IMG/VR virus record: IMGVR_UViG_3300020045_001588
Coordinates: 1-60,036 of that record
From: a virus
Lineage: Duplodnaviria > Caudoviricetes
Length of the DNA: 60,036 bases
Strand: one strand, 5' to 3'
The notes below the pieces were generated by a model. It ran no database searches. It saw only the letters and a program-made list of their open reading frames with translations, and was not told the DNA's origin. Position numbers and translations under genes: made by a program. Positions 1 to 60,036 of the stretch are shown here, one piece after another (within the stretch, counting starts at the first letter, position 1; each line of letters begins with the position of its first letter).

Positions 1-3000
1 CTTTCTTCAAGAACTCCAATACAATCTCGCCACCTACTGGCACTTTGTCATTTATTCTGAACACAGCAGGGTTAGAGTACATGTCTCCGTTTGCTGAGAG
101 TGGATAGTTAGCGGTTACTACCTTAGTTCCTATGTTGGTTGTAGTAGTACCTATCGCCTTAATCTCAATTGAGTTGTTAGCATTAGACGCTGCTGCAATT
201 ATATAGAACTGGTAGAACTTAGTATTATCCAACCCACTCAACTTCAACTTAGATGGGTCTGTTGCATGACTCACTGTAAAGCCCGACGTAACAGACGATC
301 CTCCTCTGATATATGAGTCCGCAGGTGCACTCGCTGCTGCTGCTTGGTAGAACCCTTTCACATAGTTGCTTAGGTTGATACCTGAGGCTGCACCCGTCTT
401 GTCTATTAGGTTCTTGTTAAGCGTGGTAGAGTTGTATGAACCTGTTCCATCTGCATAGTACTCATTCACATTTGTCTCGCCAGAACCTGCCGCAAATTGG
501 CTACGGATGTTGACCTCTATGGTTCTAAGTACTTCGTATCCTCCTACTGGCGGTGCGTCTGTAAATTCTGCTGAACCTGCCACTGAGGATTCGTTTCTAT
601 ATGAACCTGCCTTAATCTTAAACTCGTAGTAATTTGCAGGTCTGGCTAATGCTCCTACATTTATCACAGTAGTGTATTGAATCCAAGAACCACCATTCAC
701 TCGATACAAAATCTCAGTTGCTCCTAAAGTATGACTTGCCACTACTGTTCGGGCTAAGTTGTCACTAGTTACAGTTGGAGCAACTGGGTTATCGTTTTCA
801 TCAGGACGTAATCCAGAAAAAGGCCCGCAATCTGTCGGATAAGTACGAGCTGTACTATACACATCCAAAGTAACGCCTTCCAAAACTGCACTGATTAACC
901 CTTTACCTGCTGAACCTGGTCTAAGTGAACCATAGGGATTCATGTTAATAGCTGTACTATTATTAGCTAAATAGACAGAGTTCAAACCATAACCACTAGA
1001 CAAATAAGCAGCTAAGTTAGCAGAGGTTACTGTGTAAGTAGGAGTGCCATCCATGTACTGGAATAGTAGGTATTGACCAGAAATGTTGGCTTTTACCACG
1101 TTGTTGTCTTCTACGTCTGGATAATCTGTACCTTGATAATGCTTCACGTAAATACCATCAGCAAAGATGTTACCACGTATTTTTAAGAACTTGTGGTTCT
1201 CATAGAAGTTAGTTTTACCGAAGTAGTTATGGAATAAGCTAATGTTGCCACAGTTACCAAAGTATGTAGGAGTCACCGCAGTCAGATAACAGTTAATTAG
1301 GGTTAAACCAGTTGTATAGGTAGAGTAAAATTTATCCCCTATCAGACTTTTAACCATAACATTCGTACTTGTCTCGATAATACCCAAGTCAGCATAAACT
1401 CTGTCCCCGCTAAACGCACGAACATTTTCTACATATAGATTGTTAGTCTGTTTCAATACCAATGGGGCACTGAACCCGATAGGTAAGCTAGTCGTAGTAT
1501 CCAATGCTCCTGGTATAACCCCGCCGTTACGAATGTCATCGAAATACACGTTTTTAACACTCACGTCACCTTCACCTGCTACCTCACAGTTGATACGCAC
1601 CGAACCATAAGTGATGTCTCTCAGTACAATATTGTCTATTTCTACATGGTGAACATCTGTGGTTGCACGTACAGCTACATAGCCATAACTGAAATCGCAG
1701 TCTAAGACTTTCCAGTGATGTCTACCATCACCACGTACCATAGCTCCACCGCTGTTGTTAATGTCAGCATTCTTGAAGCTGATGTTTCTAAGCGATGTGT
1801 AATTCCGCTCTAGTCTCCATACAGTTTGGGCTAAAGTCTGAACGTTGAATATAGGTCTTACCCCTGCCGCACCTTGGAAGTTAACCATGTAAGTCCCATT
1901 GTTGTACGTGGGTGCATAAATACTGGTAAGCAAATACTCATCTGATGTGTTAAACTGCACAACCAAATCACTACTAAATACGTGAGAGGCTAACCATGTA
2001 GTTAACTCTGACAGCACATTAGTACCGAAGATAACAGCACCTGAACCTACCCTCTGTACCATAATCTTGCTATCTGAATTAACAGTACCTAATATTTCAG
2101 TAGGGTTTGTGATAACTGCTGATGGGTTTCTACCTGTAGCTGCTCTTACACGTATAGCCAAAGCCCCTATCGGTATGTTCACATCCCCAAACGCAAATGG
2201 ATTGGAAGGTACAATTGCCCAGCTTGGTACTGCTGCATCGTAAGTTGTGCTGTATTCGTGTTCAGATAGTGGGTAGGCTGGATTCGCTGTGAACCCTACT
2301 GTATTCAACATATCGTCAATGACCATTGCTGTTGGTGCATCAGGGGTAGTGATAACAAAACTACCTGTTATATTTAGACCAACCACATTAACCAATTGCA
2401 GACTAGCCGCCTCACAGTAAAATTTGATGAACAAATCACCTGCGGGTTGCACGGCACTCGTAACTGTAGTCCAAGTACTGCCTCCGTCGATACTATACTC
2501 CCAATATAAATTAGTTCCGTCAGTTCTGAACCGCATCAAGCCTACACCAAAACTAGCAACAGATGAGCCAGATGTACCTGTCTTTCTGTAATACAGTTTG
2601 CCTAAATACTTACGCATAGTGAAATCTATGGTAGTGTATCCTTCTGCGTTTTGGGTAGAGTCGAGTCCCAAAAGCATAGAATCTAAAGCCGTAACATTGA
2701 ACTGTAGTATTGCTGTTTCACCTATGGCAATTTTAGCCTGTGCTATACCCGAACCCTGTCCTACACCTATCAATGTATTATTATTGACAGAGATATTGTA
2801 CAACTCCGACCATTGTACTATAGGCAGGTATTCTTCCGCTACTGCGTTTACTATCGTGTATGCAGTGAATGTGTTGACATTAGAGTCATAGATAGACTTT
2901 AAACTGCCCTGTCCCTGGTCGTAACCAATAGTCACAGTAGAGCTTTGGAATATCTGTACATCAAATGCCAGGATAACATTACGATTATCCTCTGGGTCTA

Positions 3001-6000
3001 GACTAATTGTGGTGACTGGGTGTAACCTCAAACTAGTATCATTCAGCCTCTCTACAACAGTGAATGCGTTCAGAGCTGTCTGCTCGTCCTTCAACAACTC
3101 ATTGAAGGAGATGATTATCTTGTTACCCAAGTCATTAGTAGTAGCTGCTTGTACAGTAGGAGGGTCTAGCACTGGTTCTCTAGTCGTAGTCAATACGAAG
3201 AAAGTGAATGGTGAGCTGCTGCCAGAACCATACGCTTTCATTTTATAGTAGTAACTAGTGTTAGCAATTAGACCCGTATCTGTGTAAGTTCTAGCAGTTT
3301 TGGGTACACGCCCAACCTCAAGATACACTCCGTCGATAGTATTAGAACGATAGATAATGAACTCATCTATCTTTGCTTCCTCGGTCGGAGAGTATTCCCA
3401 ACTCACCTGTACTGTACTGCTTGTTGCAGAGCTCTCAGTCACATTTAGAGGCTCAGTCAACAACAATAAAGTAGATTTGTCGTAGGAAGCAGACACATCA
3501 GACTGAGAATCTCCATCCACAAACTGCACTCTAAAGTAGTACAGCGTGTTAGGAAGCAAATCGTGAATTGTTGTCTCCGCTGTATCCCTATACTCTTCTT
3601 CTATAATGACAAAGCCCGAACTTGGGGATAAGCTTCTGTAAATTCTAGCACTGTTCAGCCCTATGTTCTCATCTGTCCAAGCTATCTTGATGCTAGTAGC
3701 TGTAAGGGCTTCTAGCTGAATATTTTTTGGGGTAACTAGCTTCCTAGTACCAGTCAATTGGCTATATAATATAACTGGAGTTTCTCCTATAGTTTGGGTA
3801 ATGTACTTAGTACTGCCATCCACAGTAGGGTACTTTTGAGTTAATGACCCATACTCAACCAATCTCAAATCCTGTCTCTCAAAATCCATAGCTGGAAGTG
3901 TAGTGACATCATTGTTTACTCTAAGATTTAGTGAGTAAGTTGAGAAATCATCCACACCAATCCAAACAACTATAGCTTTACCACCATTAACTTTGTGCTC
4001 AATCTCTACTGCCCACAGTTTAGGGTGCATAGTCATGAAGATGTCAGTCTCAAGTACGTGAAGCTCACCGTTCTCTACTAAGATTCGATTTACTTTATAG
4101 TCAGTCATTGCATTACGAAACGCAGTAACATACCACCAGGCTTGTAGAGGTTTTCGAACCCTATCACCAGCCCAGGCAACACCATCTACTAGCCCTGATG
4201 TATAGAACATTTCTCTGGTAATAGCTCCAGACTGACCTGGTTGATTTTCGGGAAGATTGTCTACATTGATACTATCCCCTGCATACCAATATTGATTCAA
4301 CGCATCTATACCTAACGCCAAATAAATCAAGTATGTTCGAAGCAGCCAGACAGCCTTATGCACGCCTCTATCATACCTATTAAAGTCTTGAGGTGAAGAC
4401 ATACCACCATGTTGTTCACCGTAGCCACACTCAGTGCACCACACTTCTATGTTTTGTGCTGATAGATTTCTCAATCTAAGCATTTCTCTAGTGTGTGGGA
4501 TGAGCTCGGCAGCCTCTGGTTCTACACCCCATGCAGGAGTAGTACTGTAAGTTGCTGTATCAGGTAATCCACGGTATGTATTATAGTGGTGGAAGTTGAT
4601 AACATCTACAGGATAGTCGCCTGGACCCCTGTATATATCCCACCAAAGCATCATCTCTTTAACAAAATCTGTCTTGATACTGACTAGACCATTCATTACC
4701 AGTTTTGAATTAGGGTCAGCAGACTTTATACCGTAACCTAATCCAAGTTGCCCTTTATGCCCATCATACAGGGCAGACATCATAGCAGCCATTTCTTCTG
4801 GATTCCAGTAGGCATCTACACCTAACCAATATTTCTCAGTCTCGTTACCCATCTCATAGTAACGTACCACTCCAAGAGCTTTCACATTATCCACAAACTG
4901 ATTACAAATGTCTGGAGCATTATCATTGAATCCCCATCTGTATGCCATAGAGGCAGCTATACGGGCATAATGCTTGTAAGATTGAGGGTTGGTTGTAACA
5001 GCTAAACTGTAGATATTTAAACCTGGGTCTACTGGTTTACAGTCCTGTGGTCTCTCTGCTTCTGTAGTTGTACGTAAGTATCTGAACCCACGCACAAGAG
5101 TCATGATAATAGCCTTTTGACCAGTATCAAGTAACTCTTGCAGTTTGAGGTCAGTATTCCACATGTGAGAAGTAGCACCTGCCATCTGAATATCATCAGG
5201 TGTAGCGTTTACGCCCCCAGCTAATTCTCTAAACACTCCTGACATTAGCCAATCTGTTTCATTGTACACACGCATCAATCCAGACACTTTACCAATCCAA
5301 TCAAATTGAGTCTCAGCAAGAAATCCATTTGTACCAACAGCCTCGTTAAAGTCTCTTGTGTTTGGGAGAGCCTTGTATTTTTCTCCTTTTATAGAGTTGA
5401 TTGTTTTCTTAGTACCGTATGCAAGGAAACCCCAAATCTCAGCAAAACCTCTACCAAATGCCAGGACTATATATCTAATATTGGTTTTGGCAGGGCTATT
5501 GATAGTCAATTTACGCCAAGAAGTACTGAATTGACTGACTGAACTGTGTGCATGCACCATATTCACACCGTCACCACTGGTGTACACATCAAAAGTTATG
5601 TTGGTCTTGATGAGTACGTAGAAGTAGTCTAGGTCGTAAGTCCCATCTAATTCTATATAGACTTTGTGGTAAGGATTGTTGTACCAAGTAACTGGGGCAA
5701 TACCATAAGTAGAGTATGCAGATAGACGGTCAGCAGGTTCGCCAACTGGTACACCCTCTACATCTACCACATTATCTTGATGTGCTAGTCTCTTGAATGT
5801 TGGAAAATCTGTGAACAATTCACCTGACCTGAAACCTATTTTAATGAGTGGTTCATATATCTTGTGCTCATAGAATGGGATTCTCTTTGGTACTGATGGA
5901 GTACCTGTTATGGCTGTGGTAGTGAACTGAACCACATTACTAACTAATGAACGTCTTATACTGCCTCCCGAACTCTTTTCAGAATATATAGCAGCGTAGT

Positions 6001-6490
6001 AGTGTGTACCTGGATACAATTGTGGCACTATATATGTCTCTGCATTCCCTGGCAACTTAGCAGTCTTAGTCAGCTTGATAGCTGAATAGTTTGTGCTAAG
6101 GATGTTAGAGGAACTGAGAATTAAGTAGTACAAGTCTGTAGCTACAGTATCTATTCCTTCGAATCCTTGTGGGGCTGTCCAGTTAAGTTTAGCGGACACA
6201 GTATCCACTATCTCTACTACAAGGTCATCTACCGCTGATGGGTCTGGAGTAGGTACATCAGTAGTAATTGGTTTTGAAGTCCAATATGTGTATTGGTCAT
6301 CTGTAGTCCATCTTAACTCTGTAATACCGTTAGGCATATAAGACAAGTCCACTGAGCCCAGGTTATTTGCTCCCAGTGTTAAAAGATGCCCTCCAATCCC
6401 ATCCTGATGAACTATCAAAATACCTTCTGAACCGAAACCAACAGGTAGTTTTGTAAGGGTTATGTCTTTAGTTAATATTAGCTTATCCAT
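1..6490 (-). CDS. Giant multidomain tail fibre/spike with depolymerase domains (>2,160 aa, 3' end beyond the window)
   Basis: Not in the ORF track, consistent with no stop before the window edge. ATG at 6490 (MDKLILTKDITL...); the same frame still reads as protein at base 2 (...GGEIVLEFLKK). Hand translation shows an FN3-like domain, a clan GH-A-like core (YEMGNE ~4841-4858, VINFHHY ~4583-4605, WCTECGY ~4421-4442), two FN3 domains (~3170-3750), a SwmB-like Ig domain and a beta-helix-like region (~900-2000). Confidence 0.8.
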   Translation of the reverse strand, partial: MDKLILTKDITLTKLPVGFGSEGILIVHQDGIGGHLLTLGANNLGSVDLSYMPNGITELRWTTDDQYTYWTSKPITTDVPTPDPSAVDDLVVEIVDTVSAKLNWTAPQGFEGIDTVATDLYYLILSSSNILSTNYSAIKLTKTAKLPGNAETYIVPQLYPGTHYYAAIYSEKSSGGSIRRSLVSNVVQFTTTAITGTPSVPKRIPFYEHKIYEPLIKIGFRSGELFTDFPTFKRLAHQDNVVDVEGVPVGEPADRLSAYSTYGIAPVTWYNNPYHKVYIELDGTYDLDYFYVLIKTNITFDVYTSGDGVNMVHAHSSVSQFSTSWRKLTINSPAKTNIRYIVLAFGRGFAEIWGFLAYGTKKTINSIKGEKYKALPNTRDFNEAVGTNGFLAETQFDWIGKVSGLMRVYNETDWLMSGVFRELAGGVNATPDDIQMAGATSHMWNTDLKLQELLDTGQKAIIMTLVRGFRYLRTTTEAERPQDCKPVDPGLNIYSLAVTTNPQSYKHYARIAASMAYRWGFNDNAPDICNQFVDNVKALGVVRYYEMGNETEKYWLGVDAYWNPEEMAAMMSALYDGHKGQLGLGYGIKSADPNSKLVMNGLVSIKTDFVKEMMLWWDIYRGPGDYPVDVINFHHYNTYRGLPDTATYSTTPAWGVEPEAAELIPHTREMLRLRNLSAQNIEVWCTECGYGEQHGGMSSPQDFNRYDRGVHKAVWLLRTYLIYLALGIDALNQYWYAGDSINVDNLPENQPGQSGAITREMFYTSGLVDGVAWAGDRVRKPLQAWWYVTAFRNAMTDYKVNRILVENGELHVLETDIFMTMHPKLWAVEIEHKVNGGKAIVVWIGVDDFSTYSLNLRVNNDVTTLPAMDFERQDLRLVEYGSLTQKYPTVDGSTKYITQTIGETPVILYSQLTGTRKLVTPKNIQLEALTATSIKIAWTDENIGLNSARIYRSLSPSSGFVIIEEEYRDTAETTIHDLLPNTLYYFRVQFVDGDSQSDVSASYDKSTLLLLTEPLNVTESSATSSTVQVSWEYSPTEEAKIDEFIIYRSNTIDGVYLEVGRVPKTARTYTDTGLIANTSYYYKMKAYGSGSSSPFTFFVLTTTREPVLDPPTVQAATTNDLGNKIIISFNELLKDEQTALNAFTVVERLNDTSLRLHPVTTISLDPEDNRNVILAFDVQIFQSSTVTIGYDQGQGSLKSIYDSNVNTFTAYTIVNAVAEEYLPIVQWSELYNISVNNNTLIGVGQGSGIAQAKIAIGETAILQFNVTALDSMLLGLDSTQNAEGYTTIDFTMRKYLGKLYYRKTGTSGSSVASFGVGLMRFRTDGTNLYWEYSIDGGSTWTTVTSAVQPAGDLFIKFYCEAASLQLVNVVGLNITGSFVITTPDAPTAMVIDDMLNTVGFTANPAYPLSEHEYSTTYDAAVPSWAIVPSNPFAFGDVNIPIGALAIRVRAATGRNPSAVITNPTEILGTVNSDSKIMVQRVGSGAVIFGTNVLSELTTWLASHVFSSDLVVQFNTSDEYLLTSIYAPTYNNGTYMVNFQGAAGVRPIFNVQTLAQTVWRLERNYTSLRNISFKNADINNSGGAMVRGDGRHHWKVLDCDFSYGYVAVRATTDVHHVEIDNIVLRDITYGSVRINCEVAGEGDVSVKNVYFDDIRNGGVIPGALDTTTSLPIGFSAPLVLKQTNNLYVENVRAFSGDRVYADLGIIETSTNVMVKSLIGDKFYSTYTTGLTLINCYLTAVTPTYFGNCGNISLFHNYFGKTNFYENHKFLKIRGNIFADGIYVKHYQGTDYPDVEDNNVVKANISGQYLLFQYMDGTPTYTVTSANLAAYLSSGYGLNSVYLANNSTAINMNPYGSLRPGSAGKGLISAVLEGVTLDVYSTARTYPTDCGPFSGLRPDENDNPVAPTVTSDNLARTVVASHTLGATEILYRVNGGSWIQYTTVINVGALARPANYYEFKIKAGSYRNESSVAGSAEFTDAPPVGGYEVLRTIEVNIRSQFAAGSGETNVNEYYADGTGSYNSTTLNKNLIDKTGAASGINLSNYVKGFYQAAAASAPADSYIRGGSSVTSGFTVSHATDPSKLKLSGLDNTKFYQFYIIAAASNANNSIEIKAIGTTTTNIGTKVVTANYPLSANGDMYSNPAVFRINDKVPVGGEIVLEFLKK

Positions 6491-6494
6491 ATTG

Positions 6495-6851
6495 TTATAA
6501 GTTCAATTCGTTGCCTACAGGAGTTACATAGTTAAAAGTTATACTACTAGGAGCTTGTTTTACTATCAGGTCTTCATCCTCCACACCGTCTTTCCACCAC
6601 CACTCCTCATTTGATCCTCCTAAAATATACCCGCTACTCTGTAACACACCTCCAGTATTAATAATGATTGTAAAGTGCCCTACCCTATCAGCAGCGTTTG
6701 GGAAATATTCTATTACCTCTTCTACATTTAAGAAGGGTCTAAATCTAAAAGTATCTCCCTTATCATAGTAATAAGACCTTGCTGAATCAGGTTTACCACT
6801 GGTAGCATAAGGGGTGTTACTCGCTGTGCCGTCAGAAGGGTTATAGCTCAT
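6495..6851 (-). CDS. Small virion/tail-associated hypothetical protein
   Basis: 118-aa ORF coupled to the upstream gene by an ATGA overlap; lies between the RNAP polyprotein and the fibre gene. Confidence 0.65.
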   Translation of the reverse strand: MSYNPSDGTASNTPYATSGKPDSARSYYYDKGDTFRFRPFLNVEEVIEYFPNAADRVGHFTIIINTGGVLQSSGYILGGSNEEWWWKDGVEDEDLIVKQAPSSITFNYVTPVGNELNL

Positions 6852-7423
6852 GTCGAAAATGTTATATCGTAAATAGTTGATTGAAATATGAATGGGTCTC
6901 TACTAATTACTATCCTATTACTTCCTACTATAACAGGGGCTTCAAAAACTGCATCTGGAATATTGTTGCCTCTATTCAAGTCAGTATTGTACCACTTTGT
7001 CTTTATAGGTTCGTCCGTCGGCTGTGAGAAAGCAATATATTTATTTGCACCTGCCGCAGAAGTATAGTTTAAGTTGAATGAAGTTGAGCCCTTAATAACC
7101 AAAGCAGTAAACTGGAAAGTAAGCGATAATGCTTCTGGTTTAGTATCATAAAACCCAAACTGTATAGGAACTCTGATAATTGGGTCAGCTTTCCCTATCA
7201 CCCCTATGAGTTCATCATAAAGCTTCTGAGTAGTCTCATCCAATAGCTCTTCTACATTGACTCTATGCTCTAAGACCTGCAACAGATTAAACAGGTTTTG
7301 GGATTCATCTGGTCCTTTTATATAGATAGAAAATCCAAATTTCTCCATATCTATTCTATGGGAAATTAACCGAGATAGAAAACGTCTACCTCGGTTTATA
7401 TCGTTAAGTATATCCTCTAACAT
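6848..7423 (-). CDS. Hypothetical structural protein (tail-fibre docking region)
   Basis: 191-aa ORF overlapping both neighbours at start/stop; position before the fibre gene. Confidence 0.65.
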   Translation of the reverse strand: MLEDILNDINRGRRFLSRLISHRIDMEKFGFSIYIKGPDESQNLFNLLQVLEHRVNVEELLDETTQKLYDELIGVIGKADPIIRVPIQFGFYDTKPEALSLTFQFTALVIKGSTSFNLNYTSAAGANKYIAFSQPTDEPIKTKWYNTDLNRGNNIPDAVFEAPVIVGSNRIVISRDPFIFQSTIYDITFST

Positions 7424-7674
7424 CAGTCTATTTTGTATAACTCGTTATATGCTGCACGTACTGCACCTTGATACCTTACAGTGTCGCCATTAATTCGGTC
7501 AATCTCTGCAACGTATAAATACTTAACTGCCTCATTGACCGCCACATTAGTAGGAGTTTGAGTACAACCACAAGAGCTAAGTTCCTGGACTAGTTCCGAA
7601 AGTCGAGCATTTAGCAGAGTAACCACATTAGTATAGTTTGTGGTACTGTCGAAAATTATTTTTTCTAATTTCAT
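7423..7674 (-). CDS. Small helical hypothetical protein (CGC motif)
   Basis: Called from TTG 7680, which lies inside a TAAATTTG box; ATG at 7674 is the likelier start. Confidence 0.6.
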   Translation of the reverse strand: MKLEKIIFDSTTNYTNVVTLLNARLSELVQELSSCGCTQTPTNVAVNEAVKYLYVAEIDRINGDTVRYQGAVRAAYNELYKID

Positions 7675-7677
7675 ATC

Positions 7678-7685
7678 CAAATTTA
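7678..7685 (-). promoter_or_regulatory. Bacteroidota -7 promoter box TAAATTTG
   Basis: Matches TAnnTTTG in the short intergenic gap after the RNAP polyprotein; only 3 nt before the ATG. Confidence 0.45.
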
Positions 7686-7692
7686 TGATTAA

Positions 7693-10600
7693 TTATTCTG
7701 AAAAATACTCGCTGTTGTCTATGAACTTTTCAGCGTCATAAAATGCAGATTCCACAGGAATGTATTTTAGAACTTGATTTGCTCCCTTAATATCTCCACG
7801 CTTGGTATAAATATTTGAATCATCACCACCTGTTGCCATGTGAGCTGTAGCCATACCTAATGATGCAAGTCCTTGTAACAATTCCAAAACCCCTTTCACT
7901 ACAGACGGCTCTTGTACAAAACCCTTCGTAATAGATATTGGATTCCACTGCTCAGTAAGTCTTGAGTTCATATCTGAGGCAAACTTACGTACAGAATCTT
8001 CATCATCGCTATCTCCAAACATTGCTGCAACTAAGGCGGAAGTCATAGACCAGGTACTAAAGGTTATCCCAAAATCAATCACATTCTTCTTCTGCATATC
8101 GGATAAGTCTGCCCAATTGTAGCCGTTCTTCTGATTCTTCATGACCAAGTTAGAGATGAATCCTCCCATAGTTCGCCATTTACCCTCAGTCAAACGTGCC
8201 TGCCACTCATAGACATCTTCTTCTTCTGTTTTTTGGAGCGTTCCTATAGAGTAATCGTACTGCTTAGACTTAGCTGCTAAAAGAATGGTAGTAGGTAACC
8301 ATCTTCTGAATAGCATGAACATCTCGCCTAGAGCTGTAGCCTCAATCATAGAACGTTCCTCCTGTCTATACCCACCCTTCACTCTACGTACCACTGCATG
8401 TAGTTTTTGGATTTCCATGAAGTTCAGCTCTCTGAGTTCTTGTGTAACTCCATCTCCCATGCGTAATTTACCTCTAGTAAAATCAGCTGGTAACTCGAAC
8501 TTACCTTCACCAGATACAGGGTCTACTACAACACTATCTCTATAAACCTCCCACATAGACTTACCTGCGTATGGCCCAGACTGTATCTTCATAGAGTTCA
8601 TCGCATCTATAGCAATTACCGCTGTAGTCATAGCTTCTGGATAAGAGTATAGAATAGACAAGTTATTTACATCCCATACAGTTCCGCCATCTGATACCAT
8701 ACCTCTAGTCTTGTATCCAAGCTCTGACATCTCAGGAAACATTCTAAAGGTCTTCACAAACACATGTACTGGATGTGCCTTACCTTCCCCTTTCATAGAT
8801 GCTGCCTGATACGACATCCAATCACCATAAGCTTTGCTGTGGTTCTTGAGTGATAAATCTTGCTTTGACACATCTATGCCACCCCATGAAGTAGACCCCA
8901 AACTGTTAACAAGTGATTCCTTACTTACTGCCCACATAGCCTGCATAGCATTCTTAGTAGCTGATGGTACTTTCAACCACAGTGCTGATGCTGCGAAAGA
9001 TGAACTAAGGATTCTTGACGCTTTCATAGGTGAAAAATACACATTTTTACCATTAGAATTTGTAAAGAGCTTGAACTTCTTACGAGATATATCATCAGTA
9101 TCCTTCAACTTACCTACCAAATTCCTAGTCATGTGATACTCCAAAAACTTAGCAGAGTTCTCATTGATAGGGTTGTTATGCACATCCGTCTGCAATTGTA
9201 AGAACCCTTTCACCGAATTACCCAAAGCATACACAGAGTCATAATACTTCTTGTTAATCATGTGCTGCATATAGGTCTTAAATGCAAGTTCTAAGTTTGA
9301 GGTATGGATGTCAGGGTTATGTGGCTTATTACTAGACCCAATGTACTTTATCGGTATGCCATACTGTTTATCCAAATCTCCAGTCTCATTTTCCTCATAG
9401 AACATACTCAGGCGTTTGGCTACTTGATGTTTGAGATATTTCTTAATAGCATCTACACCTCCACTGATAGCCTGGAACTTGAGTTCAGATGACGTAATAC
9501 CTACCTTTGGAATAAAAGAGTTTGACATCTGGAAGTTACCACCTGCATTCTGGTTATAAATAGACAACTTAGTTCTAGGCACTCCATTGATTTCATCTAT
9601 AACTGCACCTGGACCACTTACCAAAACCTCATTGAAGATGTTTTTCATGTGAGTACGCATGAAGATTACTAGGTCTTTTTGTGCCTGTGTCAAATTCTTC
9701 CACTGGTCATCTGCCTCGGTAATTAGTCCACGGGTAGCAATGTTATGTCCATCTTCTGCAACCTTGATATTAGTCACAATCAAGTCACTAAAGAGTTTCT
9801 TTTTATCTACAGGGCTAAAAGCCTTCTCCAATGCTGAACGCTTGCCCAATTTCTCTTCTAAAGCAGCAGTCATTTTAGAGTTGAACTCATACTCGACAAC
9901 ATCATATTCGGCGTACACCTTAGCTCTGGCTTCATCCACAGCTTGAGAGTATGCCTGTATGTATGGGTTATGTGTATCATGGATAGTACCTAACCACATA
10001 GTAAACTTACTAATGTCATAATCTTTGCTTGATTGTTTAGGGAGTCCCAAAACAGATTTAGCTTGAAGAATCTTGAACATCAGCTTATCTCTTTTCTGTA
10101 GTTCTGATGGATACCACTGTCCTTTATAGTTTGTGCCTTCCATGCCCCTGATAGAAACACTTGTCTCTAACTGTTCTAGCTCTATCTCATAACGTCTCAA
10201 CATCTCCACGTCTCTAACATTGCCTTTCTTATCTATCAAATCCTGAGTGAAAGAGGTATTTGTTGTACCTCCATAATCAGCAGGATTAAATAGACGTGGC
10301 GAATTGGCAATCATCTTAGTGTATGCTTGAGGCTCTTCATTCTTATAGTACTGCTCTATCATAGACAGATAATCCCTCACTTCTACCTGTAAAGCATTCC
10401 TAGGATTCTTAGCTTGATACTTATCTGGTATGTGCATCACCACTGGAGCTTCAAACAAAGCTTTAGGATTAGATGCTTTTACTATGACAGAGTATATCAT
10501 GGTTTGGAGCTTTGCTTGACTCACTGGGTTATCGTAGATGTCAAACTCCTGGCTTCCATAATACATCATTCTAGTCAACTTAGACTTCTGCATTCTACTA

Positions 10601-13600
10601 CCAGTCTTGTAATCTAAGATTTTGAGCTTACCAGATGGCTTTACAATCAAGGAATCTATTTTACCCGCTACTTTCATATCAGCATTGTACACAGAAACCT
10701 CAGAATAAACAGTGTCTTTCAAACCTACAGGTACATTTGCACCGATGTTGATTCCTGCATTCTTCATTATGGCTGTAAAATTCTCCTTCTCAATAACCCA
10801 GTTATAACCTCCTTTGGCAGTAGTAGAAAGCATCTCTAATTCCTCTACCCTTCTAGCCATTCTATTCTGTTCAGAGGTATCGCCGTTCATGATAGCAATC
10901 TGGTACTGTAATAAAGCGTGAATCAAATCCCCTTTGACTTGCCATTGTCTATAAATAGAGTTTTTGAATTTGATAAACTCCTCCTTAGTGTACTGTATTC
11001 CCTCCTCTTCATACAACTCGCCCGCAGGTATATTCTTGAACGCATACTCTGCTTCTGCATTTACTATGGCTTCTGTAGTAGACATGAATGGTTTACCATT
11101 TGAATCGACCAACTCAAAACGCTTTAAAGAGAAATTACCAAGTAATGATGACACACGCTTGACAGCAGTGACTATATCACCACCGATAGACTCTCTAATT
11201 CCATAACTATCTGACTGTACACCATTCTCATCTACTTCTGGGTCTTCTATGAGCTTGGCAGCATCTAAGATGTCTTCTATTACACTACCCTCACCAGGCA
11301 CAGTGGAGTCTGGTTTAGAGCGTACAGTACCTACTTCCATAGCATACTTAGACAAATCTAGCTTAATAGTTTTACCATTGGCTAAAATGTACCCCAAATC
11401 ATTAATAGAGAGTAAGGATGCTCGTTCGTCAGATAATGAATCCACGTTAAACACGCCTAGCTTCTCTATGATTGCTTTGATAGCTCTACCTACAGATCTC
11501 AAGAGTCTACGCATCAAGCTATTAGAAGTATCCCCTAACTGCTTATATGCTGCCTTGCCTAGAGCTGTAACTAATGCCTCCACAAGCTGTTCATCCTTAG
11601 ACAGTTCTGGGTATGCCTTCTTAACCTGCTGAGTTATTGTCTTGTAGTCATCGCTTTGCACAAACTCTAACATAAGTTTTTGATACCACTCAGGATTCTT
11701 ATCCATTATAGCTTTCACTAAAGGGTGAGCAATCTCATGTAAGAATGTCTCACCATTAGCTTTGTCAGCGTTGATATACATAGTCCCATTGTGAATCATA
11801 CCCTTAGTAGCACTCTCTTTCATTGGCATGTTGTGAGCACGCACTATTTCTATAGGTATTCCAAATCTCTCTGTCATAGCTATAGCCATAGGCTGGAATT
11901 TATCCATAAGAGCCTTTTCTTGAGTACTTACTACATTAGAATCGCTGAACTTGATACCAAGCTTCACCGAATCAGGATTCATCATATCCTTCGCCACAGC
12001 TTGAACTATACCAAATTTACCTTGGTCTCTGCTTTCATTGTTGTAGCTATGGACAATGACTTTCATCCCTGGTTGTATGTATTCATTGTTTGTGGTAATG
12101 TCTGTACTGTTAATATCCTCAACTGGTACTGGGACAATAAAGGGCCCAAAGTAAGTATCCAAGTTGTAAGACCCGTCTAGAGCCTCCCTCGACACATCAT
12201 AACCACCCAAGTAGTTACGCATACCTATTTTTTGGTAGTACACGAAATCTTCAAATGGGTTATTTAATCGGATAAGGGCTACGTTGTCTGACGTTCTTAT
12301 GTATTTTGGGAAATCATTTTCTCCAAACTTCTTAGTTAATCCACTATCATCATAAGGATTTTCATACTTACGGTTATAGAAGTACATACCATCTTCTGTA
12401 ATACCACGGTAATCGGCTACCTCTTTCTGACCTGCTGAGGTATTCACTAAGATAGTTTTTCCTTCTGTAGCAATAGCTTTCATCTTTTTGGTAGAGATAA
12501 ATGGCAATTTTTCAACATTATTGATAGCCAATCTCAGCTCAAAATTAGAACGCATATTGTGTAGTACACCACTATCCAGAACCTTATTACCTTCTACATT
12601 TTGTGCGAATGTTGCCTTACGTACTCTGGTATCAATCTTTCTAATGTAATCATCTATCGGCTTCAAGTATTGAGTAGGTATATACATAGAGTAATTACGT
12701 ACCCCAAACTTGAGACCATAATTAAGGACTGCATACTTTACCAAGTCTCTCTTTAATTGCGGGTCTGTTATAGCCTCAAAAGCTTCCTGCATTTCTAAGT
12801 TATCAGTGTAGTCTGCATTAGATGACATACTGAACTCCAACCTTTTCAACCCGTAGCTTGTTGAGACACTTAGTTTCTTCAAGAACTTGTTATCCGAGTC
12901 CTTCTTAGCCGCTTCAATAGATTCCACAAACCTTTGAGACCAAGCAAACTTATTGGTCAAGACTTTCGGTTTCTTGTTGTACAAGTAGTGGAAAGGAGGT
13001 TCATTTCTAGTCTCTTCTCCATAAAAGGAGCTGACTAGGTAACTAACAACCTCATTCTTTATGAGCTTCTTGTTGTTCTTGTAGCTCATCTTGATTCTAC
13101 TGCTTTGGATTATCTCATCGACAAACAAATCTATTTGTGGAGAGTGTTTCATGAAACTCATCTGAGCAACTTCTTTAGCTCTTTGGAACACTTTGTACGC
13201 TGCCGCAATATTCGGTTGTCTCTTGAACAGGTTAGTTACTTGGAAGCCAAAGTTAGGGTTTGGGGTAAAATTGTTATCTGCATCTACTGTACCTATCTTA
13301 TTCCAGTACTCCTGTTTTTTCTCAATGTCCTCGTAAAGCACTGGCATATCTTGCATGATTCCTACAGCAGAAGAGAACGTAGAAATATCTGTACCCAAGT
13401 CACTGAGTTTAGCATACTCCTTCAATAAGCCTGCCTGTAGTAGCAACTCTGACAATGACAATTCCTCTAAAGTCCTATTCATCATAGAACGCATTTGATT
13501 TTCCGACGGTACTTTAGTCTCTTTTATATCAGAAAATATCTTGTACTGTTCACCATCTGGCATTTTAGAATTAATGTGCCCCAAAACAGAAGAATATACT

Positions 13601-16600
13601 CCATCTAAATCTTTGCCTACTTCTGTATGCTTCAATGAAATTGGCTGTAGCATAGTAATCACAGCATCTTTGAACTCCATACCAATTGCTAAAGCAGCCG
13701 CATAAATATTACCTGTTGAGTTAGTAGCATTGATTTTGTATAAAAGTTGGTCTTTCACGTTATCCACAGAAGTGTTGATAAGAGCATCAAGCACTTGCCA
13801 GATAGTTTTTCCTTCTTTTGGTTTTTCTACAAATTGACTATACTCTTTATCCACTATTTTTACAGTTCTATCCTCACTGGTACTTATTAAGAGTTTTGGG
13901 TAAGTATAATTCGAGACAGTCTGCTTTTTTCTAATATCTTGATACTTTTGAAAACGATTAGCGATTTCTGCTTTATTTGTAATACTGGTTAATTTGTTAG
14001 CATTTAAGTCTTCAAGACTATCTCCTGACGTATAAATCTCATTAAACTCTTTCTCTGGACCTCCTAACATAAAATGAGTTCTTTCATAAAAGAGTCTAAA
14101 CTCCTCTTTTGAACCGATGTCCATTAGAGCAGGATTAGTTTCCCATATAGGTACATAACTTTGTAAATGCTCACTATTTTTATTATGATTTAAAATATTG
14201 TCTATCCTTCCAAACCTATTACCAGATTTCAACATATACGCCAACGATTTAACCGCATTGGCAAACGTACCTACTAACTTCAAACCCTGAAAGTTAGAGT
14301 TGAACATTACCAAGTTATCCAGCGGATTCGACAAATCAATTCGTCGTTTACTATCAAGCCCCAGCAAGTCAATAGCATCAGAAATAACTTGAGTACTGAT
14401 TGGCTCTGCAATTCTTTGTATGTTGACAGGGTTTGAGATAACGTCAATGAAGTTTTCAACTATGATATTTCTTTGGAACATCTCATAGAATCTATCTACT
14501 TCATTGATTTTTGTGGCATCTGTACCTGCATCAGAATACATTTGAGCAATTTTTACCTCAGTTCCAGTTTTATCAAACACATATTTTCCAACTTCATTTA
14601 AAAAATATCCTGGAGGAGTACCGTCAACTATGCCAAACAATTCTAAACCTTTGCCAAATGATTCTCTATGTACCACATAAAGAGCATCCACGTCAAAGTC
14701 AGAACCGTGTTGTTTAACCAACTCTGGAGGTGCTACAATAACATTAGAACCTCTACTATCATAATACCCTGCTACTTTCAAAGTGATTGCTGAGTGTAGC
14801 TCCGTAGAGGGTACACGGTATGACATCATATCGGGCATAAGGAATGCACCAATTTTAGCCTTATCCGCAAAACTCTTGTCTATAAGAACCTCAGCATATA
14901 GTCTGCCATTCTCATCAGTTCTGTATTCTAGTAGTCTAGATTCAGTCTTTTGACCTGTTCTGGCTTTCTCTCCATAAGCACTCCAGTTTAAATCGTGTGC
15001 TGCTTTATCTCCATCAGATAGTCTGTTGTATCTATTTGAGCCTGGCTTAATCATCTCAAATCCATAAGCAGATTGTAGAGTAAACTTAGCTCCCTTGAAC
15101 TTAATCTTCACTGTAGACTTAGCAAACATATTCATGAGTTGAATCAGTGCCTTGTCTACAATATTCGGCATGTTGTAGCTGAGGTGCTCTAACATTTCAG
15201 CAATACGTTCATTACCTGCACCTGTCAAAGTCTTCTTCAATTCCTCTACAGTAACCCTGCCTTTAGAGTCTAGTTTCTTGTCTATCTTTTTAGAGCCATG
15301 TTCTACTAAGTTTGAGATAGCCGTGTAGATTTCAGTAGCCGCAGCATCGTTAACCACACCTGCCTCTGGGTTTACTTTCCCCAAAACATTAACAAAGTAT
15401 GCTAATTGGGTAAAAATAGACACCGCAGAATCCGTGGCATGGTTTGGGTTTAACTGTAGTCTGTAATTCTCATTCGACAACTCAATAACAGACTCTTCAT
15501 TGATTTTGAATGCCTTAGCTTCCTCAAATATGGTAGGAGTTTCAGCCGCACTCAAAGGAACTCCAACCTTATTACCAGTGATGTATATCTTCTCAGACAC
15601 ACCAGCTTCAATCATAGCCTCCTTCTCCTTCTTTAGTTTGGGATACTTATTAACTAAGTCATCTGTCAGTACAGCAGATGAATACTTAATCATTACAGGT
15701 ACACCATCTTTAGTAATCTCATAGTGTGCTGCTTTGAAAATTGCACCTGCTCCATAAGACTGTCCTAAACCTGCTACCAATTCATCAGCTCTTGAAGGTA
15801 ACATGAAACCCTGAGCATCCGCAATCTCTACTGGTTTACCATCCTTCCAGTCTTTGTATAATGCAGTATCCTTCTCTATAAACACCTTAGATATTTCATC
15901 GGCAAGCATTATAGGGTCATTTGAGATAGACACTTTAAAGGTTTTGGGTGCGAAGAATTTATTCAACGAATCACTGAACGGCTTAATACCTGGTGCAAAT
16001 ACACCTGACATCCTCTTCACCAAATCTTCTGCATTCTTAAAGTAGTTGTAGTTACCAGTAACTAGCTGATTCATGAAGTAGCTATTCACATAGTTGTTTG
16101 CTACCCATAATTCCGCAATTGCTAAGACATCTTCCTCAGTATATCCCAAAACTCCTACCTCTCTACCTACTAGATTTGGTATCTTGGCATCTTTGCTGAT
16201 GTACCCACGCTTACCTTCATTCAGTAATCGAACAGTACTTGCCACGTCATCTCCTATTGGAACATCATTGGCAACTAAAGTAGAGGCTACTCGCTTAGAT
16301 AACTCCTTCAAATTAGCCTCAAACTTATCTAAAACTGCATTGAACAAATTGCTATCAGCTTGAAGTTTAGCATACGTATCTGAGTTCAATTCTCCAACCA
16401 CAGATTTGATAGCATCTCCTAACTCCTCAGCATTGGTAGTCTTATATATACTGTAATTCTTAACTGGATGTGATGAGTCCTGAGATAGCAGTTGAGACAA
16501 CATTCTGCCCATACTCTCTCTCAGCTCCTTAGGTTTGAGGAGATTTACTTCACTACCAAGCAATCTAGGTCTGTTAGATATGGTATAGAAATACTGGATG

Positions 16601-19600
16601 TATTTAACCTTATCCGAAGACTTCAAAGTATTACCTTTTATGTATGATAGGAAGCCGTACGAGAATTGTCTCTTGAGATTCTCCATGATATTCTCATCAG
16701 AGTATCCCTTTCCAAACTCTTCTCCTCCTTCTCTACGTTGACCATCATGGTCTATAATTCTGTGGATAGTATTCAGTTTGCCTTCCACAAATGGATTGAA
16801 CTTAGCCCAAACTGTAGTTAAGTGCTTTGGTAAAGTAGCCTTCTTGATAAAGTTACTTGTCACATTAACTACCCTCTGCATAGTTTCCAATGCCTGGCTA
16901 CTGTTGTGGAATGAGTATCTAGTCGTACCATCGGTGCTAGTGTATTTAGCAGGTCTTCCGTCATCCCCTCCAGTACTAAGTAGTGAAAGTATGTTATTGA
17001 CTATACTCTTATCTTGGCTCAATAAATACTCGATGTCCTTGTATCTAATGTCCTCACTCTCACCAAGATAGCCTTCATCATTCTCTATAACTTTCAAGCC
17101 GTCTTTATAGGCATCAGATACAACGTTCTTAAATGCTATTAGGTTGTTTAAAACTTCGTTAGCATTTATGTCATTTATCTGTGACTTATCCTTCTTCAAG
17201 CCCATAGCCTTTAATAGAGACTGTACTCTATCAACCAAAGATGCTTTCTTTCCATCCTCAGATTGCTGAGTAGCATAGCTCCAAGTATCCTGTGGAATCT
17301 TTTGAAATTTGCTACTGATAGCCTTTTCAATATCCCCTGCAATGGCTCTTTCTGCACCATAGAACTGAGCATTAAAGTATCTCAGGATAGTAGACTGTTG
17401 TCCTATATCTCCTATTCTTGCCTCCTCAGCGATAAGTGGTGAAGCTTCTCTTTGGGATAACATAATACTCATCAATTCTCGGATAGTCTCTTGAGCCTGA
17501 TTCTGTTTGAAGTACCCAATTATATGCTCCTTACTGAGTTTAGATTCTCTAGATACTCTAGCTACAAATGCTGGAGTACTCTCACCCGAAAGTCGATCTA
17601 TCACTTTATCATTTTTTGTGATTTGTGATACAACTCTGGCAGAGTAATCCGATAAAGCATTTTCAGAGTACACGAATTTATTGTCACCAAAGAATCTTGC
17701 ATTTGGTAATAGTTTGATGTGTTCCTTTCTGTTGTCAATGTAATCCTCGCTTGTAGCTGTTTCGTATGTAGAAATTACTTTCTGCACTACGTAAGAGGCA
17801 TCGGACATAGTACCACTAGCCCCCAAATTGATATTGAGGAACTCTGCTGCTGAACGGATTTGGTCTACAAGATTTCCTTCACCTGCTACTAGGCTATTCA
17901 GTGTTTTGAGGCATACTAAATAAGCAAATCTAGGATTGACCCTAACACCACTGGGTCTGTAAATAAAAGATAGAAAGTTCTTAACGCCTTCCGTAGTTTT
18001 AGACTCATTGTTTTTCTCATCCGCCTGTAATGTTAATTCTTGAATATCGTTACTTGGGGTTTCTATATCAGATGCTAAGGCCTCATCAGTAGGTAAATAC
18101 CCTTCCTCTTCCTCGAAGCTTGACACAATATCTCCATCCTCAAACTTAAATGATGGGTATTGGTCTTTCCACAAACTGTTGAATACCTTGTTGCTCAATG
18201 TGCCGTCTGATTTCAATGGGAACAATTTACTCAATGTATTCATGTCTGTAGTAATCTTCTCCAAATCATCAAATGCTTTAGTAGCCTCTGCCTCAGTGGT
18301 AGCAAGGAATTGTAGTTTTTTAGCTACCCTGGCTTCTCTCTGATACTGCTCTAACTCTTTTACTAGTGTTTGACGAACATACTCTTTCGACTCGCTCATG
18401 GTTAATGGTGAGCTGATTAATGAACTGTTCATTACGGAACGCTTGATTACAGACTGCATTCTGTCTACAGCATCTCGATAAGTCTTGACGTTACCATAGT
18501 TTTTCTCAATCTCAGAGAAGGCTCTACGCACTGGAATAGCACCCTGTAAAGGAGTAGTGTACTTACCAGCTTCTATTTTCTGGAATACTTCTTCTACAAT
18601 GTCTTTGTTTTGGGAATACAGATTAAACCAAGACAAAATTTTCTTAAATATCCTGTCGACAAATTTCCCCAAACCTAATTCACGTGGCCCTTCCTGCCAA
18701 TTCATAAACAGATTTGCCAGGTGCTCATCGAACTGCTCTTCTGTCAATGCGTAGGTAGGGTCTAAGCTGCTTCGGAGTTGCTTTTTCTCACGGTCAGATA
18801 AGTAGTCATTATAGATAGCGTGCATTACTTCGTGTCGAACCACTTTATCATATACTGTATCATTCTCGCTTCTCAAAAACAAAGTATGGTCAGCGAACAA
18901 ACCAAGTAATTTTTCTCCTGGTTTAGACAGACGTTGTATGGCTGCTGTATTCAAGAACTGAATCTGGTCTTGAGTAATAGCAGGAAGCATTTTCTTGATG
19001 TCAGCCATTGCATCTGACAGTCTTATGATAGAACCTCTATCAGTATTCACCTCAGAATCAAATGCACGTCTAGCCTTCAATTGCTTGAGTTTGTCGTTCA
19101 ATTTGGATAGTTCGTCGAAAGAATCCGTTTTATCCATCAAGTCTAGAATCTCATCTATTCTTGTAGATGTTACCTGCTCCTCTTCCAAAAGTGGTACTTC
19201 CTTAGCCGCTGTAGGTAGAGGTTTGGTGCTCTCTGTAGACTCTGGAGTTACCTTCGATAGTTTCTCTACAGTTATAGCAGTTGGTAATATGCCACTGAAA
19301 GTAGTATGTACTAGATTGCCGAGTGCTTCTGCGTTGTCGAATGGCGAGTCCCCCAAATCATTAAACTCATCTATCATCAATGGCTTTCTGATGTATGTCT
19401 GCTTGGTGACATTAGCCCCAGACCTGTTCTTAAACTTGTATTTGTTTTGGGTCAAGTGCTTGCCGTCTACATAGTTTTCATCTGCCGTTATCGTCTTTAG
19501 AGTGTTGAGAGATAGGTTAGATGTTTCCTTCTTAGCCATAGCCTCGTCCATCTTCTCTCTAACCTCTTGACCCTCTTCACCCTCAATCATTGACATCTGA

Positions 19601-22600
19601 TTGTACAGTGTCTGAATAGCACCTTCTTGAGTACCAAGCAAATTGTTATCTTCTACCCAGGTTCTTACCGCATCCATCTTCTCAGACTCAGTATAGTTTT
19701 GGGTATTGTCCAACATGTAAGCCGCTGCAATCTTCATCATCTCATAAAGTTTTGTGTTACCACCTGTAGCAGCGATTAAAGACTTAGCTTTATATGATTT
19801 TTTACGATTGCTTCCACTTGTGTATTGCTGAACTCTGATACGTTGATTACCAACATACTCATTAGCCCTAGCAATCTGGTCTAGTGCAATCTGTGTTTTA
19901 CTGTTTGAGGTACTGAGTCTATACACCTTCTCATAGTCATGCTTCTTAGGAGACGACTTGAGTTTTGCATAGAATACAGGTTTGCCTTCTTTATTGGTCT
20001 TCTTTGTTTTGGGCTCGACTGCTTCGTAATCAGCACCCATCAAGTCTATCTCTTCCTGGGTAAATCTACCTTCTTCTTTTTTCACACCATACAATTGCAT
20101 AGCTACTTTCTGCACAGCCTGTATAGCATTCTGTCTTTTTTCCTCAGAAAGCAATCGCAAGAAGTCTGGCTGTTTATCTGGGTTACGTTTGTCAGCTATA
20201 AAGTATTCACGTCTAGCTATGTCGTAAGCAGATTCATCGAAGTCAGGTTCAAGCTCAACTCTGGCAACTGTAATGACACCTTCTGGACTATTCTTTTTAT
20301 CCTCCACTATTTTGAGGCTATTTCTGAATATACGAATTACATCATTGTAATTTTTGTCACCCATAACAAGCCCTGTTATTTTCTCCATCTCTTCAATAGA
20401 GTCGGCTAGGGTCTTGAGGAGTACTACTTGTGGTGAAGTCTTTTCTATTGCATTAGCTTGTAGACGCACAAACTTAGCACCTTGATAGTTCTTGGTGTTG
20501 TTCGCTCCTACCACTGCATACGGAATACCTGGTACTGGTTTGAAGTCATGAGTCCAGCCTCTACCACCTACTTCTGTATCAGTGAATATTTTGAACTTTA
20601 TATTCTTGCTTCTATCAATCTCAGAGTTATAGAAAAACCTTCTAGCGAATATATCTTCTAAGTCTTTGGCAACTGTTTTAGATGCTTTATTGATACCCTC
20701 ATACAGAAACTTCAAGTAGTTTGCCATGCCAATAGTACCCTCACCAACCACAAACTTCTGTAAGTCTGCTTTGGTGTACGGTTCGCCATTAGTACGGCTA
20801 CCATTCAAGATGTCCATGTTAAGGAGATTTGGCATTTGGTTATCACTGGTCAAACCACTCCGCAAATCTTCATACTTAGGATTAGACAACATACCACCAA
20901 AAATCACACCTATCTTTACCCACTTACCGTCTTTAGTTTGGGCTATCTGTGTAACCGTATCTTCTCCTGATACATTCTTATGGTGGATGTATAGTACTCC
21001 TGAGCCGATACCAATGTCTCCTCTTTTGATAGCTTTATATGCTTCTCCGTCTACATAGTCCACTACTTCTGGAGATTCCATATAAGCAGGTATTTCTGTG
21101 AGGGTCTCTACAGATTCCTCAGAATCAGTATCCACAGCCCCCATAAATTCTGGGTCTATGTTATCTTCTAAAGCCTCTGACTCACTTGGAGCACTAGCTA
21201 TTATTTCTACATTCTCATCAGTAGTTTCTGTGATTTCTGCCTCCTTGATAATAGCATCTTCCCCTGCGTCTGCTACATCTGGTTTTGAAGTTTTTGCTGT
21301 TTCCTTTACCGTCTTACCTGAGTTTAAACCGTCAATCATAGAAAGCTCGAATGTCTTAGCCTTTATGTAATTCGATTTAGCCTCTCTTGATTTATCGTCG
21401 TTAGTTACACCCTCAGTACTCAATGAGGCATCAACTATATTTTTACCAGTACCATTGAATATAGTAAGGGCATATTTCTTCGCACGGCTTAGGGCTGTGT
21501 ACATAGCAGTATTGAAGGCTTGTGGATCGTCTCCAAAGTTCTTAGACTCCATATCTACATATACCTCATCATAAGTCTTAGACTGTGCATCATATACAGT
21601 CATAACATCTGCCCCTAATCCTTGATAGTCTTCAACAGCTCCTGGCGTACCTACAATAATGGCTCTGGTTCTATTAGGGTCGGCTGCTATATTGCGTTTT
21701 AGAACTGCTTCAATCTGACTTCTATCTGTAGTGGTATGTACACCTAAAGCCAAAGCTTGAGATATATCTTTATTAGCACGTACCGATAGTAGGGTGACTG
21801 GCTGATTATTATCTTGGAACACATCTGACGCCTCATTCACAGCAGATACATCTGACCTATAAACTACAGTCAATGGATTTATAACGTGTATCTGTGCGGC
21901 CGTCGAGTATGTAACTACATTAGTAACATCGTCAGAGCTAGATAATCTAGGAGTAATCTGGGTAGGATCGCCTAACAACAGGATACGTACCTTATTACTC
22001 ATAAAGTTCCACAAAACATTACTAGGGATAGTAGCATACTCATCCACTATAACCATATCAATATCAGACAAGTCCTCAGGCTTTATCTCATTGAATGGTA
22101 TCGTTTTAGTTCCAGTAGCTTTCCCCAAAACTTCACTGGCTGTCTTCGTCAATGCAGTGCTAAGGATACGAGACTTATCTGTTTTAGAATTATCCAAAAT
22201 CCATCTTAACACTACATTAGTTTTACCAGTGCCTGCTATACCTCTCAAGAATGCGTGTCTGTCCTTACCACTAATCCAACTGATACCCTCACGAATGGCA
22301 ATCTCTTGTTGAGCAGTAGGCGCAAACTGCTCTGTCTCTGCCATTTTTATTTCAGAGGTTGCCACATCTTTCACATCTACATTCAGCAAAGAAAGTAGTT
22401 TGTTAAAACCTAAAGCATTCTCATACAGATTAAGCAAACTGATGAAATCCTCTTTAGGCATACCCAATTGAGTAGTATCATCTGGTAACGCCTGCACCTG
22501 CTTCTTCAAATCCGCTAAATCATCAGTGCGTTTGAAGTTGCTGTATAGTCCTCCTTTGTTTTGGGATACTCTTGGATACTTAGTAACCTGAGCCATGTTG

Positions 22601-25600
22601 CTCCATACATCCATGAAGACAGCTCTAGGGTTACTACCAAATTCTCTATTTATAGGGGTCTCTCGTTTAGACCTAGACATAACCTCAGCACTTATAGCAT
22701 CTTGTCTTGAGGCTATAATATCTCGTATCTTGCTGATTTGTGAAGGCCCTGCCAAGCTTTTTACCTTAGCTAGTAAAGCTGATAATGCTTCATAGTGGTA
22801 AGCAGCAAGCCCCAAAATGTCTTGAATGGCTTTATCAAATGTTCCATTAAGTACTGAATCTATGTACTGAAATAGTATCGGGTTAGCCTTAATTTGCGAT
22901 ACTACCAACGATGCCTCCTCAAATCCGATAGACTGCTGTCTCTTCTCTCTGTCAGCTTTGTTGGCGTTGACTATGTCTCTGATTTTGTATAATCTGGTCA
23001 ATAGGTCATTAGCCTCAATAACTATATGTTTGAGGTTCTGCACATCGTTTCTATCTTCAAACGCATCCCGAACTCTAGTCAGGTCGTCGATAGCACGCTG
23101 CACCATATTACCAGGATCAAAATAGTCATCCTTTACCGAACCATCTGGATTCAAAGCAGTGTCTATGACGTGATTACCCTTGACAAAGTATTCCCTAGCA
23201 TACAATTCTTTCAGATAGTCATCTACATTCTTAGACTTGTTGTTGATTTTATCCAGAGCAGATTCCTCGGTCTTCTGGGCTAGGACTTCTCTGGCATTTT
23301 TGAGGTCTTCAATCTTGTCGCTCAACTCAATATTCTTCTGAATATAGTCTTCGTTTATAGGGCCAACTAAATCCTCCTCATCTTCTGGTTCTAAATACTC
23401 TGGGGTATTATCTAAATCCTCCTGTAACGCCACTACTTTTCCAGCTTCCTCCTCGGTGAGAGCAGATAATTTCTGGGCTGTCATATAATCCAAGTGACTG
23501 ATATTCTCTTTAGCGTATCCCAAAACATCTTTAAGTGGTATCTCTCCTCTGCGGTATGCTGCTATCTTATCTGTCAGCGTCTGCATTCTTGTCTGGTCTA
23601 ACGCCGCTTGGTAGAAGAATTTGTTTCTGTTACCAATAGGAGACTCTACCCTATCAGATATATTCTCAGTAATAGCCTCCTCATTTTGGTCAGACATACG
23701 AACCCCTAACTCTGTGTTATTAAGCTCCTTACGTAATCCTTCATTAGCTATAACCTCATCCATAGTGTACATTGCTGTAGACTTCTGTCTTTCAGTAGCT
23801 TTCTTGTCTAGCAATACCTCAGCCGCAGACTCTACAACAGTTTGGGGAACTTCCCAAGCGTTAAACACTTCATCTGTATTGTATAGATACTGTTTAGACT
23901 TCTCGATACTGTCCGCTTTCATAGCAGCTAATTTCAGTATCTCATCAGATAGTTTCTTTTGGTCGGCTAATGGGTCAGAGATTAACGCTTGTCTATCCTG
24001 CACCATATCATCTATAGACTGACGTTTGATTTCTTCATAGAACAAACCTTTCTCAACTACCTTGTTAAATGCTGCTCTCTTACCTTTCTGATTAGCTTTC
24101 ACTAAACCATTTGCCAAGGCAACAGATTTCTTGTAAGCATCAGACATGTTATCTATCTTTTGTAGGCTCTGGTTTACAGTCTTAGCAATGTCAGCTCTGC
24201 CCTTAGCATCGAACTGACTAATCTCTGCTTTAGATTTACTCGCTACTATATCTGATTCCAATTCACCTTCTTTACCATCAGGAGTATTGGCATCTGCTAC
24301 AGCTTTAGTTGCAGTGTCTACATCTTTATCTTTCTCTTCGACCTTTGCTCTTTCCTCTATACTTTTCTTCGTTCTCCACTTCAAGAAAGTAAGTGCATCG
24401 TCACCAGCATTCTCCAGCCTACCTGTTTCCATCTCACGATACACTGCCGCAGACAAAGCCATGTTCTCATTAAGCTTTGCCATATCAGAGTTACCTGTCA
24501 ACATAGATACCATCTGTCTGTCGAATAGCTCTTTGTTGTTAGCTATCTGCATCAGCAACTTACCATGTGCTTCTAGGTCTCTTACAGGATTACCATCTTC
24601 GCCTAGTACCAAGTCACCCTTCTTATGGTTTGTGCCATCCTCTTGATGTTTGAGGTACAGGGATTTGATGTCAGCATTATACATAGAGTCAGACTTTCTC
24701 AAACCATTAAGCCAATCTCCCATCTTAGAGTTTTGGTCTCTAGCCTGACTAGCACTCTCGACAGCTCCCATTGGTGCTCCCAAAATCATACCAAGCACTA
24801 CAGCTTTCTGTCCCTCTTTAGTACCTAGGTTTGTGAGTAATCCTGATAGGTAGTTTAGGGTTCTATCTCCAACGCCTACATTCTTATCATTCAATCCTGC
24901 TTTCACATCAAAGTTCTGAATACTTTGCTCAATATTCTCTTCCCACAAACCTTCAATAGCGGCCCCTTTTACTGCCCCCTTCAAAGCTTCCTTACCTACA
25001 TTCTTTTGTAGTACTGATTCACTGATACCTTCATAGATATTTTCCCAAGTAGTCAGTCCTTTTCTATCCACTGCATCTACTACAGTAGCATGTAAATCTG
25101 CAAGCTTTGACTTAGATAAACCTAAGATGATTTTAGATTCCCAGATTGCGGGTGCTATATGTGTCAAGAAGGTAGCGTTGAAGGTATCAGCCGCATGAGC
25201 ACTAGCTACATCCTTAATTTCCTCTGGAGTATATTGAAGCCCAGTAGAAGGGTTTACTTTCCCTTCTAGTTTTTGGGTAATTTGGGAACGAGTATCTTGT
25301 GCCTGTAATGCCCCGCTGAATCCTGCATTAACAATACCTGCTGTTACTGCTGAATAGTTATTGGCTATAGCATTTGCTACCTTGGCAGCACCTGGCACCG
25401 ATTCTAATAATGTAGCTGCACCTGTTCCTTTAGCTAAGAAAGCTGCACCTTTACCTATAGTATTCAGACCTGCACCCATAAACTTAGTGCCTATAACTTG
25501 TGCAGCTAAGAACGCTACACCATCACCTACATCATCAGCCCAAAACTTAGATGTACCCATCTGCTCAAGCAATGATTTACCGTCGTAAGCACGGGTGGCA

Positions 25601-26058
25601 TATATAGGCATAGCACTTTTCACGGATTCATCAAAGCTTGCTAATCCTTGAGTGATGTCCGATTCTGCAAATGCGTCATCATTCCCCAAACCATAAGAAA
25701 CGGCTTGTCCTGTAGCTACAATTTGCCCAATGAACTTGGAAGCAGTCATGGGAACTAGTCTCCACAGACCATTAATGAATTGCTTTGTAGCAGACTGATT
25801 CTCAGCTACTTGGTAGTCTAAATCTTGTGCTGCTCCTGTAAATTTTCCTGGTGATAGATACTCTTTATAGACCTCTGCGTCATTTTGCAAAGCTTGTACT
25901 TTTGGGGCTGTTACTGCATCAGTGCTCAATAGAGGAGAAATCTCTTCTTGTCTTGCGGCTTTTTCGGCTCGCATTTTCTGTATTCCAGGGTCTGCACCGA
26001 GATCCACACCACCAATGTCAGACAGGCTAAAGTTATAAGTATTACGTTGTTTTCCCAT
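7693..26058 (-). CDS. Virion RNA polymerase polyprotein (~6,120 aa) with SF1 helicase, two zincin-like motifs and a PD-(D/E)xK nuclease domain
   Basis: GSDFDVD catalytic loop (DFDVD at 14686-14700) preceded by YRVPS (~14805-14820) and ADAQGF (~15805-15822), as in crAss-type two-barrel RNAPs. SF1 motifs GIAGTGKT, IVDEY, LGDPTQ, VYRS, TVYDAQS, YTALSRAK (~21470-22250). HEVMH (18820-18834) and HEIAH (11725-11739). SEVSV...AGKIDSL...ILDYKTG (~10600-10710). Likely start is ATG 26058; the called TTG 26085 lies in the promoter box. Confidence 0.9.
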   Translation of the reverse strand: MGKQRNTYNFSLSDIGGVDLGADPGIQKMRAEKAARQEEISPLLSTDAVTAPKVQALQNDAEVYKEYLSPGKFTGAAQDLDYQVAENQSATKQFINGLWRLVPMTASKFIGQIVATGQAVSYGLGNDDAFAESDITQGLASFDESVKSAMPIYATRAYDGKSLLEQMGTSKFWADDVGDGVAFLAAQVIGTKFMGAGLNTIGKGAAFLAKGTGAATLLESVPGAAKVANAIANNYSAVTAGIVNAGFSGALQAQDTRSQITQKLEGKVNPSTGLQYTPEEIKDVASAHAADTFNATFLTHIAPAIWESKIILGLSKSKLADLHATVVDAVDRKGLTTWENIYEGISESVLQKNVGKEALKGAVKGAAIEGLWEENIEQSIQNFDVKAGLNDKNVGVGDRTLNYLSGLLTNLGTKEGQKAVVLGMILGAPMGAVESASQARDQNSKMGDWLNGLRKSDSMYNADIKSLYLKHQEDGTNHKKGDLVLGEDGNPVRDLEAHGKLLMQIANNKELFDRQMVSMLTGNSDMAKLNENMALSAAVYREMETGRLENAGDDALTFLKWRTKKSIEERAKVEEKDKDVDTATKAVADANTPDGKEGELESDIVASKSKAEISQFDAKGRADIAKTVNQSLQKIDNMSDAYKKSVALANGLVKANQKGKRAAFNKVVEKGLFYEEIKRQSIDDMVQDRQALISDPLADQKKLSDEILKLAAMKADSIEKSKQYLYNTDEVFNAWEVPQTVVESAAEVLLDKKATERQKSTAMYTMDEVIANEGLRKELNNTELGVRMSDQNEEAITENISDRVESPIGNRNKFFYQAALDQTRMQTLTDKIAAYRRGEIPLKDVLGYAKENISHLDYMTAQKLSALTEEEAGKVVALQEDLDNTPEYLEPEDEEDLVGPINEDYIQKNIELSDKIEDLKNAREVLAQKTEESALDKINNKSKNVDDYLKELYAREYFVKGNHVIDTALNPDGSVKDDYFDPGNMVQRAIDDLTRVRDAFEDRNDVQNLKHIVIEANDLLTRLYKIRDIVNANKADREKRQQSIGFEEASLVVSQIKANPILFQYIDSVLNGTFDKAIQDILGLAAYHYEALSALLAKVKSLAGPSQISKIRDIIASRQDAISAEVMSRSKRETPINREFGSNPRAVFMDVWSNMAQVTKYPRVSQNKGGLYSNFKRTDDLADLKKQVQALPDDTTQLGMPKEDFISLLNLYENALGFNKLLSLLNVDVKDVATSEIKMAETEQFAPTAQQEIAIREGISWISGKDRHAFLRGIAGTGKTNVVLRWILDNSKTDKSRILSTALTKTASEVLGKATGTKTIPFNEIKPEDLSDIDMVIVDEYATIPSNVLWNFMSNKVRILLLGDPTQITPRLSSSDDVTNVVTYSTAAQIHVINPLTVVYRSDVSAVNEASDVFQDNNQPVTLLSVRANKDISQALALGVHTTTDRSQIEAVLKRNIAADPNRTRAIIVGTPGAVEDYQGLGADVMTVYDAQSKTYDEVYVDMESKNFGDDPQAFNTAMYTALSRAKKYALTIFNGTGKNIVDASLSTEGVTNDDKSREAKSNYIKAKTFELSMIDGLNSGKTVKETAKTSKPDVADAGEDAIIKEAEITETTDENVEIIASAPSESEALEDNIDPEFMGAVDTDSEESVETLTEIPAYMESPEVVDYVDGEAYKAIKRGDIGIGSGVLYIHHKNVSGEDTVTQIAQTKDGKWVKIGVIFGGMLSNPKYEDLRSGLTSDNQMPNLLNMDILNGSRTNGEPYTKADLQKFVVGEGTIGMANYLKFLYEGINKASKTVAKDLEDIFARRFFYNSEIDRSKNIKFKIFTDTEVGGRGWTHDFKPVPGIPYAVVGANNTKNYQGAKFVRLQANAIEKTSPQVVLLKTLADSIEEMEKITGLVMGDKNYNDVIRIFRNSLKIVEDKKNSPEGVITVARVELEPDFDESAYDIARREYFIADKRNPDKQPDFLRLLSEEKRQNAIQAVQKVAMQLYGVKKEEGRFTQEEIDLMGADYEAVEPKTKKTNKEGKPVFYAKLKSSPKKHDYEKVYRLSTSNSKTQIALDQIARANEYVGNQRIRVQQYTSGSNRKKSYKAKSLIAATGGNTKLYEMMKIAAAYMLDNTQNYTESEKMDAVRTWVEDNNLLGTQEGAIQTLYNQMSMIEGEEGQEVREKMDEAMAKKETSNLSLNTLKTITADENYVDGKHLTQNKYKFKNRSGANVTKQTYIRKPLMIDEFNDLGDSPFDNAEALGNLVHTTFSGILPTAITVEKLSKVTPESTESTKPLPTAAKEVPLLEEEQVTSTRIDEILDLMDKTDSFDELSKLNDKLKQLKARRAFDSEVNTDRGSIIRLSDAMADIKKMLPAITQDQIQFLNTAAIQRLSKPGEKLLGLFADHTLFLRSENDTVYDKVVRHEVMHAIYNDYLSDREKKQLRSSLDPTYALTEEQFDEHLANLFMNWQEGPRELGLGKFVDRIFKKILSWFNLYSQNKDIVEEVFQKIEAGKYTTPLQGAIPVRRAFSEIEKNYGNVKTYRDAVDRMQSVIKRSVMNSSLISSPLTMSESKEYVRQTLVKELEQYQREARVAKKLQFLATTEAEATKAFDDLEKITTDMNTLSKLFPLKSDGTLSNKVFNSLWKDQYPSFKFEDGDIVSSFEEEEGYLPTDEALASDIETPSNDIQELTLQADEKNNESKTTEGVKNFLSFIYRPSGVRVNPRFAYLVCLKTLNSLVAGEGNLVDQIRSAAEFLNINLGASGTMSDASYVVQKVISTYETATSEDYIDNRKEHIKLLPNARFFGDNKFVYSENALSDYSARVVSQITKNDKVIDRLSGESTPAFVARVSRESKLSKEHIIGYFKQNQAQETIRELMSIMLSQREASPLIAEEARIGDIGQQSTILRYFNAQFYGAERAIAGDIEKAISSKFQKIPQDTWSYATQQSEDGKKASLVDRVQSLLKAMGLKKDKSQINDINANEVLNNLIAFKNVVSDAYKDGLKVIENDEGYLGESEDIRYKDIEYLLSQDKSIVNNILSLLSTGGDDGRPAKYTSTDGTTRYSFHNSSQALETMQRVVNVTSNFIKKATLPKHLTTVWAKFNPFVEGKLNTIHRIIDHDGQRREGGEEFGKGYSDENIMENLKRQFSYGFLSYIKGNTLKSSDKVKYIQYFYTISNRPRLLGSEVNLLKPKELRESMGRMLSQLLSQDSSHPVKNYSIYKTTNAEELGDAIKSVVGELNSDTYAKLQADSNLFNAVLDKFEANLKELSKRVASTLVANDVPIGDDVASTVRLLNEGKRGYISKDAKIPNLVGREVGVLGYTEEDVLAIAELWVANNYVNSYFMNQLVTGNYNYFKNAEDLVKRMSGVFAPGIKPFSDSLNKFFAPKTFKVSISNDPIMLADEISKVFIEKDTALYKDWKDGKPVEIADAQGFMLPSRADELVAGLGQSYGAGAIFKAAHYEITKDGVPVMIKYSSAVLTDDLVNKYPKLKKEKEAMIEAGVSEKIYITGNKVGVPLSAAETPTIFEEAKAFKINEESVIELSNENYRLQLNPNHATDSAVSIFTQLAYFVNVLGKVNPEAGVVNDAAATEIYTAISNLVEHGSKKIDKKLDSKGRVTVEELKKTLTGAGNERIAEMLEHLSYNMPNIVDKALIQLMNMFAKSTVKIKFKGAKFTLQSAYGFEMIKPGSNRYNRLSDGDKAAHDLNWSAYGEKARTGQKTESRLLEYRTDENGRLYAEVLIDKSFADKAKIGAFLMPDMMSYRVPSTELHSAITLKVAGYYDSRGSNVIVAPPELVKQHGSDFDVDALYVVHRESFGKGLELFGIVDGTPPGYFLNEVGKYVFDKTGTEVKIAQMYSDAGTDATKINEVDRFYEMFQRNIIVENFIDVISNPVNIQRIAEPISTQVISDAIDLLGLDSKRRIDLSNPLDNLVMFNSNFQGLKLVGTFANAVKSLAYMLKSGNRFGRIDNILNHNKNSEHLQSYVPIWETNPALMDIGSKEEFRLFYERTHFMLGGPEKEFNEIYTSGDSLEDLNANKLTSITNKAEIANRFQKYQDIRKKQTVSNYTYPKLLISTSEDRTVKIVDKEYSQFVEKPKEGKTIWQVLDALINTSVDNVKDQLLYKINATNSTGNIYAAALAIGMEFKDAVITMLQPISLKHTEVGKDLDGVYSSVLGHINSKMPDGEQYKIFSDIKETKVPSENQMRSMMNRTLEELSLSELLLQAGLLKEYAKLSDLGTDISTFSSAVGIMQDMPVLYEDIEKKQEYWNKIGTVDADNNFTPNPNFGFQVTNLFKRQPNIAAAYKVFQRAKEVAQMSFMKHSPQIDLFVDEIIQSSRIKMSYKNNKKLIKNEVVSYLVSSFYGEETRNEPPFHYLYNKKPKVLTNKFAWSQRFVESIEAAKKDSDNKFLKKLSVSTSYGLKRLEFSMSSNADYTDNLEMQEAFEAITDPQLKRDLVKYAVLNYGLKFGVRNYSMYIPTQYLKPIDDYIRKIDTRVRKATFAQNVEGNKVLDSGVLHNMRSNFELRLAINNVEKLPFISTKKMKAIATEGKTILVNTSAGQKEVADYRGITEDGMYFYNRKYENPYDDSGLTKKFGENDFPKYIRTSDNVALIRLNNPFEDFVYYQKIGMRNYLGGYDVSREALDGSYNLDTYFGPFIVPVPVEDINSTDITTNNEYIQPGMKVIVHSYNNESRDQGKFGIVQAVAKDMMNPDSVKLGIKFSDSNVVSTQEKALMDKFQPMAIAMTERFGIPIEIVRAHNMPMKESATKGMIHNGTMYINADKANGETFLHEIAHPLVKAIMDKNPEWYQKLMLEFVQSDDYKTITQQVKKAYPELSKDEQLVEALVTALGKAAYKQLGDTSNSLMRRLLRSVGRAIKAIIEKLGVFNVDSLSDERASLLSINDLGYILANGKTIKLDLSKYAMEVGTVRSKPDSTVPGEGSVIEDILDAAKLIEDPEVDENGVQSDSYGIRESIGGDIVTAVKRVSSLLGNFSLKRFELVDSNGKPFMSTTEAIVNAEAEYAFKNIPAGELYEEEGIQYTKEEFIKFKNSIYRQWQVKGDLIHALLQYQIAIMNGDTSEQNRMARRVEELEMLSTTAKGGYNWVIEKENFTAIMKNAGINIGANVPVGLKDTVYSEVSVYNADMKVAGKIDSLIVKPSGKLKILDYKTGSRMQKSKLTRMMYYGSQEFDIYDNPVSQAKLQTMIYSVIVKASNPKALFEAPVVMHIPDKYQAKNPRNALQVEVRDYLSMIEQYYKNEEPQAYTKMIANSPRLFNPADYGGTTNTSFTQDLIDKKGNVRDVEMLRRYEIELEQLETSVSIRGMEGTNYKGQWYPSELQKRDKLMFKILQAKSVLGLPKQSSKDYDISKFTMWLGTIHDTHNPYIQAYSQAVDEARAKVYAEYDVVEYEFNSKMTAALEEKLGKRSALEKAFSPVDKKKLFSDLIVTNIKVAEDGHNIATRGLITEADDQWKNLTQAQKDLVIFMRTHMKNIFNEVLVSGPGAVIDEINGVPRTKLSIYNQNAGGNFQMSNSFIPKVGITSSELKFQAISGGVDAIKKYLKHQVAKRLSMFYEENETGDLDKQYGIPIKYIGSSNKPHNPDIHTSNLELAFKTYMQHMINKKYYDSVYALGNSVKGFLQLQTDVHNNPINENSAKFLEYHMTRNLVGKLKDTDDISRKKFKLFTNSNGKNVYFSPMKASRILSSSFAASALWLKVPSATKNAMQAMWAVSKESLVNSLGSTSWGGIDVSKQDLSLKNHSKAYGDWMSYQAASMKGEGKAHPVHVFVKTFRMFPEMSELGYKTRGMVSDGGTVWDVNNLSILYSYPEAMTTAVIAIDAMNSMKIQSGPYAGKSMWEVYRDSVVVDPVSGEGKFELPADFTRGKLRMGDGVTQELRELNFMEIQKLHAVVRRVKGGYRQEERSMIEATALGEMFMLFRRWLPTTILLAAKSKQYDYSIGTLQKTEEEDVYEWQARLTEGKWRTMGGFISNLVMKNQKNGYNWADLSDMQKKNVIDFGITFSTWSMTSALVAAMFGDSDDEDSVRKFASDMNSRLTEQWNPISITKGFVQEPSVVKGVLELLQGLASLGMATAHMATGGDDSNIYTKRGDIKGANQVLKYIPVESAFYDAEKFIDNSEYFSE

Positions 26059-26082
26059 TTCTGTAAAAGCTTTGTTAAGTCG

Positions 26083-26090
26083 CAAATATA
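26083..26090 (-). promoter_or_regulatory. Bacteroidota -7 promoter box TATATTTG
   Basis: TAnnTTTG 25 nt upstream of the polyprotein ATG, directly after a terminator. Confidence 0.65.
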
Positions 26091-26094
26091 TGGG

Positions 26095-26123
26095 AAAAGA
26101 AAAAGAGTTCCTAATTGGAACTC
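26095..26123 (-). terminator. Intrinsic terminator
   Basis: Minus strand GAGTTCC-AATTA-GGAACTC followed by TTTTTCTTTT, 30 nt after the stop of the 822-aa gene. Confidence 0.75.
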
Positions 26124-26152
26124 CCTTCTAAAACAACCAATAATAGTAATCT

Positions 26153-28621
26153 TTAGTCCGTGATATTTGTAGTAGGAGATGTCCTCATTACATTCTTCAT
26201 CCCTTCTTTACCTAGTGCATTTACTATATCTAATGGGCTTTCTTTATTGACTAGTTGAGTCTTTACATACTTACCATTTGTGTCTTTGTACATCAAAGTG
26301 TATAGTGGTATCTTCTTTTTGTCTAGACCCGCCTCAGTCACCTTCACATAAAACTCATCATTCAATTTGTATGGCGTGGCTGAAGGTAATGCGTTGTACA
26401 GTTCGCCAGGAGTCATGTCAGTAATCTGAGACCAACCTGCACCCTGTACAGCAGTTTGTAAATTATATTTAGCTTCTGTTTCTGTAAGAAGTTTACCCGA
26501 GTTTTGCAGTAAGCCAGCAGACATTTCTGTAGGTAAACTCTTACTTACGTTTGGTAGAATTACTGTCAGCTTTTTACCCGACGGCAAAGTTACGGTAGCA
26601 GTGGCTTCTCCATTTGCCCCTCTAGTATCCGCATTTATACGGGCAGTAAGTCTGCTCAGTTTCTTGTTATAGTCTGAGTCTGGATTTGCTCTATCGGAAT
26701 CACTTACTTTAGTAAAAATTCCACTAAGTTCTTTATCTATTACTTCTTTAAGAGGTAGTCCTGTAGACATTACTATTCCTGGTATAGTGTTATCTTTTAA
26801 ACCTCGCTCTATAAAATCTGTTTGTTGTTTAAAATAACCACTAGTACTTGGTTCAAAAATAGTAGAGCTAGTCTGTAATGCTTTTTTAACTGCACTACCA
26901 TCTTCTTGCATCATCTTTTCTACAGTAGTTAAATACTTTTGTTTAGCTTTTGCCAGGATACTAGCTTTATTGTTTGTGCTTGCCGCTATCATTGGATTAA
27001 ACTGAGCCAAGTATTCTGTACTAGATTTACCAGTATTTACAAGTTCTTCTGGACTAGTAAGCATTCTTTTAAACTCTCCTAAGCCAACTGCACTATTAGT
27101 TTTAGATAAAGACTCCTGTCTGTACTCTCTGTATAAGGACATTACATCTACAGCGTCATAAATTTTTTGAAGTTTATCCTGGGCTACGTTTGCAGTGTTA
27201 TTTGCTGCGTTCCACCCACGAAATGCTACAATCATGTTTTGGGCTGCCTGTTCTTTACCTTCGTTTTTAAGCTTGATTATCAGTGCATCTTGTTTAACTC
27301 TATCATTTAGATAACCATTAACTGTGTTCTTGTACTCACCAGCAGTTTTTGTAGTAGGTGCAGGTAATCCCAAAACAGAAGCAACTGCTGACTCTAGTGC
27401 AGGTCTGTTACCTTCTAACTGATTACGAGCGTCAACAGCAGTATTATGAATTTTATCCACGCTGATATTTTCAATACTGTCATCTGTAGCTATAGACAAA
27501 GTATTCACACTTCCAAGATTAGTTGCTGCATTGGCTACCGCTGCTGCTCTTGCTTCATAGTCTGGGTCTACTTTTGCATCTAACTCCATCTTGTCTATTT
27601 TAAGTAGGTTGCTGATGAAGTTAATGTGTGGTTCTATAATCTGATTACGTACTTTGTTACGAACATAGTCTCTATCTGCTTCTGCCTGAGAACGTCCCTG
27701 AGTTTTGTAATTGTTTCGTAAGTAATCTACAGGACGAGTTTTTAAAGCATCCATACTGATACCATGAGCATTTGCGTAAGTACGTATTTGGCTTTCAGAG
27801 TTTCCATATCTCTTGAGTTCCTCATACTTACTCACATTACCTTTTTGGGCTATCCCTGTAATCTGCTCAGGAGTTAACTGGTAAGTCGACAGCTCTACAT
27901 CCCTTTCTATCATAGCCTTAATCTCAGGGTCATTCTCCATACGCTGCTTAGCAAGAATGGCTAGTTCCGCAGGGGTACGTTTAGCAGTCTTAGTAGACTG
28001 TAGAAGTTTACCATCTGGACTGGTAGAGTATCCTGTCTGTCTTTCAGTAGCTTCTAACTCTTTGAGAATCTCAGCATTCCTTTTATCTATGTCCACATCC
28101 TTAGCATACGCCCAATCCTGTATAGCACCCAAGGCAACCCTACCAGACTCATCTCGTATCAGATTACCGAACTGGTCCCTACCTGCTCTGTTCATGTGCT
28201 GAATTTTTCCCAAAATCTTATTCTTAGTTTCGGGGGAGAATATGCTTGTATCTTGTAGCACTCGCTCTTTAATATTCTGCATACCTTTAAGCCGATTAAC
28301 TAGAGGCACGTATTCAGAGGAAAACTTTTGAGCATCCCTCTTAGTACGTCTTGACATATTCTCATAGTCACCTCTAGTCGCTCTTTCTTTTAAACCCGTC
28401 ACATACTTTTGTTTTAACTCATTAGCATAAGTAGTATCCTCCTCAGTATCAAGGTGTTGCATATTACCCATAGCTTCTAAAAGACTATCATCAGTATTAG
28501 CCGCTTCATTGTACCTGGCTTTCACTGCGTTACTATACTCTTTTAATTCAGGAATAACATTACCTACATACTGAGAAATGTATGTGGAGTTATCCAATTT
28601 ATGTCCATCGTATAAGCTCAT
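26153..28621 (-). CDS. Putative ejected cargo/internal virion protein (822 aa)
   Basis: Helical, charged protein immediately upstream of the RNAP gene, the position of cargo genes in crAss-like phages. Confidence 0.65.
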   Translation of the reverse strand: MSLYDGHKLDNSTYISQYVGNVIPELKEYSNAVKARYNEAANTDDSLLEAMGNMQHLDTEEDTTYANELKQKYVTGLKERATRGDYENMSRRTKRDAQKFSSEYVPLVNRLKGMQNIKERVLQDTSIFSPETKNKILGKIQHMNRAGRDQFGNLIRDESGRVALGAIQDWAYAKDVDIDKRNAEILKELEATERQTGYSTSPDGKLLQSTKTAKRTPAELAILAKQRMENDPEIKAMIERDVELSTYQLTPEQITGIAQKGNVSKYEELKRYGNSESQIRTYANAHGISMDALKTRPVDYLRNNYKTQGRSQAEADRDYVRNKVRNQIIEPHINFISNLLKIDKMELDAKVDPDYEARAAAVANAATNLGSVNTLSIATDDSIENISVDKIHNTAVDARNQLEGNRPALESAVASVLGLPAPTTKTAGEYKNTVNGYLNDRVKQDALIIKLKNEGKEQAAQNMIVAFRGWNAANNTANVAQDKLQKIYDAVDVMSLYREYRQESLSKTNSAVGLGEFKRMLTSPEELVNTGKSSTEYLAQFNPMIAASTNNKASILAKAKQKYLTTVEKMMQEDGSAVKKALQTSSTIFEPSTSGYFKQQTDFIERGLKDNTIPGIVMSTGLPLKEVIDKELSGIFTKVSDSDRANPDSDYNKKLSRLTARINADTRGANGEATATVTLPSGKKLTVILPNVSKSLPTEMSAGLLQNSGKLLTETEAKYNLQTAVQGAGWSQITDMTPGELYNALPSATPYKLNDEFYVKVTEAGLDKKKIPLYTLMYKDTNGKYVKTQLVNKESPLDIVNALGKEGMKNVMRTSPTTNITD

Positions 28622-30555
28622 TACCTTCTAGTTTTTTGGGTATTTTGTTGCAATTTTTTAGTACGTTGTTCTGTATAGTCATTAGCAAGTCCAGCCTTCT
28701 CAGCTTTACCGTCAGCTAGTATTGTAGTACTATCTTTGTAACCACTGAGTACTTGATTTGCTCTATCCAGATACGACGCTTTATCCTCCTTGTTAGAAGT
28801 CTCTAGTTTTTTACCTATAGCTTCAACCTCTGCATAATGCTCAGGAGTCAATATCTTTTTCAGTAATGGTGATGCACCTCTGATAGTTGCTCCAGTTTCA
28901 TCTTGCAAAATAGTAAGAAGCATTTTATTCTGGTCTAATTCCTGAGCATTTTTATCTCGTTGTATAGCCTGCAACTTATTCCCTACATCCGATAGGTTGG
29001 TAGAGTCTAACTGTTGTTGCTTCATTTCCTTAGATACCAAATCGTTATTGTAGTTATTCTGTCTCTCTACATTTCTGGCTTTAATCTGTGCGTTCATCTG
29101 TTGAAACTGGGTAGCTATCTGAGAGTTAGCATTTGCTTCTGCCTGGTTTACTGCGTTCACAGCTTTAATACCCTGGCTTAGATTTGCTGCTCTAGTAGCT
29201 ACTACTGCTTGACCAGTACCCAAAGAACGTTCTGCAACTTTGTTCGCACTACGCACTTGACTCTTAGCCTCGGCACGGTCAGCCCCAAAACTAAGAAAAC
29301 TTGGAGTGACTGTAGACTCTTGAGCAGGTACAGCAGGATTAGGCAGACGCTTTAAAGCATTAGATATGTTAGAAGCAAATGGTGCTATTTTATTACCTGC
29401 CTCTTGCAACTTGTCACCTACCAGAGATAAAGATACGCCCGCTTTAGTTCTGCCTGGCTTTACTCCTTTAGGTATATCAAATTGACTTGGTATCTGTGGT
29501 AACTGCTTTATCTCTTCTCCTACTGTGCTCTTGAATCCTTTAGCCTTTAGTGGGGTTCTACCGTCTGAAACATCATTAGCACCATCTCTTGCTTTTTGCC
29601 AAGCTTTTCCCAAATCAAATTGGAAGTGTTCTTCAAATGGTATCTTGGGGAGTGTACCACCCTTAGCCATTACTACATTCTCAGTAGCTTTCTTACCTTG
29701 AAGCACTGTAGCAGTCTTATCAATATCATTGTCTAATCCCATCTGACGCTTAGTATCCTCTTGTGCAATTTTGAGGAATCCCTCTTTACGTACTAGAGCT
29801 TTCTGTGTCTGGATAGATAACGAAGTACTTGGTCGCTTCTCATTCTTCTCCATAGACTTTGCTATTGTTTTGTGCCTATCAGCGAACCCCAAATCTTTAG
29901 AAAATACGAAGTTGCCAGAAGTAGTTTCACCACCTTCTACCTCGACACCAGGAAACTTCACACCTCCCTCAGCATGGCTTCTACCTTTAATCTCTGTGGT
30001 GTTGGCTGACATTTGTGCTGCATCCCCACCAATAGCTCTTACAGACATCTTTCTAGGAGAGATAGCTACATCGGGCAATAAGTCTGGTAACTGATTAACG
30101 CTCTTAGGCATCCCCAAACTTAAATCAAATGACTTAGACGGTGAGCCCTTTACAGTACCTCCGTATCTCATCTCTGCGTTTGGATTGCCATATTTAAGTT
30201 CTGGGTTATCTTTCAATCGTGCAGCAAGTTTACTATTTCTATCCAAGACAGCATTATCCAAAATCTGTCTTTCTATATTCTTCTTCTCCTCTAATGCTTT
30301 CTTGTTTCCCAAAAACGATGTGACTCCTCCCACTACAGCACCAACACCCATACCGATTGGCCCCAATGCAGCACCTGCCATAGCACCGCTCAAAGCCCCT
30401 GACGCAGCAGCAGTGCCTCCATCTCTAGTGCCATACTTATCTACTGGAGATAGTCCGTCGATTAAACCTGTAGCAATCTGCCCTGCTCCCATCCAACCTC
30501 CGCCTGCTGCTCTCTTTATCCTAAGAGCTCCTAAATTTTTTGCTTCTCTTTTCAT
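28621..30555 (-). CDS. Putative ejected cargo protein with Gly/Ala-rich membrane-type segment (644 aa)
   Basis: GALSGAMAGAALGPIGMGVGAVVGGV hydrophobic stretch; GRSHAEGGV...EVEGGE motif typical of this crAss gene family; repeated xxGG motifs; Q/N-rich coiled coil. Confidence 0.7.
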   Translation of the reverse strand: MKREAKNLGALRIKRAAGGGWMGAGQIATGLIDGLSPVDKYGTRDGGTAAASGALSGAMAGAALGPIGMGVGAVVGGVTSFLGNKKALEEKKNIERQILDNAVLDRNSKLAARLKDNPELKYGNPNAEMRYGGTVKGSPSKSFDLSLGMPKSVNQLPDLLPDVAISPRKMSVRAIGGDAAQMSANTTEIKGRSHAEGGVKFPGVEVEGGETTSGNFVFSKDLGFADRHKTIAKSMEKNEKRPSTSLSIQTQKALVRKEGFLKIAQEDTKRQMGLDNDIDKTATVLQGKKATENVVMAKGGTLPKIPFEEHFQFDLGKAWQKARDGANDVSDGRTPLKAKGFKSTVGEEIKQLPQIPSQFDIPKGVKPGRTKAGVSLSLVGDKLQEAGNKIAPFASNISNALKRLPNPAVPAQESTVTPSFLSFGADRAEAKSQVRSANKVAERSLGTGQAVVATRAANLSQGIKAVNAVNQAEANANSQIATQFQQMNAQIKARNVERQNNYNNDLVSKEMKQQQLDSTNLSDVGNKLQAIQRDKNAQELDQNKMLLTILQDETGATIRGASPLLKKILTPEHYAEVEAIGKKLETSNKEDKASYLDRANQVLSGYKDSTTILADGKAEKAGLANDYTEQRTKKLQQNTQKTRR

Positions 30556-31331
30556 CTGTACGTAGGATTAAGTGTTATGTCTACATCGTGTAAAGTTAGC
30601 TGTTTGTTCATATAATTATCAAACTCGAATCTAACTATAAAATATTTACCTTTCATAACCTTCTGTTTATACCACGGAGGATTAGAAGCTAGTCCTTGAG
30701 GCAGTATAGCAAAATTCTTGAACAACGTGTCTATAAACTCAGTATTCTCTAATGCCAAGTCCCTAAACTTATTGAAACTCCAATTCTCATGTACGTTTCT
30801 ATTGTTTACATTTTTTAATGGAGGATTATTTCTATTCAATAGTATTCTGCCAGATGTCTGAAAGTTATTCCAAATGGTGATGGCAGTTATAGTTTCGCTT
30901 GATAACGCTATCTCGTTGTCGTCAACCAGCTTATTACCAGAGTCTCTAATTTCAGAAATCCAGTTAAGGGTATTCAGCAAGAAAGTTTCCTTGTCTTTAA
31001 ACACCACATCTACAAAGAAAGGTCTGACACTATCATGATACAAACCTCTTGGACCTTTATTGTTTTGGAAGACCTTGCTATTCTTAAAGTTGAATAAGTT
31101 AGTTCTAGTATTTGTGTAATAGTCTGGTAAATAATCATGAAAGAATACCCAGTTCTTTTGTGGGATACTATAACTCAAAGTAAAGCTATGGTCTATCAAA
31201 TCTTCTTGGTTTGGGAGATCCTCAAACTGTAAACACTCTCCGTCGATTTCGACAAGATATACACAAGAACCATCATCCACCGTTGCCAGTGGATTATAGT
31301 TCTTTGCTGTGGGGTTCATACATCCATTCAT
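30552..31331 (-). CDS. C-terminal part of tail stabilisation (muzzle) protein with an N-terminal GCxxxxAxNYxxxAxxDDGSC repeat
   Basis: ATG 31331, 1 nt after the upstream TAA. SFTLSYS...WVFFHDYLPDYY and MKGKYFIVRF resemble the C-terminus of crAss stabilisation proteins. Confidence 0.65.
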   Translation of the reverse strand: MNGCMNPTAKNYNPLATVDDGSCVYLVEIDGECLQFEDLPNQEDLIDHSFTLSYSIPQKNWVFFHDYLPDYYTNTRTNLFNFKNSKVFQNNKGPRGLYHDSVRPFFVDVVFKDKETFLLNTLNWISEIRDSGNKLVDDNEIALSSETITAITIWNNFQTSGRILLNRNNPPLKNVNNRNVHENWSFNKFRDLALENTEFIDTLFKNFAILPQGLASNPPWYKQKVMKGKYFIVRFEFDNYMNKQLTLHDVDITLNPTYR

Positions 31332-31332
31332 A

Positions 31333-34300
31333 TTATGCAAAAGGGTCAAATACTAAGTTGGTGAATGCTTTTGTTGTTGTACTCAATAATACTTTACCTG
31401 TACTGTCTTTAATTCTAATCCAGTTTTGGTCTGAGTGTACTGGTACATTTATGCTGTTGTTTTCCCCTGTCCACTTTAGGGTTATGTCTATCTTACCATC
31501 CACTCTATCCTTAATGAGTGCCTCAGCCTCACTAGAAGTTATTACTTTCTTCCAATACCTATCTCTGTTACCTGACGAGATTCCTCCAGTGTTTACTCCA
31601 GGGTCTGGATTATCGTAAGGTTCTGGTGGAGTATTTTTATCGTTCTTAGCCCACTCCCCAAAATCTAAGCTAGGAGTTAGATTATTCATATTGGCTATCC
31701 CCAAACTTGTATTATTGGCAAATACCTCAAACCTTGCTCGAAAACATTCATGGTTGCCATATACTATTCTTGGATAAAATGGGTCTGCTGTGTTCGCTGT
31801 ATTGTTTTTAAAGTACATCACCTCTATCTGTATTCCTGAAATCTTAAAGCTTGGCTTTACTTTATCAGTGTACAGACAACCTTTAGCGTCTTTCACTATA
31901 ACACTATACTCAGCGTTCGGTGGTACACTTATAGATTTTGTGATAGCTCCAGTAGACCACAAATATGTATATGGGGCTACACCTCCGACTGGGTTTACCG
32001 TAATACTTACATCATTTGCTCCATTTCTCACTACTGTAAAAGTAGCAGATATATTACAATTTACAGAGCATGTACCATTCAAATTAGCTTGATACTGCCC
32101 GTTCGCTGCTATGTCTGCATCTGCTAAAGCATCAGCGGCTGCCTGTGAAACATTAGAACTGTACTTGCGTGCATCTACTATATAAGTATAAGATGAGCCA
32201 GTACTGCCTGTACCACAGTTATTTTTGGTAAGGGTAATCGACTTTCTAACATTGTAATAAACTGGTATCAATACGCACACACCTACAGACTCTGCATATT
32301 CTGGTCCATAGATAGCTGCTGCTGCTTCTGCCTGAGCGTCTGCATCTGCTTGACTAATGGTTGAGGTGTAAGTTCCTACAGTCAAAAACCAGAAAGTAGG
32401 TTCGGCAGTATATCCAGAAGCACACGACTTAGTGTAATATCTGCTTATACCTTTAGACTTGTATATCTTAGCACAAGTACCTTCTGTGTTAGCTATTTGT
32501 TGCTTTCTACCATTGAAGTCTATCTGCGATTGTAAGTCTGCATCAGCCTGAGAAACTACAGATGTAAACTTACCTTCTGGGTTTGTGACAGTTACTGACG
32601 AGCCTTGAGCATCTACACAGTTATTCTTTTGTACAGATTCCGTAATGAGCTTAGACCTGTAAATCAGCTTACATGACGCATTACTATTGACCCAGGTTTG
32701 AGCATTAGCGTCCAAATCATTCTGTGCAAGTATATCAGCTTCTACCTGACTAGTGGTTGAAGAGTATTTACCGTATGGCACTATATACGTTTGTTGTTCT
32801 GCTTGGTAGCCTGTACCACAGTTATTCCTATTAAGAGTTTTGGATAAGTACTTACTATAGTAAACTACAGTAGTTATACATGTACCTGTAGTATTGGCAT
32901 GTGCTTGAGTATTAGCATCCAAATCTTCTAATGCTTTTCTATTAGCATCCTCTTGACTTACAGTTGATGTGTATGTACCATAAGCAACTGTGTAGGTTAC
33001 AGATGTTCCTTTTGAGCCTGGTGCACAGTTATTCTTGACAGCAGTTCTACTCATAGCCGCATTATAGTATGTGACAATGACAGTACAAACTCCTTGAGCA
33101 TTGGCATAGGCTTGCTTATTCGCATTGAACCAAGTAGTTGCTTGTAGGTCTGCATCCGCTTGGCTTATTTTTGACGTATAAGCCCCTGCATGTAATGAGA
33201 ATACTACTGGTTCAGTACTAGAACCTCCTGCACAGTTATTACGACTCACTAATTCTGTAATAGGTTTAGACCTATACAATACATCGCATGTTCCTGTACT
33301 ATTTGCAAAAGACTGTTTGTTTGCATTGAAGTAGGCGGTTGCCTGATTATCTGCATCTACTTGAGAAACACTACTTCGGAATGCACCGTAAGGAACAATA
33401 AACTCAACATAGCTACCTATTCCTTCTGTACAATTATTCTTCTGAGCTGTGCCTATAATCTGTGCCGAGTAGTAAGTAATTGAGCATACTCCATTTATGT
33501 TAGCAAAGTATTGACTATTAGCATTTTCCCAGGCTATAGCTTGAGCATCAGCATCAGCCTGGCTTATTGTTGAGGTAAACTTGTTAGCGTCAGTAGTAAA
33601 TACTACAGATGAACCAGTAGAATAGGGTCCACAATCATTTTTTTGGACTGTTTTGCTACGAGCTACTGACTTATAAACTACTGGACATGTACCATACGTA
33701 TTAGCGTTGACTTGCTTGTTTGCGTTTAACCATGCTAAAGCTAAAGCATCTGCCGCTGCCTGTGATACAGTAGATTCAAATTGACCTGCTAGTGTGCTCA
33801 GAGTTACAATTGAACCTGCTACACCACCAGGACAATCATTCTTAGTAGCTGTTGCTGTTTGTGCTAAAGACTTGTATATCAATAAACATTCCCCAAAATC
33901 ATTTGCATAGTCCTGCTTGTTGGCTAACATATCTGCCGCTGCTGCATTATCTGCATCTGCCTGGCTAACAGTGGATGTGTACTTGCCATACTCTACAGTA
34001 TAAACTACAGAAGTAGGTTCATAGCCAGTACTACAATTATTTCTCTCTATTGTTTCGGTAAGTTCTGCACTATAATATACTGTAGTTATGATACAAGTAC
34101 CCTCTGTATCAGCATAGTCTTGATACCCAGCTTCTAACGCATCTAGGGCAAGAGCATTAGCCGCTGCCTGTGAGATTGTAGATGTATAAGTACCATAAGG
34201 TATAGTGAATACTTCTACTGAACCCGTACCTGTTACACAGTCCGATTTAACTCCTGACTTGCTTACCTCAGCACTGTAGTAAGTAGTAGTGGTAGTACAT

Positions 34301-35274
34301 GTTCCATAGGTATTTGCATACGTCTGCTTATTAGCATCTAAGTCTGCTTGGGCTAATACATTAGCTGCTGCTACACTTATCAATGAACTGTATTTACCTG
34401 CGGGAACTGTATAGATTACAACACTACCAGTAGCACCACCAGTACAGTTATCTCTTATAGCTACAGCCTGCATTTCTGAGTTGTAGTATATTGGTATTAG
34501 AGAACATGAACCAGAAGCATTAGCATAGTTTTGTTTATTGCTATCTAGGTCTGCTCTAGCCTGAGCATTGGCATCTTCTTTAGAGATATTAGAATAATAC
34601 TTTCTAGCAGGCACTTCATAAATTACAGTACTACCTTTATAGCCCTCAGCACAGTTATCCTTCTCCGCTGTTGCTACCATGTAATCTGAGTAGTACACTA
34701 AAGAACATGTACCCAAAACATTAGCCATATTCTGCCCTCCTGCATCTAGCTCTGCCTGTGCTAAAGAGTCTGCGTGTGCTTGAGATATAGTAGAGCTATA
34801 CTTATTAGCTTCTACAGTTATAGTCACAGTACTTCCTTTAGAACCTGGTAAACAGTTGTTCCTAGTAAATTCCCTAGACTTATAGATAGACCTGTAAGTT
34901 ATTACACATATCCCATGCTCATTAGCATAATCCTGCTTTTGTAAATTCAAATAGAAGGCTGCTTTGTGATTAGCATCATCCTTAGAGATTATAGAAGTGT
35001 ATGCCCCTGCTGGAAGGCTATAGGTAACAGGCTCAGTAGTAGAGTTCGGTCCACAATTATTTCTGATTGCGGTTATACTCATAGGGTCTGATAAATATTC
35101 AGTTATATTACCACATTCCTCAGACTCTACTTGTGGAGGTATATAAGCCAAATCCGTTTCTCCTATAGTTCCTTCCTGAAACTTTTCACCGTACCCATTA
35201 GTATATGTATAGATGTACCTCTTTAACCTTTGTGAGTACACTCTACCTGATAAATATATCTTAGATTTTTTCAT
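31333..35274 (-). CDS. Repeat-rich virion adhesin-like protein: 15 DUF5977-like repeats plus a SprB-like repeat (1,313 aa)
   Basis: 15 copies of Y.S......(K/R)NNC..G..G..V.Y....G.Y.S..SQ..AD..A......Q..AN..G.C, then GGVAPYTYLWSTGA...YSVIVKDAKGC. Confidence 0.8.
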   Translation of the reverse strand: MKKSKIYLSGRVYSQRLKRYIYTYTNGYGEKFQEGTIGETDLAYIPPQVESEECGNITEYLSDPMSITAIRNNCGPNSTTEPVTYSLPAGAYTSIISKDDANHKAAFYLNLQKQDYANEHGICVITYRSIYKSREFTRNNCLPGSKGSTVTITVEANKYSSTISQAHADSLAQAELDAGGQNMANVLGTCSLVYYSDYMVATAEKDNCAEGYKGSTVIYEVPARKYYSNISKEDANAQARADLDSNKQNYANASGSCSLIPIYYNSEMQAVAIRDNCTGGATGSVVIYTVPAGKYSSLISVAAANVLAQADLDANKQTYANTYGTCTTTTTYYSAEVSKSGVKSDCVTGTGSVEVFTIPYGTYTSTISQAAANALALDALEAGYQDYADTEGTCIITTVYYSAELTETIERNNCSTGYEPTSVVYTVEYGKYTSTVSQADADNAAAADMLANKQDYANDFGECLLIYKSLAQTATATKNDCPGGVAGSIVTLSTLAGQFESTVSQAAADALALAWLNANKQVNANTYGTCPVVYKSVARSKTVQKNDCGPYSTGSSVVFTTDANKFTSTISQADADAQAIAWENANSQYFANINGVCSITYYSAQIIGTAQKNNCTEGIGSYVEFIVPYGAFRSSVSQVDADNQATAYFNANKQSFANSTGTCDVLYRSKPITELVSRNNCAGGSSTEPVVFSLHAGAYTSKISQADADLQATTWFNANKQAYANAQGVCTVIVTYYNAAMSRTAVKNNCAPGSKGTSVTYTVAYGTYTSTVSQEDANRKALEDLDANTQAHANTTGTCITTVVYYSKYLSKTLNRNNCGTGYQAEQQTYIVPYGKYSSTTSQVEADILAQNDLDANAQTWVNSNASCKLIYRSKLITESVQKNNCVDAQGSSVTVTNPEGKFTSVVSQADADLQSQIDFNGRKQQIANTEGTCAKIYKSKGISRYYTKSCASGYTAEPTFWFLTVGTYTSTISQADADAQAEAAAAIYGPEYAESVGVCVLIPVYYNVRKSITLTKNNCGTGSTGSSYTYIVDARKYSSNVSQAAADALADADIAANGQYQANLNGTCSVNCNISATFTVVRNGANDVSITVNPVGGVAPYTYLWSTGAITKSISVPPNAEYSVIVKDAKGCLYTDKVKPSFKISGIQIEVMYFKNNTANTADPFYPRIVYGNHECFRARFEVFANNTSLGIANMNNLTPSLDFGEWAKNDKNTPPEPYDNPDPGVNTGGISSGNRDRYWKKVITSSEAEALIKDRVDGKIDITLKWTGENNSINVPVHSDQNWIRIKDSTGKVLLSTTTKAFTNLVFDPFA
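32065..35100 (-). repeat. Tandem array of 15 diverged ~67-aa (~200-bp) two-cysteine repeats
   Basis: Counted from the translation; repeats are diverged at DNA level; boundaries approximate. Confidence 0.85.
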
Positions 35275-38200
35275 TGGAATTGTAGGAAATTCTCCCTGTC
35301 ATTTTTAACATACACTATATTAATCATACCACCTGAGTACTTTAACCAACGTTCTAAATCTATATCTACTTTCAGTAGTCCCCCTACATTATCGAAGCTA
35401 TCAGCAGTCTCAAACATAGTACCACCAATATAGCCTTTTACCTTTATCTTGAGTATGTCTTCTTTATCTATCGCTGTAAATGTACAACCACTAGATATGA
35501 ACACACTGGTAGGTAAAGAATCTATATCCAAGTACGTCTCCCTTATCTTCTTAAAGTTTAGGAAGTTACTGTTCTTGTGTACAGTATTACCCGCTGCCTT
35601 CTTTGCAAAAACTGTTTGCATGATAGGTGCTACTGCCCCACTTGGATTTATAGGAGATGCTGCATTTATGTTTATATAAAATGAACCGTAGTTAGTAGCT
35701 GTTTGGTTAACATCTACTATATCAGTATTCTCAGCAACATACTCAAATACAAAGTAGTCTATAACCTCAAAGATTATTCTGTTATCACATGCTGCATTAT
35801 ATGGTTCGGATATTAATGTGGTAGGGTCATATAACACATGGATGGTTAAAGTAAATGTGTCACTCAGCGTGGGGTCTCCATTATCCTCCACTTTCATCTG
35901 TATTACATAAGGCCCTTCTTCTGGGTCTAATGTAAATTCAGGATTTAGAGTAACTCGATTAAGTTGTGTATTTACCTCAAACATTCCAGGAACAGTTTGG
36001 GATACCACCGACTGCTTCAAGCCCTCAGATGCTTCATCTGGGTCTGTAGGTTTATCATAATCCATTACCACACCAGTAAGTGTATCCAAAATAGTAACAG
36101 TCTTATCGTACCCTACAGGTGGTCTATTCACTTTCAACATAATCAAAGTTATATTGCTGAATACGTATAGCCCTGCTGAGTTTGTTACCCGTACCACTAC
36201 TGTAATTATTGGATTACTTATCACAAACGCAGAAGAAAGGTTGACAGATAGCATACCTGAACTACTTACCTTCACTGCTCCTGCTACTGATTGAGATTCT
36301 AGTGTATGTGTTAGAATCAGCCCTCTAGGATCGCTTGACTCTATCTGCTGTATCTCAGTATCAATAGGCAAAAATTCTTCTACTTCAATAGTATAGTCTG
36401 TAGTTACTGGTGGTAAATCTACAGCTTCCAAGTTCACTATGAATGTACCAGTATCTATATTACCCTTACTATCTATAACCTTGATAACCAGAGTGAAGGA
36501 CTCCTGCAAATCCATATCCAATTGCTTAGAGTTTGAGACTATTAGGTTACCAGTGATAGAGTCTAGTGTAAAAGCGTTGTTAGTATTGCCCGATACTATT
36601 ACATAAGAATATCCAGGTGTACCTCCAGTAGCCTGCACAGTACCTACTAAAAATCCTTCTACAGAAAACTCTGGTATTGTTTCCTCGTAATCAGGTAGGC
36701 TAGGGTTTGTGAATACTTCGCAATCGAATGGCGAGCTATTCAGTCCTTTGAATAGTTGGTATCTACCATCTCTAAGTACTACTGATACACCAGGAGTCAA
36801 CTTACTGAAAAATTCTTCTGTCTCCTCGTAACCAGGTACAAAGTTTGGAATATTCCTGTTCTTTACTGTGAGTAGTATCCTTTGAAATTCTCTATCATAC
36901 CCAATACATATACCATTACCAATGAAGGGATTATCCTCTTTGACATTCAAATACGTCATGAAGAAGTTGTTCATGTCATTATTGAGAGAGTTCAACCCAT
37001 CTTCATTAAGCACATATACAACTCCAGCTTCTCCATCTGGGAATACATAACCATAGTCTGTCATAGTACAGGCAAACTTATGCTGTGTACCTGCAAAACC
37101 AGACTCCGATGGTCTGCCCTGCTGAGGAGGTATTCTAAAAATGTCACCAGAACCTAATGTGATAGATAACACATCTGATTTCAATGTGGCAATATCCCTG
37201 GTAATGTATAAAGCATTTTTGTGGTGAATTATGAGCTTGTCACCCATTCCCTGGATGTTGACTATCTTACCCATATTCTTATCTGCCTCATAGTAGTCTA
37301 ATGGATTAAAGTTTTTCCAAGAGTTAAACTTGGCTTCCTTTACCTGTCTATTGCTGCTGACCACTTTATAAGGACTATCTGTAATCCTCAAGTTCTCTAT
37401 TGAGAAAGGCTCTATACCATTGAGCACATTACCTACAGAATTAGCTTCTTGACTCAAAGCGATAAAGTTGTTATCCTTATTCCTGTCCATCAGATTCACA
37501 AAATCCTTTCCTGATGCAGTATAGAACTTAGACTCTGGTATGGCATCATCCTCGTATCGCTGCCACAAATTGTAGATAGATTCAGTTACGTACCTACGCA
37601 CATTCTTACCTCCAGAAGTTCCTCTGTAGTACTCATCTGTGTAAGTATCCATTTCTTCTCCACCGATTCCTAAGAAGCCTTTGCCCTTCAATCCATCTGT
37701 GCCTTCTCCTGGATTTACTGGGAATCTATCTAATGAGTTTGAGAGACCATAACTAACATAGCTATGTACGACTAGAAAGCAATCTCCAGAATAAGCCCAA
37801 ACTGTAGGAATACCTGCTATCGGGTGTATGACCCCAGTGCGTACAAGTTCCTGATTACTAAAGCCCAGGTACATGTTCTTTTTTATGGATAGGTAATCAA
37901 CGTTATAGGACTGCTCAAACTCTGGAAATTCTGGGTCACCAGTATCTCTGGCTCTCACAATCCTGCTTTTCTTATCAGTCAGAAATCCTCCTAGAAGATA
38001 TGTACCTCCAAACCCATCTTCTGACTTTATGTTTTTGATGTCTCCTTTACTTGCGTTATTTGCTAAGTATCCAGATTCCTTGATTCCCTTCATTCCATAC
38101 GTAGCATTCAGTCTCTTACCTTTTAACAGATAATCAACCTCCATGTTAGTCTCATCTACCTCATCTCTGATTAAAGATTTCAGCCCTAACTCGACTTGCA

Positions 38201-39929
38201 GTTTAAAGTTCACCACTTGTAGTGATGGGATAATTGCAGGCTTGTTATACATTAGGTCTGGATGATGTGTCTTAAATATAGAGTTACTCGAAGGTATGGA
38301 TAAGGTTCTAGTAATATTTGCCTCACTTCTACTGCCGTCAGAATCTGCTACATTAGAATGCCAGTTACCACCAGTAAAATAATAGTCTTTACCTGTTCTT
38401 GAGGACATAGCAGCATTGAGTACTAAACCTCCACTTATAACCGTTGAGTTACTAAAGCTACGTTTTGCATAAAAGATTTCGTAGCCTATTATCTTATCCT
38501 GCATCTCTACAGGTATAATCACATTCTCTGGTTTGATACCCAAAGCGTCTAGCCCAGTTACACCATAGCCAGGTTCTTTACTATAGAATAATGTAGCCAC
38601 CTGTTGTAGTGTTGGTAGTTTGTGGTGACGCACAGGGACACCTCTCAAATCTAGACCTTCACTATCAAAGCTATCAGTAGACGGATATGTCTCATCGGCA
38701 TTTACCCATACACCTGTATAACCAGATTTTGTGGCTGTGTCTATACCAATCATGCCCAGGGTATTAGTCTGGAATTTCTTAGCTTCCACCCCTTGACCTA
38801 AAGCAGTTAAGTCTGCCTCCAGATGCTCAGGTAAAGGTTCTGGACCAGGTATATGAAACGCATCACTCATTTGACCATTTTTATAGTAGTAAACTACATA
38901 CGGGTCAATGACTTCTCCATGTTTAAAGGTTCGAATCTTACCTGACTTAATATCCTCGTTTGCCTCTAAATCATCTATGTAAGTAGACTGCCACTTTATC
39001 TTTATCAGGTTGGCATACTTCTGCATATCTACAGGAGCAGCTTCTTTTATATCAGCGAGCCACAAAACATCTTGAAGCTGTGTTACTGTGTTAGCATTCT
39101 GATAAAAAGCGGCAGGTATCAATACCTCCTCAAGAGTTATATCTTCCCCCTCATTACCACTATAAAATACTTCTACTGTATCTCCAGTAGGTACTTTATC
39201 TAGTTCTACGGCTGTAGTGATTCCCTTAATTTTCTTGATTATAGCTACCTGTAGGAAATCATAGTCAGTGTCTACATTGCTCAGGGATACCTTGATACTT
39301 TTCCCCGAACTGAATCCAGGAATACTGCCGAAGTTCTTGCTTGTAGCAAATATTGGGTATGATGCTGTCACATACCTAGTTTCTGTACCATCTGCATTTA
39401 GATACTTCACTGCTGCATAGTAAGCACCAAGTAGTACATTACCACCATCAAAAGTGTCTAGCTTGATTTCTGGTATCCCAAACTCAGGAAACAAGAGGTA
39501 CTCTCTTAAAGAATCTGGAAGCTTTGCAGTATCGAATAGTCGTATAGGATTCAGCCCATCTAGTAATACTATCTCTATATGGTTGAGATAGTTTCTCCGA
39601 GATTCTCCTTCTACTGGATGGCTGCGTTTGTACCCTAACTTGTATCCCAAATCCTTATCATCTAAAATAGGTATGTATGTATCTGTAGTCTGGTTATAGA
39701 AACCTATGGCTGAATACACGTCATTACTCGATACAATTATAGGATGTTCATCTGTCTTTATTACCCCTATTACTGTATAAGGGATAGCGACAGGGCTTAA
39801 ACGAAATCCTAACTCATTCTGTAAAGCCTGCTTATTACCAGTAAGTATCCCATTCTTTGCAAACGGATAATTACCTTCTGGCATCTCTAATATTTTGTGG
39901 TCTCTATTTAAACCTTGAGTTGGCTTCAT
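35271..39929 (-). CDS. Tail stabilisation (muzzle) protein, N-terminal part, with three cadherin-like domains (1,552 aa)
   Basis: N-terminal GLNRD...YPFAKN; LQNELG; DGLNPIR; TFKHGEV...YVVYYYKNGQMSDAFHIPG; GYDREFQRILLT; follows the tail tubular gene. Cadherin-like units at ~35810-36710 (YSYVIVSGNTNNAFTLD, EDNGDPTLSDTFTLTIHV). Confidence 0.75.
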   Translation of the reverse strand: MKPTQGLNRDHKILEMPEGNYPFAKNGILTGNKQALQNELGFRLSPVAIPYTVIGVIKTDEHPIIVSSNDVYSAIGFYNQTTDTYIPILDDKDLGYKLGYKRSHPVEGESRRNYLNHIEIVLLDGLNPIRLFDTAKLPDSLREYLLFPEFGIPEIKLDTFDGGNVLLGAYYAAVKYLNADGTETRYVTASYPIFATSKNFGSIPGFSSGKSIKVSLSNVDTDYDFLQVAIIKKIKGITTAVELDKVPTGDTVEVFYSGNEGEDITLEEVLIPAAFYQNANTVTQLQDVLWLADIKEAAPVDMQKYANLIKIKWQSTYIDDLEANEDIKSGKIRTFKHGEVIDPYVVYYYKNGQMSDAFHIPGPEPLPEHLEADLTALGQGVEAKKFQTNTLGMIGIDTATKSGYTGVWVNADETYPSTDSFDSEGLDLRGVPVRHHKLPTLQQVATLFYSKEPGYGVTGLDALGIKPENVIIPVEMQDKIIGYEIFYAKRSFSNSTVISGGLVLNAAMSSRTGKDYYFTGGNWHSNVADSDGSRSEANITRTLSIPSSNSIFKTHHPDLMYNKPAIIPSLQVVNFKLQVELGLKSLIRDEVDETNMEVDYLLKGKRLNATYGMKGIKESGYLANNASKGDIKNIKSEDGFGGTYLLGGFLTDKKSRIVRARDTGDPEFPEFEQSYNVDYLSIKKNMYLGFSNQELVRTGVIHPIAGIPTVWAYSGDCFLVVHSYVSYGLSNSLDRFPVNPGEGTDGLKGKGFLGIGGEEMDTYTDEYYRGTSGGKNVRRYVTESIYNLWQRYEDDAIPESKFYTASGKDFVNLMDRNKDNNFIALSQEANSVGNVLNGIEPFSIENLRITDSPYKVVSSNRQVKEAKFNSWKNFNPLDYYEADKNMGKIVNIQGMGDKLIIHHKNALYITRDIATLKSDVLSITLGSGDIFRIPPQQGRPSESGFAGTQHKFACTMTDYGYVFPDGEAGVVYVLNEDGLNSLNNDMNNFFMTYLNVKEDNPFIGNGICIGYDREFQRILLTVKNRNIPNFVPGYEETEEFFSKLTPGVSVVLRDGRYQLFKGLNSSPFDCEVFTNPSLPDYEETIPEFSVEGFLVGTVQATGGTPGYSYVIVSGNTNNAFTLDSITGNLIVSNSKQLDMDLQESFTLVIKVIDSKGNIDTGTFIVNLEAVDLPPVTTDYTIEVEEFLPIDTEIQQIESSDPRGLILTHTLESQSVAGAVKVSSSGMLSVNLSSAFVISNPIITVVVRVTNSAGLYVFSNITLIMLKVNRPPVGYDKTVTILDTLTGVVMDYDKPTDPDEASEGLKQSVVSQTVPGMFEVNTQLNRVTLNPEFTLDPEEGPYVIQMKVEDNGDPTLSDTFTLTIHVLYDPTTLISEPYNAACDNRIIFEVIDYFVFEYVAENTDIVDVNQTATNYGSFYININAASPINPSGAVAPIMQTVFAKKAAGNTVHKNSNFLNFKKIRETYLDIDSLPTSVFISSGCTFTAIDKEDILKIKVKGYIGGTMFETADSFDNVGGLLKVDIDLERWLKYSGGMINIVYVKNDRENFLQFQ

Positions 39930-39933
39930 ACTA

Positions 39934-40719
39934 TTAGATATTAAATGAAGTGTTTATGTTTGCACCAAACGAGTCCCAAGCATACAAGTTTGGGATAAGT
40001 CCTGTAGTCATTTCCATAGTTCTCTGAGCCTCATCTACAGACGGATAACTAATCTGGTTCATTGCTCTTACTGAATAAGTACGCCAACGATCCTCACAAT
40101 CTCCATATTTGAAGACCTTATCCTCATAGCCTGCTCCTATCATCATCATACGCACATACCAGTAAATTGCAGTCTTGTAATCTTCATTATCTGGTATCAT
40201 TGGAAACCCTTCCAAGTCCTTAGGCAAAGCCCAAAAATACAATAGCACTTCTCCATCCTCTATGGATGTTTCTATCTTATTGTAGTTGAGTCTGTAGTAA
40301 TGCTGATTATCGTATGGCAATGAATTAAATTTGTCTATCGTCGATGTGAAGTAAGAGTTCTCTTGTACCGTGTTTATCTCTGAATCAGTTTTTGGGGTAA
40401 CATTAGACTGGAACAAATTATCTACATTATCATCAATACGCATACCACCAATAGGGCCCGAAATATCAGATACCTTTAACCGTCTACCTTTATATACTAG
40501 TCCTCCAAAAGTCTCAGCTATACATGGCATAGTTGCTCTATGAAAAGTTACTTTCAGGCTTTCTGTTCTGAGTTCCATAGTGTAATGAGTATTCATCTTC
40601 ATTACAGCTTCACCTACCCACATGGGCAAACTTGAATAGTACTCAAAATCTATTTTTCTGATATTGTTGACTATCCTAGCTATTACTGGCTTACAAGTAG
40701 TCCATTTGAATTGTCCCAT
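39934..40719 (-). CDS. Tail tubular/ring protein
   Basis: YNKIETS..DGEVLLYF...P.D.EGFPMIPDN.DYK.AI.WY pattern; position just upstream of the stabilisation gene. Confidence 0.75.
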   Translation of the reverse strand: MGQFKWTTCKPVIARIVNNIRKIDFEYYSSLPMWVGEAVMKMNTHYTMELRTESLKVTFHRATMPCIAETFGGLVYKGRRLKVSDISGPIGGMRIDDNVDNLFQSNVTPKTDSEINTVQENSYFTSTIDKFNSLPYDNQHYYRLNYNKIETSIEDGEVLLYFWALPKDLEGFPMIPDNEDYKTAIYWYVRMMMIGAGYEDKVFKYGDCEDRWRTYSVRAMNQISYPSVDEAQRTMEMTTGLIPNLYAWDSFGANINTSFNI

Positions 40720-41252
40720 TACGTTCTTAGAAATAGTAAGTATTTGAATTTTAATCCTTTATCTTCGCAATTCTCTTTACTGAAATATAGCTTAAACCCA
40801 TAACAAGGCTTAAACTCATAAACACTTTTGTTCTTCATAGTACCTGTTTTATGCCAGGCTATTCTACAATAGTAGTCATCAGTATAGTAAATCTTAGTCT
40901 CTTTATCTTCTGGATGCTCTCTCCTATAAAGCATGGTAGCAATAATATTTATAGAAGGTTTTGAGAAATCTCGCTCTATTGTCCTGGCTCTGAGATACCC
41001 CAAATCTGTACCAAGGTCATACGTCTCTCCCCTAGTAAGCTCTATACATGCTTTCTTATTCACCCTCTCAATAATATTCCTGAATAGTGCATAGCTCATA
41101 TATACCTCGCCACGTTGATTCATTATAAATACTATACCCTTCTTACGTACAAACTTATCGCTCTTAGTATAGAATCCAGGGTTTTTAGCTAACACCTTCT
41201 GGGTGTAGTATCTATACATATCATGCAAAGTATATGTTTTGCTATCCGACAT
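40719..41252 (-). CDS. crAss-type IHF/HU-like protein of the tail block
   Basis: Y..F..II...NK...GE..DL...LGYL pattern and YCRIAW; basic protein; synteny with the tail tubular gene. Confidence 0.6.
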   Translation of the reverse strand: MSDSKTYTLHDMYRYYTQKVLAKNPGFYTKSDKFVRKKGIVFIMNQRGEVYMSYALFRNIIERVNKKACIELTRGETYDLGTDLGYLRARTIERDFSKPSINIIATMLYRREHPEDKETKIYYTDDYYCRIAWHKTGTMKNKSVYEFKPCYGFKLYFSKENCEDKGLKFKYLLFLRT

Positions 41253-41883
41253 TTTCTATCTCTGGAGTTTGTGGAGGAATAATAGTTTTAAGCTCTGTAG
41301 CCAAAATAGCCTGTATGATTCTCTGCTCAATATCACCAGAAATAGGATATGGAGCATTATCATCTACACAGGTAGGACTGCCACAATCTACACAACACGC
41401 ATTGTATGCCTCTATACTTTCTGGGATTAATGCTACACTTATACCAGGTAACAACAGTGTCCCAAAAATATAGATGTAACCATTAATCAGCGTCCCACGA
41501 AGCTGCTTACTATTAAACTCAGAGTGAATCATAGCTGCTACTTCATACGGCTCTTGTATAGGTATAGTGCTTATTCTATCCAACTTACCAACAAAGTCAT
41601 ACATTTTACTGTTTGCTCTTATAGGTTTGGGAATTTTGCATTTAGTCCTTAACACTTCATGGTCAGGAAAGCCAGCAAAATCTGACAGGTTCACTACTTC
41701 TACTGGCATTTCTATCCATTGCATGAAGAATTTTCTATCATCAGGCCTAGAATTTAAACTGTCTACAAGCAGTCTAGTTCGCCAATAATTAATCATTACC
41801 TTGAGTTCTTCTCTATAAGGTATATCTAATTGCCGACCTGTTCTTTCGGCTAATAGTTCTGAAAGTTCATTTAATGTAGCCAT
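41242..41883 (-). CDS. Tail ring/adaptor protein
   Basis: Likely start ATG 41883 (MATLNEL) after the terminator; LRTKCKIPKPI, NGYIYI and YPIS...I motifs. Confidence 0.65.
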   Translation of the reverse strand: MATLNELSELLAERTGRQLDIPYREELKVMINYWRTRLLVDSLNSRPDDRKFFMQWIEMPVEVVNLSDFAGFPDHEVLRTKCKIPKPIRANSKMYDFVGKLDRISTIPIQEPYEVAAMIHSEFNSKQLRGTLINGYIYIFGTLLLPGISVALIPESIEAYNACCVDCGSPTCVDDNAPYPISGDIEQRIIQAILATELKTIIPPQTPEIENVG

Positions 41884-41896
41884 GCTTGGAGTTATA

Positions 41897-41930
41897 TAAA
41901 AATAGCACAGACTCTTTTGAATCTGTGCTA
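41897..41930 (-). terminator. Intrinsic terminator
   Basis: Minus strand TAGCACAGATTC-AAAA-GAGTCTGTGCTA-TTTTT, 26 nt after the 313-aa gene. Confidence 0.75.
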
Positions 41931-41956
41931 CTAAGTTAATCAATTTTGTGGAATCC

Positions 41957-42898
41957 TTATGTAGTTGCAGTGAAACCAAATGCTTTTGATACTGCTACAT
42001 CTGGAGTAGTACCTGACGATGGAATATACAACTGTAAAGTCCAAAGATTCTTATTCGATTTCAATGGAGTCGGAGAAGATTGCTCACGATAGAATGATAG
42101 TTGGTACAGGTTGTAACTCTGCCCAGATACCACAAACTTATTTGGTGAGCCGAAGTCATCTGGACTGAAACCGTTATCTGGGTACTGAGTAGTAACACCT
42201 TCATAGATTAATCCTTCTACCTCAATTTCAGCAACTCTATCACTGTAACCAGAACCTTCTACATACGCTACTGTGCTTTCTGCGACTGTAGCAAACGTAG
42301 AACCTAGTACAGAAGTCTTGAACATTGACTGAAAATACATAGCTGTAATCGTAATTACACCTGCCGCAGAAGTCGCAGTTACAAACGCATCTCCTTGGTC
42401 ATTCGGAATACCTGTTGAGTTAATCGACGCAGTTAAAGCTGTAGCAATTGTAGTTGGAGTATCTCCTGCTTTAATTGTATAGTCGTATTGCTTTGTCGGC
42501 CAGGGCATCGAACCAGGAGTAATTTCTATCACACGTACAGAAATGGAATCTCCAATCTTAAATGCTGTACCAATAACACCAGCAATAGTTACAGTACTCA
42601 CCTGTTTTACTGGTGCTGTGTAACCGATAAACTTAACATTCTTTTTATAGAAGTCAAATGGTAAGCTAAGTTTCGTATCACCGTTTCTTTTTTGGGCAAT
42701 ATAGATTCTAGTGCCGTCGACAATAGCAGCATTAGGTCCAATTCTTGCATGAGTGGTAGCATCAAAAATACCAATTTCTCCATCTACTGCTGTGGTTACA
42801 AAGGTTTTGTAGTCAGCATCGTCTGTGTAAGCTACACCTTTAGCTACTAGGATTTCACCTTGAAAACCTTTGGTTCGTTTAAAAATACGATTTCTCAT
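41957..42898 (-). CDS. Putative auxiliary capsid protein (313 aa)
   Basis: T/A/V-rich beta protein with YTAPVKQVSTVT and TATSAAGVITITA; third gene after MCP; followed by a terminator, as expected for an abundant protein. Confidence 0.55.
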   Translation of the reverse strand: MRNRIFKRTKGFQGEILVAKGVAYTDDADYKTFVTTAVDGEIGIFDATTHARIGPNAAIVDGTRIYIAQKRNGDTKLSLPFDFYKKNVKFIGYTAPVKQVSTVTIAGVIGTAFKIGDSISVRVIEITPGSMPWPTKQYDYTIKAGDTPTTIATALTASINSTGIPNDQGDAFVTATSAAGVITITAMYFQSMFKTSVLGSTFATVAESTVAYVEGSGYSDRVAEIEVEGLIYEGVTTQYPDNGFSPDDFGSPNKFVVSGQSYNLYQLSFYREQSSPTPLKSNKNLWTLQLYIPSSGTTPDVAVSKAFGFTATT

Positions 42899-43971
42899 TT
42901 GTGTCTAAGATTATTTTGAGCGGTAGCCTCATAGGAAGGGTCGCCAATTGTTAATTTGATTTTTTCTACTACGAGACTGCAAATGTCAGGATGTACCGAA
43001 ACTGGCAAGTCACAATTGTAGCCTAAAGCTAAGTTAACAGTTTGAGGTTTCCTAATGTAACTGAGCCTGATATTATTTACTATGAATAAATCGTCGTAAT
43101 AAACTTTGAGAGTTTCGTTTTGAAAGCTTACTAAAGTAGATTTGGATGTGCTCTTTAAGAAAGAACTGCCTCTGTATCTGTTGACTAAATTGGATTTTAC
43201 TAGCCTATTTTCCACAAACAAAGTAGATGCGTATGTCCCTGGGACTTTGATATTCCCATTTGTTACCAATACTGCTGTAGTAGTAAGACCATCAAATGTT
43301 AGAGTTATCGGCTGTAAAGACATACTAGCTACAAAGATTAAACTCTCAGGTAAATACAGATTCTTGTATCTCTCCCAATAAACCTCCACATTGCTAAATT
43401 CTACAGATTGGTTTATAACTAGATAGTTTCTCAAGCATTCTTGAATAACAAAATTCATATCTTTATCTGGTAAAGATACTGGGAACTTTGCATTGGTAGC
43501 TGATGAGCTGTAATTTAGCTGTGCATTCTCATAGAAAGGAGAAGAGGTCTTAGTAGTTTTTGGTACTTTTAGAGAGTACACAAACTCTGGTCTATTTATA
43601 GCCGTCGTTGCCACTGTGAAGGTGGCATCACAATTCCGTACAACTCCAGAAGCTCCATCATCTAGTAGATACATGAAGTTCGCTGGCAGTTGTACGAAGC
43701 TTGTTTTTTCTGTTGGGTATAAATTAGAAAGATGGACAGGCATTACTTTATCCAAAACAATTAATGAGCTTAGAGATGTTAGGTCTACTCCACTTTGCTG
43801 AAAACTCTCCTGCTTTTCATTAGGGTCTATAGTTAGTTTACCATCAATAAACTCCTTTATGGATTTATTAATTAGCCAGTCTATTTCTTCTGGCATAACA
43901 TCCCTTTTTACATTTGAGGAGATATTCTGCAATAACAGATTTATCTCTATGTGCATCTCTAACGCTGTCAT
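42895..43971 (-). CDS. Neck/ring protein (358 aa)
   Basis: MTALEMHIEI...PEEIDWLINK N-terminus and YIRKP...CDLP..VH..I C-terminus, typical of crAss head-tail ring proteins. Confidence 0.7.
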   Translation of the reverse strand: MTALEMHIEINLLLQNISSNVKRDVMPEEIDWLINKSIKEFIDGKLTIDPNEKQESFQQSGVDLTSLSSLIVLDKVMPVHLSNLYPTEKTSFVQLPANFMYLLDDGASGVVRNCDATFTVATTAINRPEFVYSLKVPKTTKTSSPFYENAQLNYSSSATNAKFPVSLPDKDMNFVIQECLRNYLVINQSVEFSNVEVYWERYKNLYLPESLIFVASMSLQPITLTFDGLTTTAVLVTNGNIKVPGTYASTLFVENRLVKSNLVNRYRGSSFLKSTSKSTLVSFQNETLKVYYDDLFIVNNIRLSYIRKPQTVNLALGYNCDLPVSVHPDICSLVVEKIKLTIGDPSYEATAQNNLRHK

Positions 43972-44924
43972 TATTTCTGTGTTTGAATGTTTTTCACGTC
44001 TTTAGATTGCTCTTCAATAACTAGGTATGCAGATTTTGTCTGCTTATCCCACTCTTGAAGTAACCCTCTAAAAGCAATCACTTGCTCACTCATTTTTGGG
44101 TCACGGATGTACGCAACTGCTTCCGCTGCTGTACTACCAATCACTTCTCCACTAGCACCAACTAGAACTCTAGGGCCTGACATCTTGAAGATTTTGGCAT
44201 TCACTAAACGTGTAATCAAGTAAACAGCATCAGTGTTTGGACTTTCTGCATGTTTCAAGAATTTCTCAGGCTCAGTTTCTACAATAGTTCTCAACTTAGA
44301 GTACTCTTTGCCGATAATTGTGCTTGGAGCAATCTGGAATAAAGTCAAGTATTTCAAGATTTCTGCCATGTTATTCTCAATCTCGAATAATTTCTTGAAT
44401 GCCTTATCCTTAACTTTAACTGAGCTGTTAACAAGCTTGATGTCTTCCGATGGATCGAAAATGTAATACTCTTTTAACTGGTTGCCAATTGCTTCTTCAT
44501 AGGTTTTGGCTACGACTTTATGACCAATTACGTGCTTCCACTTAATATAATCAGAGATATTTAGTGGAAGATTATCCTCAGATAGTGGTTTCTTATTATC
44601 CCATAATCCGATTTCCAGTGGTGTACCTCCATTCCCAAACTTATCTGATGGATGTACCTTCGTCTGGATAGCATGGAAGAAATGTGCTACTGATTTTCTA
44701 AAGTCTCTGTCCGAAGCTTCCATGTTTAGGACAATCGGCATTAAGATATTCTGTTCACTCAAAGTTAAACCTGTTCCTGGTTGAGAGCTATTACCTGCCC
44801 AATACGAACCGATAGACCTGTCACCAGTATCAGCGTAAAGTTTCATACCTTCTCCACCAATACTTTCTACAAATGTAGCCTTTCGTCTTAGAAAAACTAC
44901 CCTTGAATTGCTGTCTTCACTCAT
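43971..44924 (-). CDS. Conserved virion protein downstream of MCP (crAss gene-75-like cargo protein)
   Basis: TGLT..E; PLNISDYIKW; IG....EAVAY..DPK motifs; synteny. Confidence 0.65.
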   Translation of the reverse strand: MSEDSNSRVVFLRRKATFVESIGGEGMKLYADTGDRSIGSYWAGNSSQPGTGLTLSEQNILMPIVLNMEASDRDFRKSVAHFFHAIQTKVHPSDKFGNGGTPLEIGLWDNKKPLSEDNLPLNISDYIKWKHVIGHKVVAKTYEEAIGNQLKEYYIFDPSEDIKLVNSSVKVKDKAFKKLFEIENNMAEILKYLTLFQIAPSTIIGKEYSKLRTIVETEPEKFLKHAESPNTDAVYLITRLVNAKIFKMSGPRVLVGASGEVIGSTAAEAVAYIRDPKMSEQVIAFRGLLQEWDKQTKSAYLVIEEQSKDVKNIQTQK

Positions 44925-44953
44925 AATAATAAGTTGTTGGGATTAAATTTTGT

Positions 44954-44961
44954 CAAATATA
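44954..44961 (-). promoter_or_regulatory. Bacteroidota -7 promoter box TATATTTG
   Basis: TAnnTTTG 30 nt upstream of ATG 44924, directly after the MCP terminator. Confidence 0.65.
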
Positions 44962-45003
44962 TAAAATAAAAACCGAATAAGATTTCTCCTACTCGGTTTT
45001 TAT
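44962..45003 (-). terminator. Strong intrinsic terminator after MCP
   Basis: Minus strand ATAAAAACCGAGTAGGA-GAAA-TCTTATTCGGTTTTTAT-TTT: long stem with a GAAA tetraloop and T-tract. Confidence 0.8.
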
Positions 45004-45026
45004 GCACTATCAATTTATCCCAACAA

Positions 45027-46526
45027 CTAAAGTCCTGCTGTACATTGAAGGTCAAATGAACGGTTACCTCTCAACATACAGATACCAGCAGTTTTCAATC
45101 TAGTGTAAGCTGACTCATCTACGTCTGTAGTAAGTAATCCACTTAACTCTGAATTGAATCCGCCTTTGATTTGTAAAGACTTAGGCATTCCTGCGATACC
45201 AGGAATCACACCGTCTAAGAAGCTTCTACCAGTTTGGGCAACGTGCTGAATGTTCGGAGTACCTGAACTATCTGCATCGTCGATGAATACCATACGGTAT
45301 GATTCTAATGGGAACAATGTTTCTGGGTGCAACTTACCACCTACGGCAACTTTACCCATATCAAAAATCGGGTTGTGTTTTACCTTGATTAAGTATCCAT
45401 CAATGTGATACATACCTGAGAAGAAACCTCCCAACATCAAGTCACGTCCTGCACCTGTTACGAATTTCTCAGCAACCCCTGTGAAGTCAGTCAAGATTTT
45501 AGCTCCTGCTTCTTTCATAGCTCTGTCAAATTCACGCATACCACCTTTACCAGTGAATAGTGTGATTGACATACCATCAGTATCAGATTGCCCAAACAAT
45601 GCTGAACCAATTTTAGTCGTAAGAATGTCGTAAGTCAGTCTAGTGTAATATCCTTTGTTTTGGATTTGTTCCAAAATTCCAGAACCACGTGGAATAACTT
45701 TACCTGTCAACAAATCTTTCAATGGAATATTTCCATCTGCTAATCTGTTGTACTTAGAATACCAATAAAGGTGTTCACATTGGTCAAGCCAGCTCTTCTC
45801 GAACTGCCACATGAAGTAGTCCATCCAAACGGATGTTTCTTTTCCACCTGCACCTTTTACAGTAATCTTCATCACCTTGTTAGCAGCATTACCTGCCCAA
45901 GACATACCATGACGTAATACTGTCATTTGGTTTTTGAAAGCACCTGGCATTACCATGTTACTCTCAGTAGTACGTGATTGAGATTCTGCGTTTGCAGTAT
46001 GTAACTCGATCCATTTTGTACCAGCTTGAAGTTCTGTAAGAGGGCAGAAGTCTGTAGCTAATGCAGGGTCAAGTTGACAAGTATATTTGTACAAGTTCCC
46101 TTCTAACTCTGGGTCTTTTAAAATATACGCCTGAATACCACCTTCTGACTGAATGATGTAATGGCGTTTCAACCAGTTATCATTGAAGTACAGATAAAAT
46201 TCACCGTGCCCAATTCCAGGCTTATCACCTGCTGAATACGTAGTGTTAGCCAAAATAGATACTTTAGTATCACGTCCCATAACAGGATAAGTAAACTGAA
46301 TATCTTGTAGCTCGATTGCACTCTTACCCATACCTTTAGAATAACCGATAGCCCCTAGTGTCATAGTGCTAATTGGATAATTTTTGGTATGGTCACCCAT
46401 AATATAGGTCAGTTTCTTCGTCAATTGGTCTGGTGCACCTTGACGTTGATGATAAAAGTTCTGTTCGTCTAGCATAGACTTAGAATCAAAAATCATCTCT
46501 TGGACCTGGTATTTTAATGCGGCCAT
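45027..46526 (-). CDS. Major capsid protein (499 aa)
   Basis: Size; order terminase-portal-acidic protein-MCP; motifs NQMTVLR, GSGILEQI, TGKGGMREF and ESYRMVF as in crAss-like MCPs; followed by a strong terminator. Confidence 0.9.
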   Translation of the reverse strand: MAALKYQVQEMIFDSKSMLDEQNFYHQRQGAPDQLTKKLTYIMGDHTKNYPISTMTLGAIGYSKGMGKSAIELQDIQFTYPVMGRDTKVSILANTTYSAGDKPGIGHGEFYLYFNDNWLKRHYIIQSEGGIQAYILKDPELEGNLYKYTCQLDPALATDFCPLTELQAGTKWIELHTANAESQSRTTESNMVMPGAFKNQMTVLRHGMSWAGNAANKVMKITVKGAGGKETSVWMDYFMWQFEKSWLDQCEHLYWYSKYNRLADGNIPLKDLLTGKVIPRGSGILEQIQNKGYYTRLTYDILTTKIGSALFGQSDTDGMSITLFTGKGGMREFDRAMKEAGAKILTDFTGVAEKFVTGAGRDLMLGGFFSGMYHIDGYLIKVKHNPIFDMGKVAVGGKLHPETLFPLESYRMVFIDDADSSGTPNIQHVAQTGRSFLDGVIPGIAGMPKSLQIKGGFNSELSGLLTTDVDESAYTRLKTAGICMLRGNRSFDLQCTAGL

Positions 46527-46550
46527 GTTAAAATTTGTTTAAGTTAAAAA

Positions 46551-47714
46551 TTAATCTGCATCTACTCCTCCTAGAGTATCGGAGTTATCTTTTGCTTTTG
46601 ATGGTGACGTTTTCGGTACAGTATTCTTTGGTAAGGTTCGTTTTAGCCTTAACACATTTTGTGTCTTAGCTTCTACTGCAACCAAATCCTTCAAATTACC
46701 TTTCTTAAATCCGAAAAACTCTTTCTCAAAAAGCTCTTGTATATTATCATTGGTAACTTTTACAACATACACAAAATCATTACCTGAAATCTGTATGTTC
46801 TTTTTGAACTCGTTAGCGAATGCTGCTTGGTCGGAAGCAGGGATAGTAAGCTTGCCTATTTTTCCCTCTTTAACCACGTTGTCAACATATTTCGACATAT
46901 CCAAGATAGCCTCTTTCTGTTTAGCTATAGCTTTAGCAGTCTCTGCTTCAATTTCTTGGAAGTACTTGTCGTTAGCAGCTTTTTTAGATTTTAGAGCCTC
47001 TTTAGCTAATTCCTCCAACTCATCATCTTCTTTAGCAGCCTTAATAATTAATGCTGCATGTTTGTCAGAAGTGCCTTTAGCTTTTAAGTCCTCCAAAACC
47101 ATAGTCTCCTGAATCTGCTGAGAAGCACTGATTTCCTCTTCTGTAGGTAAGATGTCTACACGTTTACCTGAACCAAAGAACTCTTCTCTGCTACCTCCTG
47201 CTTGAGTGTGTAAGAAGTATGCGTATGAATCTGGATACTTAGCTTTCAAGGTTGCCTCAAACTGAATTACAGCATTAGCCTCTACTGCTGCGTCTCTGAG
47301 TACGATACCTTCTGGAGACATTGGGTCTACATCCCCATATTCTACATCAAGCTCATCCCCTCTTAGAGCAGCTACCTCTGCAAAGAACTTTTCTGCATCT
47401 TCATCCTCTACAGGTACGTCTCCTTCTGTGGCATCCTTATCTGCATCATCTGTTGTCTCCTCTTCCTCCTTATCCTTATCAGCCCCGTCTTTCGGTTTCT
47501 CATTTTTTGGGGCTTCTGGGGTAGGGGGCTTAGGCTTATCAGTGTCAGGGTCATCTAAGGAATCTCCAGCATTTACATCTTCTATGCTCGCTAACGGCTT
47601 TTCGTTAGTTATGTCCGCTGCTACTTCATCGTCGTCTTCTATGTCCTGCAATGAAAGACCAAATCCTGATTGGTCTGCGTCTAAACTTCTGAATAATCTG
47701 AATAATCTGTTCAT
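46551..47714 (-). CDS. Acidic scaffold-like protein (387 aa)
   Basis: Very D/E-rich, disordered N-terminal half and helical C-terminal half; lies between portal and MCP. Confidence 0.7.
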   Translation of the reverse strand: MNRLFRLFRSLDADQSGFGLSLQDIEDDDEVAADITNEKPLASIEDVNAGDSLDDPDTDKPKPPTPEAPKNEKPKDGADKDKEEEETTDDADKDATEGDVPVEDEDAEKFFAEVAALRGDELDVEYGDVDPMSPEGIVLRDAAVEANAVIQFEATLKAKYPDSYAYFLHTQAGGSREEFFGSGKRVDILPTEEEISASQQIQETMVLEDLKAKGTSDKHAALIIKAAKEDDELEELAKEALKSKKAANDKYFQEIEAETAKAIAKQKEAILDMSKYVDNVVKEGKIGKLTIPASDQAAFANEFKKNIQISGNDFVYVVKVTNDNIQELFEKEFFGFKKGNLKDLVAVEAKTQNVLRLKRTLPKNTVPKTSPSKAKDNSDTLGGVDAD

Positions 47715-47727
47715 GGTTGTTGTTGGG

Positions 47728-47735
47728 TCAAAAGT
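47728..47735 (-). promoter_or_regulatory. Bacteroidota -7 promoter box TACTTTTG
   Basis: TAnnTTTG 14 nt upstream of ATG 47714, followed by an ACCCAACAACAACC leader. Confidence 0.55.
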
Positions 47736-47795
47736 ACTGTTTTGTAAGTTGTTGTTAAAATGCTTCTAATGATTTACACTATAGTGTTTTTGTCG

Positions 47796-50234
47796 TTATT
47801 TCTTCTTCTTTTTTGTGGCAGCCGCTCTATTTGCCTGAGTCTTCTTTATCTGAATCTGCTTCTCTGCAATGTTTGCTTTTAGTTGGTGGTCTTTTTCAGC
47901 CATTTTCTTTTTATGAGCATCCATGTCAAAGGCACGTTTCTCTTTAGCTTTTTGGGCTTCAATCTTAGCATCAGTCTCTCTGTTCTTACGGTCATTATCT
48001 AACTGTATCTTCTCAGACTCTGCTGCATATTTCATCATTGCTTCTGTACCGTTAGTCTGCCCATTATCAGTGGTAGCCTCGCTAGTTGCACCTTCTAAAG
48101 CCATATTGATATTACCTTGAATAAGAAGTAAATCCTCCTTACGGTTATACTCTTCGTGCATTTTGTCAATGTCAAGTAATGTGTTAAGTTCAGCAAATCC
48201 CTGAGCCAACTCTAATTTGTTTACTTCTGCTTCCTGCTCACTTTCAGCCATAGCTGCTTCCATTTTCTGCTGTCTTTCCTCTACATTAAGCATCAACTCT
48301 TTCAGTTTAGCAATGTTTGTGGCAGTTTCAATTTCAATGATAGTGGATGGAGTAGCCCCATTTTGTGCAAACGCCTGGCTGTATTCCTTAATCTTCTTGA
48401 GTGCCAGGTTCTCAGTAGTACTGTCTGTCAACATAATACCCATCTGAGCATAGCAATATTCTTCTGGATTTATACTGAGTATTTCTGTTCTACCCTCACT
48501 GCCAACATAGGCTGTACGCTTACCATTTATATTTGCAATTTGGGAACAGTCCAGGAGAGCAGCCAAATCTGTTTTCACAAGTTGGTCAAACTCACTGAAA
48601 ATCATATCTGTGATAATGCTCGATTGGAAAGTAGCCACTTGTATCCCTGTAGCTGAATCCTGCCCAGTAGTCTGCCCCTTAACTTGCTTAGTTATACCCA
48701 GTTGTTCATCATACTGACGCTTACAGAAATCCATAATTTCCATAAGACTGTTAATATGCTCAAACAATGATAAGTCTAATTCCTGGTATTGATTAAAACT
48801 TTTATCAACTCCTTCCTGGCTTCTGTCTACTAGTAACCATCCTTGTGCTTCTGCTAAATGGAAGAATCTTTCCTCAGTCCAGTCTTTACCTTTTGGGATA
48901 GCATTCTTATCCATTATCACTACTTTACCACGAGACTTAGCCATTGTTCTTTCCAATGACCAGGCTGCAACGGTGTACAAAGATTGGAAATTTAATCCAA
49001 GTTTCAGCACTGAAATGTTATCTGCATGTTTATCTGAGAACTTTCTGCCGTTGTAAGGGCCTATAGTTTTTCCCAAATCATTCATAAGTGATGGAGCAAA
49101 TCTCACAGGTCCAGATTCTACATAGATGTCATCGCTTATTCTATACGTCTCCATCCATCTACTTCTCCAATGCCACTCTACAGATTCTCCGAGTTCTGGA
49201 TTAGGTGTATAATCTTCATTGACAATATCCTCTTCAAGATTACCTGTCAACGGATTCCAATATGTCAAGAACCCAAACTTCTCATAACTTCTCCAACACG
49301 TATGATATACAGGAACTTTTCCATATTCGTCAGCCCTACCAACTAATGTGTTCTGGAAATATGCGGGAGATGATTTACCATTCTCGTTTTCTAGATTGTC
49401 AATATCTCTGGAGTTCAGCGTATCATAGAATCTGTCTACGCAGTCTGGAACAGCCATCATGATTCTTCTAACTGTCCATGAAGCGTCTTGTACATACTTC
49501 ACATCAGGAGAATAATCCCAATCGAACTCCATCGGGTCAACTGCTTCATATATTACCTGGTCTCTCAAAACATTACGATATGAGTATGCTTCCCCCGCAA
49601 TCAACCAGTGCAACATATTATCATTGATTTTCTCCTTTATCTTCTGGTCTTCCATAGTAAGATTCAAATCAGTTTGGGCTTGCACCGCTAATATGTTCTT
49701 ATATGTACCTTTGAATTTCTGAGAAACTTCCTCTGGCAATTCCGCCTCCTTACTCTCTACACCAGTATCCAGTGTAGGTTCTTTCTTGGCATTTTCATTT
49801 ACGGTATTAATGAAAATTTGTCCCAAACTCTTATAAATAGACTGCTTCTGTGCCTCTAGATACGCATTATATCCGTCCTCCCCTTGCACTGTGACCTGGT
49901 AATTGAATGGGCGTTTTGGGTATTCTCCCCTCAGGTATTCTATATTAGGTCTGAGGATATTCATAGCCCTAATCTTAGCAGGCCAACTCTTTGAACCAGA
50001 ATTAAATGGGTCTGTAATGTGCTTGAACCATTCTACAGGATATTCAGAGTTGTATGCTTTGTATAGAGCAGATAGTATTTTCTTCTTGTTGTTTGTGTTA
50101 CCGTCGCTCCCAAAACAAGAATTACTTATTCTATAGTCTGCATTATCCTTAAACCATTGGTAATCATTCTTGACCTTTTCAGCCCAAGATATTTTCTGTA
50201 ATGGCACACCGCCTATACCTGATTTTGTCTCCAT
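47796..50234 (-). CDS. Portal protein (~812 aa)
   Basis: Directly after terminase; NILRPNIEYLRGE..KRPF, VYHTCWRS and QLGITKQVKGQ motifs; coiled-coil C-terminus. Likely start ATG 50234. Confidence 0.88.
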   Translation of the reverse strand: METKSGIGGVPLQKISWAEKVKNDYQWFKDNADYRISNSCFGSDGNTNNKKKILSALYKAYNSEYPVEWFKHITDPFNSGSKSWPAKIRAMNILRPNIEYLRGEYPKRPFNYQVTVQGEDGYNAYLEAQKQSIYKSLGQIFINTVNENAKKEPTLDTGVESKEAELPEEVSQKFKGTYKNILAVQAQTDLNLTMEDQKIKEKINDNMLHWLIAGEAYSYRNVLRDQVIYEAVDPMEFDWDYSPDVKYVQDASWTVRRIMMAVPDCVDRFYDTLNSRDIDNLENENGKSSPAYFQNTLVGRADEYGKVPVYHTCWRSYEKFGFLTYWNPLTGNLEEDIVNEDYTPNPELGESVEWHWRSRWMETYRISDDIYVESGPVRFAPSLMNDLGKTIGPYNGRKFSDKHADNISVLKLGLNFQSLYTVAAWSLERTMAKSRGKVVIMDKNAIPKGKDWTEERFFHLAEAQGWLLVDRSQEGVDKSFNQYQELDLSLFEHINSLMEIMDFCKRQYDEQLGITKQVKGQTTGQDSATGIQVATFQSSIITDMIFSEFDQLVKTDLAALLDCSQIANINGKRTAYVGSEGRTEILSINPEEYCYAQMGIMLTDSTTENLALKKIKEYSQAFAQNGATPSTIIEIETATNIAKLKELMLNVEERQQKMEAAMAESEQEAEVNKLELAQGFAELNTLLDIDKMHEEYNRKEDLLLIQGNINMALEGATSEATTDNGQTNGTEAMMKYAAESEKIQLDNDRKNRETDAKIEAQKAKEKRAFDMDAHKKKMAEKDHQLKANIAEKQIQIKKTQANRAAATKKKKK

Positions 50235-50249
50235 CGTATTAGTTTTTAG

Positions 50250-50257
50250 CAAATATA
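50250..50257 (-). promoter_or_regulatory. Bacteroidota -7 promoter box TATATTTG
   Basis: In the gap between the terminase stop and the portal ATG. Confidence 0.6.
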
Positions 50258-50259
50258 CT

Positions 50260-52371
50260 TTAACCCATTAATAATTGATCCAAAGTTACATAAGTATTAT
50301 TATCCTCATTACCTCTATGGTATTCCTCCGAATATAACGCTTGAAGTATAGACGGTGACATAGGCTCTTCTTTCTTAGGAGTAAACGCTTCCTGTTCCTG
50401 TAACATGTACATACCTACACATAATGCAGAGAGTCGGTCGAAGTTTTTCTTCGGGTCTGGATTGTACTTGATAATCTCCCTCAGTAATCCTACATCGTAA
50501 ATCATGTGGATGTTCAATACAGGCTCACCATGCTCATTCAGACCTCTGACTTTACATAACCAGTTGGCTATATAACTGAAACCATTCTTCTTCTCACCAG
50601 TAGAGATGTTCATGAAGATGGTTCTGTTTTTCTGTACTACCTCATCCTCTTTGTTTGTGAGGATTCTAGGAGCAGAGCAAGCCATACTCAGTAATTTCTC
50701 TTGTTTGAGGTACGAGAAGAGACCTTGACCACCACCTGCAATCTCTGATTGTATCTTAGAGTTGTACATCTTAGCCAAGAGTACAGTATTCCTGTAGCAG
50801 ATGTGCAAGTCCTCAGGTCTACCAATGTAGTTAGCTACTATGGTGTCGCCATAAGCATCCCCAAAACTTTTCTGCTTGATTACATAGGCTGCCCATAACG
50901 ATGTCTTATCCTCAGCTTGGTCTTTATAGTAAGGATCGACTACAGTTATATACCTATTTTCTTGAATCACTCCATACCTATCCTTATCTGGAGGAAAGAA
51001 TATAGAGACTCCTCCCTCTAACTTATCATCGTTCTTATGAGGATACTTGAGGATAGGGAATATCTGATTTGACGGTCTAAACTCGACTTTTCTAGGACCT
51101 TGGAACAGTACCCCATGAAGAATAGCAGACTGAATCTCTATGTTTTTCTCTACTTTTCTCAATTGTGCCTGAGCTTCTGCCACTGGCATGATAGTAGATG
51201 ACAAACGGTTGAGTGCTTCCGAAGGATTTCTTGGAAATTCTGCTATAACTCTGTCTAATTGTTTTGGGTCACGTAATTTCTTCTTCTTAGCTCTTCTTGC
51301 ATCATCGAAAGCGGTAACAGCAGGCATGTCTATGTTACCATCTGCATCCATAAAGCTCTCATTTGCTTTGGTACATGGCACAAAGTAACCGCATACTGTA
51401 TCTTCCATCCCAGATTCCCAGATATTGTTGAACTCCAACATATCATAAGCCTCTGGTTCTGAGAAGATTTCCTCTAATCCTTCAATATCTGGACCTTCTT
51501 CCCCGCCAGTCCCAAACACAGAGATTTGACCTGTCATTGTAGCACCGTCTCTGGTAGAAGGTACTGAGATTTCTAAGGCTGCTTTGAGGTTTTTGAATGA
51601 CCCTGCCTCTTCATACGTAATCTTGATACCATCTTTACCACGAACCTTGTCTGGATCGTCGATGATTACTCCAATAATTTCAGACTTATAACCACGTGGG
51701 TCTTTGTTCTTATCGTAGTAAGAAGCTTTCCGATGCAACATAGTGTTATGTTCCATGCGGTTCTTTCTCCAATAGTTTTGGGTATTGGTATCTAAGTGTG
51801 ATAGATAATCAGTCACCTTATTCAAGATACCATCGACTGTAAGATACTCACGTTTTGAGGCAAAGTAGTAGCTCTTACTATTTGCAATGAAGTTATAGTT
51901 GTAGACACCATCAGCAGCTTCCTTGTATGAGAATCCTGCTCTACGTGCTTTTAAGCAACATAAGTTTTTTCCTTCTGTGTAATCTTTAATAGGTAATCCT
52001 TCAATCTGTAATTTTGCTACTTCCTCCTTACTCATGCCCTTCATGGCAATCTCCTTAGCCCACCACCAGTCATAGTCAATAGCCCAAAAAGAAGGAAAGA
52101 GGAGTTCCTTAGGACGCATAACATTCCAAGTACCCTCCTCTTTTTTAGCGGTTTTCTTAATAGGACAAAAGTTCAAATAGAAGTAGTGTCTGCCTGTTAT
52201 CCTAGTATCTCCTACTGAATAACCCTCCAAACATCTACGTTTATGTTCTGCCCAGTATTCTTTATAATCCAGAGTTCCTTTCGGTGCTTTGGTATATACA
52301 CCACCATTTCTTTTGAAGTCATTAGCGGCTTCTGAGAAATAAGATGTATTTGCGAAGGTCTTTAAACTCAT
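50260..52371 (-). CDS. terL: Terminase large subunit (~703 aa)
   Basis: ITGRHYFYLNF; Walker A-like KARRAGFS; Walker B YEEAG; GTGG coupling motif; nuclease VDPY and NFDR motifs. Likely start ATG 52371. Confidence 0.93.
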   Translation of the reverse strand: MSLKTFANTSYFSEAANDFKRNGGVYTKAPKGTLDYKEYWAEHKRRCLEGYSVGDTRITGRHYFYLNFCPIKKTAKKEEGTWNVMRPKELLFPSFWAIDYDWWWAKEIAMKGMSKEEVAKLQIEGLPIKDYTEGKNLCCLKARRAGFSYKEAADGVYNYNFIANSKSYYFASKREYLTVDGILNKVTDYLSHLDTNTQNYWRKNRMEHNTMLHRKASYYDKNKDPRGYKSEIIGVIIDDPDKVRGKDGIKITYEEAGSFKNLKAALEISVPSTRDGATMTGQISVFGTGGEEGPDIEGLEEIFSEPEAYDMLEFNNIWESGMEDTVCGYFVPCTKANESFMDADGNIDMPAVTAFDDARRAKKKKLRDPKQLDRVIAEFPRNPSEALNRLSSTIMPVAEAQAQLRKVEKNIEIQSAILHGVLFQGPRKVEFRPSNQIFPILKYPHKNDDKLEGGVSIFFPPDKDRYGVIQENRYITVVDPYYKDQAEDKTSLWAAYVIKQKSFGDAYGDTIVANYIGRPEDLHICYRNTVLLAKMYNSKIQSEIAGGGQGLFSYLKQEKLLSMACSAPRILTNKEDEVVQKNRTIFMNISTGEKKNGFSYIANWLCKVRGLNEHGEPVLNIHMIYDVGLLREIIKYNPDPKKNFDRLSALCVGMYMLQEQEAFTPKKEEPMSPSILQALYSEEYHRGNEDNNTYVTLDQLLMG

Positions 52372-52389
52372 AGCTTTGTCGGGAAAATC

Positions 52390-52397
52390 CAAAGCTA
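52390..52397 (-). promoter_or_regulatory. Bacteroidota -7 promoter box TAGCTTTG
   Basis: TAnnTTTG 19 nt upstream of the terminase ATG. Confidence 0.5.
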
Positions 52398-52404
52398 CTA
52401 AAGA

Positions 52405-52767
52405 TTACTCAGGATTCAAAGAGTGCAAGTCTACTGTAAATCTTTCTGGCTCACTCTCTACCCATCCCTCTTTAGAGTTTAAAGGTGTTATATGTGCACC
52501 TAAACCTACATCTTTTAATTCTATTGTCAATGTACCACCAGATAAACCATATTTAGGGTTATACCTATTAGACCTAAGTGCTTTATCTATTATAACAGCA
52601 GTAGCAGACATTAGATTTTCTAGTATAAGTTCAGTATCACCTACTGTTATACCCTTAGCTAAAGAGCTTAGTTTAATTTTCTTTACCTTACTCTTTTTCT
52701 CTAAGTCCTTTAAATACTCATACTCCCTCAGGCTGATTAGCACTTCTGGTTCTTTAAATCTATCCAT
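52405..52767 (-). CDS. Hypothetical protein
   Basis: ATG 52767 follows the upstream TGA by 1 nt; V.ISL.EY..L motif. Confidence 0.6.
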   Translation of the reverse strand: MDRFKEPEVLISLREYEYLKDLEKKSKVKKIKLSSLAKGITVGDTELILENLMSATAVIIDKALRSNRYNPKYGLSGGTLTIELKDVGLGAHITPLNSKEGWVESEPERFTVDLHSLNPE

Positions 52768-52768
52768 A

Positions 52769-53350
52769 TCAATCTGGGTCCTCCTCTTCCCCCTTAACGG
52801 CATCTCCCCTCAATCCAGAGTCTCCGCTAAGTTCTTGTTTAACTAGTGCCTCAAGCTCCTTCATCGCTTTTAATGTTTTGGGCATGTCCTGAATAACTAC
52901 TTGAATATCTTTAGGGCTATGTACTTTGGCCCCAGAATCAGTTCGGTCTGTCAGGTCTATTCTTTCTACGTAATCTACAGTGCTATCAATACTCGCTTTG
53001 AAGCTTCTAAGTGTACGTAATGATACTGACCGTTTATCTTGCCATTCCGTAAACGCTTCAATAGCTGACCACAAACCTTTATCAGATGCAACCTGACCTG
53101 GTGTAAGTCCTGACATGCTTAATGCTGCATCATCTTTCTCAAGTTTACTGTAGTTTTCTATGGGGCTATCGTAAGCATACCGAAGATAGATATAGGTAAA
53201 ATCTTGAAATGCTTTCTTTTTGTACTGGTCTTTATCTCTAGTAATCAAAAAGTTGAGAGCAGGGATTACTTTAACCCATACTTTATTAATTTCTACTCTT
53301 CCATCCTTATCCAATGCGAAAAGTCTACCATCAATTTCACTCTGTTCCAT
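52769..53350 (-). CDS. Conserved pre-terminase protein (possible small terminase subunit)
   Basis: RDKD..KKKAF..FTYIY...Y.SP N-terminal motif and coiled-coil C-terminus ending RG..KG; seen at this position in crAss-like phages. The small-terminase function is an inference. Confidence 0.6.
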   Translation of the reverse strand: MEQSEIDGRLFALDKDGRVEINKVWVKVIPALNFLITRDKDQYKKKAFQDFTYIYLRYAYDSPIENYSKLEKDDAALSMSGLTPGQVASDKGLWSAIEAFTEWQDKRSVSLRTLRSFKASIDSTVDYVERIDLTDRTDSGAKVHSPKDIQVVIQDMPKTLKAMKELEALVKQELSGDSGLRGDAVKGEEEDPD

Positions 53351-53612
53351 GTGTCTTAGTATGTTTTTTAATTTGCTTCTTTCCTATCCGATTCTTCAAG
53401 TCATAAACACTCTCTGGCTTTACTTGAATCTTACCGAATACAGGCCACATCACTGATTCATAAGCACCTTGTCTAATTATCTTGGATGTGAAATTAGACT
53501 GTACCATCGCTACTTCCTCCACCAACTTCTTGGTTATCCCCAGCTCCAGTGATACCTCCTCCCATATCAATTTGTTCATCGGGGCTTTGTACGGTGTTTT
53601 CCTCTTCGCCAT
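53337..53612 (-). CDS. HU/IHF-like DNA-binding protein
   Basis: EEVSLELGITKKLVEEV...ESV.WP.FGKIQVK matches the HU/IHF pattern. Confidence 0.75.
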   Translation of the reverse strand: MAKRKTPYKAPMNKLIWEEVSLELGITKKLVEEVAMVQSNFTSKIIRQGAYESVMWPVFGKIQVKPESVYDLKNRIGKKQIKKHTKTHGTE

Positions 53613-54003
53613 TTTCCTTGCTCTTTAAATAGTTTTCGTAGTTTAAGTTAAGTATAAAGAAGAATGCACCATCAAGTAAGAACGATAGTAGCTTAGTGTA
53701 AATCTCTGGTATATAGTTGTTTATGTCTTCATAATCCCTTTTACTCTTGAACAATAGTGTATGAGTGAAAACTTCTGAATCTACCCCAAACTGATTTAAT
53801 ACTACTGTCAGTGTGTAAAAGCCATAGTTTCTCGTCTCTTTTTTAATTGCTGCATCTAATTCCATGCGGCTAGTTACTATTGAGAATTGTGGTATATGCT
53901 CTGGTGCAACTCCCTCTGCCACTTGGCTTTTAGCATTAAAGTCCCTAAAGCATTTAGAGACTATGTTTGAGATTTTGTTGTCTAGTTGTTTGGTAGTTGC
54001 CAT
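53494..54003 (-). CDS. Hypothetical protein
   Basis: 169-aa ORF coupled to the upstream gene by a TAATG overlap; its last ~40 codons overlap the HU/IHF gene. Confidence 0.65.
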   Translation of the reverse strand: MATTKQLDNKISNIVSKCFRDFNAKSQVAEGVAPEHIPQFSIVTSRMELDAAIKKETRNYGFYTLTVVLNQFGVDSEVFTHTLLFKSKRDYEDINNYIPEIYTKLLSFLLDGAFFFILNLNYENYLKSKENGEEENTVQSPDEQIDMGGGITGAGDNQEVGGGSSDGTV

Positions 54004-54290
54004 TAGTATGTTATTTGAGTTAATAATTTATTCTTGTTAAGGTATTGATACAGCTCTCCAAAACCAGTACAGACATGATTCAGTGGTATAATCTTTATGT
54101 AATGTCTGAACTCATCGTGATCCTGGCTGTATAGTATGGATGCAAACCTGCCACCAGGTAGCCATATCCAGCCGTGGCAGTATAGCAACTCAGGTCTTTC
54201 TTTTTCCATCAGAGCTATGAAATCTTCTTTAGTTCTGGGCACAATTAGTACACTGGTTACAGTTTCTTCTTTACCTATGGTTCTGTACAT
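54003..54290 (-). CDS. Hypothetical protein
   Basis: 95-aa ORF tightly packed in the operon. Confidence 0.6.
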   Translation of the reverse strand: MYRTIGKEETVTSVLIVPRTKEDFIALMEKERPELLYCHGWIWLPGGRFASILYSQDHDEFRHYIKIIPLNHVCTGFGELYQYLNKNKLLTQITY

Positions 54291-55113
54291 TTTTATCTCG
54301 TTTACTTACAAAGTCCTGAATCATTCTTTCGACTGCTATCTTTTCATACTTCAAAGGGTACACAGTCATTGGTGGTACTGTAGATAGCTCTATACCCTGT
54401 AACAATAATGCTTCATCCTCTGGACTAATCATGTAGTGTAAGGCTCTTAGGTTTCTGCACTTTAGCCCAAACTGTTCAAGCATCCAAGCATACAAGGAAA
54501 GCTGCAATGTATAGATTTTGTGATGACAATCTTCGAATGCTGTGAGCGGAGGCAATAGAGTTTTGTATGTACGTTTGCCTTTATAGAATTTACTGAAACC
54601 ACGTATGGTGAAATCTCCATTTGTTTTGTGGTCATCTATGTCGAAGGTTTTGTCACCGTAAATAATTACCTCATCAGCCTGTCCTGCAATTTTGTATTGA
54701 CGATTGAATATAGTAAGCTCTGAATATACCCCTGGTTTTAATTGACTGTAATCCATGCCAGGATTATTAGCTACTTGTGAAGCTACATCACAGATATTAT
54801 GTAGAGTCATATTTCTAGGCTTCACCGTTAATCTGTGGTTACTATCTTCTCTTTGTTTGTGGAACTCTGTACCTCTGTTAGCTTTAGTGTCCCTATTTTT
54901 CTCCCATTTGTTTAACCAATATTCCTCAGTGTGTCCATGTTCCAAAACGTAGTTAGCTATAAGTGTTCTGCCTTCTCTGGTGATTTTGTATGGGTCAAAC
55001 TCTTCTTTATAGTTTTTGATGATAGTAGTGACGCTATCATACTTTATGTTTTGGGAATCAGTGTAGATATGGCTAACTGGTTCTAAGGTTACATCTAATG
55101 CTCTCTGTATCAT
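54271..55113 (-). CDS. PD-(D/E)xK family nuclease
   Basis: H.Y......YDSVTT; RGTEFH; SEL...IAGQADEV...DIDDHKTN; YTLQLSLYAW. Confidence 0.85.
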   Translation of the reverse strand: MIQRALDVTLEPVSHIYTDSQNIKYDSVTTIIKNYKEEFDPYKITREGRTLIANYVLEHGHTEEYWLNKWEKNRDTKANRGTEFHKQREDSNHRLTVKPRNMTLHNICDVASQVANNPGMDYSQLKPGVYSELTIFNRQYKIAGQADEVIIYGDKTFDIDDHKTNGDFTIRGFSKFYKGKRTYKTLLPPLTAFEDCHHKIYTLQLSLYAWMLEQFGLKCRNLRALHYMISPEDEALLLQGIELSTVPPMTVYPLKYEKIAVERMIQDFVSKRDKNVQNHR

Positions 55114-55628
55114 AATCCGAATCTGTCTTTATTTATTCCTAGTCTTGGTTTTGAAAATATCTGTAGGGCTTTTATCAGTCTTTTATTACCCTCGATTTTT
55201 AATAAGTGCTCTATGTAATCAGCCTTGTCTGCCCACTCCATATAAGCATCTCTATGTCGAATTTGGTATTTTCTTTCCTGCACAGACTCTTTCAGCTCTG
55301 CTCTCCTCTTCCTTCTCCATGCAGCCTCCGACTCATTGGCAGCCTTTACGATTTCGTCTCTGCTGAAACTAAAGACGATTGGAAGTCTTGGGATAATCGT
55401 GTGTTTACCTAATCTTATTTTGGGTCTTATTTGCATTTCTTTTTCTCGTTTTGGATTTATTGAGGGTTCTTTCCAGGTTCTTGCCAATGCGTGCATAGCT
55501 ACTTCAAACTCAATGCGTCCGCCTTTACCTGTGTACATCCTTGCTCCGTTTCCTCCAGTTATGTCATAAGTCCCATCGGGTATTTCTCTATTCAGTCTTT
55601 CCCTAAGGTCTATTTCCCACTGTTCCAT
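55110..55628 (-). CDS. Hypothetical protein containing an MCP-like peptide
   Basis: 172-aa ORF coupled on both sides; YTGKGGRIEFEVAM resembles MCP FTGKGGMREFDRAM. Confidence 0.65.
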   Translation of the reverse strand: MEQWEIDLRERLNREIPDGTYDITGGNGARMYTGKGGRIEFEVAMHALARTWKEPSINPKREKEMQIRPKIRLGKHTIIPRLPIVFSFSRDEIVKAANESEAAWRRKRRAELKESVQERKYQIRHRDAYMEWADKADYIEHLLKIEGNKRLIKALQIFSKPRLGINKDRFGL

Positions 55629-56014
55629 TACTTTATTGATTTTAAAAATGTGGTTAATGGGCTCTCTGTTTTATCCATTGATTTCACTTTTTGATTTCTC
55701 CCTTCTTCTGGTAGAGGGGGAACGAATATACCAATACCACTTTCTTTTGTTGGAGGCGGAGCAGGTTCTTCATATACCTCATCTAAGTCTGGAAGGAATG
55801 GTATGGTTATAACTTCCTCTATAATCTCCTTACTCAAATGCTCTTTACCATAATCCTCAGTGACCTCAGTGATATTTCCAATACCTGGTATCCTGTTAGG
55901 ACTTGCCATGCGTTTATTAAGCGTTCCACACTCTACACACTCATAAGCAAAGTCTTCTACTATTTTGTGGTCTGTCAGTTTCCTGCACTTTATACACATG
56001 TGGTCAAAACTCAT
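55628..56014 (-). CDS. Zinc-ribbon protein
   Basis: CIKC-x13-CVEC at the N-terminus; Pro/Glu-rich tail. Confidence 0.65.
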   Translation of the reverse strand: MSFDHMCIKCRKLTDHKIVEDFAYECVECGTLNKRMASPNRIPGIGNITEVTEDYGKEHLSKEIIEEVITIPFLPDLDEVYEEPAPPPTKESGIGIFVPPLPEEGRNQKVKSMDKTESPLTTFLKSIK

Positions 56015-56388
56015 TTCGGTATGATTATAAATTTTATAACTGCTATTTCTCCTTTCCCAATTTCTGGACTGAGCCCCAAATGCTTAGTAAGCTTATACTC
56101 GCTTTTCTTTATTCTGCGGAGGTCACCAGTCTTTTTATTGAGTATGACGATAGAGTTTTGAATAGTCTTGAGTGATAGATTTAATCTATTAGCCAATTGG
56201 TTCTTATAGACTGTATCTATAACTATGGTTCTATAAAGTGCTCCTTCTGGTTTACTGGAATCTCTCCAAATACAGGCTAAAATGCTAATCAGGCTGTCAC
56301 TGTAGTTCTTATCTCTGCCTATCAAGTGCTCTAACATCTCCTCATGTATGTCCTCTTGCTGTATGTATCTACTGATATTCTTTTCCAT
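56011..56388 (-). CDS. Winged-HTH DNA-binding protein (RepL-like)
   Basis: KNQLANRLNLSLKTIQNSIVILNKK helix-turn-helix followed by LRRIKKSEYKL wing; RepL-like genes occur near terminase in crAss-like phages. Confidence 0.6.
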   Translation of the reverse strand: MEKNISRYIQQEDIHEEMLEHLIGRDKNYSDSLISILACIWRDSSKPEGALYRTIVIDTVYKNQLANRLNLSLKTIQNSIVILNKKTGDLRRIKKSEYKLTKHLGLSPEIGKGEIAVIKFIIIPK

Positions 56389-56400
56389 ATTAATTTATCC

Positions 56401-56408
56401 CAAACTTA
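56401..56408 (-). promoter_or_regulatory. Bacteroidota -7 promoter box TAAGTTTG within an ATCCC/GGGAT inverted repeat
   Basis: 13 nt upstream of ATG 56388; minus strand AATCCCG-TAAGTTTG-GGATAAAT. Confidence 0.55.
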
Positions 56409-56463
56409 CGGGATTTATTTATTGATTCCTAGAGTTTACACCGAATATTTTTGAACGGTTAGA

Positions 56464-56667
56464 ACCCTCGCACGTGTGAGGTATCGACAATATCTATAAC
56501 GTACCCCAAACTATAGAGAAATAATATGGGAGGTATGTATAGGATATGCGGATTCCTCGTGTATATTTCTAAATTAGACGGAGTCTCCACCCGTACCTCT
56601 TATATACATATACACGTATCTAAACGTAGCATCTGTATAACGGGTATCTATACGCACGTGCGAGGGT
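56464..56667. repeat. Non-coding element bounded by a 13-bp perfect inverted repeat, with nested repeats
   Basis: ACCCTCGCACGTG (56464-56476) / CACGTGCGAGGGT (56655-56667); inner CGTGTATAT (56558-56566) / ATATACACG (56608-56616). Confidence 0.8.
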
Positions 56668-56727
56668 CTGATTTTCAGGTTGTTACGAGGGCTAACGTAT
56701 AGTCACAGTTTGGGCTACCCATATACG

Positions 56728-57078
56728 TTACTTATGTGCTTCTGCCTTACCTTCCACATTCTGAGCTGTTCTTTTTCTAGTACGCTCTAGCAACCAGAAC
56801 AGTGCCTCTTGTAGATGCGTGATTGCACAGGCATTCTCTTTACATGGGAATTTGTCTTGTAGATAGCTGAGTCGATTGATAAGTACATCAAGTACTTCCT
56901 CATTTGTAGTACCGTCATTTACTGTGACTAGCCCTGTACCTAAAGCCAGTACTATTCCTCCAGGAGTGATTGGTTGTGGCTGCTGTACTTTCTCAATGAA
57001 CTGGATCGTTTGTCCTGGCTTATCTTTAGCCTCAAAATTCTCTAATTCGTACTTGTGACCTAGTGTTAATACTTTCAT
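56728..57078 (-). CDS. tad1: Tad1-like anti-defence nucleotide-signal sponge
   Basis: GHKY...TIQF...GTTNEEVLDVLINRL..LQ..FPCKENACAITHLQEALFWLLERTRKR..QNVEG matches the Tad1 pattern as I recall it; 116 aa. Confidence 0.75.
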   Translation of the reverse strand: MKVLTLGHKYELENFEAKDKPGQTIQFIEKVQQPQPITPGGIVLALGTGLVTVNDGTTNEEVLDVLINRLSYLQDKFPCKENACAITHLQEALFWLLERTRKRTAQNVEGKAEAHK

Positions 57079-57099
57079 GATTATGGTTGTTTAAATTGA

Positions 57100-57453
57100 T
57101 TACTTTTTAAGGATGTCTAAAATTGTATTTCTTAGGAAAGGTCTTATCTCTTCTATGTTACCAGTTTCAATGCTATGCACAATTGAATCTAATTCCATAA
57201 TGTCTTCTTGATTTTTAGGTTCTGTACTATATTCCACAAACCAAAAATCTAAGTGAGTAGGCTCTCTGCCTGCATCTTTTATAGATAGTTCCATTTTAGC
57301 TAACATACAGAAAGTATTACCTACCTTTCTGATAATAATAGTATTCTCTTTGTCCTCGATTGTTCTTACATAAGTAAATTTCTTAGTAAACTCTTCTTCA
57401 ATTATGTTTTTAAAATTAGTTGATACTTGATTAAACTTTTCTAATATTTCCAT
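57100..57453 (-). CDS. Hypothetical protein
   Basis: 117-aa AT-rich ORF in the small-gene cluster. Confidence 0.6.
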   Translation of the reverse strand: MEILEKFNQVSTNFKNIIEEEFTKKFTYVRTIEDKENTIIIRKVGNTFCMLAKMELSIKDAGREPTHLDFWFVEYSTEPKNQEDIMELDSIVHSIETGNIEEIRPFLRNTILDILKK

Positions 57454-57752
57454 GATTGTGTTTGTTTATGTTTAATTGATACTTTATCTCTGAGTAATAA
57501 GTCTATGGTAAGCATTAGCAGTTGCTTCACAAACTCTTGCCCTATGGTAGATTGCTTTTCTATCTCTACTCTCAACTTATTACCAGTCATCTTACCTGTG
57601 AATTGAGATGTGAATACTTCCTCTTCTCCCATCTCTTCTAAGTGTTTGAGGAGCGTTGTGCGTAGTAAAGCATACTCTTTCATGTTTGGGTCTGGTACAT
57701 ATACCTTAACATATTCTATGTTCTCTGGTATCTTTATGTTTCCTTTTGGCAT
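57441..57752 (-). CDS. Hypothetical protein
   Basis: 103-aa ORF, tightly packed. Confidence 0.6.
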   Translation of the reverse strand: MPKGNIKIPENIEYVKVYVPDPNMKEYALLRTTLLKHLEEMGEEEVFTSQFTGKMTGNKLRVEIEKQSTIGQEFVKQLLMLTIDLLLRDKVSIKHKQTQSWKY

Positions 57753-57753
57753 A

Positions 57754-58038
57754 CTACAGATTGTATAGTTTAAGTGCTATGTCTAACAGATTAGATACTT
57801 CTTCAAAGGATGTACCTTCTACTCGTTGATAGCCAATTGGTACAAATATATCATCGCATTTATATTTTGGATGTTGTACACCAGAGCTTACACAAACTCT
57901 AGGTCTGAGTACACCTACCCAATTATCCTCATATCTCCCAAACAATACAAAGAATTTACCTTTCGCCCTTTCTTCAAGTTTCCTTATTTGTTTTAGATGT
58001 GCTTCTGTTGGTTCTGCACTATTGTTCTCTATCTCCAT
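57754..58038 (-). CDS. Hypothetical protein
   Basis: 94-aa ORF, tightly packed. Confidence 0.6.
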   Translation of the reverse strand: MEIENNSAEPTEAHLKQIRKLEERAKGKFFVLFGRYEDNWVGVLRPRVCVSSGVQHPKYKCDDIFVPIGYQRVEGTSFEEVSNLLDIALKLYNL

Positions 58039-58546
58039 CGTCTTTTAGTTTATAGTTTTCTGGATTATTAAATATGTCTTTTACTCCCTCTATTTCGTCC
58101 ATGTCTCCACCTGTACCCCAAACTTGTATTGAGCCACCAGGATTCTCTATCTTTGTTTGGGCTGCATACCAAGCTTTGGTATCATCGCTGGCGAGCTCTT
58201 CAAAGTCAAGCAATATTAGCCTGTTAGATTCTAATGGCATTCCCTCTCTGTGTGGTTCATCCCACTCCACCTCATACTGCATTTCTATAGTATCTTCTGG
58301 ATACACATAAATCACATAGTCTCCGCTGACTAGGTCTGGTTTAGCACCTAATACCCATGCACCACTTACTAAGGTTTCCCAAAACTCTATTAATGGTATG
58401 CTGTCTAATAACGTGTATCTGAAAGTTCTGCCTGTAGGCTTTGATGGTATGAATAGTTTTGGACCGCCTTCCCATATAGCCATATCCTCTTGAAAGTCCC
58501 AATCGTTATCATAGTACTCTCGTAATGGTCTGCCTGGCTTATTCAT
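58019..58546 (-). CDS. Hypothetical protein with a C-terminal terminase-ATPase-like segment
   Basis: FEE...GSIQVWGTGGDMDEIEGVKDIFNNPENY aligns to TerL YEE...GQISVFGTGGEEGPDIEGLEEIFSEPEAY. Confidence 0.7.
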   Translation of the reverse strand: MNKPGRPLREYYDNDWDFQEDMAIWEGGPKLFIPSKPTGRTFRYTLLDSIPLIEFWETLVSGAWVLGAKPDLVSGDYVIYVYPEDTIEMQYEVEWDEPHREGMPLESNRLILLDFEELASDDTKAWYAAQTKIENPGGSIQVWGTGGDMDEIEGVKDIFNNPENYKLKDDGDREQ

Positions 58547-59097
58547 CTTTTGTTTGTGAGTTTACGCATTAGCCCTTCTATCGCTTCTATTAGTATATCA
58601 TACCCATCTAGTTGATACCTCATGTATGTATAACCACCTGCATAAAATAGCCCAAAACTTTCTAAAAGCTCTCTTAGTGTTTCAGGTATAGACTCGCCAA
58701 AAAGATTATTACGTTCTATACCAAGGCAGAATTTAATAGTGGGTTTGCATAAGTTATATTCTGTAGTCGTGCCTCCTGAGAGAATAAAACCTATACCATC
58801 TATTCTAAACTCTTGAGGAAACTTCATACCTAGTCTATCACACATAGCATATATTTCTTTAAGAAACTCTTTCTTCATATTATCCATGTCTAGCTGCTCT
58901 GGCCATCCGTCTTTTTCTGTTCGGTCTGCAATCATGCGGAGGATACTGATTTTGAGTGTTTTGTTTTCTTTGATGCTGTGGAATAATTCCCAGGCTTCCG
59001 CTTCCGACATCTGGTTTGCTACTAATTTCTCCAATGGGATATTCTCAGGGAATAGACTTGCTTCCTGATGTCCTATGTCTTTTTGATTTGTTTCCAT
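58543..59097 (-). CDS. Hypothetical protein
   Basis: Likely start ATG 59097, 1 nt after the upstream TAA; ATGA overlap with the downstream gene. Confidence 0.6.
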   Translation of the reverse strand: METNQKDIGHQEASLFPENIPLEKLVANQMSEAEAWELFHSIKENKTLKISILRMIADRTEKDGWPEQLDMDNMKKEFLKEIYAMCDRLGMKFPQEFRIDGIGFILSGGTTTEYNLCKPTIKFCLGIERNNLFGESIPETLRELLESFGLFYAGGYTYMRYQLDGYDILIEAIEGLMRKLTNKR

Positions 59098-59098
59098 G

Positions 59099-59287
59099 TT
59101 ACTTGTATGTTCTTTCATAGCCATTTCGTTTAAGCATCTTGTCTACAGTATTTCTATACTCTGACCATTCATCGTCATTGTCCCCTCCACCTATCATTGC
59201 TGATATATCTGTGACTAGGGAAACGATAGCAGTCAACTCTTTCTCAGTCATGTTGAGGGTTATTGTAGTTTTAGGTTTGCGTGCCAT
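59099..59287 (-). CDS. Small hypothetical protein
   Basis: 62 aa, preceded by a TATATTTA box and an ACCCAACAG leader. Confidence 0.6.
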   Translation of the reverse strand: MARKPKTTITLNMTEKELTAIVSLVTDISAMIGGGDNDDEWSEYRNTVDKMLKRNGYERTYK

Positions 59288-59334
59288 ATCTGTTGGGTTA
59301 ATTATCCCGTAAATATAGGACTTTTATTGGGATA

Positions 59335-59514
59335 TTATTCTGAATGACAGAAACTTTTACACAATAGTGTACTGATGAGTATGTCTGTGTCTCCATTGGG
59401 TCTCTCTGAGTATAGGAGTCCTAGGGTTATGTCGGATAGCTTGTAGTCTCGTTTGAGTTTGTGCTTGTTGATAGTTCTGAGACTATTGGCTATGAGTGTG
59501 AGATGTGGGTTCAT
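59335..59514 (-). CDS. Small hypothetical protein (59 aa)
   Basis: ATG 59514 follows a C/A-rich leader; the longer called start at 59616 runs through non-coding-looking sequence. Confidence 0.4.
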   Translation of the reverse strand: MNPHLTLIANSLRTINKHKLKRDYKLSDITLGLLYSERPNGDTDILISTLLCKSFCHSE

Positions 59515-59730
59515 GGCTGTGGGTTGGTTGTGGAGGTAAAGGTAATGAGTCCTACTTTCAAAATTTTTTATATGGCTAAAATTTTTGTGTGCGGAAAATT
59601 TCTGCGACCACCTCATCCATCAATAGCCCCTTCCGTATTTTGGCAAGCAAGCCCCGTGTCCGATTCTGCCGTTCTCTCCTCGCAAAGTTGCAAGGTACAG
59701 AATGCAGTGTCCAAACGTGGCAAGTTGTCA

Positions 59731-59819
59731 ATTGGTTGAGGACTTCCAAAACTGTGATTAGGATGCGACGGGTTGACACACCAACGCACTCTTACAGGTT
59801 TGGGAATGCCTCAATCAGT
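59731..59819 (+). ncRNA. Candidate rod-like structured RNA or leader hairpin
   Basis: ATTGGTTGAGG pairs with CCTCAATCAGT; TTCCAAAACTGTGA with TTACAGGTTTGGGAA; TGCG with CGCA; GTTG with CAAC. Several G-U pairs favour the + strand. Confidence 0.4.
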
Positions 59820-59852
59820 GCTAAACATCCAACATTTTAACAACTTAACAAC

Positions 59853-60036
59853 ATGGCTAAACGTAGAAGACTAAGTAAGAACGGCGTAATTTGTGTTTAT
59901 TCGACGGACGGGAAAAGGGAGGGAGTTGCACCAGAGCATATACCACACAGAGAGGGAATGCCATTAGAATCTAACAGGCTAATATTGCTTGACTTTGAAG
60001 AGCTCGCCAGCGATGATACCAAAGCTTGGTATGCAG
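59853..60036 (+). CDS. Partial + strand ORF; 3' part is a mosaic of two other genes
   Basis: ATG after an AACAACTTAACAAC leader; MAKRRRLSKNGVICVYSTDGKR-EGVAPEHIP-HREGMPLESNRLILLDFEELASDDTKAWYA; open to the window end. Confidence 0.45.
   Translation, partial: MAKRRRLSKNGVICVYSTDGKREGVAPEHIPHREGMPLESNRLILLDFEELASDDTKAWYA
59919..60036. repeat. Exact inverted copies of 53888-53916 (29 bp) and 58162-58256 (95 bp)
   Basis: 59919-59947 is the reverse complement of 53888-53916; 59942-60036 is the reverse complement of 58162-58256; the two share ACCACA at the junction. Confidence 0.95.

Follow-up and report, generated by a model that had tools for sequence, protein, structure and literature searches.

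A terminase-derived fragment in a strain-specific orphan ORF of a divergent crAss-like phage: a probable relic of the packaging motor gene

Mosaic phage genes and gene remnants arise by illegitimate recombination at short homologies. The 175-aa ORF described here, o175, resembles such remnants in its association with an indel at an 8-nt repeat, in carrying a fragment that ends at a junction, and in its orphan status. It differs from them in that the source of the piece is the order's most conserved motor gene and in that its frame is still open and gene-like. Another close comparison is with the large terminase (TerL) of the Crassvirales, represented by the resident TerL of the same phage and by those of Suoliviridae cr6_1 and cr4_1 (L007 and L008). 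o175 is collinear with these proteins over the pattern h-h-h-h-E-E, a helix, a G-T-G-G strand and a further helix; in o175, however, this piece forms the C-terminal part of a 175-aa ORF that is unrelated over the rest of its length.

Some terminases of this kind are interrupted by inteins. A passage in Yutin et al. (2021, PMC7886860) describes the TerL of the Delta group as typically containing one, and several Suoliviridae TerL records carry annotations of Hint and intein endonuclease. Two TerLs of the subfamily considered here, P0022 and P0030, have inteins (PF14528, PF14890). In P0022 the intein lies between ...ISVFG and TGGEEG..., and the TerL-matching parts of P0030 break at the same region. 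The o175 fragment is centred on an uninterrupted copy of this insertion site and reads straight through W-G-T-G-G; the Hint/endonuclease domain belongs to the intein-bearing proteins, whereas none was found in o175 with Pfam. Mimicry of the homing site at the DNA level was considered and rejected. Only 52% of nucleotides are identical between o175 and the resident site, so o175 is not a copy of this phage's homing site, and any link between o175 and intein homing is speculation.

The window analysed is a single contig of 60,036 nt, on which nearly all long ORFs lie on the minus strand. A block of small ORFs is found upstream of terL, at higher coordinates, and ends at a non-coding stretch of ~560 nt and the start of a plus-strand ORF at 59853. 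o175 occupies positions 58019-58546 of the minus strand within this block, as given by the ORF list and codon usage. At its 5' end the ATG shares an ATGA with the stop codon of the 193-aa ORF that precedes it, and at its 3' end it overlaps the beginning of the following 94-aa ORF by 20 nt. A codon-usage model trained on 14 long ORFs from the same contig gave log-odds of 0.417 bits per codon in the frame of o175 and of -0.70 and -0.85 in the other two frames. All parts of the ORF scored positively (0.43 for residues 1-31, 0.32 for residues 32-100 and 0.51 for residues 101-165); for comparison, TerL scored 0.465 and the neighbouring small ORFs 0.23-0.43. By this measure o175 looks like coding sequence in the dialect of its own phage. 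Gene-like codon usage argues both against a long-dead pseudogene and against foreign junk. A search of Rfam gave a sub-threshold snoRNA match only, and promoter and terminator scans were at chance level. A neighbouring small ORF (56728-57078) matched the Acb2/Tad1 hairpin domain at 24.6 bits, just below the cutoff of 27.

Structure prediction for o175 itself was uninformative. The AlphaFold model from the single sequence had a mean pLDDT of 33.6 and was unusable. In the ESM Atlas, where the o175 sequence is present, the structural neighbours all had TM < 0.35 and the feature hits gave none that was usable.

The resident large terminase, by contrast with the o175 fragment, is complete. It is a 710-aa protein (50260-52392, minus strand) with ATPase and nuclease domains, identified with PHROG, AlphaFold and Foldseek. 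It matched phrog_6681, 'terminase large subunit', at E 2.6e-110, and its AlphaFold model, built from 60 sequences, had a mean pLDDT of 85.4. The top Foldseek match of this model was T4 gp17 (E 9e-12), and other large terminases and terminase nuclease domains were found as well. Identity to the TerLs of crAss-like phages in GenBank was ~33-35%, and all 157 records were below 60%. Such low identity indicates that the phage belongs to a divergent crAss-like lineage. Long contigs with TerLs that are 75-81% identical were also seen.

The initial annotation had described a stand-alone terminase Walker B/coupling-motif fragment within the 175-aa ORF, and this was borne out. The core of the TerL-like stretch, delimited by BLASTP and a TerL HMM, comprises o175 residues 138-167 (58046-58135, minus strand), with a strand ending in G-T-G-G (motif III) and the next helix. 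BLASTP places its counterpart at resident TerL residues 288-318 (51439-51531, minus strand), with 15 of 31 residues identical and 23 of 31 positive (E 2e-5 for the single comparison). An HMM was built from 113 full-length crAss-type TerLs, seven intein-bearing or short ones being omitted, and was run with filters off on all 748 six-frame stop-to-stop ORFs of at least 30 aa in the contig (54,589 aa). E-values were 0 for the resident TerL and 1.4e-5 for o175 (18.9 bits over residues 138-167); the best of the remaining ORFs had E 2.4. In hhalign, o175 residues 93-169 aligned with the TerL alignment over 73 columns with a probability of 91.8, an E-value of 7.4e-7 and a score of 52.8, and LLDFEE was paired with the Walker B strand of TerL. 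Sixty shuffles of o175 reached a score of at most 25.4.

The likeness extends upstream of the core, by hhalign and tblastn, over residues 110-137 (58136-58219, minus strand), which contain the Walker-B-like strand LILLDFEE and the following segment; FEE corresponds to residues 115-117 (58196-58204). Residues 93-175 were also compared by tblastn, independently of the TerL profile, with 50,697 GenBank phage records, and 14 records matched at E <= 10. Nine of these were annotated terminase genes of Suoliviridae crAss phages, four were unannotated gut 'Bacteriophage sp.' records with the same match, and the remaining one was an unrelated Streptococcus phage gene (E 2). The best match had an E-value of 6e-3 and 40% identity over o175 residues 109-165. 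TerLs of IMG/VR relatives were 35.6% identical over 59 residues (o175 115-167). The PHROG terminase profile matched o175 weakly (E 0.088), and no Pfam family matched it at E <= 1. When 22 other accessory ORFs were compared with 55 large ORFs, no comparable patch was seen, the next best match being E 2e-4.

On the resident TerL model, the equivalents of the extended part are predicted to be strand E250-253 (Walker B) and helix H262-273, and those of the core are predicted to be strand E282-288, which ends in G-T-G-G, a lower-confidence loop, and helices H299-309. The matched part is therefore, within a model of 703 residues, a strand-helix-strand-helix unit only, running from E250-253 to H306-309. 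Both the acidic pair of Walker B (invariant E254 and E255 of the TerL family) and motif III, the coupling motif (invariant G287, T288, G289 and G290), are retained in o175, the latter as G-T-G-G at residues 144-147. This motif lies 27 residues after E117, and the spacing from Walker B in TerL is ~30 residues. Among 49 TerLs, the fragment matches 12 of 20 columns with at least 90% conservation and 14 of 53 variable columns. This pattern fits descent followed by relaxed divergence. Judged from these alignments, residues ~110-167 of o175 are homologous to the TerL ATPase core.

What is absent from o175 is as informative as what is retained. Forced-extension hhalign gave no confident TerL alignment upstream of residue ~108, and the P-loop invariants of the family, K141, R143, G146, F147 and S148 in the 60-sequence TerL alignment, had no counterpart in o175. 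The ORF ends eight residues past the aligned stretch, so that neither a lid subdomain nor the C-terminal RNase-H-like nuclease domain can be present; ~58 of ~700 TerL residues are found. The initial annotation had likewise seen no Walker A or nuclease motif and had considered a packaging motor unlikely, and both views stand. A fragment without P-loop, lid and the whole nuclease domain would be unable to hydrolyse ATP or package DNA, and on its domain content o175 is not a packaging motor.

The age of the fragment was assessed by comparison with the resident gene and with other TerLs. In the core stretch, 47 of 90 nt are identical to resident terL (52%), and only three of the 15 identical residues share a codon. 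The resident TerL ranked 44th of 120 TerLs by alignment score to o175, and the best reached 24/65 to 28/78 identities. Over 58 columns the fragment was 43% identical (25/58) to L007/L008 and 34% (20/58) to the resident, and at most 43% identical to any of 49 TerLs; the resident TerL and L007 share 29 of 71 residues. The distance of the fragment to every sampled TerL is thus about the distance between crAss families. No TerL closer than those compared was found in the protein scan (1.84 billion) or in the search of longer proteins. At this level of divergence, the fragment is not a recent copy of resident terL.

The phylogenetic position of the fragment is less certain. In maximum-likelihood trees of 50 rows and 85 or 71 columns, its branch was very long and arose on the side of the Suoliviridae, and the well-supported clade of the resident TerL did not include it. 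AU tests gave p 0.219 for a grouping on the resident's side and p 0.212 for a position as sister to the resident. Neither placement near the resident TerL was rejected. The old divergence from resident terL that the initial annotation had proposed is therefore upheld by the nucleotide, codon and rank comparisons, while its choice between duplication and capture from another phage is decided in neither direction by the AU tests.

The N-terminal part of the ORF gave a different and fainter lead, namely a possible PPC-like beta-sandwich at residues 41-109 (58220-58426, minus strand), which phmmer and hhalign pointed to and which is to be read as a lead only. With phmmer, residues 45-104 matched P0002, a 2848-aa protein with PPC repeats (PF04151, nine matched stretches), at E 1.3e-5; this value is inflated because the 10 repeats of P0002 are near-copies, each of which adds score. 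An HMM of these 10 repeats found one domain in o175, at residues 71-107, with 11.7 bits. The hhalign comparison of o175 with the PPC repeats gave a probability of 62 and a score of 31.2, against a shuffle maximum of 21.7. o175 lies below the Pfam gathering threshold for PF04151, the Pfam search at E <= 1 returning no match. In the alignment of residues 41-109 to the P0002 repeats of the bacterial pre-peptidase C-terminal (PPC) domain, PF04151, a G-D-Y-hydrophobic strand pattern is seen. These matches suggest that residues 41-109 possibly form a PPC-like beta-sandwich. That the tail of o175 is a second, degenerate PPC repeat was rejected, as the repeat HMM was silent over residues 110-175 even at E <= 1000.

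Comparison with contigs of sequencing runs showed that most of o175 is missing from a close relative. Three runs, X1, X2 and X3, cover parts of 57900-60036. X2 and X3 contributed only 151-nt contigs located elsewhere in the stretch, covering neither the segment described below nor the contig end. A 97,306-nt contig of run X1 is ~90-95% identical to the window over 57900-58051, 58453-58639, 58806-59335 and 59549-59920. This contig joins position 58051 directly to 58453, with eight letters that fit both sides, and therefore lacks a segment of 401 nt (58052-58452), which codes for residues 32-165 of o175. An 8-nt direct repeat, ATAGTTTT, marks its two borders, at 58052-58059 and 58453-58460. The PPC-like and TerL-like parts are both encoded within it, and Y165, where the TerL-like stretch ends, coincides exactly with the border. 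With the segment taken out of the window sequence, the frame runs for 31 codons before it meets a stop. None of the X1 contigs, the 97-kb contig among them, matched the segment at >= 85% identity. As read from the two sequences, the difference may be due to an insertion in this phage or to a deletion at the repeat in the relative. The existence of a near-identical relative without most of o175 indicates that the ORF is dispensable for such a phage. Relatives of the flanking 193-aa and 94-aa ORFs were not found in viral contigs, and in metagenome contigs the same search gave one spurious 14-residue match (L015).

Homologues of o175 were sought widely. Among 21 candidate proteins of 96-307 aa the single match was o175 itself, and none of 38 longer-protein candidates matched its C-terminal region at E <= 10. 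A HMMER scan (phmmer) of 1.84 billion representatives returned o175 itself and P0002 only, with no TerL at E <= 0.001. Viral contigs held no o175 homologue, the 39 pattern matches in metagenome contigs included none confirmed as one, and blastn of 57000-60036 against GenBank phages found nothing. o175 is an orphan, without a homologue in the databases searched. The initial annotation had named a unique, neutrally evolving remnant as the outcome that would speak against its reading. Only the first half of this was found, in that two protein databases, two contig collections and GenBank phages held no homologue.

The reading that we consider on balance probable is that o175 is a strain-specific, dispensable mosaic ORF that carries a terL relic and was formed, or removed, by microhomology recombination. 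The ORF lies in the variable small-gene block on the upstream side of the packaging genes. Its last ~58-75 residues have their ancestry in a crAss-type large terminase and represent a part of the ATPase core in which the Walker B strand and its two glutamates, the next helix, the G-T-G-G strand and the helix that follows are retained. The N-terminal part to which this piece is fused is unrelated and may be a PPC-like beta-sandwich. Illegitimate recombination guided by microhomology would have placed the 401-nt segment here or removed it in the relative; a border of the segment coincides with the end of the TerL-like stretch. The terminase likeness would then be a relic of descent rather than an active packaging function, and o175 probably has no packaging-related role. 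Three points count against this reading. An old neutral relic should have gained stop codons, yet o175 is intact and gene-like in a tight operon. The kept Walker B glutamates and G-T-G-G could reflect selection on the motif. Finally, because the ORF is carried by a single contig with a probably chimeric tip, an artefactual origin retains some small probability.

The first two of these points bear on the alternative that o175 is a functional terminase mimic, which would show the Walker B/motif III surface and thereby hinder a rival terminase, tune the phage's own packaging or bait a sensor. The ORF is intact and coding-like, with its start overlapping the upstream stop, and 12 of the 20 highly conserved TerL columns are preserved in it, E-E and G-T-G-G among them, despite saturated synonymous divergence. 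It is also located among small accessory genes, one of which (56728-57078) is near the Acb2/Tad1 threshold. A mimic under selection is nevertheless harder to reconcile with a relative, 90-95% identical, in which most of o175 is missing, and the searches, having found no homologue, give no sign of conservation. The piece moreover amounts to two strands and two helices out of the central part of a large alpha/beta core, and in isolation it would be unlikely to present the native surface. Literature searches turned up no precedent for a decoy or inhibitor made from a TerL fragment. A decoy of Avs-type immune proteins, which sense TerL, would have to bind the sensor and leave it inactive; no sequence family is defined for such decoys. 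No truncated or dominant-negative large terminase was found in it, and in the sections of PMC11564622 that bear on the question the word 'decoy' is used only of mass-spectrometry hits. Complex prediction for o175 with TerL residues 1-430 gave no answer (score 0.00), which speaks neither for nor against binding. The roles that the initial annotation had put forward, as a sensor decoy, a packaging regulator or an inhibitor of a competing terminase, thus found no support in these analyses. A mimic is considered unlikely.

The end of the contig raises the separate matter of whether the 401-nt segment, and hence o175, is an amplification or assembly artefact. The X1 contig tracks the window as far as 59920 and has a different sequence beyond that point, so the 118-nt tip is not common to both. 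This tip is made of two perfect inverted copies of internal sequence on the plus strand. The first (59919-59947) copies 53888-53916, within a 169-aa ORF at 53494-54003, and the second (59942-60036, 95 nt) copies 58162-58256, which encodes o175 residues 98-128, and is truncated where the contig stops. The junction overlaps are 2 and 6 nt, the latter being that between the two pieces. An open-ended plus-strand ORF at 59853-60035 shares its first 22 codons with the relative, and the remainder consists of the two inverted pieces. Each piece keeps the reading frame set by the ATG at 59853, which would be about a one-in-nine coincidence. phmmer matched o175 to this ORF at E 9e-18.

Chimeras formed during multiple displacement amplification (MDA) are, according to the relevant part of Lasken and Stockwell (2007, PMC1855051), inverted in > 85% of cases and primed at 2-21 complementary nt. 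The tip resembles them, as far as that account goes, in its inverted intramolecular pieces, its short overlaps and its absence from the relative. The tip (59919-60036) is a probable amplification or assembly chimera; it may instead be a real rearranged variant. In either case the record holds at least one non-collinear join, the tip, which duplicates part of the o175 fragment, and annotators should not mistake a chimeric tip for a gene.

For the segment itself an artefact would fit with three of these observations: the contig ends in 118 nt, missing from the relative, that consist of two perfect inverted internal copies, they match the MDA chimera signature given in that part of PMC1855051, and one of them derives from inside the 401-nt segment. 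The segment is moreover found in no other record. It differs from the tip, however, in having no other source in the contig save the 95-nt tip copy and in being absent from the X1 contigs, and hence is not a rearrangement of known phage sequence. It is in frame with both flanks and follows the codon preferences of the phage, and the 8-nt overlap would be too short for a false assembler join. We consider an artefactual segment quite improbable.

It was also considered that the TerL likeness arose by chance or by convergence on a glycine-rich strand-loop-helix, or, in a variant of this idea, that a second PPC-like repeat has decayed into the tail. A match of 31 residues, which is the whole length of the strong core of o175, could on its own be chance when very many windows are scanned, as a few matches that large should then turn up. 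The phmmer search of 1.84 billion proteins found no TerL at E <= 0.001, the PHROG terminase match stayed at E 0.088, and residues 105-150 resemble in parts, by eye, the start of the P0002 PPC repeat. These points are outweighed by results of several kinds. The TerL profile separates o175 from the other entries among the 748 ORFs by five orders of magnitude, and hhalign is collinear over Walker B with a score twice that of the best of 60 shuffles. Thirteen of the 14 tblastn matches point to one and the same location, either in crAss-type terminase genes or in unannotated sequences that resemble them, and the 10-repeat PPC HMM finds nothing over residues 110-175. The database-wide terminase matches and the collinear Walker B make chance unlikely, and this explanation as a whole is very unlikely.

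Slightly more doubtful again is a selected Walker B/motif III module of ~60 residues on a small carrier, perhaps movable between N-terminal heads. The module recurs at the tip of the contig, inverted and in frame after another start codon. If this were true, the module may poison the terminase ring of a co-infecting crAss-like phage or occupy a host sensor that recognises TerL, and it would be a previously undescribed use by a phage of a piece of its own motor. The least credible alternative is that residues 32-165 are wholly a degenerated, internally deleted TerL ATPase core and not a fusion of two pieces: a P-loop-like string, S-K-P-T-G-R-T, does follow a hydrophobic stretch at residues 35-41 and is placed near the TerL P-loop in a collinear forced hhalign, but that part of the alignment has zero confidence, the string is unlike the family invariants K141, R143, G146, F147 and S148, the string lies ~30 residues closer to Walker B than the TerL P-loop does, and the region is better, though weakly, matched to PPC repeats.

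Read as a mosaic ORF with a terL relic, o175 would be a small and clean example of the birth of a phage accessory gene, in which a piece of a motor gene has come to lie in an orphan ORF at an 8-nt-repeat indel. If the fragment were instead under selection, a terminase-derived peptide directed against packaging or against TerL-sensing immunity would represent a new class of weapon between phages or between phage and host.

The large terminase of this phage (resident TerL, 50260-52392, minus strand) does not contain an intein. Two other TerLs of its subfamily, P0022 and P0030, do carry one (PF14528, PF14890). The P0022 intein lies within motif III, exactly between ...ISVFG and TGGEEG..., and the TerL-matching parts of P0030 are interrupted at the same region.

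Giant proteins are of a kind seen in crAss-like phages, and the window holds two such ORFs on the minus strand: one of 6130 aa (7693-26085) and a second of at least 2163 aa (2-6490), which extends past the start of the contig. A 280-aa accessory ORF (54271-55113, minus strand) displays weak similarity to the 6130-aa protein over 45 residues, with a phmmer E-value of 2e-4 that applies to a small search space. This was the sole other within-contig patch when 22 further accessory ORFs were compared with 55 large ORFs.

Two small minus-strand ORFs were also compared with profile databases. The 116-aa ORF at 56728-57078, about 1 kb from o175 (the 175-aa ORF with a terminase-like C-terminal part), matched phrog_2428 (E 4e-20) and scored 24.6 bits against the Acb2/Tad1 hairpin domain (PF24729), slightly below the cutoff of 27. 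This ORF is possibly a cyclic-nucleotide sponge, an anti-defence gene. The 103-aa ORF at 57441-57752 weakly resembled two families: Siphovirus Gp157 (PF05565), where its E-value of 0.0034 did not reach the threshold, and the Mu Gam-like PHROG 253, with E 0.0054.

The X1 relative, a contig 90–95% identical to the window, skips 59336-59548 (213 nt) as well as 58052-58452. This second indel is less than 1.5 kb from the first, has no junction overlap, and sits in the non-coding stretch of about 560 nt that separates the divergent gene blocks. Non-coding sequence of higher G+C content (59560-59852) is found upstream of a plus-strand ORF. The predicted RNA folding of its plus strand was better than that of shuffled sequences (z -2.5), with 3 of 200 shuffles equally good, as compared to z -1.6 for the minus strand. 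A search of this segment against Rfam identified no family, the sole match being a snoRNA below threshold (E 0.32).

At the end of the contig (59919-60036), two stretches of coding sequence from further inside recur in inverted orientation without a mismatch: a 29-nt copy of 53888-53916, within a 169-aa ORF, and a copy of at least 95 nt of 58162-58256, within o175. The junction overlaps are 2 nt and 6 nt, and both pieces share a reading frame with the plus-strand ATG at 59853. The window and the X1 relative part at 59920. The tip is probably chimeric, and 59919-60036 should not be given a gene annotation.
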